Below are positions 1 through 64,000 of a stretch of 64,000 nucleotides of DNA, one piece after another. This DNA is from Obrimoposthia wandeli (lineage: Eukaryota): assembly GCA_977020255.1 (NCBI GenBank), contig CDROCS010003227.1, positions 62,001 through 126,000 of the forward strand. The letters run 5' to 3'. The notes under the pieces are model-generated. The model saw nothing but the letters and a program-made list of their open reading frames with translations. It made no database searches and had not been told where the DNA came from. The translations under genes and the position numbers were made by a program. Numbering within the stretch: the first letter of the stretch is position 1; each line of letters starts with the position of its first letter.

Positions 1-230
1 CTATTTTTGATAAAATTAAATATAATTTTGATATTGAAAATGTTTTTTTTTATGTTTTTGATAAAATGAATGGCAAAAATTATAAAACATCAACAAAAAA
101 AATTTCCGAAATTAAGATTAAACATTTTTAATATTTCACATGATCATTTATTAAAAATTCCAAGAAATATTTGCTGTCCATATCGTGATCATGGTGAACA
201 TTGTGAATACATAAAAAGTGTCTAAGTCTA
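1..230 (+). pseudogene. 3' remnant of a Polinton accessory gene, paralog of 47737-48246
   Basis: With frameshifts it translates to FYVFDKMNGK..KFPKLR..ICCPYRDHGEHCEY, matching FYVLDENNGAK..FPEFR..INCPYIKHGEHCAY of ORF 47737. It lies directly upstream of a pPolB relic, as in the intact element. Confidence 0.7.
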
Positions 231-339
231 TCTAACTATTACCTGACATGTAGATAAACAATCCTTCTAATTGGAAAAATAAATTCAATAAAAATTAATA
301 TTTTCAACCAAAAATAAAAGATCATGTGCGCATAAATTT

Positions 340-351
340 TAGTATATAAGC
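340..351 (+). promoter_or_regulatory. TATA-box motif TAGTATATAAGC upstream of pPolB relic A
   Basis: The identical 12-mer occurs at 48321-48332. The two copies lie 56 and 57 nt upstream of an ATG followed immediately by a GTAAG donor. Confidence 0.6.
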
Positions 352-395
352 TCTCAATTTTTTCATTTCAATCCCCAATTTTTGAAATGATGAAT

Positions 396-2620
396 ATGGT
401 AAGAACCTTATATTTTTATAATTTATTCATATTTATTATTTTAGATTACTTGCAACTTGCTATTAGACAATGTCCAAATATTATCGAATAAAGCCTTATG
501 GGCAGGTGCGTTACGTCTGCTCGTTCTGCAGAACGATGTAGGGCAAGGAGTATCCGGCCTTCTTTGCTGAACATCAATCTCACTTGTCCAGCATCACGGC
601 CAACAAGAAGAAGAAGAGCATCGTCCTATTAATGCGCGATTCACTGACTGATTCAGTCCTAGTTCCAACAACAGCAGTTACAATCCAGTCTGCCTTTGGT
701 CCAGGTATCACCTCTCCTGTATCAACGCCTGCAGTTGGATCATCCACTCAACTTTCGAACAATGACTGGATGGATCAAATCACTCAGTTAGATTTCGAGA
801 TGGAGCAGCCTTATTGGAGCGACAATAGCTGGTTGGACGAAATCAATGAATCCGAGTTCCAGCTAAGCGATGACAGCTGGATGGATGCTGTTGATGAAGA
901 AGACTTCCAACGAGCTACAGTTGGATCAGCTTCATCAGATAATTCTTGTCATGATTTTAAAAAAATATGACATTTATATATTTTAATCAGGAAATTCTTT
1001 GAGATCACAGTTGCCGTCCTTTACTACAGCTGCAATGCCCCCTCCAGAGTGAGTGTCTTCATCGATTTTCGCACGCCTTATAGGTAATGTTTAAAATAAA
1101 TATAATTTATTTAATATATATATATTCAGCAGATGTATCATCGACCTCAACAACAGTAACATCAAGAGCTTCCCCGGCTACAAATTCACATTCATCGATG
1201 GTGGCACCAGGGTCGACTTTGACTGGCGTAAGAGGTTAATTATAAATTATATAATATAGTTATTGTTATTTATTTTTTAACAGTTTCGTCTTCAATGACA
1301 TCGGTCGCAGCGTCATCAGCCGCTGTAGCTTCAGCAGCACCATCTTAAACAGCCGCCGTATACTCAGAAGCACAATCAGACGCTGTAGTCTCAACTTATG
1401 CAGCACCAACGTCAACAAATTCGGCAGAAATATTTAATAGAAATAGTTGTCTTCATATTCAATTAGGGAGAGGTGATGATAGGTAGAAAGAGGTGCGACA
1501 GATTTCCTAAAATGACCCACCAAAAAAACGTAGAAAAAACAGTGCTACTATAGAGTATCACTTAAATAGCAAATATTTATAGTTTAGGTGACATGGCAAA
1601 TAATTTTTTTTTAAACGTATGTGTAGATGCAAATATTGAAAATATTTTAAAGTCAGAAGTATTAAATTAGGACAGGCTAAGATTCAGTTTTGTGCAACAG
1701 TGCATTTTAAAAATGTCAACGAGGAAACAAAAACATGGGTAATTTTACATAAAGCTACTGTTTTCTACGATAATTTTGTAACTGAGATTGGAAGAAATTT
1801 AAATGAAAATATTGCTAATTATAGCGAGTTAAGTAGTGGATGGACTCTAGTTAGATGTCACGATGTTAGTTTTGTTTTAACAAAGTTCACTGACATGATT
1901 TATCTTTCGGGAGTTCATACATTCTTTCACCTAGATCTCTTCAACTCTCACGTTCCATTGTTAACGTACAAAACAGGGATAATCATTGCTTCCTGTATAG
2001 CGTGTTGGCCATCCTCAAAAGGGATGTAAATACTGAGCACAGAGAGTGTGTCAGTAAATATATCTCTTTTTACATGAATTGCAGTATCATGGAATAGATT
2101 GTCCTGTTAAATTAACTGCGATATCAAGATTTGAACACCTTAATAACTTGAGTAATAAATGTATTCAAATATAATACCGATATCCCAGTTAATGTAATAG
2201 AGGAAGAAATATTTTAAAATCCTTTTGTAGATGTAATTTATAGGAGCAATAATGAGGGACTCCGATCTACTTAATTTTGCTCGAACATAATAATAAATTC
2301 CACTATGCTGCAATTCCCAATTTAAATTGTCTTTTAAATTTAGATAATGGAGCCTTGTCGGTTAGGATAATATGTAAGTGGTGTCATAGATGTTTGCATG
2401 GATTCAGATCCGAGCTCTCATACAGCAAACATTTGACATTATGTACACTGAATCCTGATGACAATACGCTATAAAGCATGCCTAAAGATAAGGATATAAA
2501 ATTCAGTGATTGGCAAAATGCATATCCGTGGAAATAAGGGTGCATGCTGATTTTGAGTCAATTCTAGCTTTGCATGACCAGTATGAGAGAATTCACATAT
2601 TCAGACCACATATGTCATGT
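396..2620 (+). pseudogene. Diverged Polinton pPolB relic A (N-terminal half)
   Basis: N-terminal Zn finger (YVCSFC..FAEHQSHL), ENIANYSELSSGWTL, CFLYSVLAIL, LLEHNNKFHYAAIPNLNCLL, CHRCLHGF..YSKHLTLC and a partial ExoI motif are colinear with pPolB 48378-52698. Many stops and frameshifts; candidate short introns at 399-444, ~1084-1128 and ~1235-1283. Confidence 0.8.
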
Positions 2621-3129
2621 TGATTAGAATGCCGCCATACTTTGCCACTGTAGGTCTGATATAATGTTTGACGTCGGTTACGAAACAATTGGGCAAAACG
2701 AATCAGGAAACGGCCATAGCACCACTGATTGATGCTACTCGGGTAGATCACAGCATCCAAATATTGTAAACAATTACTGATGAGAGACGAACTCGGTGGA
2801 GAGGCTAAGAAAAGTTTTCATCTGCTTGAATGGTGAACTGCTGAACTTTTGAAAAATTTGAATTTCAGGGATATAAGATTAACAAATTTTGGCGCCCTTT
2901 TTGTGTTGTTTATTTCATATATCTTTGATGATACATAAATCAATATTTAAGTAAAACATATCTAACCTTGATTACATAAATTAAGCTTTTTTAAATAGTA
3001 CAGATAAAATAAAAAAAGGAATTTTGCAGAAAATAATTTGTGTTTTAACACTAGAACAACCACGCATTTAGAATATTTTAAAATTAGAAAATGAGTTTGT
3101 TTAAATTTATTAATATTCTAGAAATACCA

Positions 3130-3426
3130 TTTTAAAAAATGAATTCAAAGAACAGGAGCTAATGTGCGATTATCAGGATTTAGACTCTGAAGAAAATGTG
3201 ATTGACACAACAAATAAAGAATTTACGCTAAAAGATATTGACGAAATTTTTCATGATTTGGAATCTCAAGCAGAAAATAATGGATGGAGATCCTGATGTT
3301 CTCCGTGTAATGAATGTACGTCGTGAAACAGACAGTGTAATTAGCTGTTATAAAGTGATAAATGACGAAAAAAGAAGTAAAATTCGAAGCAAACAAGTTT
3401 GCTACAATATTTTAAAGGTTTCATAA
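3130..3426 (+). pseudogene. pogo/Tigger-like transposase C-terminal fragment
   Basis: KQKIMDGDPDVLRVMNVRRETDSVISCYKVINDEKR resembles the C-terminal tail of Tigger-type transposases; frameshifted. Confidence 0.4.
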
Positions 3427-3812
3427 ACTGTTTTTAAGCACAGGCAGCTGCAATAAATAATAGTTTCAAATTAAAGTTTATTTTTAATTAATTTCCTTCA
3501 ATTCAATTTGTTTTCGAAAAATTGGCACAAGTACTGTACACCGGGTATTCCTGTATACTGTTTACAAAAATTAGTACATCTACGGCACATAATATAAGCC
3601 TAGTGCCGTAAAAGATTTGTAGAATTGTTTAATTTAAATGGAAACTTTATTTTCAGTTTAATGATTTGCAGTAAATTTGAAAATGTTTTGTTTTAAATTT
3701 AAACAAGCGAAATCTATTGTTGAAGCCACCATAAACTTAGCTACATAAGTAAAACAGCACGCACAAGAAATACGTTAGTCAACTGAGACGATGGTCATGG
3801 TGGGGAATATTT

Positions 3813-6800
3813 TCAGCTCCTAGTTAGAACATTTGAAATATGGCCATCATTATTGCTGCAGCAAAGCTGACCCATGGGACCACAATTTGAAGCCTTGCTG
3901 CCGCATTGGGAGCAAGAGCACTCAAAATCGATGAGTCCAAATTTTCCAAACTTTGGATTTCCTGCTCCATTGTTGTAGATATGCTGCCAGCCTGCATGGT
4001 TTAAAATGTAAGGTTTTTCTGAAATCAACTATTTATAATTATAAATAGATAAAGGTAGTAAAATATATTTGTAAACTCACATTGGGATCATTAAAACCAT
4101 TCTTGTCGTAGTTTGAGGCCGATGTTGGGCTAATTTTCGTTTCTCTTTTTCTTCTAGAGGAAGCTTAAAAAGAAGGGTAACAAAATTAAGTGACGAAATA
4201 AAATAAATGCTGATTTTTCATCAGTTTTATAAAATTATCTTTAATCATTTGATTTTTCTTTGAATAAATGGGAAAACCAATTAATTTTAAATTTCATTAA
4301 ATTTGTTCGATCAAATTAAATTAGCTCTAAACATAAATAGAGAAACCAAAGCTCATTTTAATAATAAATAGATTATCTTGTTTAGTCAATATTTTTCAGA
4401 AAATTGTTTATGTCTTTAGATATTCTAATTTAGGGTAATTCAATAAATTCAAAATAAATTTTAATAATAAAAAATTTTCAACTTTTTTTCATTTATAAAC
4501 ATGTTTAACTTCGGATTTCGTCAATTCTGTATTTAAACGTGTTTCGTTGAAAATATAAATAAAACACATCATTCCACATAAAAAGTTATATAAAATCCTA
4601 AGTTGATCAAATATTTAGTACAATGGAAATTTTATGAGTCCAATAAAATAAGATCGTTATGTATCACTAACTGAAATGATATTTTGATTCTACATATTGG
4701 GTTTGAATTAACTTCGATGAAATATCATAAAGCTAAATATGTTTATTTTAGATAGAATAAATATAAATATATATTGAAGTATGTATGATAAGAATATACA
4801 TCATGAACCCCACTTTTATATTTAGAAGTTAATTTTTTTTATTAAAATTTTGAAAAGTAATAATTTGTCAAGAAATTTGGTAAGTCAAAATTACTCATTT
4901 ATTATTAAACCGAATGTCATATTTGTTTATTTTGTATGGGGTAAACTCAAGTGCTTTCTCCAAAAGAGGGATTTAAAATAATTACAGGAATTATTCACAA
5001 TACGTTTTACGTAGTACAATTTTACAAAGTACAGTGATTATTTATTTAAATAAAGATAAAATAATATTAAAATCATAATAAGAAGCTTTTTTGGAACTGT
5101 TGGTACATGAAAATTATTTTTGGTCGTAGTCAGGATGAAAAACTATTCATTAAAGGATTTTTCATTTGAAGGTAAATTTCTATGTTGCACTGCGTTTATT
5201 CAAATTTAAAATAATTTATGACTAGATGCGCTCATAGTGAACATAAATGACCAGGGGTTCAGTAAAACTCACGTCGTGTAACTTCAGTCATGCAATCCCG
5301 AGTGAGAATGCCAGTTGCTCTCTCAAATGCTTTCTCAGATACCCTCAGAGCAGCATTCCAGCAAACCCTGGTAAAATGGCAGTAGAGAATTGATTAAAAT
5401 TTATCCCCACAAACTTTTTTGAGAGCTAAAAACTTGAATATTGTTTAAAAAACTTCGTTTGAGGAGATTGGCCAAGTGGACATCGGTATTTGTTTTATGG
5501 TGCACGTTAGAGTACTTGTTCTGTGCCTGACTATATAATAACCAGAAATTCTGTGATTCGACACAGTTGGTGCTGTAATTTTTTGTTTGGTTGGCGCCGT
5601 GTAACAGTTTGTTATTTAGTGTGATAGTACAGCGAAGAATGTATTTTTAAACTTCCAATATCTTTTAATAGACAAAATCAGATTCTTAGTCAATATTTCA
5701 GAAAGTCATGAACTAATTTTAAACTAATTTTAATCAAACTGCCCGTAAATTCGAGAAAATTTTATGTTTACCAACAAATATCTCTGCCAATATCGTAAAA
5801 TAATGAGAGAGGAATAATAATGAGTAGAGAATTGATTAAATTTCCCACACAAATTATGTACAAACATTTCATGAGAGTTAAAAACATGAATATTGCTTGA
5901 AATTATTGTTTAATAACTTGGCTCGAGGAGATTGGCCAAGTGGAAACCGGATTTTGTTTTATGGTGCACTTTAGAGTGTTTGTTGTGTGTCAAGCTATAT
6001 AATAACACTGCATGAAAATTGTTAATTTTAAAAAGACTAGATGTATTCGATAGCATTTTTTGCACTGATTAAGAATATCATTTTTATATTCCTAGATGTC
6101 CTAAAGTTTTTGAAAAAATAAGGAATATGTAACTGGTAATTATATTATAATCCTTACTATTTATAATTCTTATTATATAAAAGTAAATTTAAAAAATGGC
6201 ATAATCCTTGTTTTTTCAAATTAGATAGCATCAACAAATATTCAAATTTTATAGGTAAACTTACTTATTTTAGTTATATAACCTCAAATGAAAACCAGAT
6301 GGAGCAAAATTGATCCCAACCATTTCTGTTATATATGTGGTGTTTATATATTTGAAGGAAACAGAAAACCAATCACCTATACTATCAAGATCAGATTCCA
6401 TGTTTATTTTAAGATGAAAATAGGAGATCGAGCCAAAGCATTTGCTCCTTATACGGGATGTAGAACATGTTCTACTAATTTGTCACTGTGGTGTAGCGGA
6501 AAGCTTAAGAAAATGCCGTTTTATACACCAATGGCTTGGCATGAGCAGACAGCTAAACACCTGGTGTATCCCAATTTGATGTCTGCTAACAGGCCACAAC
6601 CTCACGACGATGGTGAAAAGTTTCATATTCCTTTAGTTACTTGCAGCTCGGATATTTCAAGTTATGAGTTTAACCAAAACAAAAATGAATGGCAATATGA
6701 TGATGAAAGTATTAAGAAAATTAATCAACAGCAATTAGATAAGTTGGTTAAAACTCTGAAATTATCTAAAAATGATAAATATGTAGCAGGTTTCATGTTA

Positions 6801-9800
6801 AAGGAATTCGGTGTACTGGCTCATGAAACTCGATTTTATACATATTATATAAATAGAGATAAGGCATATGTCGTTTTTTTCAATAGAGATGAAAGTAATA
6901 AAATGGTATATTGCTGTAATATTCCAGGTTTATTTTATAAATTTGGAATAAAATCTGATGTTAAAAAATATTGGTGACTTTTTATTGATGGTAGTAAATC
7001 AGGTTTAAAACCTGTTCTACTATAAATCAAACAAATATCCAGCTACACCAATAGTTGATTCAAGAAAGCTAAAATAATATTACAATGCATTTAAGTTAAT
7101 ATTTGAAAAAATTCAATATATTGAATTTCTATGGGATGCTGGAGAAGATTTTAAAGTAATAGCTATTCTCACTGAAATGCAACAAGGTTACATTAAATAT
7201 TGTTGTTCCATGTGTCTTTGGGACAGTAGATGCAGAATAGGTAATTATTAAAAGACTCATTGGCAAACTAGAATTAATCAAATTTCAGGACAAGACATTT
7301 TTTTAAATGTATCACTTGTTCCAATTCAAAATATTATCCTGCCACCTTTACATATTAAATTAGGTTTATTTTAAAACTTTGTAAAAGCTTTAAATCCCAG
7401 TTGAGAACCAGCCAAAATTCTAAGAGGCACATTTCCTTAACTTTCAGAAGCTTAGATAAAAGAGGGAATATTTGTTGTACCAGATACTAGAAAATTGATG
7501 AAAAATGAAGATTTAAAAAAACAATAAATAATGTTGAATACGGAGCCTGGATAAGTTTATTAAACACTATTGGAAATTTCTTGGGAACAAATCGTTCACC
7601 TAATTACAAAGATATTGTTGCAGAAATGTTAGAAGCATTTAAATGTATGGGAGTGAAAATGTCACTAAAGATTAATTGTCTCAGTAGTCATATTGATTTT
7701 CTTCCGGAAGATTTAGGAAAGGTAAGTGATGAACATGGTGAATGCTTTCATCAAACTATTAATACTATAAAAAATCGTTACCAAGGTAGAGCTAATTAAA
7801 GAATGATGTCAGATTTCTGTTGGCTTTTACAAATCCAAGTGTTTTTAAATATTATTTATTATTTGTGTAATAAAAAAATTATTTTTTTCTCTTGATTTTG
7901 AATACAGTTAATTAATTAAATATCAAAATTTAATTATCCCGTTAAATTTAGAACATAGATAAATTTAGAACATAGATAAATTTAGAACATAGATAAATTT
8001 AGAACATAGATAAATTTAGAACATAGATAAATATGAATACCAGATTCGTATTCAGTGCGAAACATGCTATAAGATATACATATTAAGATGCTGGATTAAA
8101 TTTCATTTCCGTGCAGTGTAACCAGATATTCTGCGATTCGACACAGTTGGTGTTGTGATTTTTTGTTTGGTTGGCGTCGTGTAAAAGTTTGGTATTTAGT
8201 GTGATGGTACAGTGAAGAATGTATTTTTTTAAAACTTCCAATGGCTTTTAGTAGACATAATCAGATTCTTAATCAACATTTCAGAAAGCAAAGGATGCGT
8301 CGAGTTAAAACTACTGCCCGTAAATTCGTGAAAATTTTAGGTTTACCAACAAATATATTTGTCAATATCGTAAAATAACGAGAGAAAAAATTACATGCAC
8401 ACACTGCTCGTTTAATACATACACACGTGCTTGTATGTACAACCAATGATATAACAAAGCTATGATATATCGATCTGATAATAAACATCATTTAGCGACT
8501 TCATTTTTTTCTCATGTCAATTTAAATGTCTGCATTTTAAACGTCAAAAGAAATTTTCCGATTCTACGCCTGACGCTGCCAGAAATGGTCGATTTTCTTT
8601 AATTGCAGACGAGTCAAAGCACCATATTCAATCAATTGTCGACAAATACCTCGTGTAACCCTAACTCAAGTGTGCCAAGCAATCGATACCAAATACCAAC
8701 TGACAATAACAATATTAAAAGAACATTTACGTCTAACAAAAGTTTGTTCGGTGTAGTTATTGTATTCGGAACAAACTTTATCGAATTTCTTTGTTATGAA
8801 TCTTTTGGTGAGTTGCTTCATGAATTCAGTACTTCTCAATAGCTAAAACGACCAGTAATAATTGATAAGACATGGACTGCATTTGTACCGAGAATTTGCA
8901 AACATTTAGGAGCAGAAATGAATTCTTTTCACTGATCCTTCGAAATTCCCTCCCCACTCATTTCGTTCCGAAGATACACGTTCTCTTAATCTGGGTAGGG
9001 ACGTTTTTGAGGGGTGGATCTCGAAGGATCATTGAACATAGCTCATTTTCCATTCCTAAATATATATAAATCACATTTGGCTAATATTAAGACAATGTTT
9101 GTGATTTAGTTTCTTTTGAATGTGTTTATGTATTTTTATAATATCTTCAGTAGGGGGACCTGTCTCGTATCTCCTTGACGGTTTATTTGAAATTTTTTAG
9201 CACTGTTATTTTTCGTAAGTAAACATATTTAAAAATATTTTCTAGACCAAATATATATTTTACTACACCTCTGTTAAGTTTGAATGTGAGCTTAATGTGG
9301 ATGTTTGGCGGAAAATATGTCATTATTTTATTGATGCGGCTTAACCGCATTTGTGACTCAGAGGCTAAATAGAAGTTATTCAAAGGATACGAGATTTGAC
9401 AAATATTGAATAAACTCACGTATTATTTGAGCTCTTGAACATAAATAATTTTACAGCAACTCCAAGATTCAAGTCTGTGTAAGTGATTTTATCATCTGCA
9501 TCCCTTTTGACCTTGATACTTTTCTTTGGCTTACCGGCTCCTTTACTGTTTTCTGGTTTGATTTCTAATCCATCGAGTTTCTTGAATCGAAGCGGCATTT
9601 TAGCAAGCTTAGAAAGAAATTCCATGCTGTCGATCATGTTACGTTTGTCGTCATACAAGTCCAGACTGCACTGCAATGTAAATAATTTGCGGTTATAATC
9701 TATCTAGCGATTTACTACTTAATTTAGTAAGTAACATATCTGTAAAAATTATTATTTACATCTTTGAGATAGGTGAAGGTTGAGCCAATGACACCAACTG

Positions 9801-12800
9801 TACATTGGAGTTTTAGTTGCTCTAACTCAAACAGTGTAACATTCTCGCCTTCTGAGTAGGCGCACGTCTGAAGGCTGGTGGCGTTGATATGTGCCTTGTT
9901 GGAGCCACCGAATATGAAGACAGTCTTCCGTACTTTATTGGCCGTGTTGATGTCGCCATCCAACTCGCTCGGATCGTCGCTCGGCAGACGGCATTTGTCA
10001 GCCAGTTCTGAGTCACAGTTTTATCAAGGATTTAGCAGCTTACATTTGTCAATAGACAAAAGCAACAAAAATGATTCGAATTTATTCTTGTTATTTTTTT
10101 AATTTTCTTCATATGTATTTTAAATTAAAATGTCAGAAAATGTTTAATTATGAAATTGTTAAGGTACTTTATTTTATATATTTTCTGAATAATTTTCAGT
10201 TCTAATGGATTCTATGATTCCTGAAGATCACAAAGTTTGCTGAAAGATCTTTCAGCTTCGAGACAATACAAAGATTGTTATTTACCGTATTTGAGAACAG
10301 GTATTGTTAAGACTGACAATTGTAAATACACAAAGCCATTCAGAAATTCTCAGTTGGGTTATCGGAAGAGATTCCGAGCTACATTAGTTCAGTGATTGGA
10401 TGCGCGACTTGCAAAAAGCGAGACCTGGGATTCAATCCCCGGTTGAGACAACGGATCTTCTCCAGAAGCTAACAGTATAAACAGAACTGAACTGATATTT
10501 GAGAATCGCATTAGCATTATAGTCTGGAATATCGCTGAGAATATGATGTGAATAAAATTTCAGAGATGAAAAAACTCTTTAATCATAGTAAAATAGAGTA
10601 AATGATATTACCATATTGGCTGAATGTAAACAGTGGTAAATAATATATTGGAACGGGATGTCTTGTAGTCATGACCGTACCATGATATTTTGGCGCCATG
10701 AGCGGATTAAAAAAATGTGAAAATAATTTTTAAAGAGACAATGTATCATATATTTTTGAATTAAAAGAAAGTAATAGAATGAATTTTATTCACAAACTTG
10801 AAGACAAATTTTGATGATAATATAATAAAAAAATGACGAACACATATATTCCAGGAATATTAGAAACCGAATGGTAATGAATTGAATTGAAGTTAACTGT
10901 AAAATTAAATTTTGCATACTCTAGCTTATTATATTCATTAAATTGTTGATGCTTTATTTAAAATGTAAGTTATATAACAAAATTACGTAATTTTGCTGCA
11001 ATAACATTTCGAAATAGGTGTGATTTATTAATTTTATCCTTTAATTGCATGTATCAGCAAATAAGTTTTCACAAATAAAAAATTCTATGGTAATATTTTT
11101 TCACTATTAAAAATTATTTTAGTGCCTGAAACAGTTTTGTATTACCTGCATTTCCATTTGAAACCTAACAAATTAAATACAAACAAATATATAAGTATGT
11201 ATTATTAGAGATAATCGTCCTTATCAGAGATAACCACCTTCATATATAAAAGCTGCGTTGTTTCCTCTTGTTTAAAGTCCTCTTCAATATTCCAAACACT
11301 CGGTTTTGCTGTGTCATCCTCAGTATTCCGATATTTCGTACAAATATTTTCTGTATCAATACAGGAGAGAAGCTGCTTCAGGCTTTGATAATATGACCTT
11401 ACCAGCAGCAGTATAATATTTCTCACCGTTTGCCAACCAACAATTACATTCTTGATGCATGATACAAAACATATGATTTAACCAGTCCTTGTCGTCTCCT
11501 CAGTGTCGTAATCTGTTCATGCAACAATGATATCCTTTCTCTCCTTCAGTTCTTTGTGCAAATTTATCATTGCCCATCCCTTTAAACGTTATGGATTGAT
11601 AAGAAATTCGGCGACAATTAGAGAGCGGCCCCAAAAAGAGCACATATGGTATGTTTACAGAGTGACAGTGATAATATTCTTGAGAAATATTATCTAAAAC
11701 ACGCGATCCCACTAGAATAGTCATTGCCGTGACCCGGAAAGTAAATGGAAAGAAGCTTGTCTTACCTGGAGGCAGAAGTAGCTGACTCATTTTCTGAAAC
11801 ATCATCTTGGTATTGGAGTTGCAGCTAGCCAGAGCCATGTTCAGTCTCTTCTTGAAGTCCCCAAACACCTTACACAACTTCTTTATGACCCTGTCATCTT
11901 CCGCGTTGCGACTTGGCAATTCAGTCCCACTCGGTGTATTCACAGTAGAGTTTGCCTCACCCGGAATTGGAGGCGGCAATTTATCTTCAAGTGTACCCTT
12001 CGATCGACGAATCTGTAGGAAAGAATTTTTAAATTTAAACTACCGCAGCGTAATTTAGATTCATTTACTAAACATCCATCAGGTGACATTTGTGTTTGAT
12101 ATGAATCGAAAAATGGGAAAAATTGTAAATGGAAAAAAATAGAAACGACGAACCAAGATTTGATATGATGGTCAACAGAAAAGCTAGACGAAACAATTAT
12201 AATAACATTGGAAAGAAAACTAAAAAACAGCAATTCAAATTATATAAACAAAGTGGGGACAATTATGAAGTACTTACTTATGCAAAAGAGAACTCCTCGT
12301 CACGACAGACAAATTGTGAATGACTAGATTCATGAGAATCAAATAAATTGTTTTCACCTTCAAAATTATATGGTTGCCAAACTTTTGACAAGCATTGTAT
12401 GCTCCATTTCAAACAGTAATATAAGTACGAAAGAAGATGACTAAAATTCTGCACTTATCCAAAGAGCCAAAGAGTTTCAAAAAGATTTCTATACATTTTA
12501 AATAAAATTCTACCAAAACCAAATAAAATTAGAGCGAGGAAAATAACAGCGATTATTTTCCGGAATAGAATTTGATATATATTCTTCAATGGGAAATTAT
12601 ATCGGATCTATTGAATTTGCAAATAACAGATGATCGCAGTCAACAAATAGACATTCAAGAAAATGTATATTTCGTACAAAATAAAACGTCTAAATATTAA
12701 GAGTAAACATTTTATTTCGTTTTAGAATTTATAATTTTAATAATTATAAAATTTCCCGTAATTGTTTTACTAATAAAAAGAAGTTGGAAACAGTACAGTA

Positions 12801-15800
12801 TATTGAAGATCACACAAATCAAAAGCGAACAGATATTGCAATTACTTTAGTTGTTCAAGTTTAGAAACAGCTGACGATTCATAATAATTTTTTGTTCTAA
12901 TATAAAAATTAAACTTCATTGTACGATAAAATATTTTAATTTAATTAAAATTTTAATCTGAATTTCACCTTATAGTCGCATATGAGGGATTATTTTAGGA
13001 ACCAAGTGATTCTTGACTGTAGTACTCTTATTCAGAAGATCCACTGATTTAGATTAAAAGTAAATTGAACCTTGAACCAATTAAAATTGTCAGAAACTTC
13101 ATATGATTTCCGTTTAATTAACATTCCAGTCAGCAACTGCTAGAAACGTCGTTTCAGCAATATTGATAGGTCCTAATTAAATTACTTTTAACAAGTTCAT
13201 TAATATCTCAAACATTGAAAGCATGATGGGAAAGCTTTTTGATAAGAAGAGCACTTCTTATTTTTCTTTCAGTTGCTTTATTTTTAGACCATCACTCTGC
13301 TGGATATATTTATATATAAGACTCATAAACATTTTAATAAATACTGTTTTCAATTATTTTCACATCAATATTCTTGGCACAAAGCACACAGAGAACTTTT
13401 ATCATCATATAGATTTCACTCTTCGACATGTTTTACTTACAATAAAAGTTGAAGGTGGAAATTTCAGATTTTTATAATATTTTCAAATTTACTTAATTAT
13501 CCAAAAAGTTGTTTAAAAAAATCTTTGCTTCCATATCCATTGTTTTAAGATATATTTTTATATTTAAAAACTTGGTTACTGGTTTGTTTAAGTTATAATT
13601 GTAACAAATGTAACTCCACTTTTAAAATTGATACAAATTACTACAATTGATTATTTAAAAAGTATTTATTGATAATTATTTCACTGTCAGTAAATTTTAA
13701 AGGTTTATAAACCTTCCGAACTATATTCATTAAGTAGATTTATTTTCATTTTAAAATTATTTCAACTTTAGATTTTGCAATTTTTAACTGTTCTGAATAG
13801 AAAGTAACCTTACAAAATAAGCTTGCATGTAATTGATTCTTGAACTGAATGAAAAACAATCTCCACATAATTTTTTAAATATCAGTTTCTAAATTTCAAG
13901 AGAAAAAACTGAAATACTAAACAAAAAAGAAAAGAAGGAATACTTTTTAAATGACTAAAATGATCATGTAAATAATTCAAAATCATATTAATCATATATT
14001 TTCATAAAATGTCAAATGTATATATATTATAATAAAAAACGAATAGTATATATAAAAACAGAAAACCTTCAATAATTTCATTAAAATATTAGAAAATTCA
14101 AAGGAAAAAAAATAAAAAAGTTAGAGTTAATACATTTAAAAATAAATGCATATGTTTATTAACATATACTCATTTAAATACTTTACTTTTCTTAGAGGGC
14201 AAACGTGACATTACAAAAAAAGATTTTTGTTTTCATTTTTGGAGCGTATTTTTGAAAAGAAATACTCATTTCGTTTAATGGGGGGTCGGGTTAAGCTGCC
14301 TAAACCCACTTTTTAATCCTTTATATTAAAAATTTACCCAAAATTCAGCTCATTTTAACTGATAATTATCCTGTGAGTTTTGATCTTCTAGTGTTAAAAG
14401 AGGAAAGTTATAGTCAACAAAACACGTAAACAGTATTATGTATAAATTTGTAAAATTGATTAATTTTTATTGGTACTTTTTTTTTGTATTTTGTGAGAAG
14501 TATTGAGAGAAGGGTTAAGCAGGCGTTTATGAATTTTCCCGAATAAGTTAAAATTTTCAAGAACTACAACGTCTGGTCAATTTGACAATGTCCTCACGAT
14601 CAACTGAAAAACTCACCGAATTGATGAGCAAATCGAATGCATTGTTGACATCGGCCAATTTCTGGGCATCGTCCAAGCAAGTCGATAGGCTAACGTCATT
14701 TTTGATGTTTCTGTAGTTCGGCTTCAGAGTTCCGCTTTTGGTGCAAATGTCCTTCATAGCACTGAACATGGGGTTCGTGAGCTTCTGGTACCGGAAATAG
14801 TCATTGGACTGTTTGAACTTGTTGCAAACTTTGCCAAACTTCTTCATGCAGCCATCGTAGACATCGCCCATTCTGTGGTGTTGGATCCAGATCAGAACAA
14901 CCAATACCCTGGACCTCTTTAACAGAAAGGGCCTATGAATTTTACACTGTCTGGTAAAGTCTTATTACACCGAAAATCATAAATTCGATTTTTTTCAAAA
15001 CACTGACGATTTTAATAAGTTTTTCTGTAATTGAATAAAATACATTTTTGAAAAAACTGAATAAAACAAATCTAATTATTTTTTACTGTTATTCAGCACA
15101 ATTATGATTATTTCCATTTACTCTTTCACATTTATTATCAAAAAAAACAAACATTCTTTTGTTTTATGAAAAACTGAAATTTACTTTTGATCTTTTGTAT
15201 GATTTTTTGTGAAATAAGATTTTACCAAATCTTTTTGATCAATGATTTGTTACAATAAATAAAATCCACAAAAAAACTAAACAATATACGTCAGCGGTTA
15301 TTTAGAATTTAAAAATTATAAATAATAATAATGTAGTAATAAACTATGGAAAACCTGAAGCCAAATTAGAAAATGCTTTAGCATAATTTATGTATATTTG
15401 TGGATATTAAAACTATTAAAAGACTGGTGTGAGATGTCGACATCTCGCCAGAAGCGGATCGCACAATGATCAGGACCGACACAGCCAATAAAACTCCGAC
15501 TGGTTATAACACCGATGCAGCATGATAATTGGATATTAATAAAATTGAAGCTGTACTAATATATTGATTTAATTTGTGTGAAAAATGCAGCCCACCAAAC
15601 TGCTTAGAATTTTCTTTTTGATTTGTTCCACCTCATTTAAAGTCCAATTGAGTCCTCTGAATGTTGCATGTTTTGATTTTTCATTGTTGATAAAAATAGA
15701 TTTAATAACTTTTAACAAGTTTTCTTTGCTTCAAAAACCGCCACCTTTTACCACTTAATTTCCAATAGCATTTTGCTTGTCGTACGGCATTTCTGTGTCG

Positions 15801-17517
15801 ATTTTCTTTTTCTCGGTTTGTCAAAGTTATTTGAAATACGGATTCTTGAAGAGCTCCTCATTTCTAACATTGATGATGTAATCTGAATTATATTCCAATC
15901 CTAATTGAATTTCCCTCTTCCTATTTCCTCGCAATTAACGTCATCTCCAACGACTTCAACAACACGATCATTTTAAAGACTTTTATAAAGCAGTTTCTAA
16001 TTGTAACACCACTTACCGTTCCTCATGACTTTGATATTAAACGTATTGCTTACCAACCGTATCCTCAATTGTCAAAATTTTATTGCTTTCTGTAACAACT
16101 TTCTCCTGTAATTTTCTTTGAAGCTTCTTATCCTCGCCTGGTCAAAGTGTTGGAGAATACTTGTCGTATTTTTGGTATTAATACCATTTTTACAAATCAA
16201 TATCCATGTTTTGAATTGGAGCATTGTCAATTAACCAACAGATAATTTATTATTTTCTTCTGTTCTGGATATGCGGTTGGAAGATATTTAACATTATGAA
16301 AAAAACGTGGAGTGTGTGCCTTTCTGATTACAAGAGGAACCAGCTTTTAACTTCCTGACATATTGTAACATAGCAAGTTTTCGAGTTTTTTTTATTACTC
16401 AATGAATCTTTTTTATTTGACTTCATTGTTTATATATTTAAATATTTTATAAAATTATATATTTGAAATATAATAAATTTGAAATGCATTAAAATAAACC
16501 CATTTAATTTTTATAATTTTGATATTAACTACATCAAAAATATGTAAAATTGCTTATGTACATAGAAAAACAGGAGTTAACCCCAAATTTCATATGATAT
16601 TTTTTAAATATTTAAATGGACTTAAGGTTACTAATATTTTTTCTAACTTCATTCATTTTTCCGATTTTCATTTATTTTGTTCAATCCAATAGGACTGCCA
16701 TCAGAGTTGAATTATTGGAGATTAAAAGTATGTAAGTATATCTTCATTATGATTTCAACCTAATTTTTAAGAAACATTTTTTAAACAATTCACATTTCTA
16801 AGGTTATATTTTTAATACAGCTTGTTTGATATAAAAATAAATATTAAATGAAAATGATTATCATACAAATAAAGATACAAAATCACACAATATTTAATTA
16901 ATATTAATTTCAAAAACCATTTTCAGTTTTAAATTTAGTCAAGCTTTCACACAAAAAAGTCTGATACTTTGGCATCCTTTTCTTAATCAAAATCGTGATT
17001 TTTATCGAAAATAAATCTCATATTTAACGTAGTCTTAAATATAATTTAAATAAAAAATAAATTTTTCATAAAATATAGTAACCTATTTGTTAACAACCAC
17101 ATGAACCTTGGCTATCCTGAGTACTACAGTAAACTGAAACTTATAAACGAGAAACTTACTTGCAGAGAATAGTGAGTTTAAGGAATAGGATGTTGGTGTT
17201 TCTTGAAGAGAATGAGGTCTTGATGAAATCTGCGAGTGCCTCAATGAGCTGAGTGCCAGTGAAATTGCCCATCATGGAGTCGCACATTGTGGGCTGTCGA
17301 GGGTCGACCAAGGCGCGGCAATCTGACTCATTGAAGACACCTCTGATGGCGTTAATCAGCTTCTCAAGATTTTCGGGTAGTCTTGGTGGACTACGCGGTG
17401 GTTTGGGAGGACTTTCCGAACTTGGTGGTGGTGGTTGACGACTGGTGTGAGATGTCGACATCTCGCCAGAAGCGGATCGCACAATGACCAGGACCGACAC
17501 AGCCAATAAAACTCCGA
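3813..17517 (-). CDS. Multi-exon host gene for a probable secreted Cys-rich precursor of unknown family
   Basis: GC-richer exons with GT-AG boundaries and consistent phase: 17160-17517, 14617-14932, 11766-12012, 9760-10007, 9535-9670, ~8900-9055, 8731-8842, 4081-4163, 3813-4028. Hydrophobic N-terminal segment GVLLAVSVLVIVRSASG; SRRKR site; Cys-rich C-terminus. One in-frame TGA at 8958-8960. First exon not located. Confidence 0.55.
6288..7830 (+). pseudogene. Degenerate Chapaev3-type transposase
   Basis: N-terminal FCYICG..C..C Zn finger; internal C(C)SMCLWDSR, LPPLHIKLG and EGIF; C-terminal MSLKINCLSSHIDF..SDEHGECFHQ..RYQGR. Many stops. Confidence 0.8.
7944..8028 (+). repeat. 17-bp tandem repeat (AAATTTAGAACATAGAT) x5
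   Basis: Read directly from the sequence; lies in the 3' end of the Chapaev3-like element. Confidence 0.9.
10383..10447 (+). pseudogene. tRNA-derived (Ala-like) pseudogene or SINE head
   Basis: A-box-like TAGTTCAGTGA, a CTTGCAA loop and a B-box/T-arm-like CCTGGGATTCAATCCCCGG; the acceptor stem does not form well. Confidence 0.4.
15422..15531. repeat. ~110-bp near-identical copy of 17439-17549 (5' part of a host exon) inside the intron
   Basis: gactggtgtgagatgtcgacatc...gcagcatgataattg occurs at both positions with about one mismatch. Confidence 0.9.
15600..16450 (-). pseudogene. pogo/Tigger DDE transposase remnant
   Basis: Minus strand gives IDNAPI..NTTSILQHFDQARIRSFKENYRRKLLQKAI, the DDE_1 pattern DNAP..PPNTTS..QP.DQG..FK..YR; disrupted. 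Confidence 0.65.
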
Positions 17518-18474
17518 CTGGTTATAACACCGATGCAGCATGATAATTGCAGAATTGCAGACCAATTGATTAAATAAAACAGTAAACGAAGCTATTTTCA
17601 AAATATAAAATCAGCTAGGTAAGTGTAAATTAATTCAATTTATTTATTGGCAAATCGATTTCAAAACATTTAGTTGATATTAAATTGTTATCACATATCT
17701 GGGAATTTTTATTTCCAATTTGAACATACTCTTACTTTTTAAATGATAATATAAATAATTATGGTTAAGCAGTTGAATAAAATTCTGTAACTTTTAGTTA
17801 TAAAATATTTTAAATACAAAAATCAGCTAAAATAATTTAAAAAGCGAATGAAATGCTCAAAAGAAATATTAAAGTTCAAAATAAAATTATTGATTGATTG
17901 GTCTTATTATAAATTAAGAATTTGGAAAATGATCTCTTTTAAAAATCTTCAAAAGAAACTAAACCTTACCAAAGCAGCAGCTTCTCATTGTACTTTTGTT
18001 AAATTAGAAGAGCTCAGTGAAGAAATAAATTTTGCAAGAGACCTTCAACTTAAGTAGTTCACCATTATTTATCGGTAGCCAAGAAACTGAATATGGTCTT
18101 GTGACGTGACGGTTACGCTCTAATGCAAGTGAAGGTTCTTGAGAGTACTGAGCTGTTAGCTGCACAAAATCTTGTCTGTTCTGTCTGTCAGTCTTAATTA
18201 AAACGTATTTTCTCAAGTTACGTACTACTAATGTTGAGATTACAATATCAAAATGTAAGTACTTCAACAATATCGTTTATTAATAAAATTACACAAAGCA
18301 CATATATTTTGATAAAACATAATAACGTAAACTACAATAATAACCCGGGCAACAATTTAGAGAGTCCATAAACATATATTGAGGATGAAGACGATGATCT
18401 AAACTAAGTTGACTATGCTAAACAGACTACAATATCATGAGTAGGTAGAAGGATGGAGTCTAGACCACTTGACC

Positions 18475-18609
18475 CCCCCCTAAAGGGTGTCACACCATAA
18501 GGATGTCTTGCCACACCATAAGGATATATGTTGCCTCACCTCTGGTAAGGCAACATATACCCTTATGGTGTGGCAAGACACCCTTATGGTGTGACACCCT
18601 TTAGGGGGG
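18475..18609. repeat. Subterminal hairpin (~66-bp stem) followed by a G-tract cluster; mirrored at 30825-30940
   Basis: cccccctaaagggtgtcacaccataagg...ttgcct pairs with aggcaa...ccttatggtgtgacaccctttagggggg with about 3 mismatches; G6-G6-G5-G4-G3-G5 runs at 18604-18642. Confidence 0.9.
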
Positions 18610-18639
18610 AGGGGGGAGGGGGAGGGGAGAGGGTGAGGG

Positions 18640-19015
18640 GGTCAAGTGATCTAGTCTCCACCCTTCTTTTGGCTAACCACTAAAGGGTTGTGGTCGTCCA
18701 TAATTCAAAGGGTCAAGTGGTCTAGTCTCCACCCTTCTTTTTGTGGTCTAGTCTCCACCCTTCTTTTTGGCTAACCACTATGATCGTCCATTATTCAAAG
18801 GGTCAAGTGGTCTAGTCTCCACCCTTCTTTTTGTGGTCTAGTCTCCACCCTTCTTTTTGGCTAACCACTATGATCGTCCATAATTCAAAGGGTCAAGTGG
18901 TCTAGTCTCCACCCTTCTTTTTGTGATCTAGTCTCCACCCTTCTTTTTTGTGGTCTAGTCTCCACCCTTCTTTGATATACCACTATGGTCGTCCATAAAT
19001 CAAAGGGTCAAGGTC
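18640..19015. repeat. Subterminal modular tandem repeats (GTGGTCTAGTCTCCACCCTTCTTTT modules); inverted counterpart ~30355-30795
   Basis: Repeated ~25-bp and ~90-bp modules; copy number and order differ between the arms. Confidence 0.9.
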
Positions 19016-20819
19016 AGTTTTGACTTGAAACTTTGAAGGTATAATTAAGATCATGTGAAAGTTCACACTTAAAAGTTAAGGAATGTATTACGTAATAATA
19101 CACACACTATTCTATGTGAAAATCAAGGCTAAAGTTCACTCTTATCAGTTAAGGAATGTGGTTTTTAACACACAAACTATTCTATGTGAAAGTTTAGATC
19201 AAAATTTTTTTCCTAGGCTTATACATTTATAGAATTATGATAAAATTTCTTTAAATAACTTAAATTATATATTAAAATAAAAAAAAATAAGAAAGAAGTC
19301 AGAGAATAATACAAAATTAAACATATTTAATATGTAATTTCATAATATCATCTTCAAACTTAAGTGAATAGCATTTGTAAAGTAAGAAAATCCATTCTTT
19401 ATACATTCTTTCCGATTTAACAACTAAGTTACAACGGAATTAATAGAAAAAATAAAAAAGTAAATAAAACAACAACACTAAGTTTAACGCTATGAATGAA
19501 AATTAGTAAAATATTAATTTATTTGAATATTTGAATGAAAGTTTGAAAAAAAAATGAGAGTTAGATTGAATGTAAATGAATACAAGTATGAATGCAAATG
19601 AATGCAAATACAAGTAAGTTTCTTAGTAAGTGAATGTAATTTAAAAATAAGAGTGTCGATAGTTTGATTGAATGCGAGTGTAATTTAGACTATAAGTAAA
19701 TTAAAATAGAGTTTTCGTATGAATAAAGTTATGTTAAGTTACAGTAAATTAATAACAAGTAAGCAACTATAAGAAGCAGTGATATTGAAGTATGTTAAAA
19801 ATTAGAATGACTAAGTTATGGCTAGATTAATAGAAAACAACACCAAGTTTGAAGGTATGAATGAAAATTAGTAAAATATTAATGTATTTAAATGTATTTG
19901 AATGATAGTTTGAATAAATTACAGTTAGATTGAATGTAAATGAATGCAAGTATGAATGCAGGGTCAAGTACAAGTAAGAAAGAATACGCAATATGCAAGT
20001 ACGAATGTCAATTATGAATGAAAATTAGTAAATATATTAATGAATTTGAATGTTAGTTTAAATATATGAGAGTTAGAATGAATGTAAGTGAATGCAAGTA
20101 TGAATGTAAGTGAATGCAAATATGAATGCAAATACAAGTAAGAATCTTTACAAGTGAATCTTAAACTGCAAGTGAGTACTAGCTAATTATTAAATTAATA
20201 CTATCAATCAATGAAGATGATGTAAGTTATGATGAAGTTATAATAATTAAGATGCGAACTTTCATATTTTCACATAGTTTACCTCCATATTAAAGTTAAC
20301 CTTTCATACATACTCATGCAATTAAATAATTAAAATGTCTTATCTCGTTTGTTAAAATTCCTTAATTGAAATATTTTAAATAATTAGATAAATTTAAATT
20401 CTTTATTTTTAAATAACTTGATTATAAATTTATATTCGTAAATATAATTTAAATTATCAATATTCATTTCTCTTTTTAACTATTCGAAAATATATTTATA
20501 TACAAATTTAGTGAATTAACTCAACAAACAATTTTATTTTTTTTTAATTACTTGATATTTTTGCCATTGTCTTATTAATATAATATGAATATTCAATTTA
20601 TTTCTTCAAAAATTCATTTTTATATGTTAAATAATATTTCTTTATCACATTATTGTGGTTTTTATCAAGTGATTTTAACCTTAAACTATAAAAAATATTT
20701 TAATTATAAAGTTAGTAGCTGTATTCCGTCGACTGCATATAATATAAATTTCAAATATAAAGTACTATTAAATGTATTCTTTCAAATGGTAAAAGTTCTT
20801 TCGAATTATTTAATTTTGT

Positions 20820-23690
20820 TTACATTCGAAAATTGACTTGTAAATATAATATTATAATTTTGCATATATTCACTTTAATATGTTGTAAGTTATTACTTTA
20901 ATATAATTTTCAACAAAAACTTCAAGTAGTTTACTTATTAAACATAAGTTTAATGTTTTGTACAATAAATTGACTTGTAAACAATATTTATTTTGGTATA
21001 TTTTTTAATATGTTGTAAGTTATTACTTTAATATAATTTACAACAAAAACTTCAAGTAATTTACTTGTAAACTACAATATTTATTTGTTGTTGTATATAT
21101 TCAGTTTAAAATGTTGTAAGTTAATACTTTAATATAATTTACAACCAAATCTTCAAGTAATTTACTTATTAATCATAATTTTAATGATTTGATCAATAAA
21201 TTGACTTGTAAACATAATATAATTTGCATATTTTCAATTTAACACGTTGTAAGTTATTACTATAATATTACATTACATAAAAACGTAATTGATAGTTTAC
21301 TATCGTTTACAATAAATTGACTTGTAAACATAATATATTTATGCATATATTCACTTTAATATGTTGTAAGTTATTACTTTATTATAATTTTCAACAAAAA
21401 CTTCAAGTAGTTTACTTATTAAACATAAGTTTAATGTTTTGTACAATAAATTGACTTGTAAACATAATTTATTTTGGTATATTTTCAATTTAATATGTTG
21501 TAAGTTATTACTTTAATATAATTTACAACAAAAACTTCAAGTAATTTACTTGTAAACTACAATATTTATTTGTTGTTGTATATATTCAGTTTAAAATGTT
21601 GTAAGTTAATACTTTAATATAATTTACAACCAAATCTTCAAGTAATTTACTTATTAATCATAATTTTAATGATTTGATCAATAAATTGACTTGTAAACAT
21701 AATATAATTTGCATATTTTCAATTTAACACGTTGTATTAATATTCTATAATATTAAATTACATAAAAACGTAATTGATAGTTTACTATCGTTTACAATAA
21801 ATTGACTTGTAAACATAATATATTTATGCATATATTCACTTTAATATGTTGTAAGTTATTACTTTAATATAATTTACAACAAAAACTTCAAGTAATTTAC
21901 TTGTAAACTACAATATTTATTTGTTGTTGTATATATTCAGTTTAAAATGTTGTAAGTTAATACTTTAATATAATTTACAACCAAATCTTCAAGTAATTTA
22001 CTTATTAATCATAATTTTAATGATTTGATCAATAAATTGACTTGTAAACATAATATAATTTGCATATTTTCAATTTAACACGTTGTAAGTTAATACTGTA
22101 ATATATCATTACATAAAAAGTAATTCATAGTTTACTGTCGTAAATTGACTTGTAAACATAATATATTTATGCATATATTCACTTTAAAATGTTGTAAGTT
22201 ATTACTTTAATATAATTTTCAACAAAAACTTCAAGTAGTTTACTTATTAAACATAAGTTTAATGTTTTGTAGAATAAATTGACTTGTAAACATAATTTAT
22301 TTTGGTATATTTTCAATTTAATATGTTGTAAGTTATTACTTTAATATAATTTACAACAAAAACTTCAAGTAATTTATTTGTAAACTACAATATTTATTTG
22401 TTGTTGTATATATTCAGTTTAAAATGTTGTAAGTTATTACTTTAATATAATTTACAACCAAAACTTCAAGTAATTTACTTATTAATCATAATTTTAATGA
22501 TTTGATCAATAAATTGACTTGTAAACATAATATAATTTGCATATTTTCAATTGAATATATTGTAAGTTATTACTATAATATTACATTACATAAAAAGTAA
22601 TTGATAGTTTACTATCGTTTACAATAAATTAACTTGTAAACATAATATATTTATGCATATATTCACTTTAATATGTTGTAAGTTATCACTTTAATATAAT
22701 TTTCAACAAAAACTTCAAGTAGTTTACTTATTAAACATAAGTTTAATGTTTTGTACAATAAATTGACTAGTAAACATAATTTATTTTGGTATATTTTCAA
22801 TTTAATATGTTGTAAGTTATTACTTTAATATAATTTACAACAAAAACTTCAAGTAATTTACTTGTAAACTACAATTTTATTTAAAAAATTAGTACAAAAA
22901 CTTCAAGTAGTTTACTTATTAAACATAAGTTTAATGTTTTGTACAATAAATTGACTTGTAAACATAATTTATTTTGGTATATTTTCAATTTGATATATTG
23001 TAAGTTATTACTATAATATTACATTACATAAAAAGTAATTGATAGTTTACTATCGTTTACAATAAATTAACTTGTAAACATAATATATTTATGCATATAT
23101 TCACTTTAATATGTTGTAAGTTATTACTTTAATATAATTTTCAACAAAAACTTCAAGTAGTTTACTTATTAAACATAAGTTTAATGTTTTGTACAATAAA
23201 TTGACTTGTAAACATAATATAATTTGCATATTTTCAATTTAATATATTGTAAGTTATTACTATAATATTACATTACATAAAAAGTAATTGATAGTTTACT
23301 ATCGTTTACAATAAATTAACTTGTAAACATAATATATTTATGCATATATTCACTTTAATATGTTGTAAGTTATTACTTTAATATAATTTTCAACAAAAAC
23401 TTCAAGTAGTTTACTTATTAAACATAAGTTTAATGTTTTGTACAATAAATTGACTTGTAAACATAATATATTTATGCATATATTCACTTTAATATGTTGT
23501 AAGTTATTACTTTAATATAATTTTCAACAAAAACTTCAAGTAGTTTACTTATTAAACATAAGTTTAATGTTTTGTACAATAAATTGACTAGTAAACATAA
23601 TTTATTTTGGTATATTTTCAATTTAATATGTTGTAAGTTATTACTGTAATATTTCATTACATAAAAAGTAATTCATAGTTTATTAATATT
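20820..23690 (+). repeat. AT-rich satellite, left arm (variant monomers of ~100-135 bp)
   Basis: Recurrent TTGACTTGTAAACATAAT / AATATGTTGTAAGTTATTACTTTAATATAATTT / CAAAAACTTCAAGTA; one period of 134 bp measured between 21317 and 21451. Confidence 0.9.
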
Positions 23691-24019
23691 ATGATTATTA
23701 AGTAAACTATTCGAAATGTTGTAAAAATCAAGAAATAAGTTAAAAAATATTCATAGTTGATCAACTCATAACTGAAATTTACATTAGTTTAGTATTGTAT
23801 TATATCAATCATATACCTATACGTTTAAATAAAGTTACTTTTTAAAAAAAAAACCATTGATTTTAAGTATTTCATGTTAAACATTGGTTTTAAAGAAGAA
23901 TTTAGCATTGCAATATCATAAATTAGATTTAATTTAACTATTTTTTATTTATTATTTGATAATTAACTTTTATATCGCTTTTAATTATTGAAATATCTAC
24001 AAATTTTGTACAAGTACAC

Positions 24020-27000
24020 AAGTTCGAATAACTTACAACATATTAAAGTGAATATATGCAAAATTATATTATGTTTACAAGTCAATTTTCGAATGTCTAG
24101 TATACAAAATTAAATAACTCGAAAAAACATTTACTATTTGAAATAATAAACTTAATAGTACTTTATATTTGAAATTTATATTATATGCAGTCGGTGAGGT
24201 ACAGCTACTAACTTTATAATTAAAATATTTTTATAGTTTAAGGTTAAAATCACTTGATAAAATACCACAATAACGTATGTTTACAAATAAATTTATTGTA
24301 AACGATAGTAAACTATCAATGACTTTTTATGTAATGAAATATTAGAGTATTAACTTACAATATATTAAACTGAATATATGTATAAATATATTATTTTTAC
24401 AAGATCTTTTATTATACAAAACATTAAAATTATGATTAATAAGTAAACTACTTGAAGTTTTTGTTGTAAATTATAATAAAGTAATAACTTACAACTTATT
24501 AAAGTGAATATATGAATAAATATATTATGTTTACAAGTAAATTTATAGTAAACGATAGTAAATATCAATTAATTTTATGGTATGGAATATTAAAGTAATA
24601 ACTTACAACATATTAAATTATGTTTACAAGTCAATTTATGATACAAAACATTAAACTTATGATTAATAAGTAAACTACTTGAAGTTTTTGTTGAAAATTA
24701 TATTAAAGTAATAAGTTACAACATATTAAAGTTAATATATGCATAAATATATTATGTTTACAAGTCAATTTATAGTAAACGACAGTAAAATATCAATTAC
24801 TTTTTATGTAATGGAATATTACAGTAATAATTTACAACGTATTATATGAATATGCACAATAAATTATGTTTACAAGTTAATTTATTGATCAAATCATTAA
24901 AATTATGATTATTAAGTAAAGTACTTGAAGTTGTTTGTTGTAAATTATATTACAGTAATAACTTACAACATATTAAATTGAAAATATACAAAAAATATAC
25001 TATGTTTACAAGTTAATGTATTGTACAAAACATTAATATTATGATTATTAAGTAAACTACATGAAGTTTTTGTAGTAAATTATATTACAGTAATAACTTA
25101 CAACATTTTAAACTGTATATATGCAACAACAAATAAATATTGTAGTTTACAAGTAAATTACTTGAAGTTTTTGTTGTAAATTATATTAAAGTAATAACTT
25201 ACAATATATTAAATTGAAAATATACCAAAATAAATTATGTTTACAAGTCAATTTATTGATCAAATCATTAAACTTATGATTAATAAGTAAACTACTTGAA
25301 GTTTTTGTTGAAAATTATATTAAAGTAATAAGTTACAACATATTAAAGTGAATATATGCATAAATATATTATGTTTACAAGTTAATTTATTGTAAACGAT
25401 AGTAAACTATCAATTACTTTTTATGTAATGTAATATTATAGTAATAACTTACAATATATTAAATTGAAAATATACCAAAATAAATTATGTTTACAAGTCA
25501 ATTTATTGTACAAAACATTAAACTTATATTTAATAAGTAAACTACTTGAAGTTTTTGTACTAATTTTTTAAATAAAATTGTAGTTTACAAGTAAATTACT
25601 TGAAGTTTTTGTTGTAAATTATATTAAAGTAATAACTTACAACATATTAAATTGAAAATATACCAAAATAAATTATGTTTACTAGTCAATTTATTGTACA
25701 AAACATTAAACTTATGTTTAATAAGTAAACTACTTGAAGTTTTTGTTGAAAATTATATTAAAGTGATAACTTACAACATATTAAAGTGAATATATGCATA
25801 AATATATTATGTTTACAAGTTAATTTATTGTAAACGATAGTAAACTATCAATTACTTTTTATGTAATGTAATATTATAGTAATAACCTACAATATATTCA
25901 ATTGAAAATATGCAAATTATATTATGTTTACAAGTCAATTTATTGATCAAATCATTAAAATTATGATTAATAAGTAAATTACTTGAAGTTTTGGTTGTAA
26001 ATTATATTAAAGTAATAACTTACAACATTTTAAACTGAATATATACAACAACAAATAAATATTGTAGTTTACAAGTAAATTACTTGAAGTTTTTGTTGTA
26101 AATTATATTAAAGTAATAACTTACAACATATTAAATTGAAAATATACCAAAATAAATTATGTTTACAAGTCAATTTATTGTACAAAACATTAAACTTATG
26201 TTTAATAAGTAAACTACTTGAAGTTTTTGTTGAAAATTATATTAAAGTAATAACTTACAACATATTAAAGTGAATATATGCATAAATATATTATGTTTAC
26301 AAGTTAATTTATTGTAAACGATAGTAAACTATCAATTACTTTTTATGTAATGTAATATTATAGTAATAACTTACAATATATCAAATTGCAAATATACCAA
26401 AATAAATTATGTTTACAAGTCAATTTATTGTACAAAACATTAAACTTATGTTTAATAAGTAAACTACTTGAAGTTTTTGTACTAATTTTTTAAATAAAAT
26501 TGTAGTTTACAAGTAAATTACTTGAAGTTTTTGTTGTAAATTATATTAAAGTAATAACTTACAACATATTAAATTGAAAATATACCAAAATAAATTATGT
26601 TTACTAGTCAATTTATTGTACAAAACATTAAACTTATGTTTAATAAGTAAACTACTTGAAGTTTTTGTTGAAAATTATATTAAAGTAATAACTTACAACA
26701 TATTAAAGTGAATATATGCATAAATATATTATGTTTACAAGTTAATTTATTGTAAACGATAGTAAACTATCAATTACTTTTTATGTAATGTAATATTATA
26801 GTAATAACTTACAATATATTCAATTGAAAATATGCAAATTATATTATGTTTACAAGTCAATTTTCGAATGTCTAGTATACAAAATTAAATAACTCGAAAA
26901 AACATTTACTATTTGAAATAATAAACTTAATAGTACTTTATATTTGAAATTTATATTATATGCAGTCGGTGAGGTACAGCTACTAACTTTATAATTAAAA

Positions 27001-28520
27001 TATTTTTATAGTTTAAGGTTAAAATCACTTGATAAAATACCACAATAACGTATGTTTACAAATAAATTTATTGTAAACGATAGTAAACTATCAATGACTT
27101 TTTATGTAATGAAATATTAGAGTATTAACTTACAATATATTAAACTGAATATATGTATAAATATATTATTTTTACAAGATCTTTTATTATACAAAACATT
27201 AAAATTATGATTAATAAGTAAACTACTTGAAGTTTTTGTTGTAAATTATAATAAAGTAATAACTTACAACGTATTAAAGTGAATATATGAATAAATATAT
27301 TATGTTTACAAGTAAATTTATAGTAAACGATAGTAAATATCAATTAATTTTATGGTATGGAATATTAAAGTAATAACTTACAACATATTAAATTATGTTT
27401 ACAAGTCAATTTATGATACAAAACATTAAACTTATGATTAATAAGTAAACTACTTGATGTTTTTGTTGAAAATTATATTAAAGTAATAAGTTACAACATA
27501 TTAAAGTTAATATATGCATAAATATATTATGTTTACAAGTCAATTTATAGTAAACGACAGTAAAATATCAATTACTTTTTATGTAATGGAATATTACAGT
27601 AATAATTTACAACGTATTATATGAATATGCACAATAAATTATGTTTACAAGTTAATTTATTGATCAAATCATTAAAATTATGATTATTAAGTAAAGTACT
27701 TGAAGTTGTTTGTTGTAAATTATATTACAGTAATAACTTACAACATATTAAATTGAAAATATACAAAAAATATACTATGTTTACAAGTTAATGTATTGTA
27801 CAAAACATTAATATTATGATTATTAAGTAAACTACATGAAGTTTTTGTAGTAAATTATATTACAGTAATAACTTACAACATTTTAAACTGTATATATGCA
27901 ACAACAAATAAATATTGTAGTTTACAAGTAAATTACTTGAAGTTTTTGTTGTAAATTATATTAAAGTAATAACTTACAATATATTAAATTGAAAATATAC
28001 CAAAATAAATTATGTTTACAAGTCAATTTATTGATCAAATCATTAAACTTATGATTAATAAGTAAACTACTTGAAATTTTTGTTGAAAATTATATTAAAG
28101 TAATAAGTTACAACATATTAAAGTTAATATATGCATAAATATATTATGTTTACAAGTCAATTTATAGTAAACGACAGTAAAATATCAATTACTTTTTATG
28201 TAATGGAATATTACAGTAATAATTTACAACGTATTAAACTAAATATATGCAAAATAAATTATGTTTACAAGTCAATTTATTGTAAACGACAGTAAACTAT
28301 GAATTACTTTTCATGTAATGAAATATTACAGTATTAACTTACAATATATTAAATGAATATGTACAATAAATTATGTTTACAAGTCAATTTATCGTACAAA
28401 TCATTAATATTAAGATTATTAAGTAAATTACTTGAAGTTTAGGTTGTAAATTATATTAAAGTAATAACTTACAACATATTAAAGTGAATATATGCAAAAT
28501 TATAATATTATATTTACAAG
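24020..28520 (-). repeat. Same satellite in reverse orientation (right arm), including a ~1.3-kb duplicated block
   Basis: Reverse-complement monomers; 24054-25380 recurs at 26829-28155 (offset 2775). Confidence 0.9.
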
Positions 28521-31500
28521 TCAATTTTCGAATGTAAACAAAATTAAATAATTCGAAAGAACTTTTACCATTTGAAAGAATACATTTAATAGTACTTTAT
28601 ATTTGAAATTTATATTATATGCAGTCGACGGAATACAGCTACTAACTTTATAATTAAAATATTTTTTATAGTTTAAGGTTAAAATCACTTGATAAAAACC
28701 ACAATAATGTGATAAAGAAATATTATTTAACATATAAAAATGAATTTTTGAAGAAATAAATTGAATATTCATATTATATTAATAAGACAATGGCAAAAAT
28801 ATCAAGTAATTAAAAAAAATAAAATTGTTTGTTGAGTTAATTTACTAAATTTGTATATAAATATATTTTCGAATAGTTAAAAAGAGAAATGAATATTGAT
28901 AATTTCAATTATATTTACGAATATAAATTTATAATCAAGTTATTTAAAAATAAAGAATTTAAATTTATCTAATTATTTAAAATATTTCAATTAAGGAATT
29001 TTAACAAACGAGATAAGACATTTTAATTATTTAATTGCATGAGTATGTATGAAAGGTTAACTTTAATATGGAGGTAAACTATGTGAAAATATGAAAGTTC
29101 GCATCTTAATTATTATAACTTCATCATAACTTACATCATCTTCATTGATTGATAGTATTAATTTAATAATTAGCTAGTACTCACTTGCAGTTTAAGATTC
29201 ACTTGTAAAGATTCTTACTTGTATTTGCATTCATATTTGCATTCACTTACATTCATACTTGCATTCACTTACATTCATTCTAACTCTCATATATTTAAAC
29301 TAACATTCAAATTCATTAATATATTTACTAATTTTCATTCATAATTGACATTCGTACTTGCATATTGCGTATTCTTTCTTACTTGTACTTGACCCTGCAT
29401 TCATACTTGCATTCATTTACATTCAATCTAACTGTAATTTATTCAAACTATCATTCAAATACATTTAAATACATTAATATTTTACTAATTTTCATTCATA
29501 CCTTCAAACTTGGTGTTGTTTTCTATTAATCTAGCCATAACTTAGTCATTCTAATTTTTAACATACTTCAATATCACTGCTTCTTATAGTTGCTTACTTG
29601 TTATTAATTTACTGTAACTTAACATAACTTTATTCATACGAAAACTCTATTTTAATTTACTTATAGTCTAAATTACACTCGCATTCAATCAAACTATCGA
29701 CACTCTTATTTTTAAATTACATTCACTTACTAAGAAACTTACTTGTATTTGCATTCATTTGCATTCATACTTGTATTCATTTACATTCAATCTAACTCTC
29801 ATTTTTTTTTTCAAACTTTCATTCAAATATTCAAATAAATTAATATTTTACTAATTTTCATTCATAGCGTTAAACTTAGTGTTGTTGTTTTATTTACTTT
29901 TTTATTTTTTCTATTAATTCCGTTGTAACTTAGTTGTTAAATCGGAAAGAATGTATAAAGAATGGATTTTCTTACTTTACAAATGCTATTCACTTAAGTT
30001 TGAAGATGATATTATGAAATTACATATTAAATATGTTTAATTTTGTATTATTCTCTGACTTCTTTCTTATTTTATTTTTTTTTATTTTTATATATAATTT
30101 AAGTTATTTAAAGAAATTTTATCATAATTCTATAAATGTATAAGCCTAGGAAAAAAATTTTGATCTAAACTTTCACATAGAATAGTGTGTGTGTTTAAAA
30201 ACCACATTCCTTAACTGATAAGAGTGAACTTTAGCCTTGATTTTCACATAGAATAGTGTGTGTATTATTACGTAATACATTCCTTAACTTTTAAGTGTGA
30301 ACTTTCACATGATCTTAATTATACCTTCAAAGTTTCAAGTCAAAACTGACCTTGACCCTTTGATTTATGGACGACCATAGTGGTATATCAAAGAAGGGTG
30401 GAGACTAGACCACAAAAAAAAAGGGTGGAGACTAGACCACTTGACCCTTTGAATTATGGACGATCATAGTGGTTAGCCAAAAAGAAGGGTGGAGACTAGA
30501 CCACAAAAAGAAGGGTGGAGACTAGATCACAAAAAGAAGGGTGGAGACTAGACCACTTGACCCTTTGAATTATGGACGACCACAACCCTTTAGTGGTTAG
30601 CCAAAAGAAGGGTGGAGACTAGATCACTTGACCCTTTGAATAATGGACGATCATAGTGGTTAGCCAAAAAGAAGGGTGGAGACTAGACCACAAAAAGAAG
30701 GGTGGAGACTAGACCACTTGACCCTTTGAATTATGGACGACCACAACCCTTTAGTGGTTAGCCAAAAGAAGGGTGGAGACTAGATCACTTGACCCCCTCA
30801 CCCTCTCCCCTCCCCCTCCCCCCTCCCCCCTAAAGGGTGTCACACCATAAGGGTATATATTGCCTTACCAGAGGTGAGGCAACATATATCCTTATGGTGT
30901 GGCAAGACATCCTTATGGTGTGACACCCTTTAGGGGGGGGTCAAGTGGTCTAGACTCCATCCTTCTACCTACTATCATGATCCCTTTACCTGTCGTTTTC
31001 AGATAGGACCATTCCTGTTAAGTTTAGAATTTTCTCATGACTATTTTACATTCAAACCTAGGTCTTTATAATTTTAATGTTTCTATATATATACTCCTCC
31101 AAAGGTTTTTTCTAAAAAAATTAATTTTGAATATAATTATTTTTTCTAAATTAGAAAACTAATACGTAATATCACGGCTATGTTATTTATGAACATTTTC
31201 ATTTATATATTTAAAAAACTATTGTTTTTTTTAATAATATTTTAATATAATTATAATACATTGAACATTTTTAAATTCCAATATTTTTTTCTAAACTGTA
31301 AGTATTTCTAATTATTATGAATATAATATATTTATTTCTATATTACAGGAATTTTTTAATGATAAATGAAACCAATTCATATTTACGGGAGTTAAGAAGA
31401 GAATTAAGAGATTACGAAATGATAAGAAGACATTTATAGAAATAATGGATATACCATACAACAGGTGTGTCAATTTAAATTATTACAAACCTAAACTTAA

Positions 31501-32849
31501 AAAGAAAATGACCGGCCCTAAGAAAATGATAGATACACCGAAAAGTCTCGCTATCAAGAGGAGTGTAAGCAAAATGATAGCTAATTGTGAAATAGTTAAA
31601 TAGTTATATGAATAAGAAGTTATGTTTTGAAACAAGTCACAAGGAGTGTGATTCGAGTATGAAGGCCTACTTTAGATAGAAATTCTATCGCGGAATATTC
31701 TTCATATGTCCAGTATCGGAGGAGATCGATTGGTCGAAGTTTGTTGATAAGTATTGACACCATCTTCGGCATTTCCAGCAACGTGGGAAGAATGCCATCT
31801 TCCAGGTGACGCTACATAGCAGTATGTCATATATTGCCCTAGTGCCTGCTTCTCCTGCTGTCATCATATCAACTATGCCTGCCCCATTTCTACAGTTGCT
31901 TCTCCTGCATCTGCCGCTGTAACCATATCTGCTGCCCCCTCTACTGCGCCTCATGATTGAGCTCCTGCCACCACCATTATGCCCGCTGCTATGCTCGTTG
32001 CTGTTCCTATTGCTGTTCCACCAACATCGAGTGTTGGTTCAAATGGAGTTGGTAGGGTTCCCACTAGCGCGCTGATACCAGCATCTACCCGCAAGAGAAG
32101 TGTTATGCTCACTTCAGGTAGCTATGCTGCGAAGTTGCCCAGGGTTGATATCGTTAAGCGAAAGCGTGGTATTCGAGGCATGATTGAGACATCGTCATTA
32201 GATGTTTCTAATGACAAAGTAATTGATTTAGTAGTTCCGAAGTCACTTTTGACTACCTTAGGGGTTGCAGTCATCAAGTTCACGACTTGCAAGGTTCAAT
32301 TGAATTTGCTAATTTTGTTGGGGTTTCTATATGAAACTACTGGATAGATCCTCGGATGGAGGCCCCCAACGTGAGTTCTATAGAAGTAGGGCTTGCAGTT
32401 GTTTGTGGCCTACTTAGATTGTGCTTACCTATCTCATTGTATAATCTGAAGGTTTGTTTTTGTTTGTTGTTGTGGGGATGTATGAAGAGCTGTGTATATC
32501 GTACTGGAAAAATTCCCTTAGTGTGGTGCAGTGTATGGAGTAGTTGGTACTAGTTTGATTCCAAAAGCTTTGTTCAAACAACACTGAATAACTGTAGGAA
32601 ACTTTATTCTCTAAAACACACTAAGTTACGTTTCTAAAAAATGACAACAACTAGTCCTAATTCTCTTCACAAACTTTGCACAAATGGGGATGTTGGAATG
32701 TATCGATCTTAATCGGCTTAATAATTTTAGAGGTCCTGATTCGGTACGCGTTAAATTCTATTTTATAATTTAAAATTCAATGTTGATTAATTTTAAATTC
32801 AATACACGTTAATGTCTTTTTATTTCAAACTTATTATAAAATTCAATAT

Positions 32850-33330
32850 AGACTAATTTGAAATTCAATTTTCGTTAATTTCTCTTTACTTCAAACTTTA
32901 ATTCAGAATTCAAAATAGGTTAATTTCAATTCAATACTAGTTAATTTTTTTTACTTCGAACTTTAATCCAGAATTCAATATAGGTTAATTTCAATTCAAT
33001 ACTGGTTAATTCTTTTTACTTCGAACTTTAATTCAGAATTCAATATAGGTTAATTTCAATTCAATACTTATTAATTCTTTGTACTTCGAACTTTAATTCA
33101 GAATTCAATATATGTTAATTTCAATTCAATACTGGTTAATTCATTTTACTTCAAAAATTAATTCAAAATTCAATATAGACTAATTTCAACTCACCAATAA
33201 TTCAATTCGGTCTTGGCTGCTCAGATTCCTGTAATTCAATATACTTAAATTCTTTTTTCTAATTTAAACTTAATTTAAAATCCAATGTTGATTAATTTTA
33301 AATTCAATATTCGTTAATTTTTTTTACTTC
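32850..33330 (+). repeat. ~62-bp tandem repeat (TTCAATTCAATACTGGTTAATTCTTTTTACTTCGAACTTTAATTCAGAATTCAATATAGGTTAAT)
   Basis: About 5-7 diverged copies read directly. Confidence 0.8.
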
Positions 33331-34905
33331 AAACTTACCAAATATTTCGACTCGGTCTTGGCTGCTCAGATACCTGTAGTCTCAGGTCCGGGGTCTCTGA
33401 TCCGGTTTCTCATATCCGTTCCGGTTTGGTTGTTGATGGTATCTGCTCTCTTGAATTATCCAATTTTTGGCCTCTTCTCGTTCGCTAGTGTTATAATTTT
33501 CTTTTAACGGTATATGCTCTCTGTATAATAATTAAAATAACTTTCTCTTTTTATAGTTCTTACCTTGGATTATCTCAGCTTTTGGTCTCTTCTCGTTTAT
33601 TAGTGTTATACTTTTCTTTAAACGGTATCTGCTCTCTGTGTTTATATATTTCTGAAAATCAAAGTAATTCCTTTTTATAGCTGCAATATCTCTGTCATAT
33701 TTCTCAATTAGTGCTTTCCTTCTTATAGCTGCGAATTCCCGACTTCTGAAATGGGAAAATATTCAATTAATTATCACTTAGGTTAAGTGATTCTTACCTT
33801 CACTCGTCCCGGCAGCAATTGATTCCCACACTCTAATGTATTTTGAGTCTGAGAGCGGACAACAACTGGTCTGTTTCTCAGCGGCTGGCCTTCTTGTTCT
33901 TCTGTCTATGGCTTCTTATTCTCTTTTTCTTAATCCGTCTTATTTTCTTGGCTTTTCGAAATTAATTGGGATTTTCTTACACTGGCCCTTTTAATAGATT
34001 TAATATTTACATATACTATACATCAAACACTTGACCTCCTCAAGGTCCTAAAATACTTTTTTGATTTTATTATATTAATTTTAATTCCATTCAAATTTTA
34101 TTTTATTTTTAACCTTGCTTTCAAGGATTTATTTTACTATATAATAATTAATTATTTTTTGAAAATTATTAAATTTCTAATCCAAACAATTTGCTAATAT
34201 AGGAGAGACACGTGCCTGGATATTTTTCAATATATCTTAAGTGGGAAATTGGTATGTGAAAAATGACTCCAGTAATAATATATTCAATTCAAAATTGTTA
34301 ATATATATTTTCCAGTAATTATTGTCTCTGAAATTGGTAATATATATTTTCCAGTAATTATTGTCTCTGAAATATTATGTGCTGACGATGTTGGGATTCG
34401 TCTTTTAACTATTCTATTTATAGACCTGCATCAACAAACTCCACCATCAGATCTGCAACCTGATTTCCAACAAATTATCGGAAAATTGTCACCATTGCAA
34501 GTCTGCGTGCCATTTAGCATCGGTAAGAGGAGAAAACTGGCAATCAGGAAAATCTGCACAAAAAATATTAAACACATCCACACACAGAGGAGTTAAAATA
34601 TACTGGGAACACATACACACAGTATAGAGTGGGTAAGTAATAGGTGAGTAAGGGAGTGAGTAGAGATTGAGTAGTATGAGCAATGAAGATGAAAGAAGAG
34701 TGAAAAAATATGTTTGCTGTGTGTGTGTGTGGTGACTTTATTTTTGTATGTATGTGTTTTGTGCATGTGTGCACATTAATCTTCCCATCTCTGACTTCGC
34801 GGGCAATCGCCTACCGCGAAGTCAGAGACAAGTCTGCCATCTTTACCATCACCATTGTTATCTCTGGCTTCGCGGAATCCACCGCAAAGTCAGAGATAAC
34901 AAGCC

Positions 34906-34957
34906 ATCTCCCTGAAGAGCCCGGAAGGGCGAAACGGGCTTTTTTCCCGTCGGAGAT
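34906..34957 (+). ncRNA. Type I hammerhead ribozyme
   Basis: Stem I ATCTCC/GGAGAT; core CTGAAGA; stem II GCCC-GGAA-GGGC; GAAA; stem III CGGG/CCCG; GTC triplet with predicted cleavage after 34951. Confidence 0.9.
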
Positions 34958-35262
34958 TGATCACTCCAAAACCAAAATGCCAAAGTGCATAATATTTTAT
35001 TTAACAAGAACTTTTCCCTAATTAAGGAAAGTTCTTAATTAATTAATTCCCATTTTTTCTTTATTTTCATATCTTTTATTTTTTCAATAAATCTTAATGC
35101 TTAAAATATTTAAAAGATATTCCCAACATATAGGGCTCCAGGAAGTAGTTATATACCAACCCCATCCTAGTTAGCGCTCTCACATTGCGTTATCAATGTT
35201 CTGAATTTCAACACTTTTTGTTTTCTTTACAGCATATTAGCTGTACGTTTCCGCGAAGTATT

Positions 35263-36168
35263 TGATGGAGTGATCAAGTTCACAACCTCGCAGCGAACCG
35301 CTCGGCCCCTTACTCTCACACTCGCCTCATAATTCTCTCGAGTTTTTAAGCGGCCGAGATTTCAGCACACGCCGTACGGCAAGGAGTCACCTCCCTCTAG
35401 GCCCAGGAGGACACCTAGTTCTATCCCCGAAAAGCAGATGAGTCACCACATTCGGCCTTGGTAATAACGCTACGATCGACGGATCTATACTTCAATAATG
35501 GCTGTTACACCCACTATCCAGTTCCGGCTTTCAGTGTTAGAGCGCTAGATCGTGGCGGCTCCTTCTTCGCCTCGCTTCTACCGTGTCTCTTCCAACGTCC
35601 TTGCGGACGACGGCATTCGAATCCAGTGGCTCTTTCGTGTAAACGGACCATCGAGCTCGTTCCGGCAAACACTTTTTCTGTAGCGATTTTGATCTCTGCT
35701 AACGATATCCCTAGCTGTCTGAGAATATCAAAACTCTGTTCTTGCCAGTTCCCTCGCCACGATATCGTAATCGCTTGGGTAACGAAGCTCAATGTTGGAT
35801 CCAAGAAAGTGCTGCTGCTTGTCTAATTTCTGCCAATGTGGTTGTCTCGTCTCCAGCAGCTGGGATATGTTCATTATCTCCACTGGTCACTTCAGGAGTG
35901 TTTGTAGTGGGAATTAATCCGATATCATCAGCCACCTTCGTTTCCACGACGGTGTCAAGGTCGACCAAGCCTTCTCGCTCGCGTCAGTACCTAAGGCTCC
36001 GGTTTCCTCCCCTGGGGTCGCTACACTGGTGTATTCAGAGGGACTCACGTCTTCGCCATTCGGTACTAACTGTTCTTCATCCGCATTACCTCCGCTAACG
36101 ATGCCGCCGTTAGTTTCATTGGCCTTTTCGAGAGTGATCAAACCATCTTTCGCTTTCATCTTCAAACC
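35263..36168 (-). mobile_element. ~0.9-kb GC-rich insertion in relic B (retroelement ORF1/gag-like fragment, unassigned)
   Basis: Sits between gaagtattt and cgcactaatcc, which are contiguous in the intact pPolB (~49366-49384). Carries broken minus-strand ORFs 35914-36165 and 35514-35804. Confidence 0.55.
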
Positions 36169-37119
36169 CTCGCACTAATCCTCAATGGGTTTATCAATAT
36201 GATACCTTGTTCAATCAATAAACTTTAGATAAACCCATATGCCGATACGTCTATGTAATATACCGCAATTTGAGAGAAACAACCCATATCTCTCAATCAA
36301 CGTATTTACATTCAATAGGTTTTCTAATGTGCAAACGGATAGGGATATCTTTAAAAATCCCTATGTGGATGTAATTTATAGGATCACAAACCCGAACACT
36401 ACGCAAATCAATCTTCTCCTTTTAATAAATGATGATAACTTTCATTATGACGCTATTCCAAAACTCAATGGGATATGTAATTATAGGAACATATGTGTAT
36501 CTAATGACATCCGGTGTACTTGGTGCCATAAGCGTCTCCATGGGTTCCGGAGACCGATAAGTTACGCCAAGTACGTTCCACTCTGTAGGATGAATTTGGA
36601 TCATTAAACACTTTTATTATCATTAACACCACAGAGAAGCATATTGAGTTTAAGGACTTTTTAAAAAATTCTCCGCCGTTTGCTGTTTACGTGTATTTTT
36701 AGGCTCAGCTAGAGCCACAGGGAATTAATCATAAGATCCAGCTTTCAATCTCGACCGGTATGCTTATGCCTCTTGTTGTAGCCATGACAGGATACACACA
36801 TAATTACTCGGTTTTCACAGGAGGATCTTGTGTGGCATTCTTTTTGCAGAAATTAGAGGACATGGTGAAAGAGGTAGTACTCCCATGGTACAGAAATCAT
36901 GCGATCGAGGTAATACTGCCACTTACACTGGAACAGGTATCGAGTTTCAATGCTGCGAGAATCTGCTACTTGTGTAAGAAGAAGCTAGTGAATAAAGTTT
37001 ACTAGCATGATCACATGATGGGAGAGTACCTCGGAACTGATCATTCGAAATGCAACTTATCAAGGAGAGTGAATCGCTCTTTTCCTATCATTTTTCACAA
37101 TTTGATGGGTTATGACATG

Positions 37120-37717
37120 AGTAGGTAGATGTGTGACTTCTGGAACAAAGCCCCCCCCTGAGGACAAAATTTTTTAAGGTCAAGTTGAGGTCACGGTGAG
37201 GTCATGACCTCATGAGGTCAAGTCAAGTTAAGGTCAAGTTAAGGTCAATGTACTTTAAGGTCAACTTAAGGTCATGACGTCATGAGGTCAAGTTAAGGTC
37301 AAGTTAAGGTCATGATGAGGACAATGTACTTTAAGGTCAAGTTAAGGTCATGATGAGGACAATGTACTTTAAGGTCAACTTAAGGTCATGAGGACAACTT
37401 AAGGTCACGGTGAGGTCAAAAATATTCTATTTTTAGTAACATTCTTTAAATCTATATATCTTTTTATCTAAAGACTGTATTAACACCAATTCAACAAAAT
37501 ACATCTAGTGTGTGTGTGTGTTTTATAATTTAAATTAAATTATCTACTTATAAAATAAAGTATTATATAATTTGATAAATTTATTTAAACTAAATTAAAT
37601 TAAACTAAATTAAACTATCTACTTATAAAATAAAGTATTATATAATTTGATAATCATGTTTAAACGTTCCTATATCTATCTAACAAAGACAGTCACGTAC
37701 TGCATCTATATTGCAAA
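37120..37717 (+). repeat. Left TIR (598 bp) with an AGGTCA-based subterminal array
   Basis: Inverted match to 52798-53535. Confidence 0.95.
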
Positions 37718-37757
37718 TACTTGCATCTTTATGTAATCAATAGTAACATTTATTCTT

Positions 37758-37794
<37 letters not shown>

Positions 37795-37835
37795 AGTGTC
37801 TAACAAAGACACTCTGCATCTATATTGCAATGTAA

Positions 37836-38261
37836 TTACAAAGTTTTTGGTTGGTTTGCTAAAAAGTTTAGTTTTGGACCAAGATAGGCACTAGGATCCT
37901 TTTCAAATGCTTTTGTAAGTTTATCTAATTTTACAAAAATATCAAGCATACCATCCCCTTTTTGTATACCATCCCTTTTTTGCACTCGTTTCTGATTTTG
38001 TATACCTTTCAAATAATCCACATTCTTTTTGTGCTTTATAGCTTTTTTATCAACTCCACCAAACCATCTACCTAAAAGATTTGCTGCCATCATATGAATA
38101 CCCAAACCCTCCATGATTTTCTTTTTACTCATAGTCTTTTTACTCATAGTCTTTTTAACCTTAGTCTTTAATGATTTAGTAGGTTTTTTAGTCATTTTCA
38201 TAATAAATATTAAAGTATCACTATTGTTTATATATATATAAAATAATACAAATAAAGACAC
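37836..38261 (-). CDS. Lys-rich basic protein, possible virion core precursor
   Basis: KKTMSKK repeats, a WFGG motif and QKGDG/EGLG glycine motifs reminiscent of adenain cleavage sites. Confidence 0.55.
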   Translation of the reverse strand: MSLFVLFYIYINNSDTLIFIMKMTKKPTKSLKTKVKKTMSKKTMSKKKIMEGLGIHMMAANLLGRWFGGVDKKAIKHKKNVDYLKGIQNQKRVQKRDGIQKGDGMLDIFVKLDKLTKAFEKDPSAYLGPKLNFLANQPKTL

Positions 38262-38270
38262 AAAAATTTA

Positions 38271-38660
38271 TTAGTCAACTCTAACAGCATCAATTATTTT
38301 CCATATCGGAGTTTCCAATCCACTGGGCCCGATCTTGCATCCTTGAATTCTGATTGAGAGAATCCATTCTAGCTTAGGAGGAGGTGCTTCGTATATTGTT
38401 CCATTCTCATGCTTGAAAGTGGCAGTTGATCCTTTGATTACGAATTTGTTTTCCTGAAGCGCATAGTTGATTCCGAATTGAGTCAAGAGAATATTGATTC
38501 TCTCTTTATCCACAGAAGTCAAATTTGATATTTCAAAATCAAATTTAAGCGGCTCGATGTTGACAGGAAAAATAAAATTATAGTTATGAGCTTTCTTCAA
38601 AAAGTGCATCTCATATCCATAATATGTATGCATAGGTTGATATAGCTTTTCGAAATTCAT
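38271..38660 (-). CDS. Hypothetical Polinton protein (129 aa)
   Basis: Clean ATG-initiated ORF with protein-like composition in a gene-dense element. Confidence 0.6.
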   Translation of the reverse strand: MNFEKLYQPMHTYYGYEMHFLKKAHNYNFIFPVNIEPLKFDFEISNLTSVDKERINILLTQFGINYALQENKFVIKGSTATFKHENGTIYEAPPPKLEWILSIRIQGCKIGPSGLETPIWKIIDAVRVD

Positions 38661-38773
38661 ATTGACAATTATAAATTGAAATATTCAATTGTTTATCCTC
38701 CAAAGCTCGATTCTAATTGGTCGATATTCTTGTTTATGAAAATCGATTAGTCTCAATTGGTTAACATTCTTGT

Positions 38774-38998
38774 TTATCGTCTAGTATTAGTCATATCCTT
38801 AAAGGGCTCACGTTCTTCGGTTACGCGCGTAGGATACTGTGGTATTGTTTGACTTGATGGATTAATATTTTCTCTCTGATTATTTCTATTATAATTCATA
38901 TTAGAATATAAATTACTACCAGAACCTATATATGTACTAGCTCTACTTTCATTATTTTGATTATTTTGATTATCCATTTTCAATAAAATCATTATCAA
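38774..38998 (-). CDS. Short Asn/Gln-rich hypothetical ORF
   Basis: ORF track only; low complexity. Confidence 0.3.
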   Translation of the reverse strand: MIMILLKMDNQNNQNNESRASTYIGSGSNLYSNMNYNRNNQRENINPSSQTIPQYPTRVTEEREPFKDMTNTRR

Positions 38999-39129
38999 AA
39001 TATTGTTTATACTAAGACAAAGACATCACATGTCATTACTTGCGAAAAGTTGCAAATAGTTGTAATGTGGTCTAAAAATATATTTTCACTTACTATATAA
39101 GCTAGACAATTTCATCATTCAATTTTGTT

Positions 39130-40131
39130 ATGACTACTAAATTTATTGCACATTATGTTTCAGAAAACGGAGAACTCACCATTAGACGACGGCGTTTTGA
39201 TAATATTTCAAGAATAAATGAAAATATGATATATGAAGAAAGAAGATTAGAATCGTTACAAGCAAAGTTTACTGGTTTAGCCGATAAGAAAGCTTTAGCA
39301 AAAGCAGGATTTTACAAGCACGATGATTCGAAAGATAATGTAAAGTGTATTTACTGTCAGGGAGGAATATCAGGATGGGAGTACTATCTGAAACCAATGA
39401 AACAGCATCAGCTATTTTTCCCAAGATGCCCGTTTGTTTTGAAAATGAATGTTTCAAACGTACCAATAATTGATTCCAGCACCACCCAAATTGATTTTGA
39501 TACAACTCCAATGGATAAAGTAGTTATTGTGCGCAATAATTATTCTAATGATATTGAAATACCTACATTATCGATTTTCGATCATGTATATATTTGGAAT
39601 GATTCTTATCGATGTTGTTTCTGTTGGAAAGCAGTACCCCGACTTGACCTTATTGATACTATGCCCGAAAGAATCTTTCATACTCGAGATTGTAAAGCAT
39701 CTAGTATGGGAATCAAGAACGGATGTATTGTTGAATATCATATTAGTAATGATGAAATTGATGCTCAGATGGAAACTCGTCAAATAGTTTTGCTGAAACG
39801 TGATTACAGTCATGATAGAATCAAAGCCGTTTTAGTTAATAGGTTTAAAACATTCGGTAACAAATATGATTCTATATATGAGTTTATAACGGATTTAAGG
39901 TCTTTAGAAATAAAATCTGAACCAAAACATCGGATAAATTATCTCGAGTACCTCTTACCAAATCCCGAATGTGTTGTTTGCATGAGCGATGCGATTTCCG
40001 TGGCATTTTTACCATGCGGTCACTTAAACACGTGTATTAAATGTTCAGATCGTTTTATTACATGTCCATATTGCAAGACAATTATTATTAGACGAGTAAG
40101 AAATATTAGATTTCATAGCATAGGCAATTAA
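39130..40131 (+). CDS. iap: Inhibitor of apoptosis (BIR + degenerate BIR + RING)
   Basis: BIR: LAKAGFY..DNVKCIYC-x16-H-x6-C with exact spacing. Second BIR-like CCFC..H..C. C-terminal IAP-type RING CVVC-x11-CGH-x3-C-x2-C-x6-CPYC. TACTATATAAGC at 39091. Confidence 0.93.
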   Translation: MTTKFIAHYVSENGELTIRRRRFDNISRINENMIYEERRLESLQAKFTGLADKKALAKAGFYKHDDSKDNVKCIYCQGGISGWEYYLKPMKQHQLFFPRCPFVLKMNVSNVPIIDSSTTQIDFDTTPMDKVVIVRNNYSNDIEIPTLSIFDHVYIWNDSYRCCFCWKAVPRLDLIDTMPERIFHTRDCKASSMGIKNGCIVEYHISNDEIDAQMETRQIVLLKRDYSHDRIKAVLVNRFKTFGNKYDSIYEFITDLRSLEIKSEPKHRINYLEYLLPNPECVVCMSDAISVAFLPCGHLNTCIKCSDRFITCPYCKTIIIRRVRNIRFHSIGN

Positions 40132-40194
40132 GCAAATCTAAAAATAGATGTTCAAATTGTATAAATAGAAGAAATCAGTTTATAATAATCAGAA

Positions 40195-40742
40195 ATGCTA
40201 CTTCACAATATCAAATTAGTGAATATTAATTACAAGGGAATGGTTGTAAGTAACATTCAACACTTACCATTTCGGACTTCGAAGCCTCATCAGTATCGAC
40301 TCAAGTGTGAAGGTTACACTATTATCATTTTCAAATCTGGTAATTTATTTTTACATTTATATATAATTATAATTTAGGTACATGCAGAATAATGGGTTGC
40401 AAAACAGTGCTGGATGAAAGCAGTCTTCCTTTTGATATAAAAATCGAAAGAATCCAATCAATCAGTCTCAGCAGCAATCTAGAAACATCAATAAACCTAA
40501 ACAAGATGAGCAAGAGTATGGGATCAGAAGCTGTTTACGAGCCAGAAATCTTCCCGGGACTTCGATACGTCAAATACAATCCCTTATGCGTGAACATTTT
40601 TGTTAGCGGGAAGATTATGATACTCGGTGTTAAATCTTTAAACTATGAGTATCTGATTGAATGTATTTTGTTTAATATAGATCTTCACACTTGTGTTATT
40701 TATTTCCTAAACCAAATAGTTTTAAAAATAGATTTCTCTTAG
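40195..40742 (+). CDS. Divergent TATA-binding-protein-like protein, two exons (40195-40339, 40378-40742), 169 aa
   Basis: Removing a 38-nt GT-AG intron gives IIIFKSGTCRIMGCK in repeat 1 and VYEPEIFPGLRY..VNIFVSGKIMILGVK in repeat 2, matching the TBP motifs LIFxSGK..TGAK and YEPE.FPGL. Confidence 0.85.
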
Positions 40743-41237
40743 AGACAAAGACATCACATGTCATTACTTGCAAATAGTTGCAAATCGTTGTAATGTTGCA
40801 AAAGTTGTAATGTGGTCTAAAAATAGATTTATCTTAGAGACAAAGACATCACATGTCATTACTTGCAAATAGTTGCAAACGTTGTAATGTTGCAAATAGT
40901 TGTGGTCTAAAAATAGATTTTTCATGGGTTATAAACAATATTTGATTTGCTTTATCATAAAATGGATGAAATTATTGAATGTAAAGAGGTTCAGGATGCA
41001 TTAAAAGATCTTGCTTCAGTTATTCTCAATGCTTTATTAGGAAAAATAATCATGAGTAATATTTATATGTAGTTTATTTAACTCTTTAGGTTACGTCATC
41101 AACTACATTTACATGAGATGTTAAGTACAATGGAAAGGTTGAATAATACTCCAATCAAATCATATGATGAAACTGATGCACCAATGAAATCAAACCTTGT
41201 TTAATATATAAGACTAAATTGACTCGAAATTGATAAA

Positions 41238-42020
41238 ATGGAGAAAATCAATTCAGCACCAGAAGCAACATCATCGCTAGTAACATCATCACTACCAGCA
41301 ATATCATCGCCAACAACATCATCGCCAGCAACATCGCCAGCAACATCATCACCACCAGCAACAACAACAACAGTTATAAGAAGAGAAGAAACTATTGATG
41401 AAGTGACGATAGAAGAAGAAATTATTATAGATCCAATTATTGAAGATGAGAGACGGATAGATTTTTTAAATGCTTTGGCTTTTATGGAACCCACAATAGC
41501 TCATGCTTCGAGTATGGAAATGAACCACTTGACCCATCTTTTTGATAGTTTGTTTAGTGCTAGATTTACTCAACTTAATGTAGAAAAGTTAAACAAAACA
41601 GCGATGAGTGAGATTTTAGTAAATCAATTATATATTGGTAATTATCGAGATGGGTTTGATGAAACTAATCTTTTGAATTCCAATTTCACTCATGTAATCA
41701 ATACATCTATACTTGATAAAATATCTTATAAGAAATTAAAATATACTTCTGTCTTTGTAAACTCAAAATTAGGAGAAACAATAATGAAGTATTATAAACA
41801 GACTAATAATATAATTAAAGAAACTATCGAAAATGGTGGTAAGATTTTAGTATGTGGTCATTATGGTAGTTTACATGCTGCTTGCATTGTTATTGCATTT
41901 TTATCTCATTCGATTGGTGTTACTGCTGCTTCGAATCTTGTTAAAGCTAAACGGACTATTGCTGCTCCTAATGAAGCTATGCTTCATCAAATACGTATTT
42001 TTAATCGTTATCATGTGTAA
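41238..42020 (+). CDS. Ser/Thr/Pro-rich N-terminus plus dual-specificity-phosphatase-like domain, probably catalytically dead
   Basis: MSEILVNQLYIGN, FTHVIN and KRTIAAPNEAMLHQI match the DSP fold; the P-loop reads ILVCGHYGSLHA instead of VHCxxGxSRS. Confidence 0.8.
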   Translation: MEKINSAPEATSSLVTSSLPAISSPTTSSPATSPATSSPPATTTTVIRREETIDEVTIEEEIIIDPIIEDERRIDFLNALAFMEPTIAHASSMEMNHLTHLFDSLFSARFTQLNVEKLNKTAMSEILVNQLYIGNYRDGFDETNLLNSNFTHVINTSILDKISYKKLKYTSVFVNSKLGETIMKYYKQTNNIIKETIENGGKILVCGHYGSLHAACIVIAFLSHSIGVTAASNLVKAKRTIAAPNEAMLHQIRIFNRYHV

Positions 42021-42193
42021 ATTTTATTCGTCTTTATCTTTAATCAGTGTTTTTATTAATCAGTGTCTTTATTAGTCAGTGTCTTTATTAGTCAGTGTTT
42101 TTAGTGTCTTTATTAGTCAGTGTATTTATTAACCAATCAGATTTCAGATGTATAGTATATAATCAGATTACTTTTTACTTCTTCATCATCATT

Positions 42194-42475
42194 ATGTCTA
42201 CTCCAAACTATTTCAAGCAAGATGTTGACAAGGCGGTGAAGAGCTTCATCTCGAAGAATGTCATAGAACCAGATGTCCTGCAACTCATTGATGTCTCAAA
42301 TCTACCCCTGGAGGAGCACGTAAGAAGAATGGTGCACGACAAGGCAGTCAATCTTCTCATTCAGGGATACAATCAGAAGAAACTCGCAAACAAAGAAAAG
42401 AAAAGGAGCTTTTTCTACGAGAAGAGTTTTTTATTGTTTGTTGCTGGATGTTTCGTAATAAAATATTTTAAATAG
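42194..42475 (+). CDS. Small hypothetical protein with a C-terminal hydrophobic anchor
   Basis: MSTPNYFKQ...SFLLFVAGCFVIKYFK; codon style distinct from flanking AT-rich DNA. Confidence 0.55.
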   Translation: MSTPNYFKQDVDKAVKSFISKNVIEPDVLQLIDVSNLPLEEHVRRMVHDKAVNLLIQGYNQKKLANKEKKRSFFYEKSFLLFVAGCFVIKYFK

Positions 42476-42518
42476 TTTTGTCTTATAAACATTATCCCGA
42501 TAATCTAATATTTTTAAT

Positions 42519-43169
42519 ATGAACTTAAAAAATAATTCAGTTTTTCAGATTGTAGGTCCTAGTGGTAGTGGGAAAACACACTTTGTATGTAAATTACTGC
42601 AAAATAATAAATACTTTAGTTTTAAGTTTAATAAAATATACTGGCATCAGGGAGGAGATGGAGAAGCTGGTTTAACCAGTAAAGAGTTTAAGAAAATCAA
42701 AAATATAAAAGTCATTAATGGATTCGATGATAATTGGTCTGAGCGATTACAACGACATGATGTTATTGTTATTGATGATTTATATCAAGAAGCAAATAAA
42801 GAGAGTGATTTCAATAATTTATTCACTAAAATAGCACGACATCGGGAAGTAACTGTTATTTTCATCACACAAAATCTATTTCATCAAGGAGGGAACCATA
42901 GAACTCGTAATTTAAATGTACATTACCTTGTTCTCTTCAAGAATCCACGTGATCAGACGGTTGTTGATTTTGTTTCAAGACAAGCTTACCCGAATAATAG
43001 AAAGTTTTTAATAGATTCATTTCAAGATGCAACTACTATTCCTCATGGATACATTTTTATTGATTTTACTCAAGATTGTCCCGATGACTTTAGAGTTAGA
43101 ACTGATGTATTCAATCCATCGGGAATAACCGTCTATAAACAAACAAAGAAACCAGTTTTGAGAAGATGA
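42519..43169 (+). CDS. A32/FtsK-like DNA packaging ATPase
   Basis: Walker A GPSGSGKT, Walker B VIVIDD, RHREVTVIFITQNLF. Confidence 0.95.
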   Translation: MNLKNNSVFQIVGPSGSGKTHFVCKLLQNNKYFSFKFNKIYWHQGGDGEAGLTSKEFKKIKNIKVINGFDDNWSERLQRHDVIVIDDLYQEANKESDFNNLFTKIARHREVTVIFITQNLFHQGGNHRTRNLNVHYLVLFKNPRDQTVVDFVSRQAYPNNRKFLIDSFQDATTIPHGYIFIDFTQDCPDDFRVRTDVFNPSGITVYKQTKKPVLRR

Positions 43170-43588
43170 ATTTTAAAAAGGAAACTGTTAAACCCGAAGT
43201 TAAAAAATTGATTAAATCAGTTTTAAGTGCAAGGAAAATGGTTGCTCAAAAATCGAAAAGAACTGTTGTTAAGAAATCTAGGAGTATTGCCTATTTCAAT
43301 TCTCTCATGCGTGCACCTGCTATTCGCCGCCCAGCTATTCTTAAATCATTCCCTACTTTTGTAATTGATGATTTACTTAATATGATACAGAAAATAGTTT
43401 CTGGTAAAATAATTGTCAAGGCTAACCTGAATCGGCATAAGAAACCTCTACTTGCTTTGTTTCATGCCAAAACACGAATCGGTAAACGTAAGTTGCTTTA
43501 TAAGAAAAGTGGTGGATTTTTAGGATTTCTCGTACCAATTATTAGCTCAATAGTTGGTGCACTTGCTAGTAGACTAATAAACCGATGA
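43166..43588 (+). CDS. Basic core-like precursor with a C-terminal amphipathic peptide (adenovirus pX-like)
   Basis: Lys/Arg-rich; KKSGG|FLGFLVPIISSIVGALA resembles the GG|(F/I)LP.LIPII motif after an adenain site. Confidence 0.6.
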   Translation: MNFKKETVKPEVKKLIKSVLSARKMVAQKSKRTVVKKSRSIAYFNSLMRAPAIRRPAILKSFPTFVIDDLLNMIQKIVSGKIIVKANLNRHKKPLLALFHAKTRIGKRKLLYKKSGGFLGFLVPIISSIVGALASRLINR

Positions 43589-43685
43589 TTATAAACATAA
43601 ATTCGAATCAATAATATGAATTTATATATGGGATCACTTCCATCTATTCCTAAATTCAATTTAAAAATCAAATCGTCTTGCTGCA

Positions 43686-44713
43686 ATGGAGAAAATATGG
43701 TTCGATCCAAGTCATCCCGTCGGTTACACAGGGGTTTCAAAATTAGCAAAAGAGTCAAAGAAGACAAAGCAGGAAACTCAGGCGTGGTTGAGAAATCAAT
43801 TAGCTTACAGCTTAAACAAACCAATGAGACGTCGGTTTCCAACGAGATCATACAAAACGAGCGGCCCGAATGATTTATGGCAAGCAGATTTGATGGAAAT
43901 GATTCCGTATGCGAGTATTAACGACGGATATCGATATATTTTAACTTGTGTTGATGTCTTTAGCAGATTCGCGCGAGCTATTCCATTAAAGTCCAAGTCT
44001 GGTACTGATGTTTTAACCGCAATGAAGCTTTTGATTAAAGAAATAAAACCAAGAAATTTCCAAACGGATAGTGGAAAGGAGTTTTATAATAAACATGTTG
44101 AAACACTATTGAAAAACATAATATTAATCATTACTCAGTATTTTCCCAATATAAAGCCGCTTTAGTTGAACGTTTTAATCGAACATTGAGAGATCGTTTG
44201 AAAAAGTATTTCACAAAGCAGGGAAATAAGTCCTGGGTTACTGTTTTACCTCAAATAATACATGCATACAATCATAGTGAACACTCATCATTAGACCGAA
44301 AGAGACCCGTTGATGTTACAGATGAGAATGCTATGGAAATTTGGCAACACCGTAACCAAAGTCAAGTTGCGCGGAAACCCAAGTATAAAGTTGGTGATTA
44401 TGTACGTATTTCTCAAATTAGTACTACTCCTTTTATAAAGAATTTCAAAGAGAATTGGAGCGATGAAGTATTTCGTATAACTAAAATTGATAATAAACGT
44501 ATGCCGGTAATGTATTTCATTGAGGATGAAACCAATAATGTAATCACGGGTAAATTTTATCATGAGGAATTACAAGTCTTGCCTGAGAAACCAAATGTAT
44601 ATAGAATCCAAGAAATTTTAGAGACAAAAGGTAGAGGAAAGCATAAACAATATCATGTTAAGTGGCATGGATATACTGAACCTAGTTGGATATTAGCTTC
44701 TCAAATAGAATGA
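43686..44713 (+). pseudogene. int: Retroviral-type DDE integrase with C-terminal chromodomain; one frameshift
   Basis: WQADL, VDVFSRF, QTDSGKEF; restoring one A in the run at 44112-44116 gives KKHNINHYS..VERFNRTL; QYHVKWHGY chromodomain. Confidence 0.93.
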
Positions 44714-45738
44714 ACTCAATGTATGTTGTATTACCAAGTAATGGTTCACCATTAACTCAGCCGAATAATACTGCTAATAGTTTTAGTATTGATTATCAAA
44801 GCTCAATCAATTTACCTGGGCATTGGGAAGCTGCTCTGACGGAATTTTCTTTCAATTACTCTCCTCTATCCATTAAAGGAGGGTCAATTATAGATTATGT
44901 TGTGGAGAAAAGAATAAAAACTGAAGTTGAAGCTGGTGTGAAAATGAAACATGGAGAATTTTTCGTCAAGTATTTAACTCCAATTAATAGTAAATATGTT
45001 ATTTACCTTAGCGGCGAAAATAAAATTTGTATAACTCGCACTACGGGACAAGCTTTCAATTTAGAAATTGATAATAAAAGTTTAGCATTAAGTTACGGTA
45101 TGAAAGAAGCTCCTATTGAAAGTATGTTTTATGAATCGGAATTACCAAATCAAAAATATGATTTACCGACATTAAAGTTAAAGATGCATCATTATCATCA
45201 AGAGGATGTACGTGAGCAGTATGCATTCGAAAATGATTGCTTATTTTCCAATGTTGAAAGTCTTTGTCAATATTTCATGAAAAATATTGATAATATATTT
45301 GAAAGCTTTTATGTTGAAAAGGAGATAATTGAGTTTAAATTGAAACCACATGTAAAAGAAATAAATATGGATAAAAATTTAGCTACAATTATTGGATTCA
45401 ATGAAAACAGTTTTAAAAATCTTAATAAAGTTTTCCGAGCATCTAATCGGGCAAAGCTAAGTAATGCGTATAATCAGATTTATATTTACACAAGTATTAC
45501 TGAACCGATATTTGTGGGTGGAAATAAACTTCCATTAATAAAATCTATTTGGGTTCAACAGGAAAAGCACAAGTATGGAGATATTATACATATCCCAATT
45601 GAAAATCCAATGTATATTCCTGTGAGTTCTTCTTCTATAAACAATATTGAAGTTAACATTCGGGATGATTCAGGAAGATTAATTAAATTTTCATTTGGAG
45701 CTAAAACAAGTTTAACAATACATTTTAGAAAAATATGA
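44710..45738 (+). CDS. Minor capsid protein (penton-like)
   Basis: MYVVLPSN..PNNTANSF..WEAALTE at the N-terminus; IYIYTSITEP..P.YIPV..INNIEVNIRD..TIHFR at the C-terminus. Confidence 0.85.
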   Translation: MNSMYVVLPSNGSPLTQPNNTANSFSIDYQSSINLPGHWEAALTEFSFNYSPLSIKGGSIIDYVVEKRIKTEVEAGVKMKHGEFFVKYLTPINSKYVIYLSGENKICITRTTGQAFNLEIDNKSLALSYGMKEAPIESMFYESELPNQKYDLPTLKLKMHHYHQEDVREQYAFENDCLFSNVESLCQYFMKNIDNIFESFYVEKEIIEFKLKPHVKEINMDKNLATIIGFNENSFKNLNKVFRASNRAKLSNAYNQIYIYTSITEPIFVGGNKLPLIKSIWVQQEKHKYGDIIHIPIENPMYIPVSSSSINNIEVNIRDDSGRLIKFSFGAKTSLTIHFRKI

Positions 45739-46062
45739 TTGATTCAAGTATAATCGATGCGTATAGTAAACCGATGCAAGGAGGTGATTTGCCTTATTTT
45801 GCCGGAAAACAGTATGGATCAGGATGGATGAAGGTTTTTGGTCGCTTTTGCTAATGTTGGATCAAAATACTTGTCTGGTGATGAGAAATTTCTTCCCACA
45901 CTAAAGGATGCAGCCTTGGATCAAGTGAATGAAATTTCACCAAGTCTAGCTGAATTTTTGAAAAAGAAAACTCAAAAGGGAAGTGGTTATAAACGTAAGA
46001 AAACATCTAAAGCATCGGGTATAAACAAACGTTTGAAACTAGGTGGAACAATTTTTAAGTAA
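45735..46062 (+). pseudogene. Small Gly-motif virion protein with a probable 1-nt frameshift near 45845
   Basis: MQGGDLPYFAGKQYGSGW..., continuing in ORF 45838 to QKGSGYKRK..GGTIFK; lies between mCP and MCP. Confidence 0.55.
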
Positions 46063-47291
46063 TGAGTTGTGCTAAAACTGAATTGTGTATATTCGATAAA
46101 CCTATACCTCAGGTTGTGGTTGATAGTGCTAGTTTTGAAGAAATATTTCCGACAAATACGGTTAACGGGACATCTTCTCCGGATTTAGAATTCAATATTA
46201 ATGGATCCAATACTCAATATCTTGATTTGAATGATAGTTTATTTCTCGTTAAATTGAAAGTTACAAAGGAAGGTGGAGGTGATTTGGATGATGGTATGGA
46301 TATCAAATCAGCTAATTACATGTTGCATACTCTTTTCAAGGATGTGATTCTCAGTCTCAATAATGTGAAAGTTGAGGGAAATAATACTAGTTACACCCAT
46401 AAAGCAATGATTGAAACATTGTTGAATTACGGTAATGATACGAAATTGATTAATCTTGATGCAATTGGGTTTGACAATGATGAAAAAAGAAGAATTGCTT
46501 CGATTGCAAAGTCTAAAGTATTGTCACTTTGTGGGAGTCTCCATTTGGATTTCTTTAAGCAACCAAAGTATCTTTTACCCGGTGTAAGTGCACATATTCG
46601 AATGAAGAGAAATCCAGTAGGTTTTAGTGTTGTTTGCGCTGATACTATTAAAACCGCAATTGAGATTACGGAAGCAAAACTGATGGTTCGACGAGTAAAG
46701 GTGGAACCATCTGTACTTGTTGCACATCGAATGGGGTTGGAGAAGCAAAATGCATGTTATCCTATTAGAAAAACTAATCTTGTTTCTCACGCTATCCCTA
46801 CGGGAGCACTATCTTATTACAAGGATCAGATTTTTGGTGATATGCAACTTCCAAACTTTGTTTTAATTGCTTTCCAAAACACGTCTACTTATGGAGGTGA
46901 GTCTAAAAATGAGGTTTCTCAATTTGGACACATGAATGTGAGTTCAATTAAACTTGCACGAAATATTGATTATCAAGAATCTTATACGAATGACTTTGAA
47001 AACGATGATTATGTGTTTTCTTATGTGCAATCTTTAATTAGAAATCTTGGTCATTTGGATAAGGATGCTAATATTGGAATTTCAATGACTGATTTCAAGG
47101 ACAAGTATACACTGTTCACATTTGTTCTCTCTCCTGATTTCGATATTAATCAAGCTCAAATCCCTAAACAGGGAAATTTGAAAGTAGAAATCAAGTTTTC
47201 AAAAGCACTTGAACACCCTACTAATATTATAATCTATGGAGTATTCGATTCTGAGGTTCAAATTACCAAGGGAGGAACAGTACTAGTATAA
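46062..47291 (+). CDS. Major capsid protein (double jelly-roll)
   Basis: MSCAKTELCIF..LEFNING..YLDLNDS and YTLFTFVLSPD..GNLKVEIKFSKAL..IIYGVFD; intact 409 aa. Confidence 0.9.
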   Translation: MSCAKTELCIFDKPIPQVVVDSASFEEIFPTNTVNGTSSPDLEFNINGSNTQYLDLNDSLFLVKLKVTKEGGGDLDDGMDIKSANYMLHTLFKDVILSLNNVKVEGNNTSYTHKAMIETLLNYGNDTKLINLDAIGFDNDEKRRIASIAKSKVLSLCGSLHLDFFKQPKYLLPGVSAHIRMKRNPVGFSVVCADTIKTAIEITEAKLMVRRVKVEPSVLVAHRMGLEKQNACYPIRKTNLVSHAIPTGALSYYKDQIFGDMQLPNFVLIAFQNTSTYGGESKNEVSQFGHMNVSSIKLARNIDYQESYTNDFENDDYVFSYVQSLIRNLGHLDKDANIGISMTDFKDKYTLFTFVLSPDFDINQAQIPKQGNLKVEIKFSKALEHPTNIIIYGVFDSEVQITKGGTVLV

Positions 47292-47322
47292 ACAGAATGA
47301 AAACAATAAAGAAGATATATAA

Positions 47323-47700
47323 ATGAAGTAAGTCAGTTTGAATTTATTAATTAATATATATTCTAGTTCGGACGAGATAACAAAAAGCGGAAGAAAACTA
47401 CTCGGTTCGCGTTTCAATGGAGTCTACAGCCTTGATAACATCCCCTCTTTGACTCGACTAGGTGGATATGTAATCAATACACATTCATCTAATTTGCGTG
47501 GTGAACATTGGATTGCAATACATGTTAAAGAAAATGAAATCTTTGTTTTTGACCCCTTTGGGATATATTACCCTTCTAAATTAGTATCTACAGTACTTTA
47601 TTCTGGAAAGAAAGTACATTTTAGTAAGAAACATTATCAAAATGTTTTAACACAGTCATGTGGACAACTCTGTCTGCTTTGGTTAAAGCATAAACAATAG
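47323..47700 (+). CDS. Adenain-like cysteine protease, two exons (47323-47327, 47367-47700), 112 aa
   Basis: GEHW, FDPFG and Q..TQSCG catalytic motifs; the ATG is supplied by splicing out a 39-nt GTAAGT...TTCTAG intron, giving MNSDEI. Confidence 0.88.
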
Positions 47701-47736
47701 ATATAAACAATATCAAATAAAATTATTGCTATAAAA

Positions 47737-48246
47737 ATGTCTGTTTATTTTATTGATTTTGAAGCTTTTATTGATAATAATACTGAATTTGTAATAAAAG
47801 AACTATGTATAATGGATGTGGATGCAATCTTCTATCCTAAACATTATGTTTTTAAAATGCAACCCATATGGGACATGATGAATAGAAAATCAAGAAAAAT
47901 AAATAGATATCTCATTAAGCATTACCATCGACTAAAACTAGTTGATGGTAATAGTTATTTCAAGATACAAGAAATAACTGAGGAAATAAAACGTTGTTGT
48001 AATGTATCCAAATCAATTTTCTATGTTTTGGATGAAAATAATGGAGCTAAAATAAAGACAATCAATAAATATTTTCCTGAATTTAGAGTGATAAATTACT
48101 CGAAAACATTAAAACAATTAAATCCATCAAATATCAATTGTCCATATATTAAACATGGCGAGCATTGTGCATACAAGAAATGCTTTGCAGCTAGTTTGGA
48201 TTATTTAAATATTAATGAAAATTCAACTACTCACATCTGTCAGTAA
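47737..48246 (+). CDS. DnaQ/DEDD-like exonuclease-fold accessory protein with a C-terminal Cys/His cluster
   Basis: FIDFEAF..FVIKELCI, HY.F, C-terminal CP..HGEHCA..KC. Confidence 0.6.
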   Translation: MSVYFIDFEAFIDNNTEFVIKELCIMDVDAIFYPKHYVFKMQPIWDMMNRKSRKINRYLIKHYHRLKLVDGNSYFKIQEITEEIKRCCNVSKSIFYVLDENNGAKIKTINKYFPEFRVINYSKTLKQLNPSNINCPYIKHGEHCAYKKCFAASLDYLNINENSTTHICQ

Positions 48247-48377
48247 ACTATTCTGTTTTAAATTAATCTGGTTGGTTTAAATAATGAATGAATCTGATTG
48301 GCTTAATACTAGCTCGAAAATAGTATATAAGCAAGCATCAATCAACAAATAATCCCCTATTATAAACGAAATTGAAA

Positions 48378-50856
48378 ATGGTAAGTTTATTGTTATTTTT
48401 TCTGCTAATTTATTTCTTTCTAGAATTGCAATATGAACAAAGAATTATGCTTCGAGGAGAGTCACAAGGAATGTGACGGAAAGATGAAGAGCTACTTTGG
48501 ACAGAAGTTCAACGGACAACAATTATACGTATGTCCAGTATGTCTCTCCGCGGAGGAGATTGATTGGCCGGAGTTTGTGGCGCGTCATCGCGTCCATCTT
48601 CGTCATTTCCAGCAACGTGGCAAGAAGGCCATCTTTCAGAATAGATCTGCTACTATTTCTCGGGTTGCTGGTCCAGTTGTTGCTGCTTCGCCAATTGCTG
48701 CCCCAATTTCTGCTACTGTTCCAGTTACTAGTCCAGTTGCTTCGCCACCATCTGCTGCACCAATGGTTCCAGTTATGCCTCCTCCAGTTGGTATGATCCC
48801 CGCGCCGTTACCAGCATCTACCCGCAAGAGAAGTGTTATGCCCACTTCAGGTAGCTTTGTTGCGAAGTTTTCCAAAGTTAATGCTGTTAAGCGTAAGACT
48901 AGTCTTCGGGGCACGATTGAGACATTGTCATTAGATGTTTCTAATGACAATCTCATCGATTTACAAGTTCCTGTATCCCTTTTGACTAGCTTAAGGGACA
49001 CAGTCAGCAAGTTTGCGACTTGCAAGGTTCAATTCGGGGTGCGTGTTGAATTTTCCAATATTGGAGAAACACGCGCTTGGAAATTTTCCAATAGAGGGCT
49101 CCCCATAGATGAGGGGGTTATAGATGCGGGAGTAGATGGGATCAACAAGAAGATTGAGAATTATTCTCAAAGTAGCAGTAATTGAGTAGTGAACCGCTTC
49201 CTGGAGATTTCGTTTGTTGTGACTAAAACAACGACAATGCACTATTTCCAGGGAAGTAGTTATATACCTACTCCATCTGAGTTAGCACTCTCACATTGCG
49301 TCATCAATGTGCAGAACTCAAACGCTTTTTGCTTCCTTTACAGTATCTTATCTGTACTTTTCCGCGAAGTATTTCGCTCTAATCCTCATCGGGTTAATCA
49401 ATATGATGCCTTTTTGAGTCAATTAGCTTTTGATGAGAATGAGATGCCGATGCGTCTATGTAATATACCGCGATTTGAGAGAAAGAATCCATCTCTCTCA
49501 ATCAACGTATTTACATTCAATAGGTTCTCTAATGTGCAAACAGATGGGGATATCTTCAAAAATCCCTATGTGGATGTCATTTACAGGACCACAAACCCGG
49601 ACGCTAAGCCAATCAATCTTCTCCTTTTAGAAAATAATGATAATTTTCATTATGTCGGTATTCCTAAACTCAATAGGCTGCTTCATTATAGGAACAGAGG
49701 TGTATCTAATCGCATCCAGTGTACTTGGTGCCATAAGTGTCTTCATGGCTTCCGGAGACCAATAAGTTACGCCAAACACGTTCCACTCTGTAGGATGAAT
49801 TTAGATCATACAACGCTTTATTCAATGCCTACAGAGAAGCATATTGAGTTTAAGGACTTTTCAAAAACGATTTCTCCGCCTTTTGCTGTTTACGCGGCTT
49901 TTGAGGCTGTGCTGCCGCCACATGGAATCCACCATCAGATTCAGCTTCCAATCTCGGCCGGTATGCTCATGTCTCCCGTTGCAGCCACGAGAGGGTATAC
50001 ACATGATTACTCGGTCTTTACCGGATAATCTTGTGTGGTATCCTTTTTGCAGAAATTAGAGGACTTGGCGAAAGAGGTTGTACTCCCATGGTACAAAAAG
50101 CATGCGATCGAGGTGATGCGACAACTCACACAGGAACAGGTATCGAGTTTCAATGCAGCAAGAATCTGTTATCTGTGTAAGAAGAAACTCGCAAACAAAG
50201 TTCGAGATCACGATCACATGACTGGCGAATACCTGGGAGCAGCGCATACGAAATGCAACTTATCAAGGAGAATCAATCGATCTTTTCCCGTCATTTTTCA
50301 CAATCTTATGGGTTATGACATGCACCATATATTGAAGCACGCACTATGCAAGTTTCCCGACTGGAATGTATCTGTTATACCTCAATCAACAGAGAAATTC
50401 CAGGCTATGATGGTGTATATTGGAGGAGTCTGTATACGTTTCATCGATTCCCTTCAATTTTTGAACAGCAGCTTAGAAAAACTTGTGGAAAACCTGGGTG
50501 TGACTCCTCTTACACATTCGGTCTTCCCGCAACATCTGGTGAGCGCCAAGGGAATCTTCCCATACGATATGGCAGTATCAGAGACTGCTCTTCGCGCAAT
50601 CACCAGCTTACCGCCAAAGTGGGATGAGAAGATCAAGCCAGCACAATATGAAATGGCGAAGATGGTCTGGACTCAGAGCGGCTGCTCATCGCTCTGGGAC
50701 TATATGCTGGTCTATATGAAGATGGACGTCTACCTTCTAGCAGACGTGTTTACAGCATTCCGGACCAAGGCCATTGCTGACGATGGATTGGAGCCACTCA
50801 ATTTCTTCTCCATCCCTGGTTTGTATTTTACTAATTTTTTCTAATTTTAGACACTA

Positions 50857-50910
<54 letters not shown>

Positions 50911-52698
50911 AAGAATAAATGTAGTACTTGTTACTATTGATTGCATAAAGATGCAGGTTTTTGCAATATAGATGCAGCACGTCTTTGTAAGTATTGATGA
51001 TTGTCTTTGTTAGACACATGTGACTATCTTTGTAGGTATTGATTACTGTCTTTGTTAGACACACACGTGACTGTCTTTGTAGGTATTGGTGACTGTCTTT
51101 GTTAGATACTCACACACATATATACATGTATAAGAATAAATGTTACTATTGATTACATAAAGATGCAAGTATTTGCAATATAGATACGTGACCGTCTTTG
51201 TTAGATAGATGATTTTCACAATGATTTTCACAATGATTTTCACAATGATTTTAATAAATGATTTTATTTCCAGGACTGACTTTCGCGAGTGCTTTCAAAT
51301 CCCTGCTTCGTCCGGCTTCTTCTTCTGCTCCCGTTGTGCGAGTCGAGCTAATACAGGATCCAGAAATGTACCGACTCTTCCGGTCTGGGATTCGCGGGGG
51401 TATGACATTTGTTAATGAACACCGCGTTGACGCCATCAATGGTACAGAACTTTTGTACATTGATGTAAATAATTTGTACGGGTGGGCTATGTCCCAGTTT
51501 TACCTTGTGGTAACTTTTCCTGGGTGACTGATCGGTTAGAGTTGGGGAATATTATTTCCAGCTTAAAATCAGTAGATTTATCCTGTAGTCGCTTCGCTCA
51601 TTTATTGGAAATAGATTTATCCATTCCCTTCGAGCTTCATAATAAATTCGACGATCTTCCCCTTGCTCCCATTAAACAGCGTCCACCAGGGTGTAAGACT
51701 GAAAAATTGTTATTAACGCATTACCCTAAGAAACAATATGTTGTGTATTCTAGATTGCTACAAATGTACGTTAGACTTGGTGCTAAGGTAGATTTTGTAT
51801 ATAGAGCAATACAGTTTGAACAAACTAATGTTTTTTCAAAATATATTGAGGATAATTCTCTCAAAAGAGCTGCGGCTACAACAGATTTCGAGCGGGATTA
51901 TTATAAACTGAAGGTGAATTCTTTATTTGGAAAACTCATTGAGAATCTGATGAAAAGAATTAACCTCCGGATTTGTAATACTCCACAGAAGCTGGTTACC
52001 TATTGCAGTAAAGCCCACTTTCGTAGGACAATCGAAATCGATACGGATCTTATTGCAGTTTTACTGGATAAGGAAAATATTGTTTTGGATCGTCCTAGTT
52101 ACATGGGCCAGGCGGTATTAGATTTAAGCAAACTTCGTATGTATGAGCTACAATATGAGCAGTTGGAGAAATATCGAGTTCAATTTAACTGCGACATTAG
52201 AATTATAGCAGGTGACACTGATAGCTTTTTCTTGAAGTGTAATAATGTCAATGTTCAAGAATCACTGTTACCTGCTATGATTGCTGATGGACTGTTGGAT
52301 ACCTCGAAATTTCCAAAAACCCATCCGCTTTATACGACGCTTAATACAGCGATAGGAAAATTTAAAGATGAGAGTAAGGGATTATTTAGTTATAGGCAAG
52401 GGATTTTTCTACGACCAAAATCATATAGCCTAGAGACTACAGAAGGTGAATCTCAGATGAGAGCGAAAGGTATTAGTCTCCGACAGACGAGTATTAGGCA
52501 CTCTAATTACTTAGCCGTATATGAGAGTGGCGTTAGCGAGCGTGTACAACAACAACGTATAAGCTCGCTAAATCATCAACTTTTTACTGTAAGGTTAAGT
52601 AAAATTGCCTTAAGCAGTAGTGATGATAAGCGCAAGTGGGTGGAGAAAACCGTTCAGTCGCCTATGGTCACTTTTTATACCCGGACGAGGTTGTATAA
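48378..52698 (+). pseudogene. pPolB: Protein-primed family B DNA polymerase with an EndoVII-like insert; 2 introns, 2 nonsense codons, 2 frameshifts
   Basis: Zn finger; INVQN..FCFLYSIL; ExoI-like YAAFE; RDHDHMTGEYLGAAH..CN; FHNLMGYD; KGIFPYD; DVYLLADVF; YIDVNNLYG; KLKVNSLFGK; GDTDS; GKFKDE; LRPKSY. Introns 48381-48423 and 50819-51273; stops 49183-49185 and 50026-50028; frameshifts ~51498 and ~52647. Confidence 0.95.
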
Positions 52699-52797
52699 AC
52701 TTTTTATATGTGTTGTACATATTTTTATTCTCCTTTGTGATTTTAAGGAATATATGTGTTTGAAATACTTGTCTTTATTTACATAAATTTGCGGGTT

Positions 52798-53535
52798 TTT
52801 GCAATATAGATGCAGTACGTGACTGTCTTTGTTAGATAGATATAGGAACGTTTAAACATGATTATCAAATTATATAATACTTTATTTTATAAGTAGATAG
52901 TTTAATTTAGTTTAATTTAATTTAGTTTAAATAAATTTATCAAATTATATAATACTTTATTTTATAAGTAGATAATTTAATTTAAATTATAAAACACACA
53001 CACACACTAGATGTATTTTGTTGAATTGGTGTTAATACAGTCTTTAGATAAAAAGATATATAGATTTAAAGAATGTTACTAAAAATAGAATATTTTTGAC
53101 CTCACCGTGACCTTAAGTTGTCCTCATGACGTCATGACCTTAACTTGACCTTAAAGTACATTGTCCTAATGACGTCATGACCTTAAAGTACATTGACCTT
53201 AACTTGACCTTAACTTGACTTGACCTCATGAGGTCATGACCTACATCTTGTCCTCACCGTGACCTTAAGTTGTCCTCATGACGTCATGACCTTAACTTGA
53301 CCTTAAAGTACATTGTCCTCATGACGTCATGACCTTAACTTGACCTTAAAGGACATTGACCTTAACTTGACCTTAACTTGACTTGACCTCATGAGGTCAT
53401 GGCCTACATCTTGTCCTCACCGTGACCTTAAGTTGACCTCATGAGGTCATGTCCTCACCGTGACCTCAACTTGACCTTAAAAAAATTTGTCCTCAGGGGG
53501 GGGGCTTTGTTCCAGAAGTCACACATCTACCTACT
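52798..53535 (-). repeat. Right TIR (738 bp, with extra subterminal repeat units)
   Basis: Inverted match to 37120-37717. Confidence 0.95.
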
Positions 53536-53722
53536 GACATGCATACTGAAACATGCGTTGAGTCAATTTTCGCACTGGAGTGTCTCTGTCATACATCAAT
53601 CAACAGAGAAATTTCAGGCTATAATGGTGCATATTAGAGGAGTCTGTATTCGGTTTATAGATTCATTGCAGTTTTTGAATAGTGGGCTTGAAAAAATTGT
53701 TGAAAACTTAGGCGCCATATAA
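53536..53722 (+). pseudogene. Continuation of pPolB relic B after the Polinton insertion; truncated
   Basis: ILKHALSQFSHWSVSVIHQSTEKFQAIMVHIRGVCIRFIDSLQFLNSGLEKIVENLG continues directly from FHNLMGYDM at 37119. Confidence 0.92.
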
Positions 53723-54549
53723 GACTGAAATATAAAATATATATATATTTTTTCCATTTTTACAAGTCAGATTTTGAAATAGGAAAATTTTGATAAACGA
53801 AAACTTTCTTTCTGAACTCAATAAAGTATGGTTCAAACGATACAAGATGCAATAATTATAATTTAATTTTGTGATCAAATTTTGGAATGAGAATTGGCGA
53901 AGTTTTCGGCGAATTGATTTCTAAGATTTGGCCATTGGTGTGTGTGTATGTGCCCTTGGCTTCATGTGTTTCCCCTATTTTCCCTCTCTCTCTGCCTCCT
54001 AAAAAGGAGCATCACTCTCTGAATAACACAAACTGATGGACCACAATTTTTCTGAAACACAATTATTTTAACAATAAAATTAACATTACAATTAAAACTT
54101 TAAAAATTCAAACATTCTAAATTAAGGTTATTTTATTTACTTTAAATAACCGATTTTAATATTCCATTTTAATATATTTTGCATCCTACTTTAACATTGT
54201 TCTTAATGAATATTTTAAAATACCTATTTTATAAATATGAAGATTTGTGATTTGCACTTCAATAACTTCCCTTGTGAGCATCAGGAGGTACAAAGAAAAT
54301 TTAATTATTACAAAACATGAAACTAACAAATTTTAAACCTGTCCAAGTATTCATGCCAGAAATTTATTTCTAATTCAATTATTTTCATATCGTCGATCGC
54401 CTGCATTTGTTTGGCGGATAACCGTTGTTCTATAGCATCTTTTACCAAACCATATTTTATTATGATAGAAAACATTCAAAAGTTTATATTAATGTTAATT
54501 TTAGATACCATTTTACTTTTCTGCTATTGTGAGATTTAATGCATTTTCA

Positions 54550-54900
54550 AGCGATCAATATTGGAGTAGATGTCAGATGTAGAATCTTTATTGTGTTGGC
54601 TACTGCAGATGGTAAGCGTGGCTGGCTGTTGTGAATGGTCTGTGTCCTATAATCGCGACAAGACCCTTATTAGCAACAAACCGGCGATTATAACGGTGAT
54701 AAAGCAAAGCAAATGGAGGAGTTACGAACGAATTGAAATCCAAATCGGTGGAGAAAAAGTGGTTGGAGTACTGCCCAGTCAAAAAATGGTCGGATTTGCC
54801 ATGCGCGATGTACACATAATCATGTAAGACGTTTGAGTTTATGGAAATTATGTCGAACTTTATATCCTACGTCATGTTTTACAGCCAGGATTTAGCCAGG
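54550..54900 (-). pseudogene. Mariner/Tc1-like transposase remnant
   Basis: LHDYVHRA and WAVLQPL/FSTDL resemble LHDNARPH and W..LPHPPYSPDL; heavily decayed. Confidence 0.35.
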
Positions 54901-55789
54901 ATTCGATGTTTTCATATTTTCTCAGAATATAAAGCTCAGATTTGAATAAAACTTTGCACAGGTAGTGATGCATGTTTCTGAGCTGTTGTCAAAGCTTAAC
55001 AAATCACGTTTATAAAGTCGACACGACCAGGAGTTCTGATATTTCAACAATTTAATATTCTTTTAATAGTCACCATTTTAAACCATATATCTAGGAGCTT
55101 TTTGTAGCATCCTATATACGAAAAACCAATATTTTATATTAAGATTTATAATAGGAAAATGTTTTGTGAAAATAATGTAGTACGCTTTGTCAATTTCTAT
55201 TCAACAACCGTCAACTAATCATAAATAAATACATAGACAGATTGTTTAACTAAAATGAAGTAAATTAATCTAAACCAGTAATTTTAAATGTGAATTTTAA
55301 CATGGTCATGTTTCAGGAGTCACAAAATTCCGAGAAAGTAGAAGCTGTAGGCAGCTGAGGAAGAAACAGAAGCCAATCTTTAAAGGTGATAAATTGAATT
55401 AGAAGGTAAGCAGTTCAAAAGTTGTTAGATGATCAAAATGAAGAGGTAATGAATGGTCTACCAAATTTAAAGGACAAGACGATACTTTTATTAAGAAAGA
55501 CATAAACGACATCCAAAACTTTCTCATTCTCGGGCTGAAATTGTTTTACTATCAGAATCGCGGAGAACGAATGATGACTGAGATTCCTACTTGCTAACGA
55601 TGTAAATTGTTCAGCAAACTTGACTTTTATAGTTGGAACCTTCAAGGCGGCACCAGAAATATTTGAGTGAATAAACTCAATACACGTCGAAAAGATCGGA
55701 CATTTCATACTATCATTGTATCTTCTTTTCCTGGTGAAAATGAGATGACGTACACTAAAATGTTTCAGCTTTTAAAAGTGGCAGCTCGC

Positions 55790-57845
55790 AAGTTAGGGTA
55801 TTTTTTTTGAAATTTCAGTAATGAACACAGTTCGGCACCGATTTCCAAATGCCGTATTCGCAGCTGTATATTTCGATTCTCTCCAGCCATTTGACGAAGT
55901 GCTACATTTGGGATTTATTATTCATTACACAAAATATGAAGATTTTAAATGTGCACATCTGCTTTGCCCCTAGACCCACCAGAGTCGATTCATGAAGTCG
56001 GGATGACTGATATTGTAGAGTAAGGAAAAGTAAAATGAAGAGAAATAATACGTTTATTTATGAAAGGAATTTAAGCTTAAATAGTCAAGGTTAAAATAAA
56101 TAAATAAAATATGAAATGTTAAATAAATTGAGACCTTGAAGAGGTCATGAAATATGTATTTAAGGAAAACAAAAATGTAAAAACAGGCCGTGGAAATTTG
56201 AGACAGTCATATAAGAGATATACAACCAAGAAGATAAGAAAAGTACGCTCTATAAATAGAGGTATTCATCATCGGTATTCCGACTGTACGAGGAATACCA
56301 AGCATTACTGCAAAATTTGCGGATTCCCCGCAGTTAGCAAACCACTACATCGAGCCGTAGTGGAATTCAAAGTAAGGTAAATTCGTTAGATAAAGCGATT
56401 GTTGACATTTTCAGAATTACAGTGATTAACCAGAACACGAGACAGAAAATGACCAAGGATTCAATCGTATCAGAATAAGTGAAAGCGATCAAGGCTTTAA
56501 TAGTATCGGAACAAGAGAAAACAATTGATGAATTCAATCATATTGGAACAAATAAAAGCGGATAATAAAGCGTGAAGAAAAAAGAACTACTACTCAATAG
56601 ATTACAATGGATTACGAACGGTCAGCGCAGTGAGTTGGTGAGAAAAGTTGTTAAACTACGACATTATAACGACATCGTATTATAAAAGTATCGTAAAGAG
56701 TGTTAAACTATAACAAGATAGTTAAACTAGGACATAGTAAAATAATCAATTATCAATAGGTGAAACAAAGTATAACAAGGGAGAACTGAGATTTAACATT
56801 GTGAGTTGTAATTGAATGTTGTTGAATTTTGTGATTTTGGTAATTCACTGTGGGAATTATAGTCGTTAACTTGAAAAATTGAAAAATTGAAATATGTAAA
56901 TAATTTTCAGAGTAACCAAGGGAGATTAATATTTCAGCGAGTTCATCCACTTTAGAGTGACATCCTACTGTTGCGTAGAGTTGTAGTTGATTTAGAAAAC
57001 TCCCTACTAGTGTTTAGTGAAATAAATATAGTTTGAATAACATAACGAGACCGAATTCAATTTTGATGTTGACCATTCGAAGCAACTAATTTATAGGCCA
57101 GTCGAGAGCTAACCCACGTGATAGTGATCCAAAACCTGGTATACTCAGAGGATTACTAAGCCCTGATATATTAAGAGGAGGGCCTCAGCTTCAATTGGTT
57201 CCGACTTAGTTTGGCTGATTTTCTATAATCTTGTGTATTTGCAGACCTTCTTTGAAATAAAATCATAATCGGACTAACTGGCTCAATACATTAGCTCACA
57301 ACACACCACAATAGTTTTAGGGTCCTTCTAGTTATCCTAAACACAATTATCTGTAGACAACGCAAACAACACAGATAGAAACCTTCAGATAAGTGAGACA
57401 AAATTTTAGAAAATGAGAATAAGTAAGCCACATCCATCTGTAAGCCCGATCGCTACAGAACTCATGTTGGGAACTTCCGTGCGAGGATCTAGTTTAATAT
57501 AAACCCAAACAATATCAATGCACAAGATGATCTGGAGGCTCTTAGCTCCATGGATTGCATGGCGGAAACATGGGTTGACAATATATCGATATTTCTTGTT
57601 GAAATATGAATATATGTGATAATATAGAGGGTAATCGAACAAACAATTATCTCGAAGAATGTGACAAAGCATTGGATTCGAAACTAGGCCAACCATATCC
57701 AAACCTGTTTCAGTTTATTGCCGTTCTGCAAGAAGAACAAAAAGTACAGATAGGGCAACAAATCCGATTGCTGGAGGCTGCTGATCAAGAAATCACAAAT
57801 AGACTACTGCGTCTAAAAATCAGTTTATTGAATAATGACATTTAA
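55790..57845 (+). pseudogene. MULE-type transposase remnants, interrupted
   Basis: EISVMNTVR.RFPNA..SCIFRFSPAI near 55810-55890; RTNNYLEECDKALDSKLGQPYPNLFQFIAVLQEEQ in ORF 57606. Confidence 0.55.
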
Positions 57846-58499
57846 GTGTATAATCACACAGTCGCCGTAGCTGAAGTTCTGAAGCAGTTGCATCGAAATT
57901 GTCAAAAAATATTTCATGGATTGCGTTTTTGAATATTTCTTTCTTGATTTTTCTCTGTATATATTTATTCTAAAATGCAGTATTAGCCAGAATTAATTGT
58001 TGAATAAATATTAAAACTGAAGTAGGATAAATGGGAAAATGACGTAGGCGAAACGGGAATAAGTGAAACTGAGAAACACCAATTAACCACGTAAATAAAA
58101 TTTTATTTGATCGTGTATCTTAAAGAATGTGACTCGGTTTTTCTAATTTAACCGCTTCCATTTAGTTGGAGTTTTGAATTGAGTCACACGTATGCTCTAA
58201 TACAGTCTACCTACACACCCGCACGAAGGCAGATGCCATGTGAAAAGGTTTGAATTCGCCGCACAACGTAACTGGATAAACATTCAATACAGTTGTTCCA
58301 AGATAGTTAACACAAAAGGAATTCATCAAACCATGTACGGTTTAATCGCAATTTCAGCCACCTGCTTGATAGAAAATGTCATTGGACAAACTTGATATAA
58401 GAACGGTCGTCGAGCATACTCAGTTTAACGGTTAAAGTACTTTGCATATGGTCTTTATATGAATATGAAGTTGAAATTGCTTTAACCCTTACGCCTCAG

Positions 58500-61400
58500 A
58501 GGTACCTGGAATTTGATCACCTTCAATCTGAAATTGAAGCCCCTGAGTGACGATGAGCGCTGGCTGCAAATCTTTGACAGAGGCTCTAACGAGTGCTCGC
58601 GAATATTCATCAACTCCGACCAGGCACCAACCAGCTACCTCTATTGGCGCACACACAAGAGCCTCTACTTTCAGGTGAGCGTTTTCTCGGTTGAATAAGC
58701 TTTAGAACAGAGGTTTTCATCACACGCGCATATCCATGGGGGTCTCATTTGATTTAGTGTGCTGATTGTACTGAAATGTTGTGCAAAGATTCTTAACAAA
58801 ACATAGCAATTACGTTGAAAAATGTTTATACCCTGACCGTATATATCGAGACACTTGTTCTTTTTTATAATTATGATGGAAATATTTTGGTATAGTTTTA
58901 AATAAAAATTTATGGCTACACCAATCTAAAATAAAAAGTATCGTATTTTAGTCGACCTTGTAGATCAGTGGTTCTCAACCTTTTTCACTCGAGGCACACT
59001 AAGAAGATCAGAAAATTTTCGCGGCACACATTAAACAACCAAATTAAATTTCATTCTGAATAAAATTTATTTAAACTATTTACAAACTTTACATTAAAAC
59101 ATTTTCAATGAGAAGGTTGAGCCTGCTTTCGAGAGCAAATCATGTTGAAACGAGGCTCCAATACTGACAAACAAGCACTTGTCGTTTCTTAAGTCAATCA
59201 GCTGTTCTTCTTCTTCGGTTGTAAGGTTTGTTGTTTCGTTGATTCCAAATGGATTGATCATCCAGCCGTATTCGTCGACGGAAAGCAATGTGAAGTAATG
59301 CTGAACTGCTGATTGGAGATCTGTCAGTGTGAGAACGATGTCGGCAGCAACCTTTTCCTTCGATAGTGATTCGTTGACAGAAGGAAAGCAGTCAAAAATT
59401 TTCTTCAATATTTTGCTCTTCCATAGCGTCAGTTTCTCATCAAATGACTTCAGTTTTGATGTTGACGAAATTATGTTTTCCGATTGTCTTTGAAGATTTA
59501 TGTTTAGAGAATTCAGTTTGTCTAATAAATTGGAGAGAAATTGAACTTTCAGACACCAAATTTCATCATAAAGAAAGAATCCAAAATCTGCTCCTTTGAC
59601 CTCCAAGAACGATATTACTTCAATTTTTAGGTAAACTAGATGTTTCAAAACGTTTTCTTTCGATAGCCAACGAACTTCTGTGTGGTAAAGCAAACATTCG
59701 TAGTCGGATTCCATAGCTTCACAAAGTTGTGAAAAAAATGTGGAAGGAAGGGGTCGAGTCTTGATATAGTTCACTATTTTGATAGCTTGGTTCAGAACAG
59801 ACTGTAAACTTTCCAGCTACGATTTAGCGGCGAGAGCTTCACGATGGATCATGCAGTGTGTTGTGATTACATTTTTATTTTTCTTGAAGTACGGGAGTGA
59901 CAAATCCCTTTTGATTTCCTCGTATTGAAGGACAGCCACACGCTAACACAGTTTTTCCACTTCATCATTAAAATCAAAACTTTTTTGTTCACCAGCTCAA
60001 CAATGTATTTTTTTAAGTCGTGCTTTTCAAATAGTCACAGAAAAAGAACCCATTAACTAAGTTCCTACCTTTGATGAAACAAATGGAGACCAGAAGCTGA
60101 TCTTTTCTACTGACATCAGTACATTCATCAAATTCACGAACTCAATCTTTCAAATCTGACGATAAGTCTTTGATTCGCCGAGAAATTGGGTCATTTGACA
60201 AAGGAACTTTCTTGACCTTTCTGCAGCTTCGGTGTCTAGAATTGTTTCAACGATGATAGCTAATGCTTGAACGATAACGTTTTTGGCTTCCGTATATATA
60301 TTTTTTCGTTTTGCTAACAGTTCAGTGATCTTGTATCTTGAAATCAAACTCTTTACATGAAATTTCATGAAATTTGTAAGTTTCTTTGCTTATTTAGTTT
60401 GTTGGGCTTCAAGGTTCTCGAAGTATCATTTTGATTTGTCTTTTAAAGCTGGACGCTTGGTTTTCAAATGTATCTTCAGTTTACTTGGAACAAGCACCTT
60501 GTTTAATAAAGCCTTGTTGCAGATCAGGCAGAATGGCAGTTGATCACCATCAGATTCCAGTATGATGAAGTCATACTCGATATATTCATCCTTGAATTTT
60601 CGCATTTGTCCAGAATTTGATATGATCTTTTTGATAGCTAAACAATAAATTAATTTAACAATAATTTACAATTTAATCAATTTTATACTATTAAATAACA
60701 TATTAGAAACTTGCTTTAATAATTAAAGTTTAATTAAACAGGCTTCTAAAATTTTCATCTAAATATACTTTTCTCCAATTTTTCAAAAACTATTGCAAAT
60801 TGAAATGGAAATCTCTCGCGGTACAGTAATATGCCACGGCACACAGGTTGAGAATCACTGCTGTAGATAATATCGCATCAATTTTGGGAAAATTACTTAG
60901 CGAACGAAATACAAAATCTTCAGTTTAGTCACAGAGAAAATTTTCAAAAAATGTGTAAAAATTTGTTTTTATCAATAAGAAAAGTAGAAAATGTTTCCTG
61001 GAACCTTGAAACCCCTGCGCGTCTGGCGTGTTTGGTGTTCTCGATAAGTTACTTGATGTTTACCTCTATTCAGGATCTTTCTACCGTATCATTTCAGGTA
61101 GCTTCTTTAATAATTTTCTCAAACTTTCTCATTCTTATTTTAATTTCTTCAAATGTGTTGATATCCTGCATCTTTTTATCCTTGTCCATATCTTTATTCA
61201 AAAAAATGAGTTAAAAGTAAAAGTATAGATTTTTCAAAACGAATGAACCAATTTAAATAGCAAACTGAGTCAGTAATCCAAGTACTAGATTATAAATTAT
61301 TAATTAAATACTTGTGAAACATTTGGATTATTTCGAAAAATTTTAAATAGGTTTACTGTCTTTAATCAACAATCTTTTTGAGATAAGCCGTTGTAATGTG

Positions 61401-62839
61401 TTTTTACTAAGTCTGTAAGTCTCAAATATGATCTATAATTCTGGTACGAATACCGAGCAGAGTCTCCAATGTAAAATCCATTGCATCCTTTTCAATTAAA
61501 TTTGTAAACCAGATTGGATTGTACATCAGGGACCTTTTTTGTCAAGCTACTTTATTAAAAAATTCATTCCATCAAAATACCCTATAAAAATATTTAAATT
61601 AAGAAACAAAAATAAAGATGTTTATAGGAGCTACACATGCTTTTTTAAAAATACCGATTTTTGAAGGATAAAAGAATTTGAGAAAGCTAATTATTATGTT
61701 GGTTGTAATGACAAAATGAAGTTATTTTAACAATCTAATTTATTAATAAAATTAATGAGCAAAGCCGTTTAGCTGAAAAAAAATAAAACAAATTATAAAA
61801 ATATGAGTCCAATAATTTTGACATCTCCTGCATTTTTATTATACAAGCTAAACTCTTGAGCACCCATGACAATGCTACCTCTACGAAGGGCTTCCTTACT
61901 TCAGTTGTATATTGAGGATCCGGGACGTGTGAGAAGATAAGTATATCCTTTTTAAATTTTTAGGGGTTTGTATATTTTAAGGCAGGTTTTCTTAAAGTGT
62001 GTGCCGGGGCACCCTTGGTAAGTTGAACTTAAATTTATCACTTCAAGATCTGCGTACAAATATCTTTATCATGTATGAAAAAATCAAAAGCTTCGGGGAA
62101 TATTTGGGTATCTAAATATCGGCTGTTGAAAGATATGAAATGGCGATGTTCGATGAGTTATCCAGTCTGGTAATCGAGTGTACTGGCAAAGAGCTGCTAC
62201 TGAAGCATCTACGATGTCTTCGAGATGACTAAACGATACTTTCTGGAAGTGTATTCATAGGTACAGGATCTAGTTTATGCCTAATCTTTGAATCTACTTT
62301 TGAAATCCAAAGAAAACTTCAATGAGATTGAAAGGGGTTTCAATTATAAGAAATGGTATTTATTTATGCTTCTAGATGTAGTTCGCGGTCTGAATTAAGT
62401 TATTCCCAAACAATGAAATCTACATGAATTTCATTAATATTTCATAAAACCGAGTTTTATAGAAGATCAAATGGTGACTTTATTTAACTGATTGATAATT
62501 TGTTCTGAAGTCAATTTTTCAGTTAACTTTTGTAAGGTAATTTATTTTTTCTATTTTTCATGAATTCCAAATTTTAGTTCTATTGATTTCCAAACAACAC
62601 TAATATTCACTTTATTTTCTTGACTAGAACCAGCCTGAGTTTCTTTTCGAATAAATCTTTAACATCAAAGATTTTGATTAACAAGTATGAAATATTTCTT
62701 CTTTTACCAGGGATATCGTTCAGAAGGAAACATCATTGACATAATATGTCACCGTCTGCACGGCTCTGACAGTACCCCGATTCTTTTGAACGTTCCCGAA
62801 AATATTAGTTTGGCCAACAAAATCATAACATATAACCAG
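58500..62839 (+). CDS. Probable host gene exons (58500-58674, 62711-62839), product unknown
   Basis: GC-richer open exons with cctcag| and |GTGAGC, and ttaccag| and |GTAATA boundaries; they join in phase 0 (..KSLYFQ-GYRSEG..). Confidence 0.45.
58966..60860 (-). mobile_element. hAT Buster/Charlie-type DNA transposon, 1895 bp, degenerate transposase
   Basis: TIRs CAGTGGTTCTCAACC / GGTTGAGAATCACTG; 8-bp TSD TTGTAGAT/CTGTAGAT with central TA; CMIHREALAAK (frame upstream of the ORF) and LLYHTEVRWLSK (ORF 59094-59774). Confidence 0.9.
61300..62400 (-). pseudogene. Penelope-like retroelement remnant (GIY-YIG endonuclease, possible RT traces)
   Basis: Minus strand SNLVYKFN*KGCNGFYIGDSARY at ~61450-61530. 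Confidence 0.55.
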
Positions 62840-64000
62840 GTAATAGTTTTGTTAATTTTGTATGTTTAGAATAGAGAGTGAAATGTTTAGTAAATTCTGT
62901 TACAAAAACTCTGGAGCAGTCCGGGGTAAAAAACTCATTTTTCTGAATAAGTTCAAAATAACCCTACAAACCCATACAATAACGATACGATGTCGTTTGT
63001 ATCACCAGTGTTCTAACTCCATTTGTGCTGACACATTCTTACCACAACACATCACAAAAGTCCCTCATGGAGCTTGTTCATATTACATTTCAAATCTAGA
63101 AAGTCTGGTAAACCTATGCTTCTAACAGGCCTCGGCTACGCCAGCTTTTTATTTTCAAACTGATAATAATTTGGTGAAGTCTTATTACGCAGACAATCAT
63201 AACATTTTGATTTTCATAATTTCCAAACTTAAAATTCTCTTTTTCAAAACACCGAAAACTTTCATTAATTTGTGTGAATAAAATAAAATAACTGAAATTT
63301 AATTTGAATAAAGCAAATCAAAGTAATTACACTATTATTCACTATATTTACTGTTTTTTTATGTACTCTTCTTCAATATTTATCACAAAAATTGCAAAAG
63401 TTTTCTATTGTTTAAAGTATAATTTATATTTTAACGGATAATATTATACTTATAAACAAGGTATTTCGAGAATATTACAAAAAATATTGGCCTACATTTT
63501 TTTTCTACATATATGAATAGCATTTGAATTATTATTGGGAAATGTACATCCTCTTACTTGGTATACTTTGCACGAACATACATTACAATCTTCAATACTC
63601 ATATTTTTAAAATCACAATTGAATACAACTTTGTCTTTTACATCACTTATGTCGGGCTATTACATAGCCAGAAACCGCACAACTCACACCTAAAGTGCAT
63701 AACAAATAACTACACTCTAATTGGTCAATCCCTCACCCAAGGTGATTCAGAAATTTGCTGAATTACCTAATTAATTGTAATTTTGTACAATTAATCTGAA
63801 AATGCCCCTCCATGATTGAACCCGTGCATCAAACAAACAAATCATTATATGTATAAAAACACATTTTCCACAACAAAATATCCAAACAAGTCGCCTCAAA
63901 CTATTCTCATATATACCCTGCCTCTGATTACTTAAAATTACCTACGAAAATCTAACGTAACTTACGAATTGCTCTAACTATCTCTTTACCTTGACTTCTT

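Follow-up and report, generated by a model that had tools for sequence, protein, structure and literature searches.

A gene-free, almost fully palindromic element in Obrimoposthia wandeli belongs to a young, high-copy family with the ends of a Polinton

A long palindrome without genes, lying between two copies of a short target duplication, raises the question of what kind of element it is and whose enzymes copied and inserted it. The palindrome lies in the window, by which we mean the whole 64,000-nt stretch of DNA analysed (Obrimoposthia wandeli contig CDROCS010003227.1, assembly GCA_977020255.1, positions 62,001-126,000, forward strand), and occupies positions 18440-30973 (12,534 bp). It is flanked by identical 6-bp target-site duplication copies at 18434-18439 and 30974-30979, the latter followed by single-copy sequence. 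Its longest stop-to-stop frame is 85 codons, and 97.4% of its bases are matched by an inverted partner elsewhere within it, the longest run without one being 325 bp and ending at 24026, all of which bears out the initial annotation of a 12.5-kb gene-free palindrome with an exact 6-bp duplication and a central spacer of about 330 bp. Open reading frames and a tblastn comparison with 17 Polinton proteins, which gave no match, showed that the element encodes no pPolB, retroviral-like integrase, packaging ATPase or capsid proteins. An insertion-free version of the locus was found neither in the assembly nor among the loose ends listed for four short-read runs from one sample.

The termini begin AGT, and AG/AGT-type ends with long terminal inverted repeats are a Polinton feature that the element displays; published descriptions of Polinton/Maverick elements give AGT-type ends, a 6-bp target duplication and long terminal inverted repeats (passages of PMC10748475 and PMC8097293). 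The closest Polinton at hand, from which the ends were first thought to be shared, is a 16.4-kb neighbour of family A (37120-53535, forward strand) with its own 6-bp duplication and Pfam matches to integrase, A32-like ATPase, pPolB, IAP, TBP-like and DSP. The first 10 bases are indeed common to both and a C-run lies at positions 32-39 in the neighbour and 34-41 in the element, but only 19 of 27 terminal bases agree, and BLAST of the element against the rest of the window, family A included, found no other likeness. The common end motif is generic to Polintons and occurs in other families of this genome. Family A also lacks the subterminal hairpin described below, and it was ruled out as the partner on the terminal bases, the hairpin and the BLAST result.

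A search of the genome with the 27-bp end returned 1,733 exact matches (858 + 875, with none for the reversed control), and all 21 paired ends examined were bounded by exact 6-bp duplications, which are made at insertion. Seven of these 21 elements carry pPolB, integrase and capsid-type genes and 14 have no Polinton genes. The gene-carrying Polinton with matching ends is family B, a virus-like family of the same animal genome with a length of 11.5-13.0 kb. In seven gene-carrying B copies 25-27 of 27 bases match the window terminus, five of seven B helpers tested have the hairpin (z -6 to -16), and the outer arm shows patchy identity of 72-99% to the ends of six gene-carrying copies, stopping at element position 978. 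The element thus shares its ends, hairpin and first kilobase with a gene-carrying family. All 150 scored matches to the B integrase were 99-100% identical (at least 150 copies), about 85 of them, by hand count, in 348-codon open frames; nine integrase loci were fetched, two of them without located ends. Most core proteins of family A are about 55-80% identical to those of family B. The 27-bp end had no match in viral contigs or in metagenome contigs, which says little. These comparisons support the view that the window element is a non-autonomous Polinton derivative whose matching family is B; the parasite first proposed keeps its Polinton ancestry but not neighbour A as its partner.

The internal structure can be followed from left to right. 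On the forward strand, the 27-bp terminus identical to family B ends (18440-18466), as judged by exact-match genome counts and the comparison with seven B copies, is likely an integrase and replication-origin signal. A hairpin between C and G runs (18473-18609; folding of the first 220 nt, z -17 versus shuffles) lies in the outer arm (18440-19417), which comes from the family B terminal repeat and contains 26/90-bp GC-rich repeats. The inner left arm (19418-20808) is AT-rich, specific to the gene-free lineage and to polymerase-less hybrids, and is followed by a satellite array (20809-23685) of AT-rich units that are mostly about 115 and 134 bp long and are mixed in higher-order arrangements, and by the unpaired 325-bp central spacer (23702-24026). 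On the reverse strand lie the right satellite array (24027-28548) and the right arm (28549-30973), an inverted copy of 18440-20808 with hairpin and terminus and 7 substitutions in 2,343 aligned pairs; an alignment of 18440-20830 with 28527-30973 has 2,336 matches, 7 substitutions and 7 indels, and from 18440 and 30973 inwards the two ends match exactly in inverted orientation for 61 bp or more. The satellite is longer on the right (4.5 kb) than on the left (2.9 kb), and its halves are not exact mirrors: between them a single 374-bp stretch reaches 97%. Within the right half there are a 1.5-kb internal duplication (24027-25524 versus 26803-28298, 98.2%) and, at 24085-24275 and 26860-27050, two further copies of the inner arm end. 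These details refine the earlier picture of mirrored arms and inverted satellite. Apart from a 70-bp edge and two weak spacer matches of 45-55 bp, no source for the inner arm, satellite or spacer was found in six B helpers, family A or five A-ended copies; of six A-ended pairs, one lacked an end.

At least about 150 near-identical insertions exist, the window element among them. A 28-mer from the inner arm has 303 exact genome matches, the best 40 of 40 scored genome matches were at 98-100% for the inner arm and likewise for the spacer, and 272 of 300 minor arm variants were confined to a single locus. The gene-free palindromic family is young and high in copy number, and its insertions are many and independent. 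Of 17 young sisters fetched, five for which the retrieved stretch did not contain both ends were excluded from the count of duplications; nine of the remaining 12 carry their own distinct exact 6-bp duplications and three have no exact duplication. Uninterrupted homologous sites were found for four of eight sister insertions tested, with flank matches overlapping by about 6 bp. Of the 12 young sisters for which both ends were located, five have no spacer and one more retains a remnant of it, and turnaround points vary among sisters, some without a spacer. One Tc1-type ORF was seen, internal to a single copy.

The gene-free and gene-carrying families also meet in hybrids. A single junction, from the inner arm into the TBP-like gene of B, is spanned by 34 of 40 scored matches (at least 34 hybrids). 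Two hybrids examined whole, of 11.6 and 10.9 kb, have no pPolB, retain ATPase, integrase and capsid-type genes, and carry their own 6-bp duplications. Mobilisation of the gene-free family in trans by family B enzymes is likely, given the shared ends, the duplication length and these hybrids. Separately, an 11.4-kb gene-free palindrome was seen with family A ends and an interior unrelated to the window element.

Comparison of arms within and between copies bears on how the palindromes are maintained. In 10 of 12 palindromic copies the left and right arms were mutual nearest neighbours; private variants were present on both arms in all 12 copies compared (one sister, C146, was additionally left out of this comparison). 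As a control, helper inner ends paired by side across copies, and only one of 11 helpers, C35, had matching arms; in it an inverted 1.6-kb copy, polymerase C-terminus included, has overwritten one end. With the two arms most closely related to each other in 10 of 12 palindromes versus one of 11 helpers, it follows that one arm has been recopied from the other within each palindromic copy. Since the inner part of helper ends is not homogenised as a rule, Polinton replication does not in general bring arm copying with it. Recopying during replication and recopying in place both fit. For the window copy, seven of nine both-arm variants occur in none of 45-52 other arm rows, including the 28 best-scoring sister arms, and such private variants fit either copying before insertion or in-place gene conversion after it. 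In a test for conversion tracts, a first, significant-looking clustering of shared versus unshared arm variants was driven by multi-base blocks, and it was no longer significant (P 0.08-0.11) after merging events within 15 columns.

The window element, nearly all palindrome and free of genes, belongs to a young family of high copy number with exact B ends, and it is probably copied and inserted in trans by the protein-primed polymerase and integrase of B; protein-primed replication is plausible. In the mechanism we propose, a displaced single strand would fold back on its own long inverted repeats, and the polymerase would switch template and fill in one arm from the other, turning one-armed elements into palindromes. 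Satellite pairing out of register would give variable length and centre, and the products would then be inserted by the B integrase. Such an element would act like a snap-back defective genome turned into a heritable transposon family.

An alternative that we consider unlikely keeps the B origin and the integrase dependence but has the palindrome made and kept in the chromosome, with excision and reinsertion without pPolB copying and with arms homogenised by intrastrand gene conversion. Intrastrand gene conversion homogenises arms in other long palindromes. The locus-private both-arm variants of the window copy, the weak clustering and the side-specific inner ends of helpers are consistent with such upkeep, for which Galileo offers a precedent (PMC3573991, in part). 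Against it, hybrids and rearranged copies form recurrent families that carry duplications of their own, at least 150 copies at about 1% divergence require a copying route, and the overwriting of non-homologous genes by an inverted end in C35 needs a template switch and not simple conversion.

Packaging of the element as a defective or satellite genome, suggested at the outset from a length near that of a Polinton genome, is improbable in our judgement. On this account the filler would be selected to reach helper genome size, and the element would enter B capsids and spread between cells or hosts. The 12.5-kb window copy does fall inside the B range of 11.5-13.0 kb, no measured gene-free copy without a nested insert exceeds that range, the two polymerase-less hybrids measure 10.9 and 11.6 kb, and the PY protein of the neighbour, 54% identical to that of B, scores 0.98 to double-jelly-roll clusters, a recognition below threshold. 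Gene-free copies nevertheless range from 3.6 to 12.5 kb and lie mostly at 3.6-9.9 kb, the window copy being among the longest, which removes the conserved 12-16 kb length that had been expected and leaves only an upper limit that agrees with B. Inner arms lie a median of 4.6 kb apart, versus 7.9 kb in the window copy, with three of 28 spacings at or above 7.5 kb. Greater length does not go with younger age (Spearman -0.29, P 0.37, 12 copies), and this absence of a trend also disposes of the idea that elements start long and shorten as they age. No adenovirus-type protease was detected by Pfam among 19 window ORFs (17 of family A) or eight family B ORFs. Self-complementarity with helper ends, as in a snap-back or satellite genome, was found and a helper-size length was not; capsid packaging is unnecessary for explaining the data. 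That the palindrome is an assembly fold-back is hardly credible, for although there is no spanning read and short-read contigs from one sample cross the left junction by 23 bases, the single-copy flanks differ around an exact 6-bp duplication, the arms are separated by substitutions and indels, the centre is asymmetric, and nine sister palindromes have their own duplications.

Non-autonomous Polintons in Repbase naming are gene-free, have Polinton ends and would depend on a helper. The window element is likewise gene-free and Polinton-ended, and it too would depend on a helper. It differs from Polinton/Mavericks in lacking pPolB, integrase and capsid genes, in being 97% self-complementary, and in having arms of 2.4 kb plus inverted satellite, compared with the 100-1,500 bp given in the passages covered of PMC10748475 and PMC8097293. 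An apparent absence of non-autonomous Polinton copies was noted in anole (PMC3014272, in part), and no multi-kb palindromic gene-free Polinton with satellite filler was described in the literature passages covered, a scope outside which the founding Polinton paper and supplementary repeat libraries lie. Galileo, as presented in the part of PMC3573991 covered, is a cut-and-paste element of the P superfamily; its flanks are 7 bp, its arms measure up to about 1.26 kb, and its non-autonomous copies show TIR extension and chimeras. Long, internally repetitive inverted arms, arm extension and chimeric non-autonomous copies are thus common to Galileo and the window family, and foldback form alone is therefore no proof of protein priming. 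The window family, in contrast, has a 6-bp duplication (21 of 21), and carriers of its ends encode integrase and pPolB; a cut-and-paste foldback identity was rejected, with no duplication of 7 bp or more and no cut-and-paste transposase carrier sharing the ends. Ginger2 has TGT ends and a 6-bp AT-rich target (PMC2836005, in part), and was rejected on the AGT start of the ends. AAV snap-back genomes, in the passages of PMC8235507 covered, are transient parvovirus products that are encapsidated and retain viral genes or promoters; template switching has been proposed for them. They too are self-complementary molecules, built in symmetric or looped form from a single end of a genome that depends on a helper, whereas the window family, known here from integrated sequence, is inherited, integrated and gene-free, with its own filler.

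A wider reading, which we offer tentatively and would sooner doubt than assert, is that animal Polintons are accompanied by giant snap-back satellites that form a class of their own. They would be gene-free palindromes that arise independently from different families, replicate on the protein-primed machinery of the helper by arm recopying, exchange arms with the helper, yielding capsid-integrase families that lack the polymerase, and have their length capped by the helper capsid. If true, the germ line would carry a defective-interfering population within it.

No direct demonstration of Polinton replication and movement was found in the literature passages covered. The family described here, at least 150 multi-kb young palindromes beside very many near-identical helpers, defines cis-acting signals (the 27-bp end, the hairpin and the first kilobase) and records template switching in three forms, namely arm recopying, overwritten helper ends and polymerase-less hybrids, thereby making a fold-back step in Polinton replication testable with population and long-read data. 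Polinton surveys detect elements through their genes (PMC8097293 and PMC10748475, in the parts covered), and gene-free members are therefore overlooked. Such palindromes can pass for assembly errors, and they are a likely route for the spread of satellite DNA.

The element at 18440-30973 of the window spans 12,534 bp at 22% GC, and its initial description as a gene-free palindrome with a 6-bp duplication was borne out by alignment, self-partnering and an ORF scan. The two ends are exact inverted copies of each other, the 6-bp flanks are identical on both sides as a target duplication, and 97.4% of the bases have an inverted partner within the element, the longest unpartnered run being a central 325 bp (23702-24026). 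No stop-to-stop frame exceeds 85 codons. Across ~2.4 kb of alignment the outer arms differ by 7 substitutions and 7 indels, and a hairpin lies just inside the terminus (folding z -17). Mirror symmetry is inexact, with satellite halves of different sizes, the right half containing a 1.5-kb segment duplicated at 98.2% identity, plus two additional copies of the inner-arm end. Because the sequences on the two sides differ, the right flank is single-copy and the arms are non-identical, the element is not an artefact. The left junction was crossed by 23 bases with zero mismatches in two of four short-read runs, below the 31-base criterion; these runs are of one sample, possibly the source of the assembly, and add little.

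Searching the 1.35-Gb genome (G000) for the 27-bp end gave 858 + 875 exact matches, compared to 0 for a reversed control. From the first 100 matches listed, 23 end pairs were chosen and 21 retrieved, and all 21 carried exact 6-bp duplications. Among 17 close gene-free relatives retrieved (sisters), both ends lay within the stretch in 12, and 9 of these 12 had exact duplications. Uninterrupted homologous sites were found for four of eight sister insertions, with flank matches overlapping by ~6 bp, indicating that the duplication arises at insertion. Some loci come in pairs with identical flanks, in part inverted (L011/L012, L013-L016, L028/L029); these are probably segmental duplications or haplotypes assembled twice, and they inflate the genome-wide counts somewhat.

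The Polinton 6 kb downstream (37120-53535), with which the initial annotation had noted shared end sequence, encodes integrase, A32-like ATPase and pPolB by Pfam, together with IAP, TBP-like and phosphatase genes. This neighbour, termed family A with its genomic relatives, was ruled out as the partner, since just 19 of its first 27 bases agree, it has no such hairpin and it shows no resemblance to the element beyond the end bases. The family A 27-bp end has 1,148 exact matches in the genome. An older Polinton, now decayed (31606-37119 and 53543-53713), has the window's family A copy inserted in its pPolB gene, a second decayed Polinton fragment lies at the start of the window (82-2513), and a 150-bp match at 32312-32463 is 78-81% identical to the LTR end of a large nested retrotransposon. 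That retrotransposon (~20-24 kb; C48, L067-L069, and C182, L070-L072) has a single long frame that encodes, in order, a zinc knuckle, a chuvirus-like fusion glycoprotein (PF24664, E 6e-93), an aspartyl protease, BIR plus RING (IAP), a protease, RT (in the C182 copy), RNase H and integrase, followed by two dual-specificity phosphatase domains. Between this retrotransposon and the window's family A Polinton, the IAP and DSP proteins show 29-32% identity.

Genes for pPolB, integrase and capsid-type proteins are present in seven of the 21 elements bearing exact 27-bp ends, with most core proteins ~55-80% identical to those of the neighbour. The exact ends on elements with their own Polinton genes define a second Polinton family, B, which supplies the autonomous partner that had been sought. 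Family B copies measure 11.5-13.0 kb (ten copies), five of seven tested share the hairpin, and B matches the first 978 bp of the window element in patches at 72-99%. A B integrase piece gave 32,304 first-look candidates, of which 150 were scored; all 150 were 99-100% identical, ~85 of them (hand count) in 348-codon open frames. The Polinton load of this genome is thus very heavy, and more families with related end motifs occur near retrieved loci. Three of eight B insertions tested sit in copies of the C48/C182-type retrotransposon, and no adenovirus-type protease was detected by Pfam among the scanned ORFs of families A and B. None of six gene-carrying B copies (helpers) has a counterpart of the inner arm, satellite or spacer, so the window element did not arise from those copies by simple recent deletion. 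We conclude with high confidence that it is a non-autonomous palindromic derivative of family B.

An inner-arm 28-mer has 303 exact genome matches, indicating at least ~150 loci of the gene-free family. Arm and spacer searches each gave 40 scored matches, all 98-100% identical. The pattern of variation is star-like: of 300 minor variants, 272 were each confined to a single locus among 39. A conserved length of 12-16 kb, proposed initially, did not hold: copies without nested inserts measured 3.6-9.8 kb in a first sample and 6.6-9.9 kb in young sisters, where the size of the retrieved stretch favoured short copies. Median inner-arm spacing was 4.6 kb in 28 listed pairs (two pairs >19 kb left out) compared to 7.9 kb in the window copy, with 3 of 28 reaching 7.5 kb. 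As most measured copies and spacings are shorter, the window copy is at the top of a broad length range, whose ceiling is close to B size. No relation was seen between copy length and arm divergence. One gene-free copy is lodged whole in an integrase gene (L044, C17), a one-ended piece in a helper's capsid-type gene (L066, C48), and another copy contains a nested Tc1/mariner-type transposase frame (L058:6799-7776).

In 12 palindromic copies, left and right arms were mutual nearest neighbours in 10, private variants were present on both arms in all 12, and a tree joined the two arms of one copy in 11, with weaker support in three. As a control, helper ends (225-bp inner part) grouped by side across copies, with matching arms in 1 of 11; in that helper, C35 (L047-L048), an inverted 1.6-kb copy of one end, which takes in the polymerase C-terminus, has replaced the opposite end. 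Another helper, C58 (L052-L053), has additional TBP-like and terminal ORF copies. Turnaround points vary among sisters, some of which lack a spacer and are 99-100% self-complementary. In a hybrid family, the gene-free left arm is fused through its inner part into B's TBP-like gene, and 34 of 40 scored matches span the junction. Two hybrids examined whole, C116 (L151-L152) and C49 (L149-L150), lack pPolB but retain the remaining core genes beyond the junction (ATPase, integrase and capsid-type). They are 97.5% alike across 8 kb; each has its own duplication and is a separate insertion. Another gene-free palindrome, C44 (L079-L080), is 11.4 kb long and carries the ends of family A. It has ~4-kb arms that are each other's closest pair (2,762 first-look candidates for a 601-bp arm piece) and an interior unlike that of the window element, showing that the palindromic form arose twice.

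These structures would probably be produced by helper-driven, protein-primed strand displacement copying the gene-free element, with fold-back template switching recopying arm from arm and B's integrase then inserting the product. For the window copy, conversion in place after insertion fits equally well, as seven of its nine both-arm variants were absent from every other arm examined. In a tract test, shared and unshared arm variants tended weakly to cluster (P 0.08-0.11); an earlier significant result had been confounded.

Non-autonomous Polintons are named in Repbase. Giant palindromic Polintons devoid of genes were not found described in the literature searched. The available parts of PMC10748475 and PMC8097293, our source for Polinton features, detect elements via genes and make no mention of non-autonomous or palindromic ones; nothing of the kind appears in those of PMC6431247, PMC8504770, PMC8576890, PMC2836005 and bioRxiv 2025.01.09.631634, and in anole non-autonomous Polintons were reported as apparently absent (PMC3014272, in part). 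Galileo also shows arm extension and chimeras, but with a cut-and-paste transposase (PMC3573991, in part), and the closest structural analogue in the sources covered is the AAV snap-back genome (PMC8235507, in part). The only positive signs of packaging, suggested initially, are the ceiling on length and a weak hint of a capsid fold in the neighbour's PY protein. Tentatively, the gene-free family may be a replicating, size-capped population of snap-back satellites that trades arms with its helper.

Follow-up and report, generated by a model that had tools for sequence, protein, structure and literature searches.

A Polinton-encoded TBP-like protein of Obrimoposthia wandeli as a candidate promoter factor for an element-specific DNA word

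Which role could a protein resembling the TATA-binding protein (TBP) play in a Polinton, and which promoters would it serve? These questions are raised by a locus within a 64,000-nucleotide stretch of DNA from Obrimoposthia wandeli (contig CDROCS010003227.1, positions 62,001 to 126,000, forward strand; in the following designated the window), in which a preliminary description based on the letters alone had recognized an intron-split TBP-like gene at positions 40195-40742. The gene was taken there for the element's own basal transcription factor, which would either direct Pol II to the TATA promoters of the element or act as a decoy for host TBP partners. The matter bears on the activation of Polinton capsid genes and on whether Polintons are autonomous viruses, and a TBP tied to a defined word would provide a direct test: it comes with a binding site, a list of residues, and two gene classes.

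The element and its split TBP-like gene

The TBP-like gene is located in an element with the attributes of Polintons/Mavericks, i.e. inverted ends, a 6-bp duplication, and genes for pPolB, an rve integrase, an ATPase, and a protease. Pfam matches were obtained for the polymerase (DNA_pol_B_2), the integrase (rve), and the ATPase (Pox_A32), and the match of the protease to Peptidase_C5 was just below the cut-off. The features, with positions in the window, are the following:

37114 to 37119, plus strand: left copy of the 6-bp target-site duplication GACATG
37120 to 53535, no strand assigned: Polinton/Maverick element of 16,416 bp with AGTAGG...CCTACT ends and inverted terminal repeats of about 660-760 nt
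38271 to 38660, minus strand: 129-aa ORF with no assigned family, a frequent neighbour of the TBP-like gene
39130 to 40131, plus strand: IAP (BIR and RING domains by Pfam), with a canonical TATATAAG at 39094
40160 to 40167, plus strand: putative TATA box of canonical sequence, TATAAATA, 35 nt upstream of the ATG of the TBP-like gene
40195 to 40339, plus strand: exon 1 of the TBP-like gene (145 nt, 48 codons plus 1 nt), degenerate N-terminal repeat up to F-x-S
40340 to 40377, plus strand: putative GT-AG intron of 38 nt, phase 1, GTAATT...TTTAG, inside the Gly codon of F-x-S-G
40378 to 40742, plus strand: exon 2 of the TBP-like gene, end of the N-terminal repeat and whole C-terminal repeat
40962 to 41205, plus strand: short gene (putative model) with a probable GT-AG intron and YATAAAC at 40930
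41238 to 42020, plus strand: dual-specificity phosphatase-like gene (Pfam), with a canonical TATATAAG at 41205
42484 to 42490, plus strand: YATAAAC word, 35 nt upstream of the ATPase start
42519 to 43169, plus strand: A32-like packaging ATPase (Pfam Pox_A32)
43166-43588: basic ORF, with YATAAAC upstream at 43134
43686 to 44713, plus strand: rve integrase with chromodomain (Pfam rve), in two pieces in this copy, with YATAAAC at 43590
44710 to 45738, plus strand: probable minor capsid protein, so labelled from its position and homology to other Polinton contigs
46062 to 47291, plus strand: probable major capsid protein, labelled from position and homology, with YATAAAC at 46020
47323 to 47700, plus strand: adenain-type protease, its first codons followed by a probable short GT-AG intron, with YATAAAC at 47287
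47737 to 48246, plus strand: conserved ORF, a frequent neighbour of the TBP-like gene in other elements, with YATAAAC at 47702
48378 to 52786, plus strand: pPolB in several pieces, with a probable intron after the ATG, a canonical TATATAAG at 48324, and TATAAACG at 48361
53536 to 53541, plus strand: right copy of the 6-bp target-site duplication GACATG

The two capsid candidates have no Pfam match; they are conserved, lie at the expected places, and are 27-57% identical to their counterparts in other contigs. The flanking ORFs 38271 and 47737 are without a known family in the Pfam scan, and the 129-aa ORF had no match in the Atlas.

The 16.4-kb element sits inside the polymerase gene of an older Polinton, fragments of which are present at 31600-32350, 36239-37050, and 53540-53760. 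At 18440-30973 lies a 12.5-kb element, probably derived from a Polinton and non-autonomous, in which AGTAGG...CCTACT ends and long inverted AT-rich arms are accompanied by the 6-bp duplication ATCATG and no ORF reaches 100 aa. TTGCAAAT/TTGCAAA motifs characterize a repeat, about 70-90 nt long and possibly an enhancer, that is present before the IAP gene (39017) and twice before the 40962 gene (40742 and 40837). At least 150 copies of exon 2 with 98-100% identity were found in the 1.35-Gb genome, and on many contigs (e.g. C1109, C1312, C1323, and C1346) TBP-like copies form opposite-strand pairs about 8 kb apart, which suggests head-to-head or fold-back forms of the element.

As read from the sequence, the TBP-like gene extends from the ATG at 40195 to the stop codon at 40742 and, both exons being open in this copy, comprises 48+1+120 = 169 codons, which agrees with the preliminary description in coordinates and protein length. 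The ORF track presents it as two ORFs, as had been stated there, which measure 60 and 116 aa; the further statement that both are uninformative does not hold for exon 2, which is recognized as TBP by Pfam and PDB searches (see below). GT and AG are kept in all 30 top genome copies examined, including the 40195 copy, and the stretch measures 38 nt in 28 of them. In a sister family of the same genome the gene is uninterrupted and encodes 144 aa (five of ten divergent Pfam matches), and it is likewise uninterrupted in 23 of the 29 metagenome loci checked. Of 12 split-gene loci that represent other copies or sister families, 11 have, at the same codon and in the same phase, a GT-AG stretch that measures 36-40 nt and differs in sequence; in six of the 11 its length is not divisible by three. 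Because of the intronless orthologues and these same-phase introns, the 38-nt stretch is very likely spliced out of the transcript. The introns of host TBP genes measure 47 and 48 nt, and three other genes of the element have probable short introns like that of the TBP-like gene; these GT-AG stretches are located at 41050-41095 (40962 gene), 47323-47370 (protease, recurring at the same place in sister families), and 48378-48430 (pPolB). Four read runs (one sample, kind unstated) gave even depth over introns and spacers and are uninformative on splicing, and the 40340-40377 junction is not among the 15 of 180 read joints that were listed, which has no bearing on it either.

Fold, family, and surfaces of the TBP-like protein

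Exon 2 matched the Pfam TBP family (PF00352) with an E-value of 7e-13 and 48.6 bits (cut-off 22.9), the match covering the C-terminal repeat only, and in the PDB it matched 35 TBP sequences (best E-value 4e-14). No Pfam match was obtained for exon 1 or for the N-terminal half of the intronless orthologue of the sister family, which is about 50% identical to each exon and whose N-terminus is 54% identical to exon 1. The fold evidence comes from the model of this natural orthologue, standing in for the 40195-40742 product: it has a pLDDT of 97.6, contains no helix in the N-terminal repeat, and aligned with TBP over its full length of 144 residues (Z up to 14.1, rmsd 2.3; Foldseek E-value 2e-9). 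Judged by this model, the 40195-40742 product is a member of the TBP fold family, but its residues (see below) are not those of a canonical TBP. The profile search and structure prediction proposed in the preliminary description thus bore out its assignment, the orthologue being predicted to fold as a TBP saddle. Of the two TBP repeat signatures described there, the C-terminal one is found by Pfam, and the N-terminal one, invisible to Pfam, is recovered by structure alignment and the exon 1 match.

A search with a natural full-length relative returned 574 clusters at E-values up to 1e-3 and 82 at 1e-10, with canonical TBPs among the weaker matches. In nine of the 28 closest metagenome loci Polinton core genes adjoin the TBP-like gene, in ten others it is accompanied by one of the two ORFs usually found next to it, and nine are short contigs with neither. 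When contigs were chosen by the ATPase, blind to TBP, a TBP-like gene was present in 6 of 17, and in five of the seven with more than 12 kb of sequence; the 11 contigs scored as lacking it are partial, not complete Polintons. TBP had been described as not belonging to the Polinton core, and in view of these contigs and of a label in a MELD-virus map it is commoner than that wording implies. The label, a gene "similar to TATA binding proteins," stands by itself in the legend of Fig. 5 of Starrett 2021 (PMC8502044, of which excerpts were available); it is the one relevant mention in the literature covered on Polinton/Maverick TBP or promoters, namely that outside subscription journals and Repbase. 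Neither TBP nor TATA was found in one supplementary file of PMC8502044, and a term search of PMC10748475, PMC8097293, and PMC12220804 found no TBP. The presence of a TBP-like gene is less new than first thought, and the new part is the match between TBP variant and DNA word. Scans of viral contigs with TBP, ATPase, and capsid alignments found no relative. A second Polinton group that could serve as TBP-free control was not found in the own genome, where the best matches to a divergent ATPase were 34-38% identical; eight of the ten blocks around these matches carry the TBP-like gene and the other two look deleted or truncated.

The TBP-like gene is under purifying selection, with exon-2 dN/dS values of 0.09-0.29 in the 15 unsaturated of 24 pairs. 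In a quick tree of 91 rows (six fragmentary or odd rows were dropped and two skipped for length), the family lies on one side of a branch with 95% support, apart from the host TBP1, TBP2, and TRF2-like rows; three rows there owe their label to a neighbouring gene instead of the motif. The phylogeny that had been suggested against host TBP/TRF thus separates the family from the host genes, and recent capture from host TBP genes is not supported by it. The host genes themselves (L031-L040) comprise a pair of canonical TBP genes arranged head to head on a single contig, a divergent third, and two intronless TRF2-like genes.

Residues of the DNA face and of the partner surfaces were compared in 52 family rows in yeast TBP numbering, which was checked against published tables and mapped via a canonical TBP. 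The DNA-intercalating phenylalanines, for which a check had been proposed, are kept in three of four cases: F116, F190, and F207 are present in all 52 rows and F99 in none. Among the base contacts, N69 is kept in 50 rows and T215 in 10, N159 is replaced by S, T, or C in all 52, and T124M occurs in 51; R196 is mostly replaced. Further DNA-face swaps are V71N (47 rows), V122R (50), N159S (46), I194R (45), V203C (44), and L205N (52). With F99, N159, T124, and R196 lost, binding to DNA could be weak or absent. The glutamates of the C-lobe stirrup are retained (E186 in 48 and E188 in 51 of 52 rows); the two stirrup glutamates are TFIIB contacts according to the available part of PMC7221094, whose C.L3.2 and C.L3.4 are E186 and E188 in our own mapping, and an acidic stirrup so conserved would be consistent with use of host TFIIB. 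The regions of N-repeat helices 1 and 2 are reduced to 11 and 16 residues, compared to 20 and 29 in canonical TBP, and the canonical helix 2 patch is missing, no N-repeat helix being present in the orthologue model. The basic patch of N-lobe helix 2 binds TFIIA, Mot1/BTAF1, TAF1, and Brf1/2 (PMC7221094, same excerpt), and its predicted loss may allow escape from Mot1/BTAF1, TAF1, TFIIA, and Brf1.

Promoter words upstream of element genes

The preliminary description had proposed TATATAAGC as binding site. This is a canonical TATA box which precedes the IAP and pPolB genes and whose probable reader is host TBP; it is YATAAAC that goes with the Polinton protein family. In elements with the 40195-type TBP variant (28 metagenome loci, two ATPase-chosen contigs, and the 16.4-kb element), YATAAAC is located about 35 nt upstream of the start codon of 55 of 139 automatically called ORFs, the corresponding counts being 3 of 163 ORFs for the other Polinton-like contigs (18) and 4 of 253 for the other TBP loci (49). 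These counts are not independent, because the YATAAAC elements form one clade, so that the Fisher p-value overstates their independence. The two ATPase-chosen contigs, selected blind to TBP, have the word before 8 of 17 ORFs, a 13-locus subset has it before 41 of 86, and two sets of own-genome blocks including flanks have it before 27 of 144 and 41 of 179, with about 4-5 expected. No YATAAAC site was present in 12 of 27 metagenome loci of the family, mostly short contigs. In an unbiased k-mer scan, ATAAAC was the top word for 8 of 12 sets from the 40195-type family.

Of 17 starts picked by hand within the 16.4-kb element (counted before two of the 17 were reset), nine have ATAAAC at a distance of 15-60 nt upstream, with 0.8-0.9 expected and none of 5000 trials reaching this number under either null. 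Across the whole 64-kb window TATAAAC and TATATAAG are not enriched; position alone is non-random. In total, 46 of 78 upstream ATAAAC sites are 25-48 nt before the ATG, canonical boxes being at -33 to -38, and 30 of the 78 lie within upstream coding sequence, some on conserved codons. ATAAAC precedes the genes for the ATPase, both capsid candidates, and the protease, the basic ORF, the pre-integrase ORF, ORF 47737, and four small ORFs, so that non-structural ORFs also have the word. With corrected starts, a canonical TATA at -33 to -38 and no ATAAAC is present before the IAP, TBP-like, and phosphatase genes and ORF 42194. Genes with YATAAAC are mostly without a canonical box; pPolB has both and one core-protein-like ORF has neither.

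A reading of YATAAAC as poly(A) signal was rejected: the word is anchored to the downstream ATG and scattered relative to upstream stops, its first letter is T or C at 68 of the 78 sites, and AATAAA shows no clustering at this place (3 of 17).

Elements with other TBP variants have other words. The top words of the k-mer scan were (G)TAAGAA in contig L114 and ATGCAA(A) in contig L129, and upstream of ORFs YRTAAGA was found in 7 of 12 cases in the former and ATGCAAA in 5 of 14 in the latter. The L114 TBP carries V203T and L205C (its single-sequence fold, with a poor pLDDT of 46, was left out of the structural argument), and the L129 TBP also has other DNA-face residues. Contig L139, whose protein is 50% identical to that of L114, contains CGTAAGAA twice, and contig L181, with an L114-like ATPase, contains CATAAGAA. 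Clear pairs of variant and word are three in number, two of which rest on one long contig each. No clear word was obtained in four TBP-bearing contigs (L179, L180, L184, and L188); the TBP variants of L179 and L180 are milder, and the Polinton-like contigs L184 (11044-11550) and L188 (4708-5232) hold a further TBP variant with a possible AACTAAARTATA word in three occurrences, too few for a count. The Polinton-like contig L139 (281-619 and 1189-1707) has a homologue of the PC4 co-activator, preceded by a canonical TATA box, next to its TBP variant and an integrase. Contig L101 (1-20270) is large-virus-like, at a guess a mirusvirus, with a family B polymerase, a near-canonical TBP, and TATGACG before 7 of 12 ORFs.

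Proposed mechanism, alternative readings, and known systems

The reading that we favour, and consider fairly probable, is that of a re-specified late-promoter factor, most likely working as a minimal counterpart of herpesvirus vTBP, which would read YATAAAC and make use of host TFIIB and Pol II. Host TBP would transcribe the canonical-TATA genes, the TBP-like gene among them; its product would bind YATAAAC and, by its acidic stirrup, recruit host TFIIB, and Pol II would thereby be directed to the genes for packaging, for the integrase and the protease, and for the capsid-type proteins. YATAAAC genes would then form a late class, following the canonical-TATA genes, and a protein without the N-lobe helix surface would escape host TBP regulators. 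A TFIIB family member was not detected among 20 ORFs of the 16.4-kb element and 32 further proteins, mostly of four related contigs, a scan which a very divergent TFIIB could escape; genome-wide, 11 TFIIB-family matches compare with the at least 150 TBP-like copies. Of the earlier proposal, an intron-split, Polinton-encoded protein of TBP fold and probably a basal factor is supported, and the direction of Pol II to TATATAAGC is not supported.

Alternatively, YATAAAC might be read by a host factor, be it host TBP, for which the word would be a weak TATA variant, or a protein of the Forkhead type (we take ATAAACA to resemble a Forkhead site), with the TBP-like protein as a decoy for host TFIIB or another partner and with motif and variant co-varying by descent alone, as they could in related elements. 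The title of PDB entry 1qn3, wild-type TBP on a C(-25) TATA variant, is in line with a host-read word, and the retention of the TFIIB-contact glutamates alongside the loss of several canonical DNA contacts is what a decoy might show. We nevertheless regard this as unlikely. The DNA-face swaps are near-invariant and not drifting (L205N and V122R above all), and the decoy function already envisaged in the preliminary description is weakened because the N-lobe helices, which provide the surface for most partners, are missing and the DNA face is conserved in a family-specific manner. Moreover, the YGTAAGAA of contig L114 has a G at position 2 and is paired with a TBP carrying V203T and L205C, and wild-type TBP does not bind G at this position, according to the part of PMC1636458 that was available.

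It is less likely still that the TBP-like protein binds its word together with an element-encoded partner, e.g. the 129-aa ORF, in a small viral pre-initiation complex. The 129-aa ORF and ORF 47737 often flank the gene, herpes vTBP requires viral partners, and contig L139 has a PC4 co-activator beside its TBP; against this, these neighbours are without a known family, the 129-aa ORF was not detected in contigs L092 or L176, and the stirrup glutamates are kept, unlike in most viral TBPs that have their own TFIIB. Similarly improbable is a repressor or DNA-bending factor which silences the structural genes of integrated copies or aids replication or packaging. Silencing would help in a genome with so many near-identical copies, and several Pol II regulatory surfaces are lost, but the word stands at TATA spacing in the place of TATA, the genes having it mostly lack a canonical box, and the TFIIB contacts are kept. 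That the 38 nt are a disabling insertion in a pseudogene is very improbable: although this copy has a fragmented integrase and a fragmented polymerase, the 11 same-position, same-phase introns described above, six of them with lengths not divisible by three, the purifying selection on exon 2, the similar short introns in other element genes, and the short host TBP introns speak against it.

A wider proposal, which we regard as possible and just short of probable, is that many Polintons run their own early-to-late nuclear programme by means of a single small protein, a re-specified TBP working with host TFIIB and Pol II, and that the lineages have evolved different, mutually orthogonal TBP/word pairs (YATAAAC, YRTAAGAA, and YATGCAAA), which would amount to a natural code for TATA-box specificity. 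Expression of the virion genes would then require no helper virus. Among viral promoter-specificity systems of this kind, the family would also be the smallest.

With cellular TBP and TRF (PF00352) the Polinton protein shares the two-repeat saddle, F116, F190, P191, F207, N69, and the acidic TFIIB stirrup; it differs by its length of 144-169 aa, the short N-repeat helix regions, the loss of F99, and the polar swaps of the DNA face. The vTBPs of herpesviruses (KSHV ORF24, HCMV UL87, and EBV BcRF1) are likewise viral TBP mimics with a polar DNA face and a non-canonical word, in their case TATT, and use host Pol II; ORF24 has polar swaps at V122, T124, V161, L114, and L205 (PMC12529657, available in part). 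According to the same portion of that paper, ORF24 measures 752 aa, possesses an N-terminal domain for Pol II binding and a C-terminal domain for DNA binding, and works in a multi-protein complex, and its model is reported to be incompatible with TFIIB, whereas the Polinton protein is a bare saddle of 144-169 aa with the TFIIB stirrup kept. Fold matches between the two are weak, with no sign of direct descent; the Polinton word, which stands at TATA spacing, may be a late promoter word like theirs. TBPs of nucleocytoviruses and mirusviruses have in common with the Polinton protein the virus-encoded TBP fold and the loss of N-lobe regulatory signatures; in the excerpt of PMC7221094 these viruses nearly always have their own TFIIB and variable stirrup residues, whereas neither a TFIIB nor an RNA polymerase was detected in the Polinton. 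BFVD fold matches to viral TBP-like proteins had E-values of 1e-8 to 1e-3 at 8-21% identity.

The element agrees with Polintons, Mavericks, and adintoviruses in its inverted ends, 6-bp duplication, pPolB, rve integrase, ATPase, protease, and IAP. Intact vertebrate Mavericks are described as intronless, and TBP is not mentioned for them, in the accessible part of PMC8097293, whereas the 16.4-kb element has at least four probable short introns. Closest to an altered TBP specificity is the yeast mutant TBPm3, in which changes at 194, 203, and 205 re-specify binding to TGTA (PMC1636458, same part): the Polinton family is changed at the same three positions, and the L114 variant combines V203T with a G at position 2 of its word, YATAAAC itself differing from TATA chiefly at position 7. 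Unlike TBPm3, a laboratory mutant with hydrophobic swaps, the Polinton family has R, C, and N at these positions together with a remodelled N-repeat, and it would represent a natural set of altered-specificity TBPs that bears on how TBP reads DNA.

Follow-up and report, generated by a model that had tools for sequence, protein, structure and literature searches.

Predicted spliceosomal introns in the genes of an animal Polinton clade, including an apparently old intron at the protease start codon

A recently active Polinton family in the genome of Obrimoposthia wandeli carries genes interrupted by four GT..AG stretches, which are predicted from the DNA, with strong comparative support, to be ordinary spliceosomal introns. 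Comparison with relatives confirmed that predicted introns of this kind extend well beyond the copy in our window (64,000 nucleotides of contig CDROCS010003227.1, positions 62,001 to 126,000) and mark an intron-bearing Polinton clade, with one apparently ancient intron at the protease start codon and several putative lineage-specific gains. That the host spliceosome removes them constitutively, making the element spliceosome-dependent, is the reading we consider probable. The element and its parts are as follows (window coordinates):

37120..53535: full-length Polinton/Maverick copy of family A (16.4 kb), ends AGTAG...CTACT, 6-bp target-site duplication GACATG at 37114-37119 and 53536-53541
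37120..37736: left terminal inverted repeat; beside it, block 37674-37814, from which the long-intron interior derives
39130..40131, +: BIR and RING (IAP-like) accessory gene (Pfam BIR E 2e-13, zf-C3HC4_3)
40195..40339, +: TBP-like exon 1 of 48 codons, with a TATA-like box at -35; continuous in relatives L112 and L126
40340..40377, +: predicted TBP-like intron, 38 nt, phase 1; family A only
40378..40742, +: TBP-like exon 2 (Pfam TBP E 7e-13)
41238..42020, +: dual-specificity phosphatase-like accessory gene (Pfam DSPc E 6e-13)
42519..43169, +: packaging ATPase (Pfam Pox_A32 E 4e-6; 76-79% identity to relatives)
43686..44713, +: retroviral-type integrase (Pfam rve E 3e-12); frameshifted near 44102-44165 in the window copy
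44710..45738, +: predicted minor capsid protein (Atlas lead 0.95 to a Sputnik V18/19 cluster; position in relatives)
46062..47291, +: predicted major capsid protein of the double jelly-roll type (PF21738 clusters, Atlas 0.98)
47323..47327, +: micro first exon of the protease, with ATGAA as its coding part and a TATA-like box at -36
47328..47366, +: predicted protease intron of 39 nt in phase 2, at a position kept across the clade
47367..47700, +: exon 2 of the cysteine protease (adenovirus type), without Met (Pfam Peptidase_C5 E 4e-4)
47737..48246, +: conserved ORF of unknown function, also in relatives (30-43% identity)
48378..48380, +: first exon of pPolB, of which ATG alone is coding; it has a TATA-like box at -54
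48381..48423, +: predicted pPolB intron 1, 43 nt (42 nt in 4/20 loci), phase 0; family A only
48424..50818, +: pPolB exon 2; stops at 49183-85 and 50026-28 in the window copy; in-frame ATG at 48433
50819..51273, +: predicted pPolB intron 2, 455 nt, phase 1; two copies of the subterminal block; internal AG at 50849
51274..52690 (3' end approximate), +: pPolB exon 3, polymerase motifs; frameshift within 51473-51527 in the window copy
52779..53535: right terminal inverted repeat

The element is a Polinton, sharing with described Polinton/Maverick elements (Orthopolintovirales) pPolB, an rve integrase, an ATPase, an adenovirus-type protease, predicted major and minor capsid proteins, terminal inverted repeats, a 6-bp duplication and a length of about 16 kb. 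Its polymerase is of the family B type (Pfam DNA_pol_B_2 E 3e-11; 239 homologs), the integrase is recognised by Pfam rve even though it is frameshifted in the window copy, ATPase and adenovirus-type protease are both present, and the repeats, AG..CT ends, target duplication and a size within 15-20 kb complete the picture. The Peptidase_C5 match reaches 20.6 bits against a curated cut-off of 21.3, with GEHW, D, Q and C invariant in the protease alignment; the capsid proteins have no Pfam match, and both Atlas leads (0.98 and 0.95) have recognition values below the tool's threshold. Intronless core ORFs belong to the usual description of Polintons rather than to its strict criteria, and here the window element deviates. 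TATA-like boxes lie 28-60 nt upstream of 11 of 17 assigned starts, both micro-exon ATGs included, against a background of 9%.

The window copy itself is broken by the integrase frameshift, two polymerase stops and one polymerase frameshift, all of which the sequence-only reading that first reported the introns had missed; the three polymerase breaks are private or nearly private to this copy, with 69/69, 66/69 and 47/47 covering loci differing from it. Three DNA searches of the 1.35 Gb genome gave 1,084-2,288 first-look candidates each, of which 40 were scored, at 99-100% identity, and family A has been recently active. A host chaperonin points to a flatworm as the probable host: its best full-length named matches are flatworm proteins (65-68%), narrowly ahead of those from other animals (62-66%), while the two highest-scoring rows were partial records from a fish and a moth. 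The genome also holds family B, which is very abundant, outnumbers family A and is mostly intron-poor; it lacks three of the four introns, which are therefore not needed for a Polinton life cycle. Relatives were drawn from 80 metagenomic loci kept of 246, six of which include the protease, four of these in the close clade. Among viral contigs, alignment of the protease gave no relative among 102 pattern matches, and alignment of the polymerase found one distant contig. A decayed polymerase copy flanks the element, with no close family (best others 83-84%); it ends short of intron 2, and its start region is too decayed for intron 1 to be scored.

All four GT..AG stretches claimed by the sequence-only reading were recovered on re-reading the window, with lengths as it had given them, and so was its claim that each removal restores a frame or motif: FKS|G|xCRIMG is rejoined in the TBP-like gene and FSIP|G|LTFASAF at pPolB intron 2, and retention breaks the gene in every case, the TBP-like and intron 2 frames reaching stops within the intron. 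The stretches have the GT..AG ends, AT-rich interiors (GC content 8% in the TBP-like intron, 18% in the protease intron, 21% in pPolB intron 1 and 27% in pPolB intron 2) and host-like sizes of U2-type introns, and their removal yields a colinear conserved protein; the four do not form a set of near-identical introns, as introners would, but are unlike one another. Two of the checks proposed for them gave the following. Firstly, the 17 homology-supported introns of up to 130 nt in the host's myosin and chaperonin genes include 12 that measure 40-51 nt and are AT-rich, and the shortest well-supported one has 40 nt, next to one 32-nt candidate; in this small sample (n=17) the short introns of the element (38-43 nt) fall at the low edge, those of 38-39 nt at or just below the minimum. 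Secondly, when intron positions were compared across Polinton copies, the protease site proved to be kept in the clade and the other three to be specific to family A. Within family A, top-scoring loci carry the TBP-like intron in 30/30 cases, the protease intron in 20/20, pPolB intron 1 in 20/20 and pPolB intron 2 in 30/30, an invariance that says little, each set being the window's own locus plus the best-scoring of more than 1,000 candidates, picked by similarity. Three extra intron candidates, none with homology support, came from relaxed scanning of the element in the window, and a further intron-like stretch was spotted by eye in a small ORF near 41056.

In the protease gene of the window copy, ATGAA is followed by a GT..AG stretch of 39 nt in phase 2, and with the intron kept the frame reads Met-Lys-stop. 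The same base and phase recur in 4/4 close relatives with a visible protease (L112, L115, L123 and L126; 47-55% amino-acid identity), each with ATG plus two bases, GT, 37-41 nt, AG and a T at the identical codon, and in family B, whose protease is 61-65% identical, 19 of 20 loci share this structure, the remaining one showing a decayed acceptor. Both distant proteases are without the intron, L138 beginning MNT and L177 being open across the site. The exact pattern appears in 0.06-0.24% of shuffles per locus; one case alone would be weak, because some micro-exon pattern appears in 2-8%. Intron interiors are saturated (0/15 pairs among the six carriers beat shuffles at 5%), and the retention of position, phase and size while the interior turned over reads as the signature of an old working intron. 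In the polymerase tree the carriers spread over several branches of a 17-row clade with moderate support (85/87; enclosing node 99/96) and the polymerase distance that they span is about 1.2-1.7 substitutions per site. The intron probably dates to the ancestor of this clade, because every close relative with a visible protease (n=4) has it at the same base. That the protease start codon depends on splicing appears well supported, because no Met precedes the catalytic His in any of five second exons (window plus four relatives) and a deep clade has kept the position. A spliced-leader start is ruled out here by the phase (2), and a capsid-protease fusion through the protease donor fails on the capsid stop, which lies upstream of the donor in all six cases.

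The claim that start codons depend on host splicing is thus well supported for the protease and likely though not forced for the polymerase; the intron of the TBP-like gene follows a normal exon of 48 codons. The FKSG-x-CRIMG motif of that gene is continuous in L112, L126 and family B and split by the 38-nt intron in family A, which marks this intron as an apparent family-A gain. Taken with the two polymerase introns, it is likely to belong to a later set of gains in that family.

The long polymerase intron splits the conserved SIP-G-L motif exactly; a Pro-Gly-Leu-type motif stands at the junction in nearly all of the 120 homologs listed, and the alignment runs ungapped across it in 49 of the 52 closest homologous proteins. 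None of the 15 close-clade contigs spanning the site has the intron, and neither do 150 family-B matches, which marks it as a gain in family A. In 30 loci it measures 212-549 nt, distributed 10/8/12 over the three frame classes with GT..AG in 30/30, and overall its length ranges over 80-549 nt with fixed ends. Four older copies (95-97% exon identity) have forms of 80-167 nt made of the same ends plus a minisatellite, without the terminal block; one copy holds a single block from the left subterminal DNA of the element, and the window copy holds two. This series indicates that a short intron grew by uptake of the element's own terminal DNA, and with thousands of candidate copies of varied ages the genome records the stepwise growth of an intron. 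When an exon-only query from a decayed copy was applied to 29 loci, all 20 measurable ones had intron 2, with no intronless family-A copy among them; five showed the donor only and four gave no anchor.

Coding variants at 106 loci give a pN/pS of 0.30 when shared against 0.62 for singletons (Fisher p 5e-9), a conservative estimate, since some of these loci overlap the same copy and this pushes the shared value up. Shared variants give 0.32 in exon 2 and 0.19 in exon 3, both halves of the polymerase being constrained, and the pattern points to purifying selection on the family A polymerase. In a replicating lineage with its polymerase under selection the intron 2 stretch must be removed. A caveat is that the mostly intron-poor family B could mobilise copies of family A in trans, but the pN/pS pattern argues against this.

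From the observed sequences, phases, conservation and frame loss on retention, we infer TATA promoters, spliceosomal removal and constitutive splicing. Each gene would probably have its own promoter, as its TATA-like box suggests; the protease transcript would start a few bases upstream of ATGAA, splicing would join ATGAA to the Met-free second exon, and the polymerase would draw its first codon from an exon coding for ATG alone and its catalytic half from the far side of the long intron. Constitutive removal by the host spliceosome would suffice: an intron, once acquired, could not be skipped, leaving the element dependent on nuclear splicing with no role as a switch required.

The sequence-only reading had raised a regulatory role, and the strongest rival is of this kind: the start-codon introns would form a regulated gate, in which retention, governed for example by cell type or by piRNA/chromatin state, would silence protease and polymerase in most cells, while splicing would start replication or virion maturation. 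Retention would indeed kill the protease at codon 3 and place the polymerase behind an overlapping out-of-frame ORF, and the protease intron alone has been kept across the clade whilst the others turn over; planarian Polintons, moreover, are reported in the accessible part of PMC8532177 to be repressed by piRNAs and desilenced on differentiation. Such a gate is nevertheless unlikely, given strong donors (GTAAGT), the difficulty of losing any intron that directly follows a start codon, and the absence of three of the four introns from family B and relatives. An extension of it concerns the AATAAA motifs in intron 2 (at 50914, 51135 and 51253), a block that might end transcripts early and yield a terminal-protein/exonuclease product without the polymerase domain; three such motifs inside one intron are suggestive, but the block is missing from older copies and AATAAA is frequent in AT-rich DNA. 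The fullest form of the idea, in which an entire clade of animal Polintons took on the gene architecture of its hosts and still gains and loses introns, its ancient protease intron separating a silent or transposon-only state from virion production and the intronic poly(A) block of family A uncoupling terminal-protein supply from the polymerase, is one we regard as speculative and doubtful.

Compared with constitutive splicing of the protease, that of pPolB intron 1 is the weakest case of the four. Its retention leaves a 32-codon out-of-frame ORF, and a splicing-dependent start is likely on this evidence without being forced: after the first three codons of exon 2 comes an in-frame ATG, at 48433, which the sequence-only reading missed and which is intact in 38/38 loci. 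It is thus conceivable, if quite improbable, that the polymerase start is not spliced in cis at all, the acceptor at 48423 taking a host trans-spliced leader that ends in AUG, or translation beginning at ATG 48433. Flatworm leaders do end in AUG (PMC12582326, in the text available), intron 1 is absent from all relatives, and a leader of this form at a phase-0 junction would give the identical protein start, for which reason cis- and trans-splicing are not separable from DNA at this site. On the other side, a strong donor directly follows ATG 48378, which is itself intact in 37/37 loci, a TATA-like box stands 54 nt upstream, an arrangement also seen in relatives, and the phase 2 of the protease bars the same explanation there; a flatworm leader, moreover, presupposes a host phylum that is itself only probable. 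As for the internal start, in 7/7 intronless relatives with a visible start, and in family B, the start Met is followed by 1-6 residues, Cys, 5-6 residues and Cys, two of these relatives beginning Met-Asn-Cys, and exon 2 of the window begins Asn-Cys upstream of the internal Met, so that a start at 48433 is unfavoured because the conserved first Cys of the C-x5/6-C motif would be lost.

Predicted introns recur among relatives. A strict scan, which by design finds only two of the window's four, gave 18 candidate short introns for 86 kb from close relatives and 6 for 289 kb from distant ones, some of them overlapping. A relaxed scan gave 20 candidates among relatives. Homology confirmed other polymerase introns in L121, L123, L127, L128 and L129, two positions being common to 3-4 contigs. 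Five doubtful candidates of the relaxed scan found 0/52 supporting proteins on retesting, and candidates in L125, L126 and a second one in L123, with 1-3/52, were not counted. That the interruptions are AT-rich insertions or introner strikes in dead copies, with working proteins supplied by intronless helpers, is scarcely credible: the window copy is broken, family B lacks three of the four and introners often enter Polinton-like elements after integration (PMC11957031, as far as its available sections go), yet the interruptions are present in all measurable copies rather than private to this one, their interiors are mutually unrelated, unlike those of an introner family, the protease intron is common across about 1.2-1.7 substitutions per site, family B included, and shared variants show purifying selection.

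Set against known systems, the arrangement departs from described Polintons. In the sections available, core genes are described as intronless for vertebrate Mavericks (PMC8097293, citing Kapitonov and Jurka 2006) and for nematode Mavericks, where introns occur in cargo genes only (10.1101/2022.07.12.499685); here, by contrast, two core genes are split, with the protease intron conserved across the clade, and in family A pPolB and the capsid genes share one strand. Spliceosomal introns in Polinton core genes are likewise absent from the accessible portions of PMC10748475, PMC8502044, PMC11296320, PMC8532177, PMC11161782, PMC5718144 and 10.1101/2025.04.19.649669, and our literature search met no title or opening of an abstract that describes them, although Repbase notes or supplements could mention them. 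Dinoflagellate maverick-polinton-like elements also contain spliceosomal-type introns, in the form of introners mostly inserted after integration (PMC11957031); according to the available text these are young, repeated intron-generating transposons, whereas here interiors are unrelated, all measurable copies carry the introns and one position appears ancient. Adenoviruses, a related group of dsDNA viruses, use host splicing for core genes: in THEV, two exons are joined to make pTP, and the start codon of IVa2 is formed across a junction (PMC11304566). As far as the accessible text of that paper goes, adenovirus units are long, alternatively spliced and provided with shared leaders, whereas here each gene apparently has its own promoter and a minimal intron, and it describes no micro first exon for the adenovirus protease. 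The group I introns of cryptophyte Polinton-like viruses (309-376 nt, in a small accessory gene; PMC12220804, from its available part) also lie within Polinton-like genomes, but are self-splicing, not GT-AG and not spliceosome-dependent.

A conserved spliceosomal intron would imply that a virion-maturation gene has been transcribed by Pol II in the nucleus for the whole history of the clade, and its junction is a marker that separates real expression from genomic background, by which it becomes directly testable whether and when animal Polintons express their virion genes. In surveys, a Polinton counts as intact if its core ORFs are intronless, and introns are disregarded in large scans for endogenous viruses (PMC8097293; 10.1101/2025.04.19.649669, both in the sections available). 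In such surveys intron-bearing elements would be scored as broken or protease-less, and one public ORF call, P0002, appears to begin within such an intron.

Five metagenomic contigs carrying Polinton relatives close to family A, the family of the window element at 37120-53535, have pPolB introns of 42-45 nt at sites other than those of family A (L121, L123, L127, L128, L129), with one short intron position common to L121, L128 and L129 and another to L121, L127, L128 and L129. Because these shared short introns are missing from the related L112, L122, L125 and L126, comparison of the DNA indicates that pPolB introns turn over within the clade. Family B, a second Polinton family in the same genome (G000, loci L235-L298; matched genes about 65-74% identical in nucleotide sequence to those of family A), has only the protease intron of family A's introns; its pPolB lies on the opposite strand, possibly with a 5'-UTR intron upstream, and its capsid stop is overlapped by the protease ATG. 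First-look figures for family B are 24,000-32,000, which are candidates and not copy numbers.

Further features of the family-A element are as follows:
47297-47326, 9-codon ORF, its stop overlapping the protease ATG
39130-42020, accessory genes, IAP-like (BIR-RING) and dual-specificity-phosphatase-like
41056-41089, candidate GT..AG stretch of 34 nt, within a small ORF starting at 40962
37660-37830, 39015-39068, 40743-40921, 50847-51210, 52779-52841, related repeat with a ACAAAGACA core

The 9-codon ORF is probably upstream of the protease transcription start implied by a TATA-like box at -36, and the 34-nt stretch, possibly intron-like, has no homolog for comparison. Neither accessory gene had a counterpart among the relatives retrieved for comparison. 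The repeat occupies the terminal repeats, two intergenic spacers and the long intron of pPolB, and may be a regulatory motif.

Two other Polinton-like features occur in the window:
31606-31805, 32068-32301, 35137-35263, 36170-37119, 53564-53707, remnants of an earlier, decayed copy of pPolB (71-85% identity)
18440-30973, second element of 12.5 kb, with Polinton-type ends AGTAG..CTACT and a 6-bp duplication, ATCATG

The decayed pieces flank the family-A element on both sides: the older copy was its insertion target. The second element, near-palindromic in layout and filled by tandem arrays of ~17% GC with short ORFs only, is probably a non-autonomous Polinton.

Elsewhere in the genome, besides the intron-bearing CCT genes, different contigs hold long ORFs of the Cpn60/TCP1 family that have no introns, ~19 of them and each about 550 aa in length (L197-L206 and further matches).
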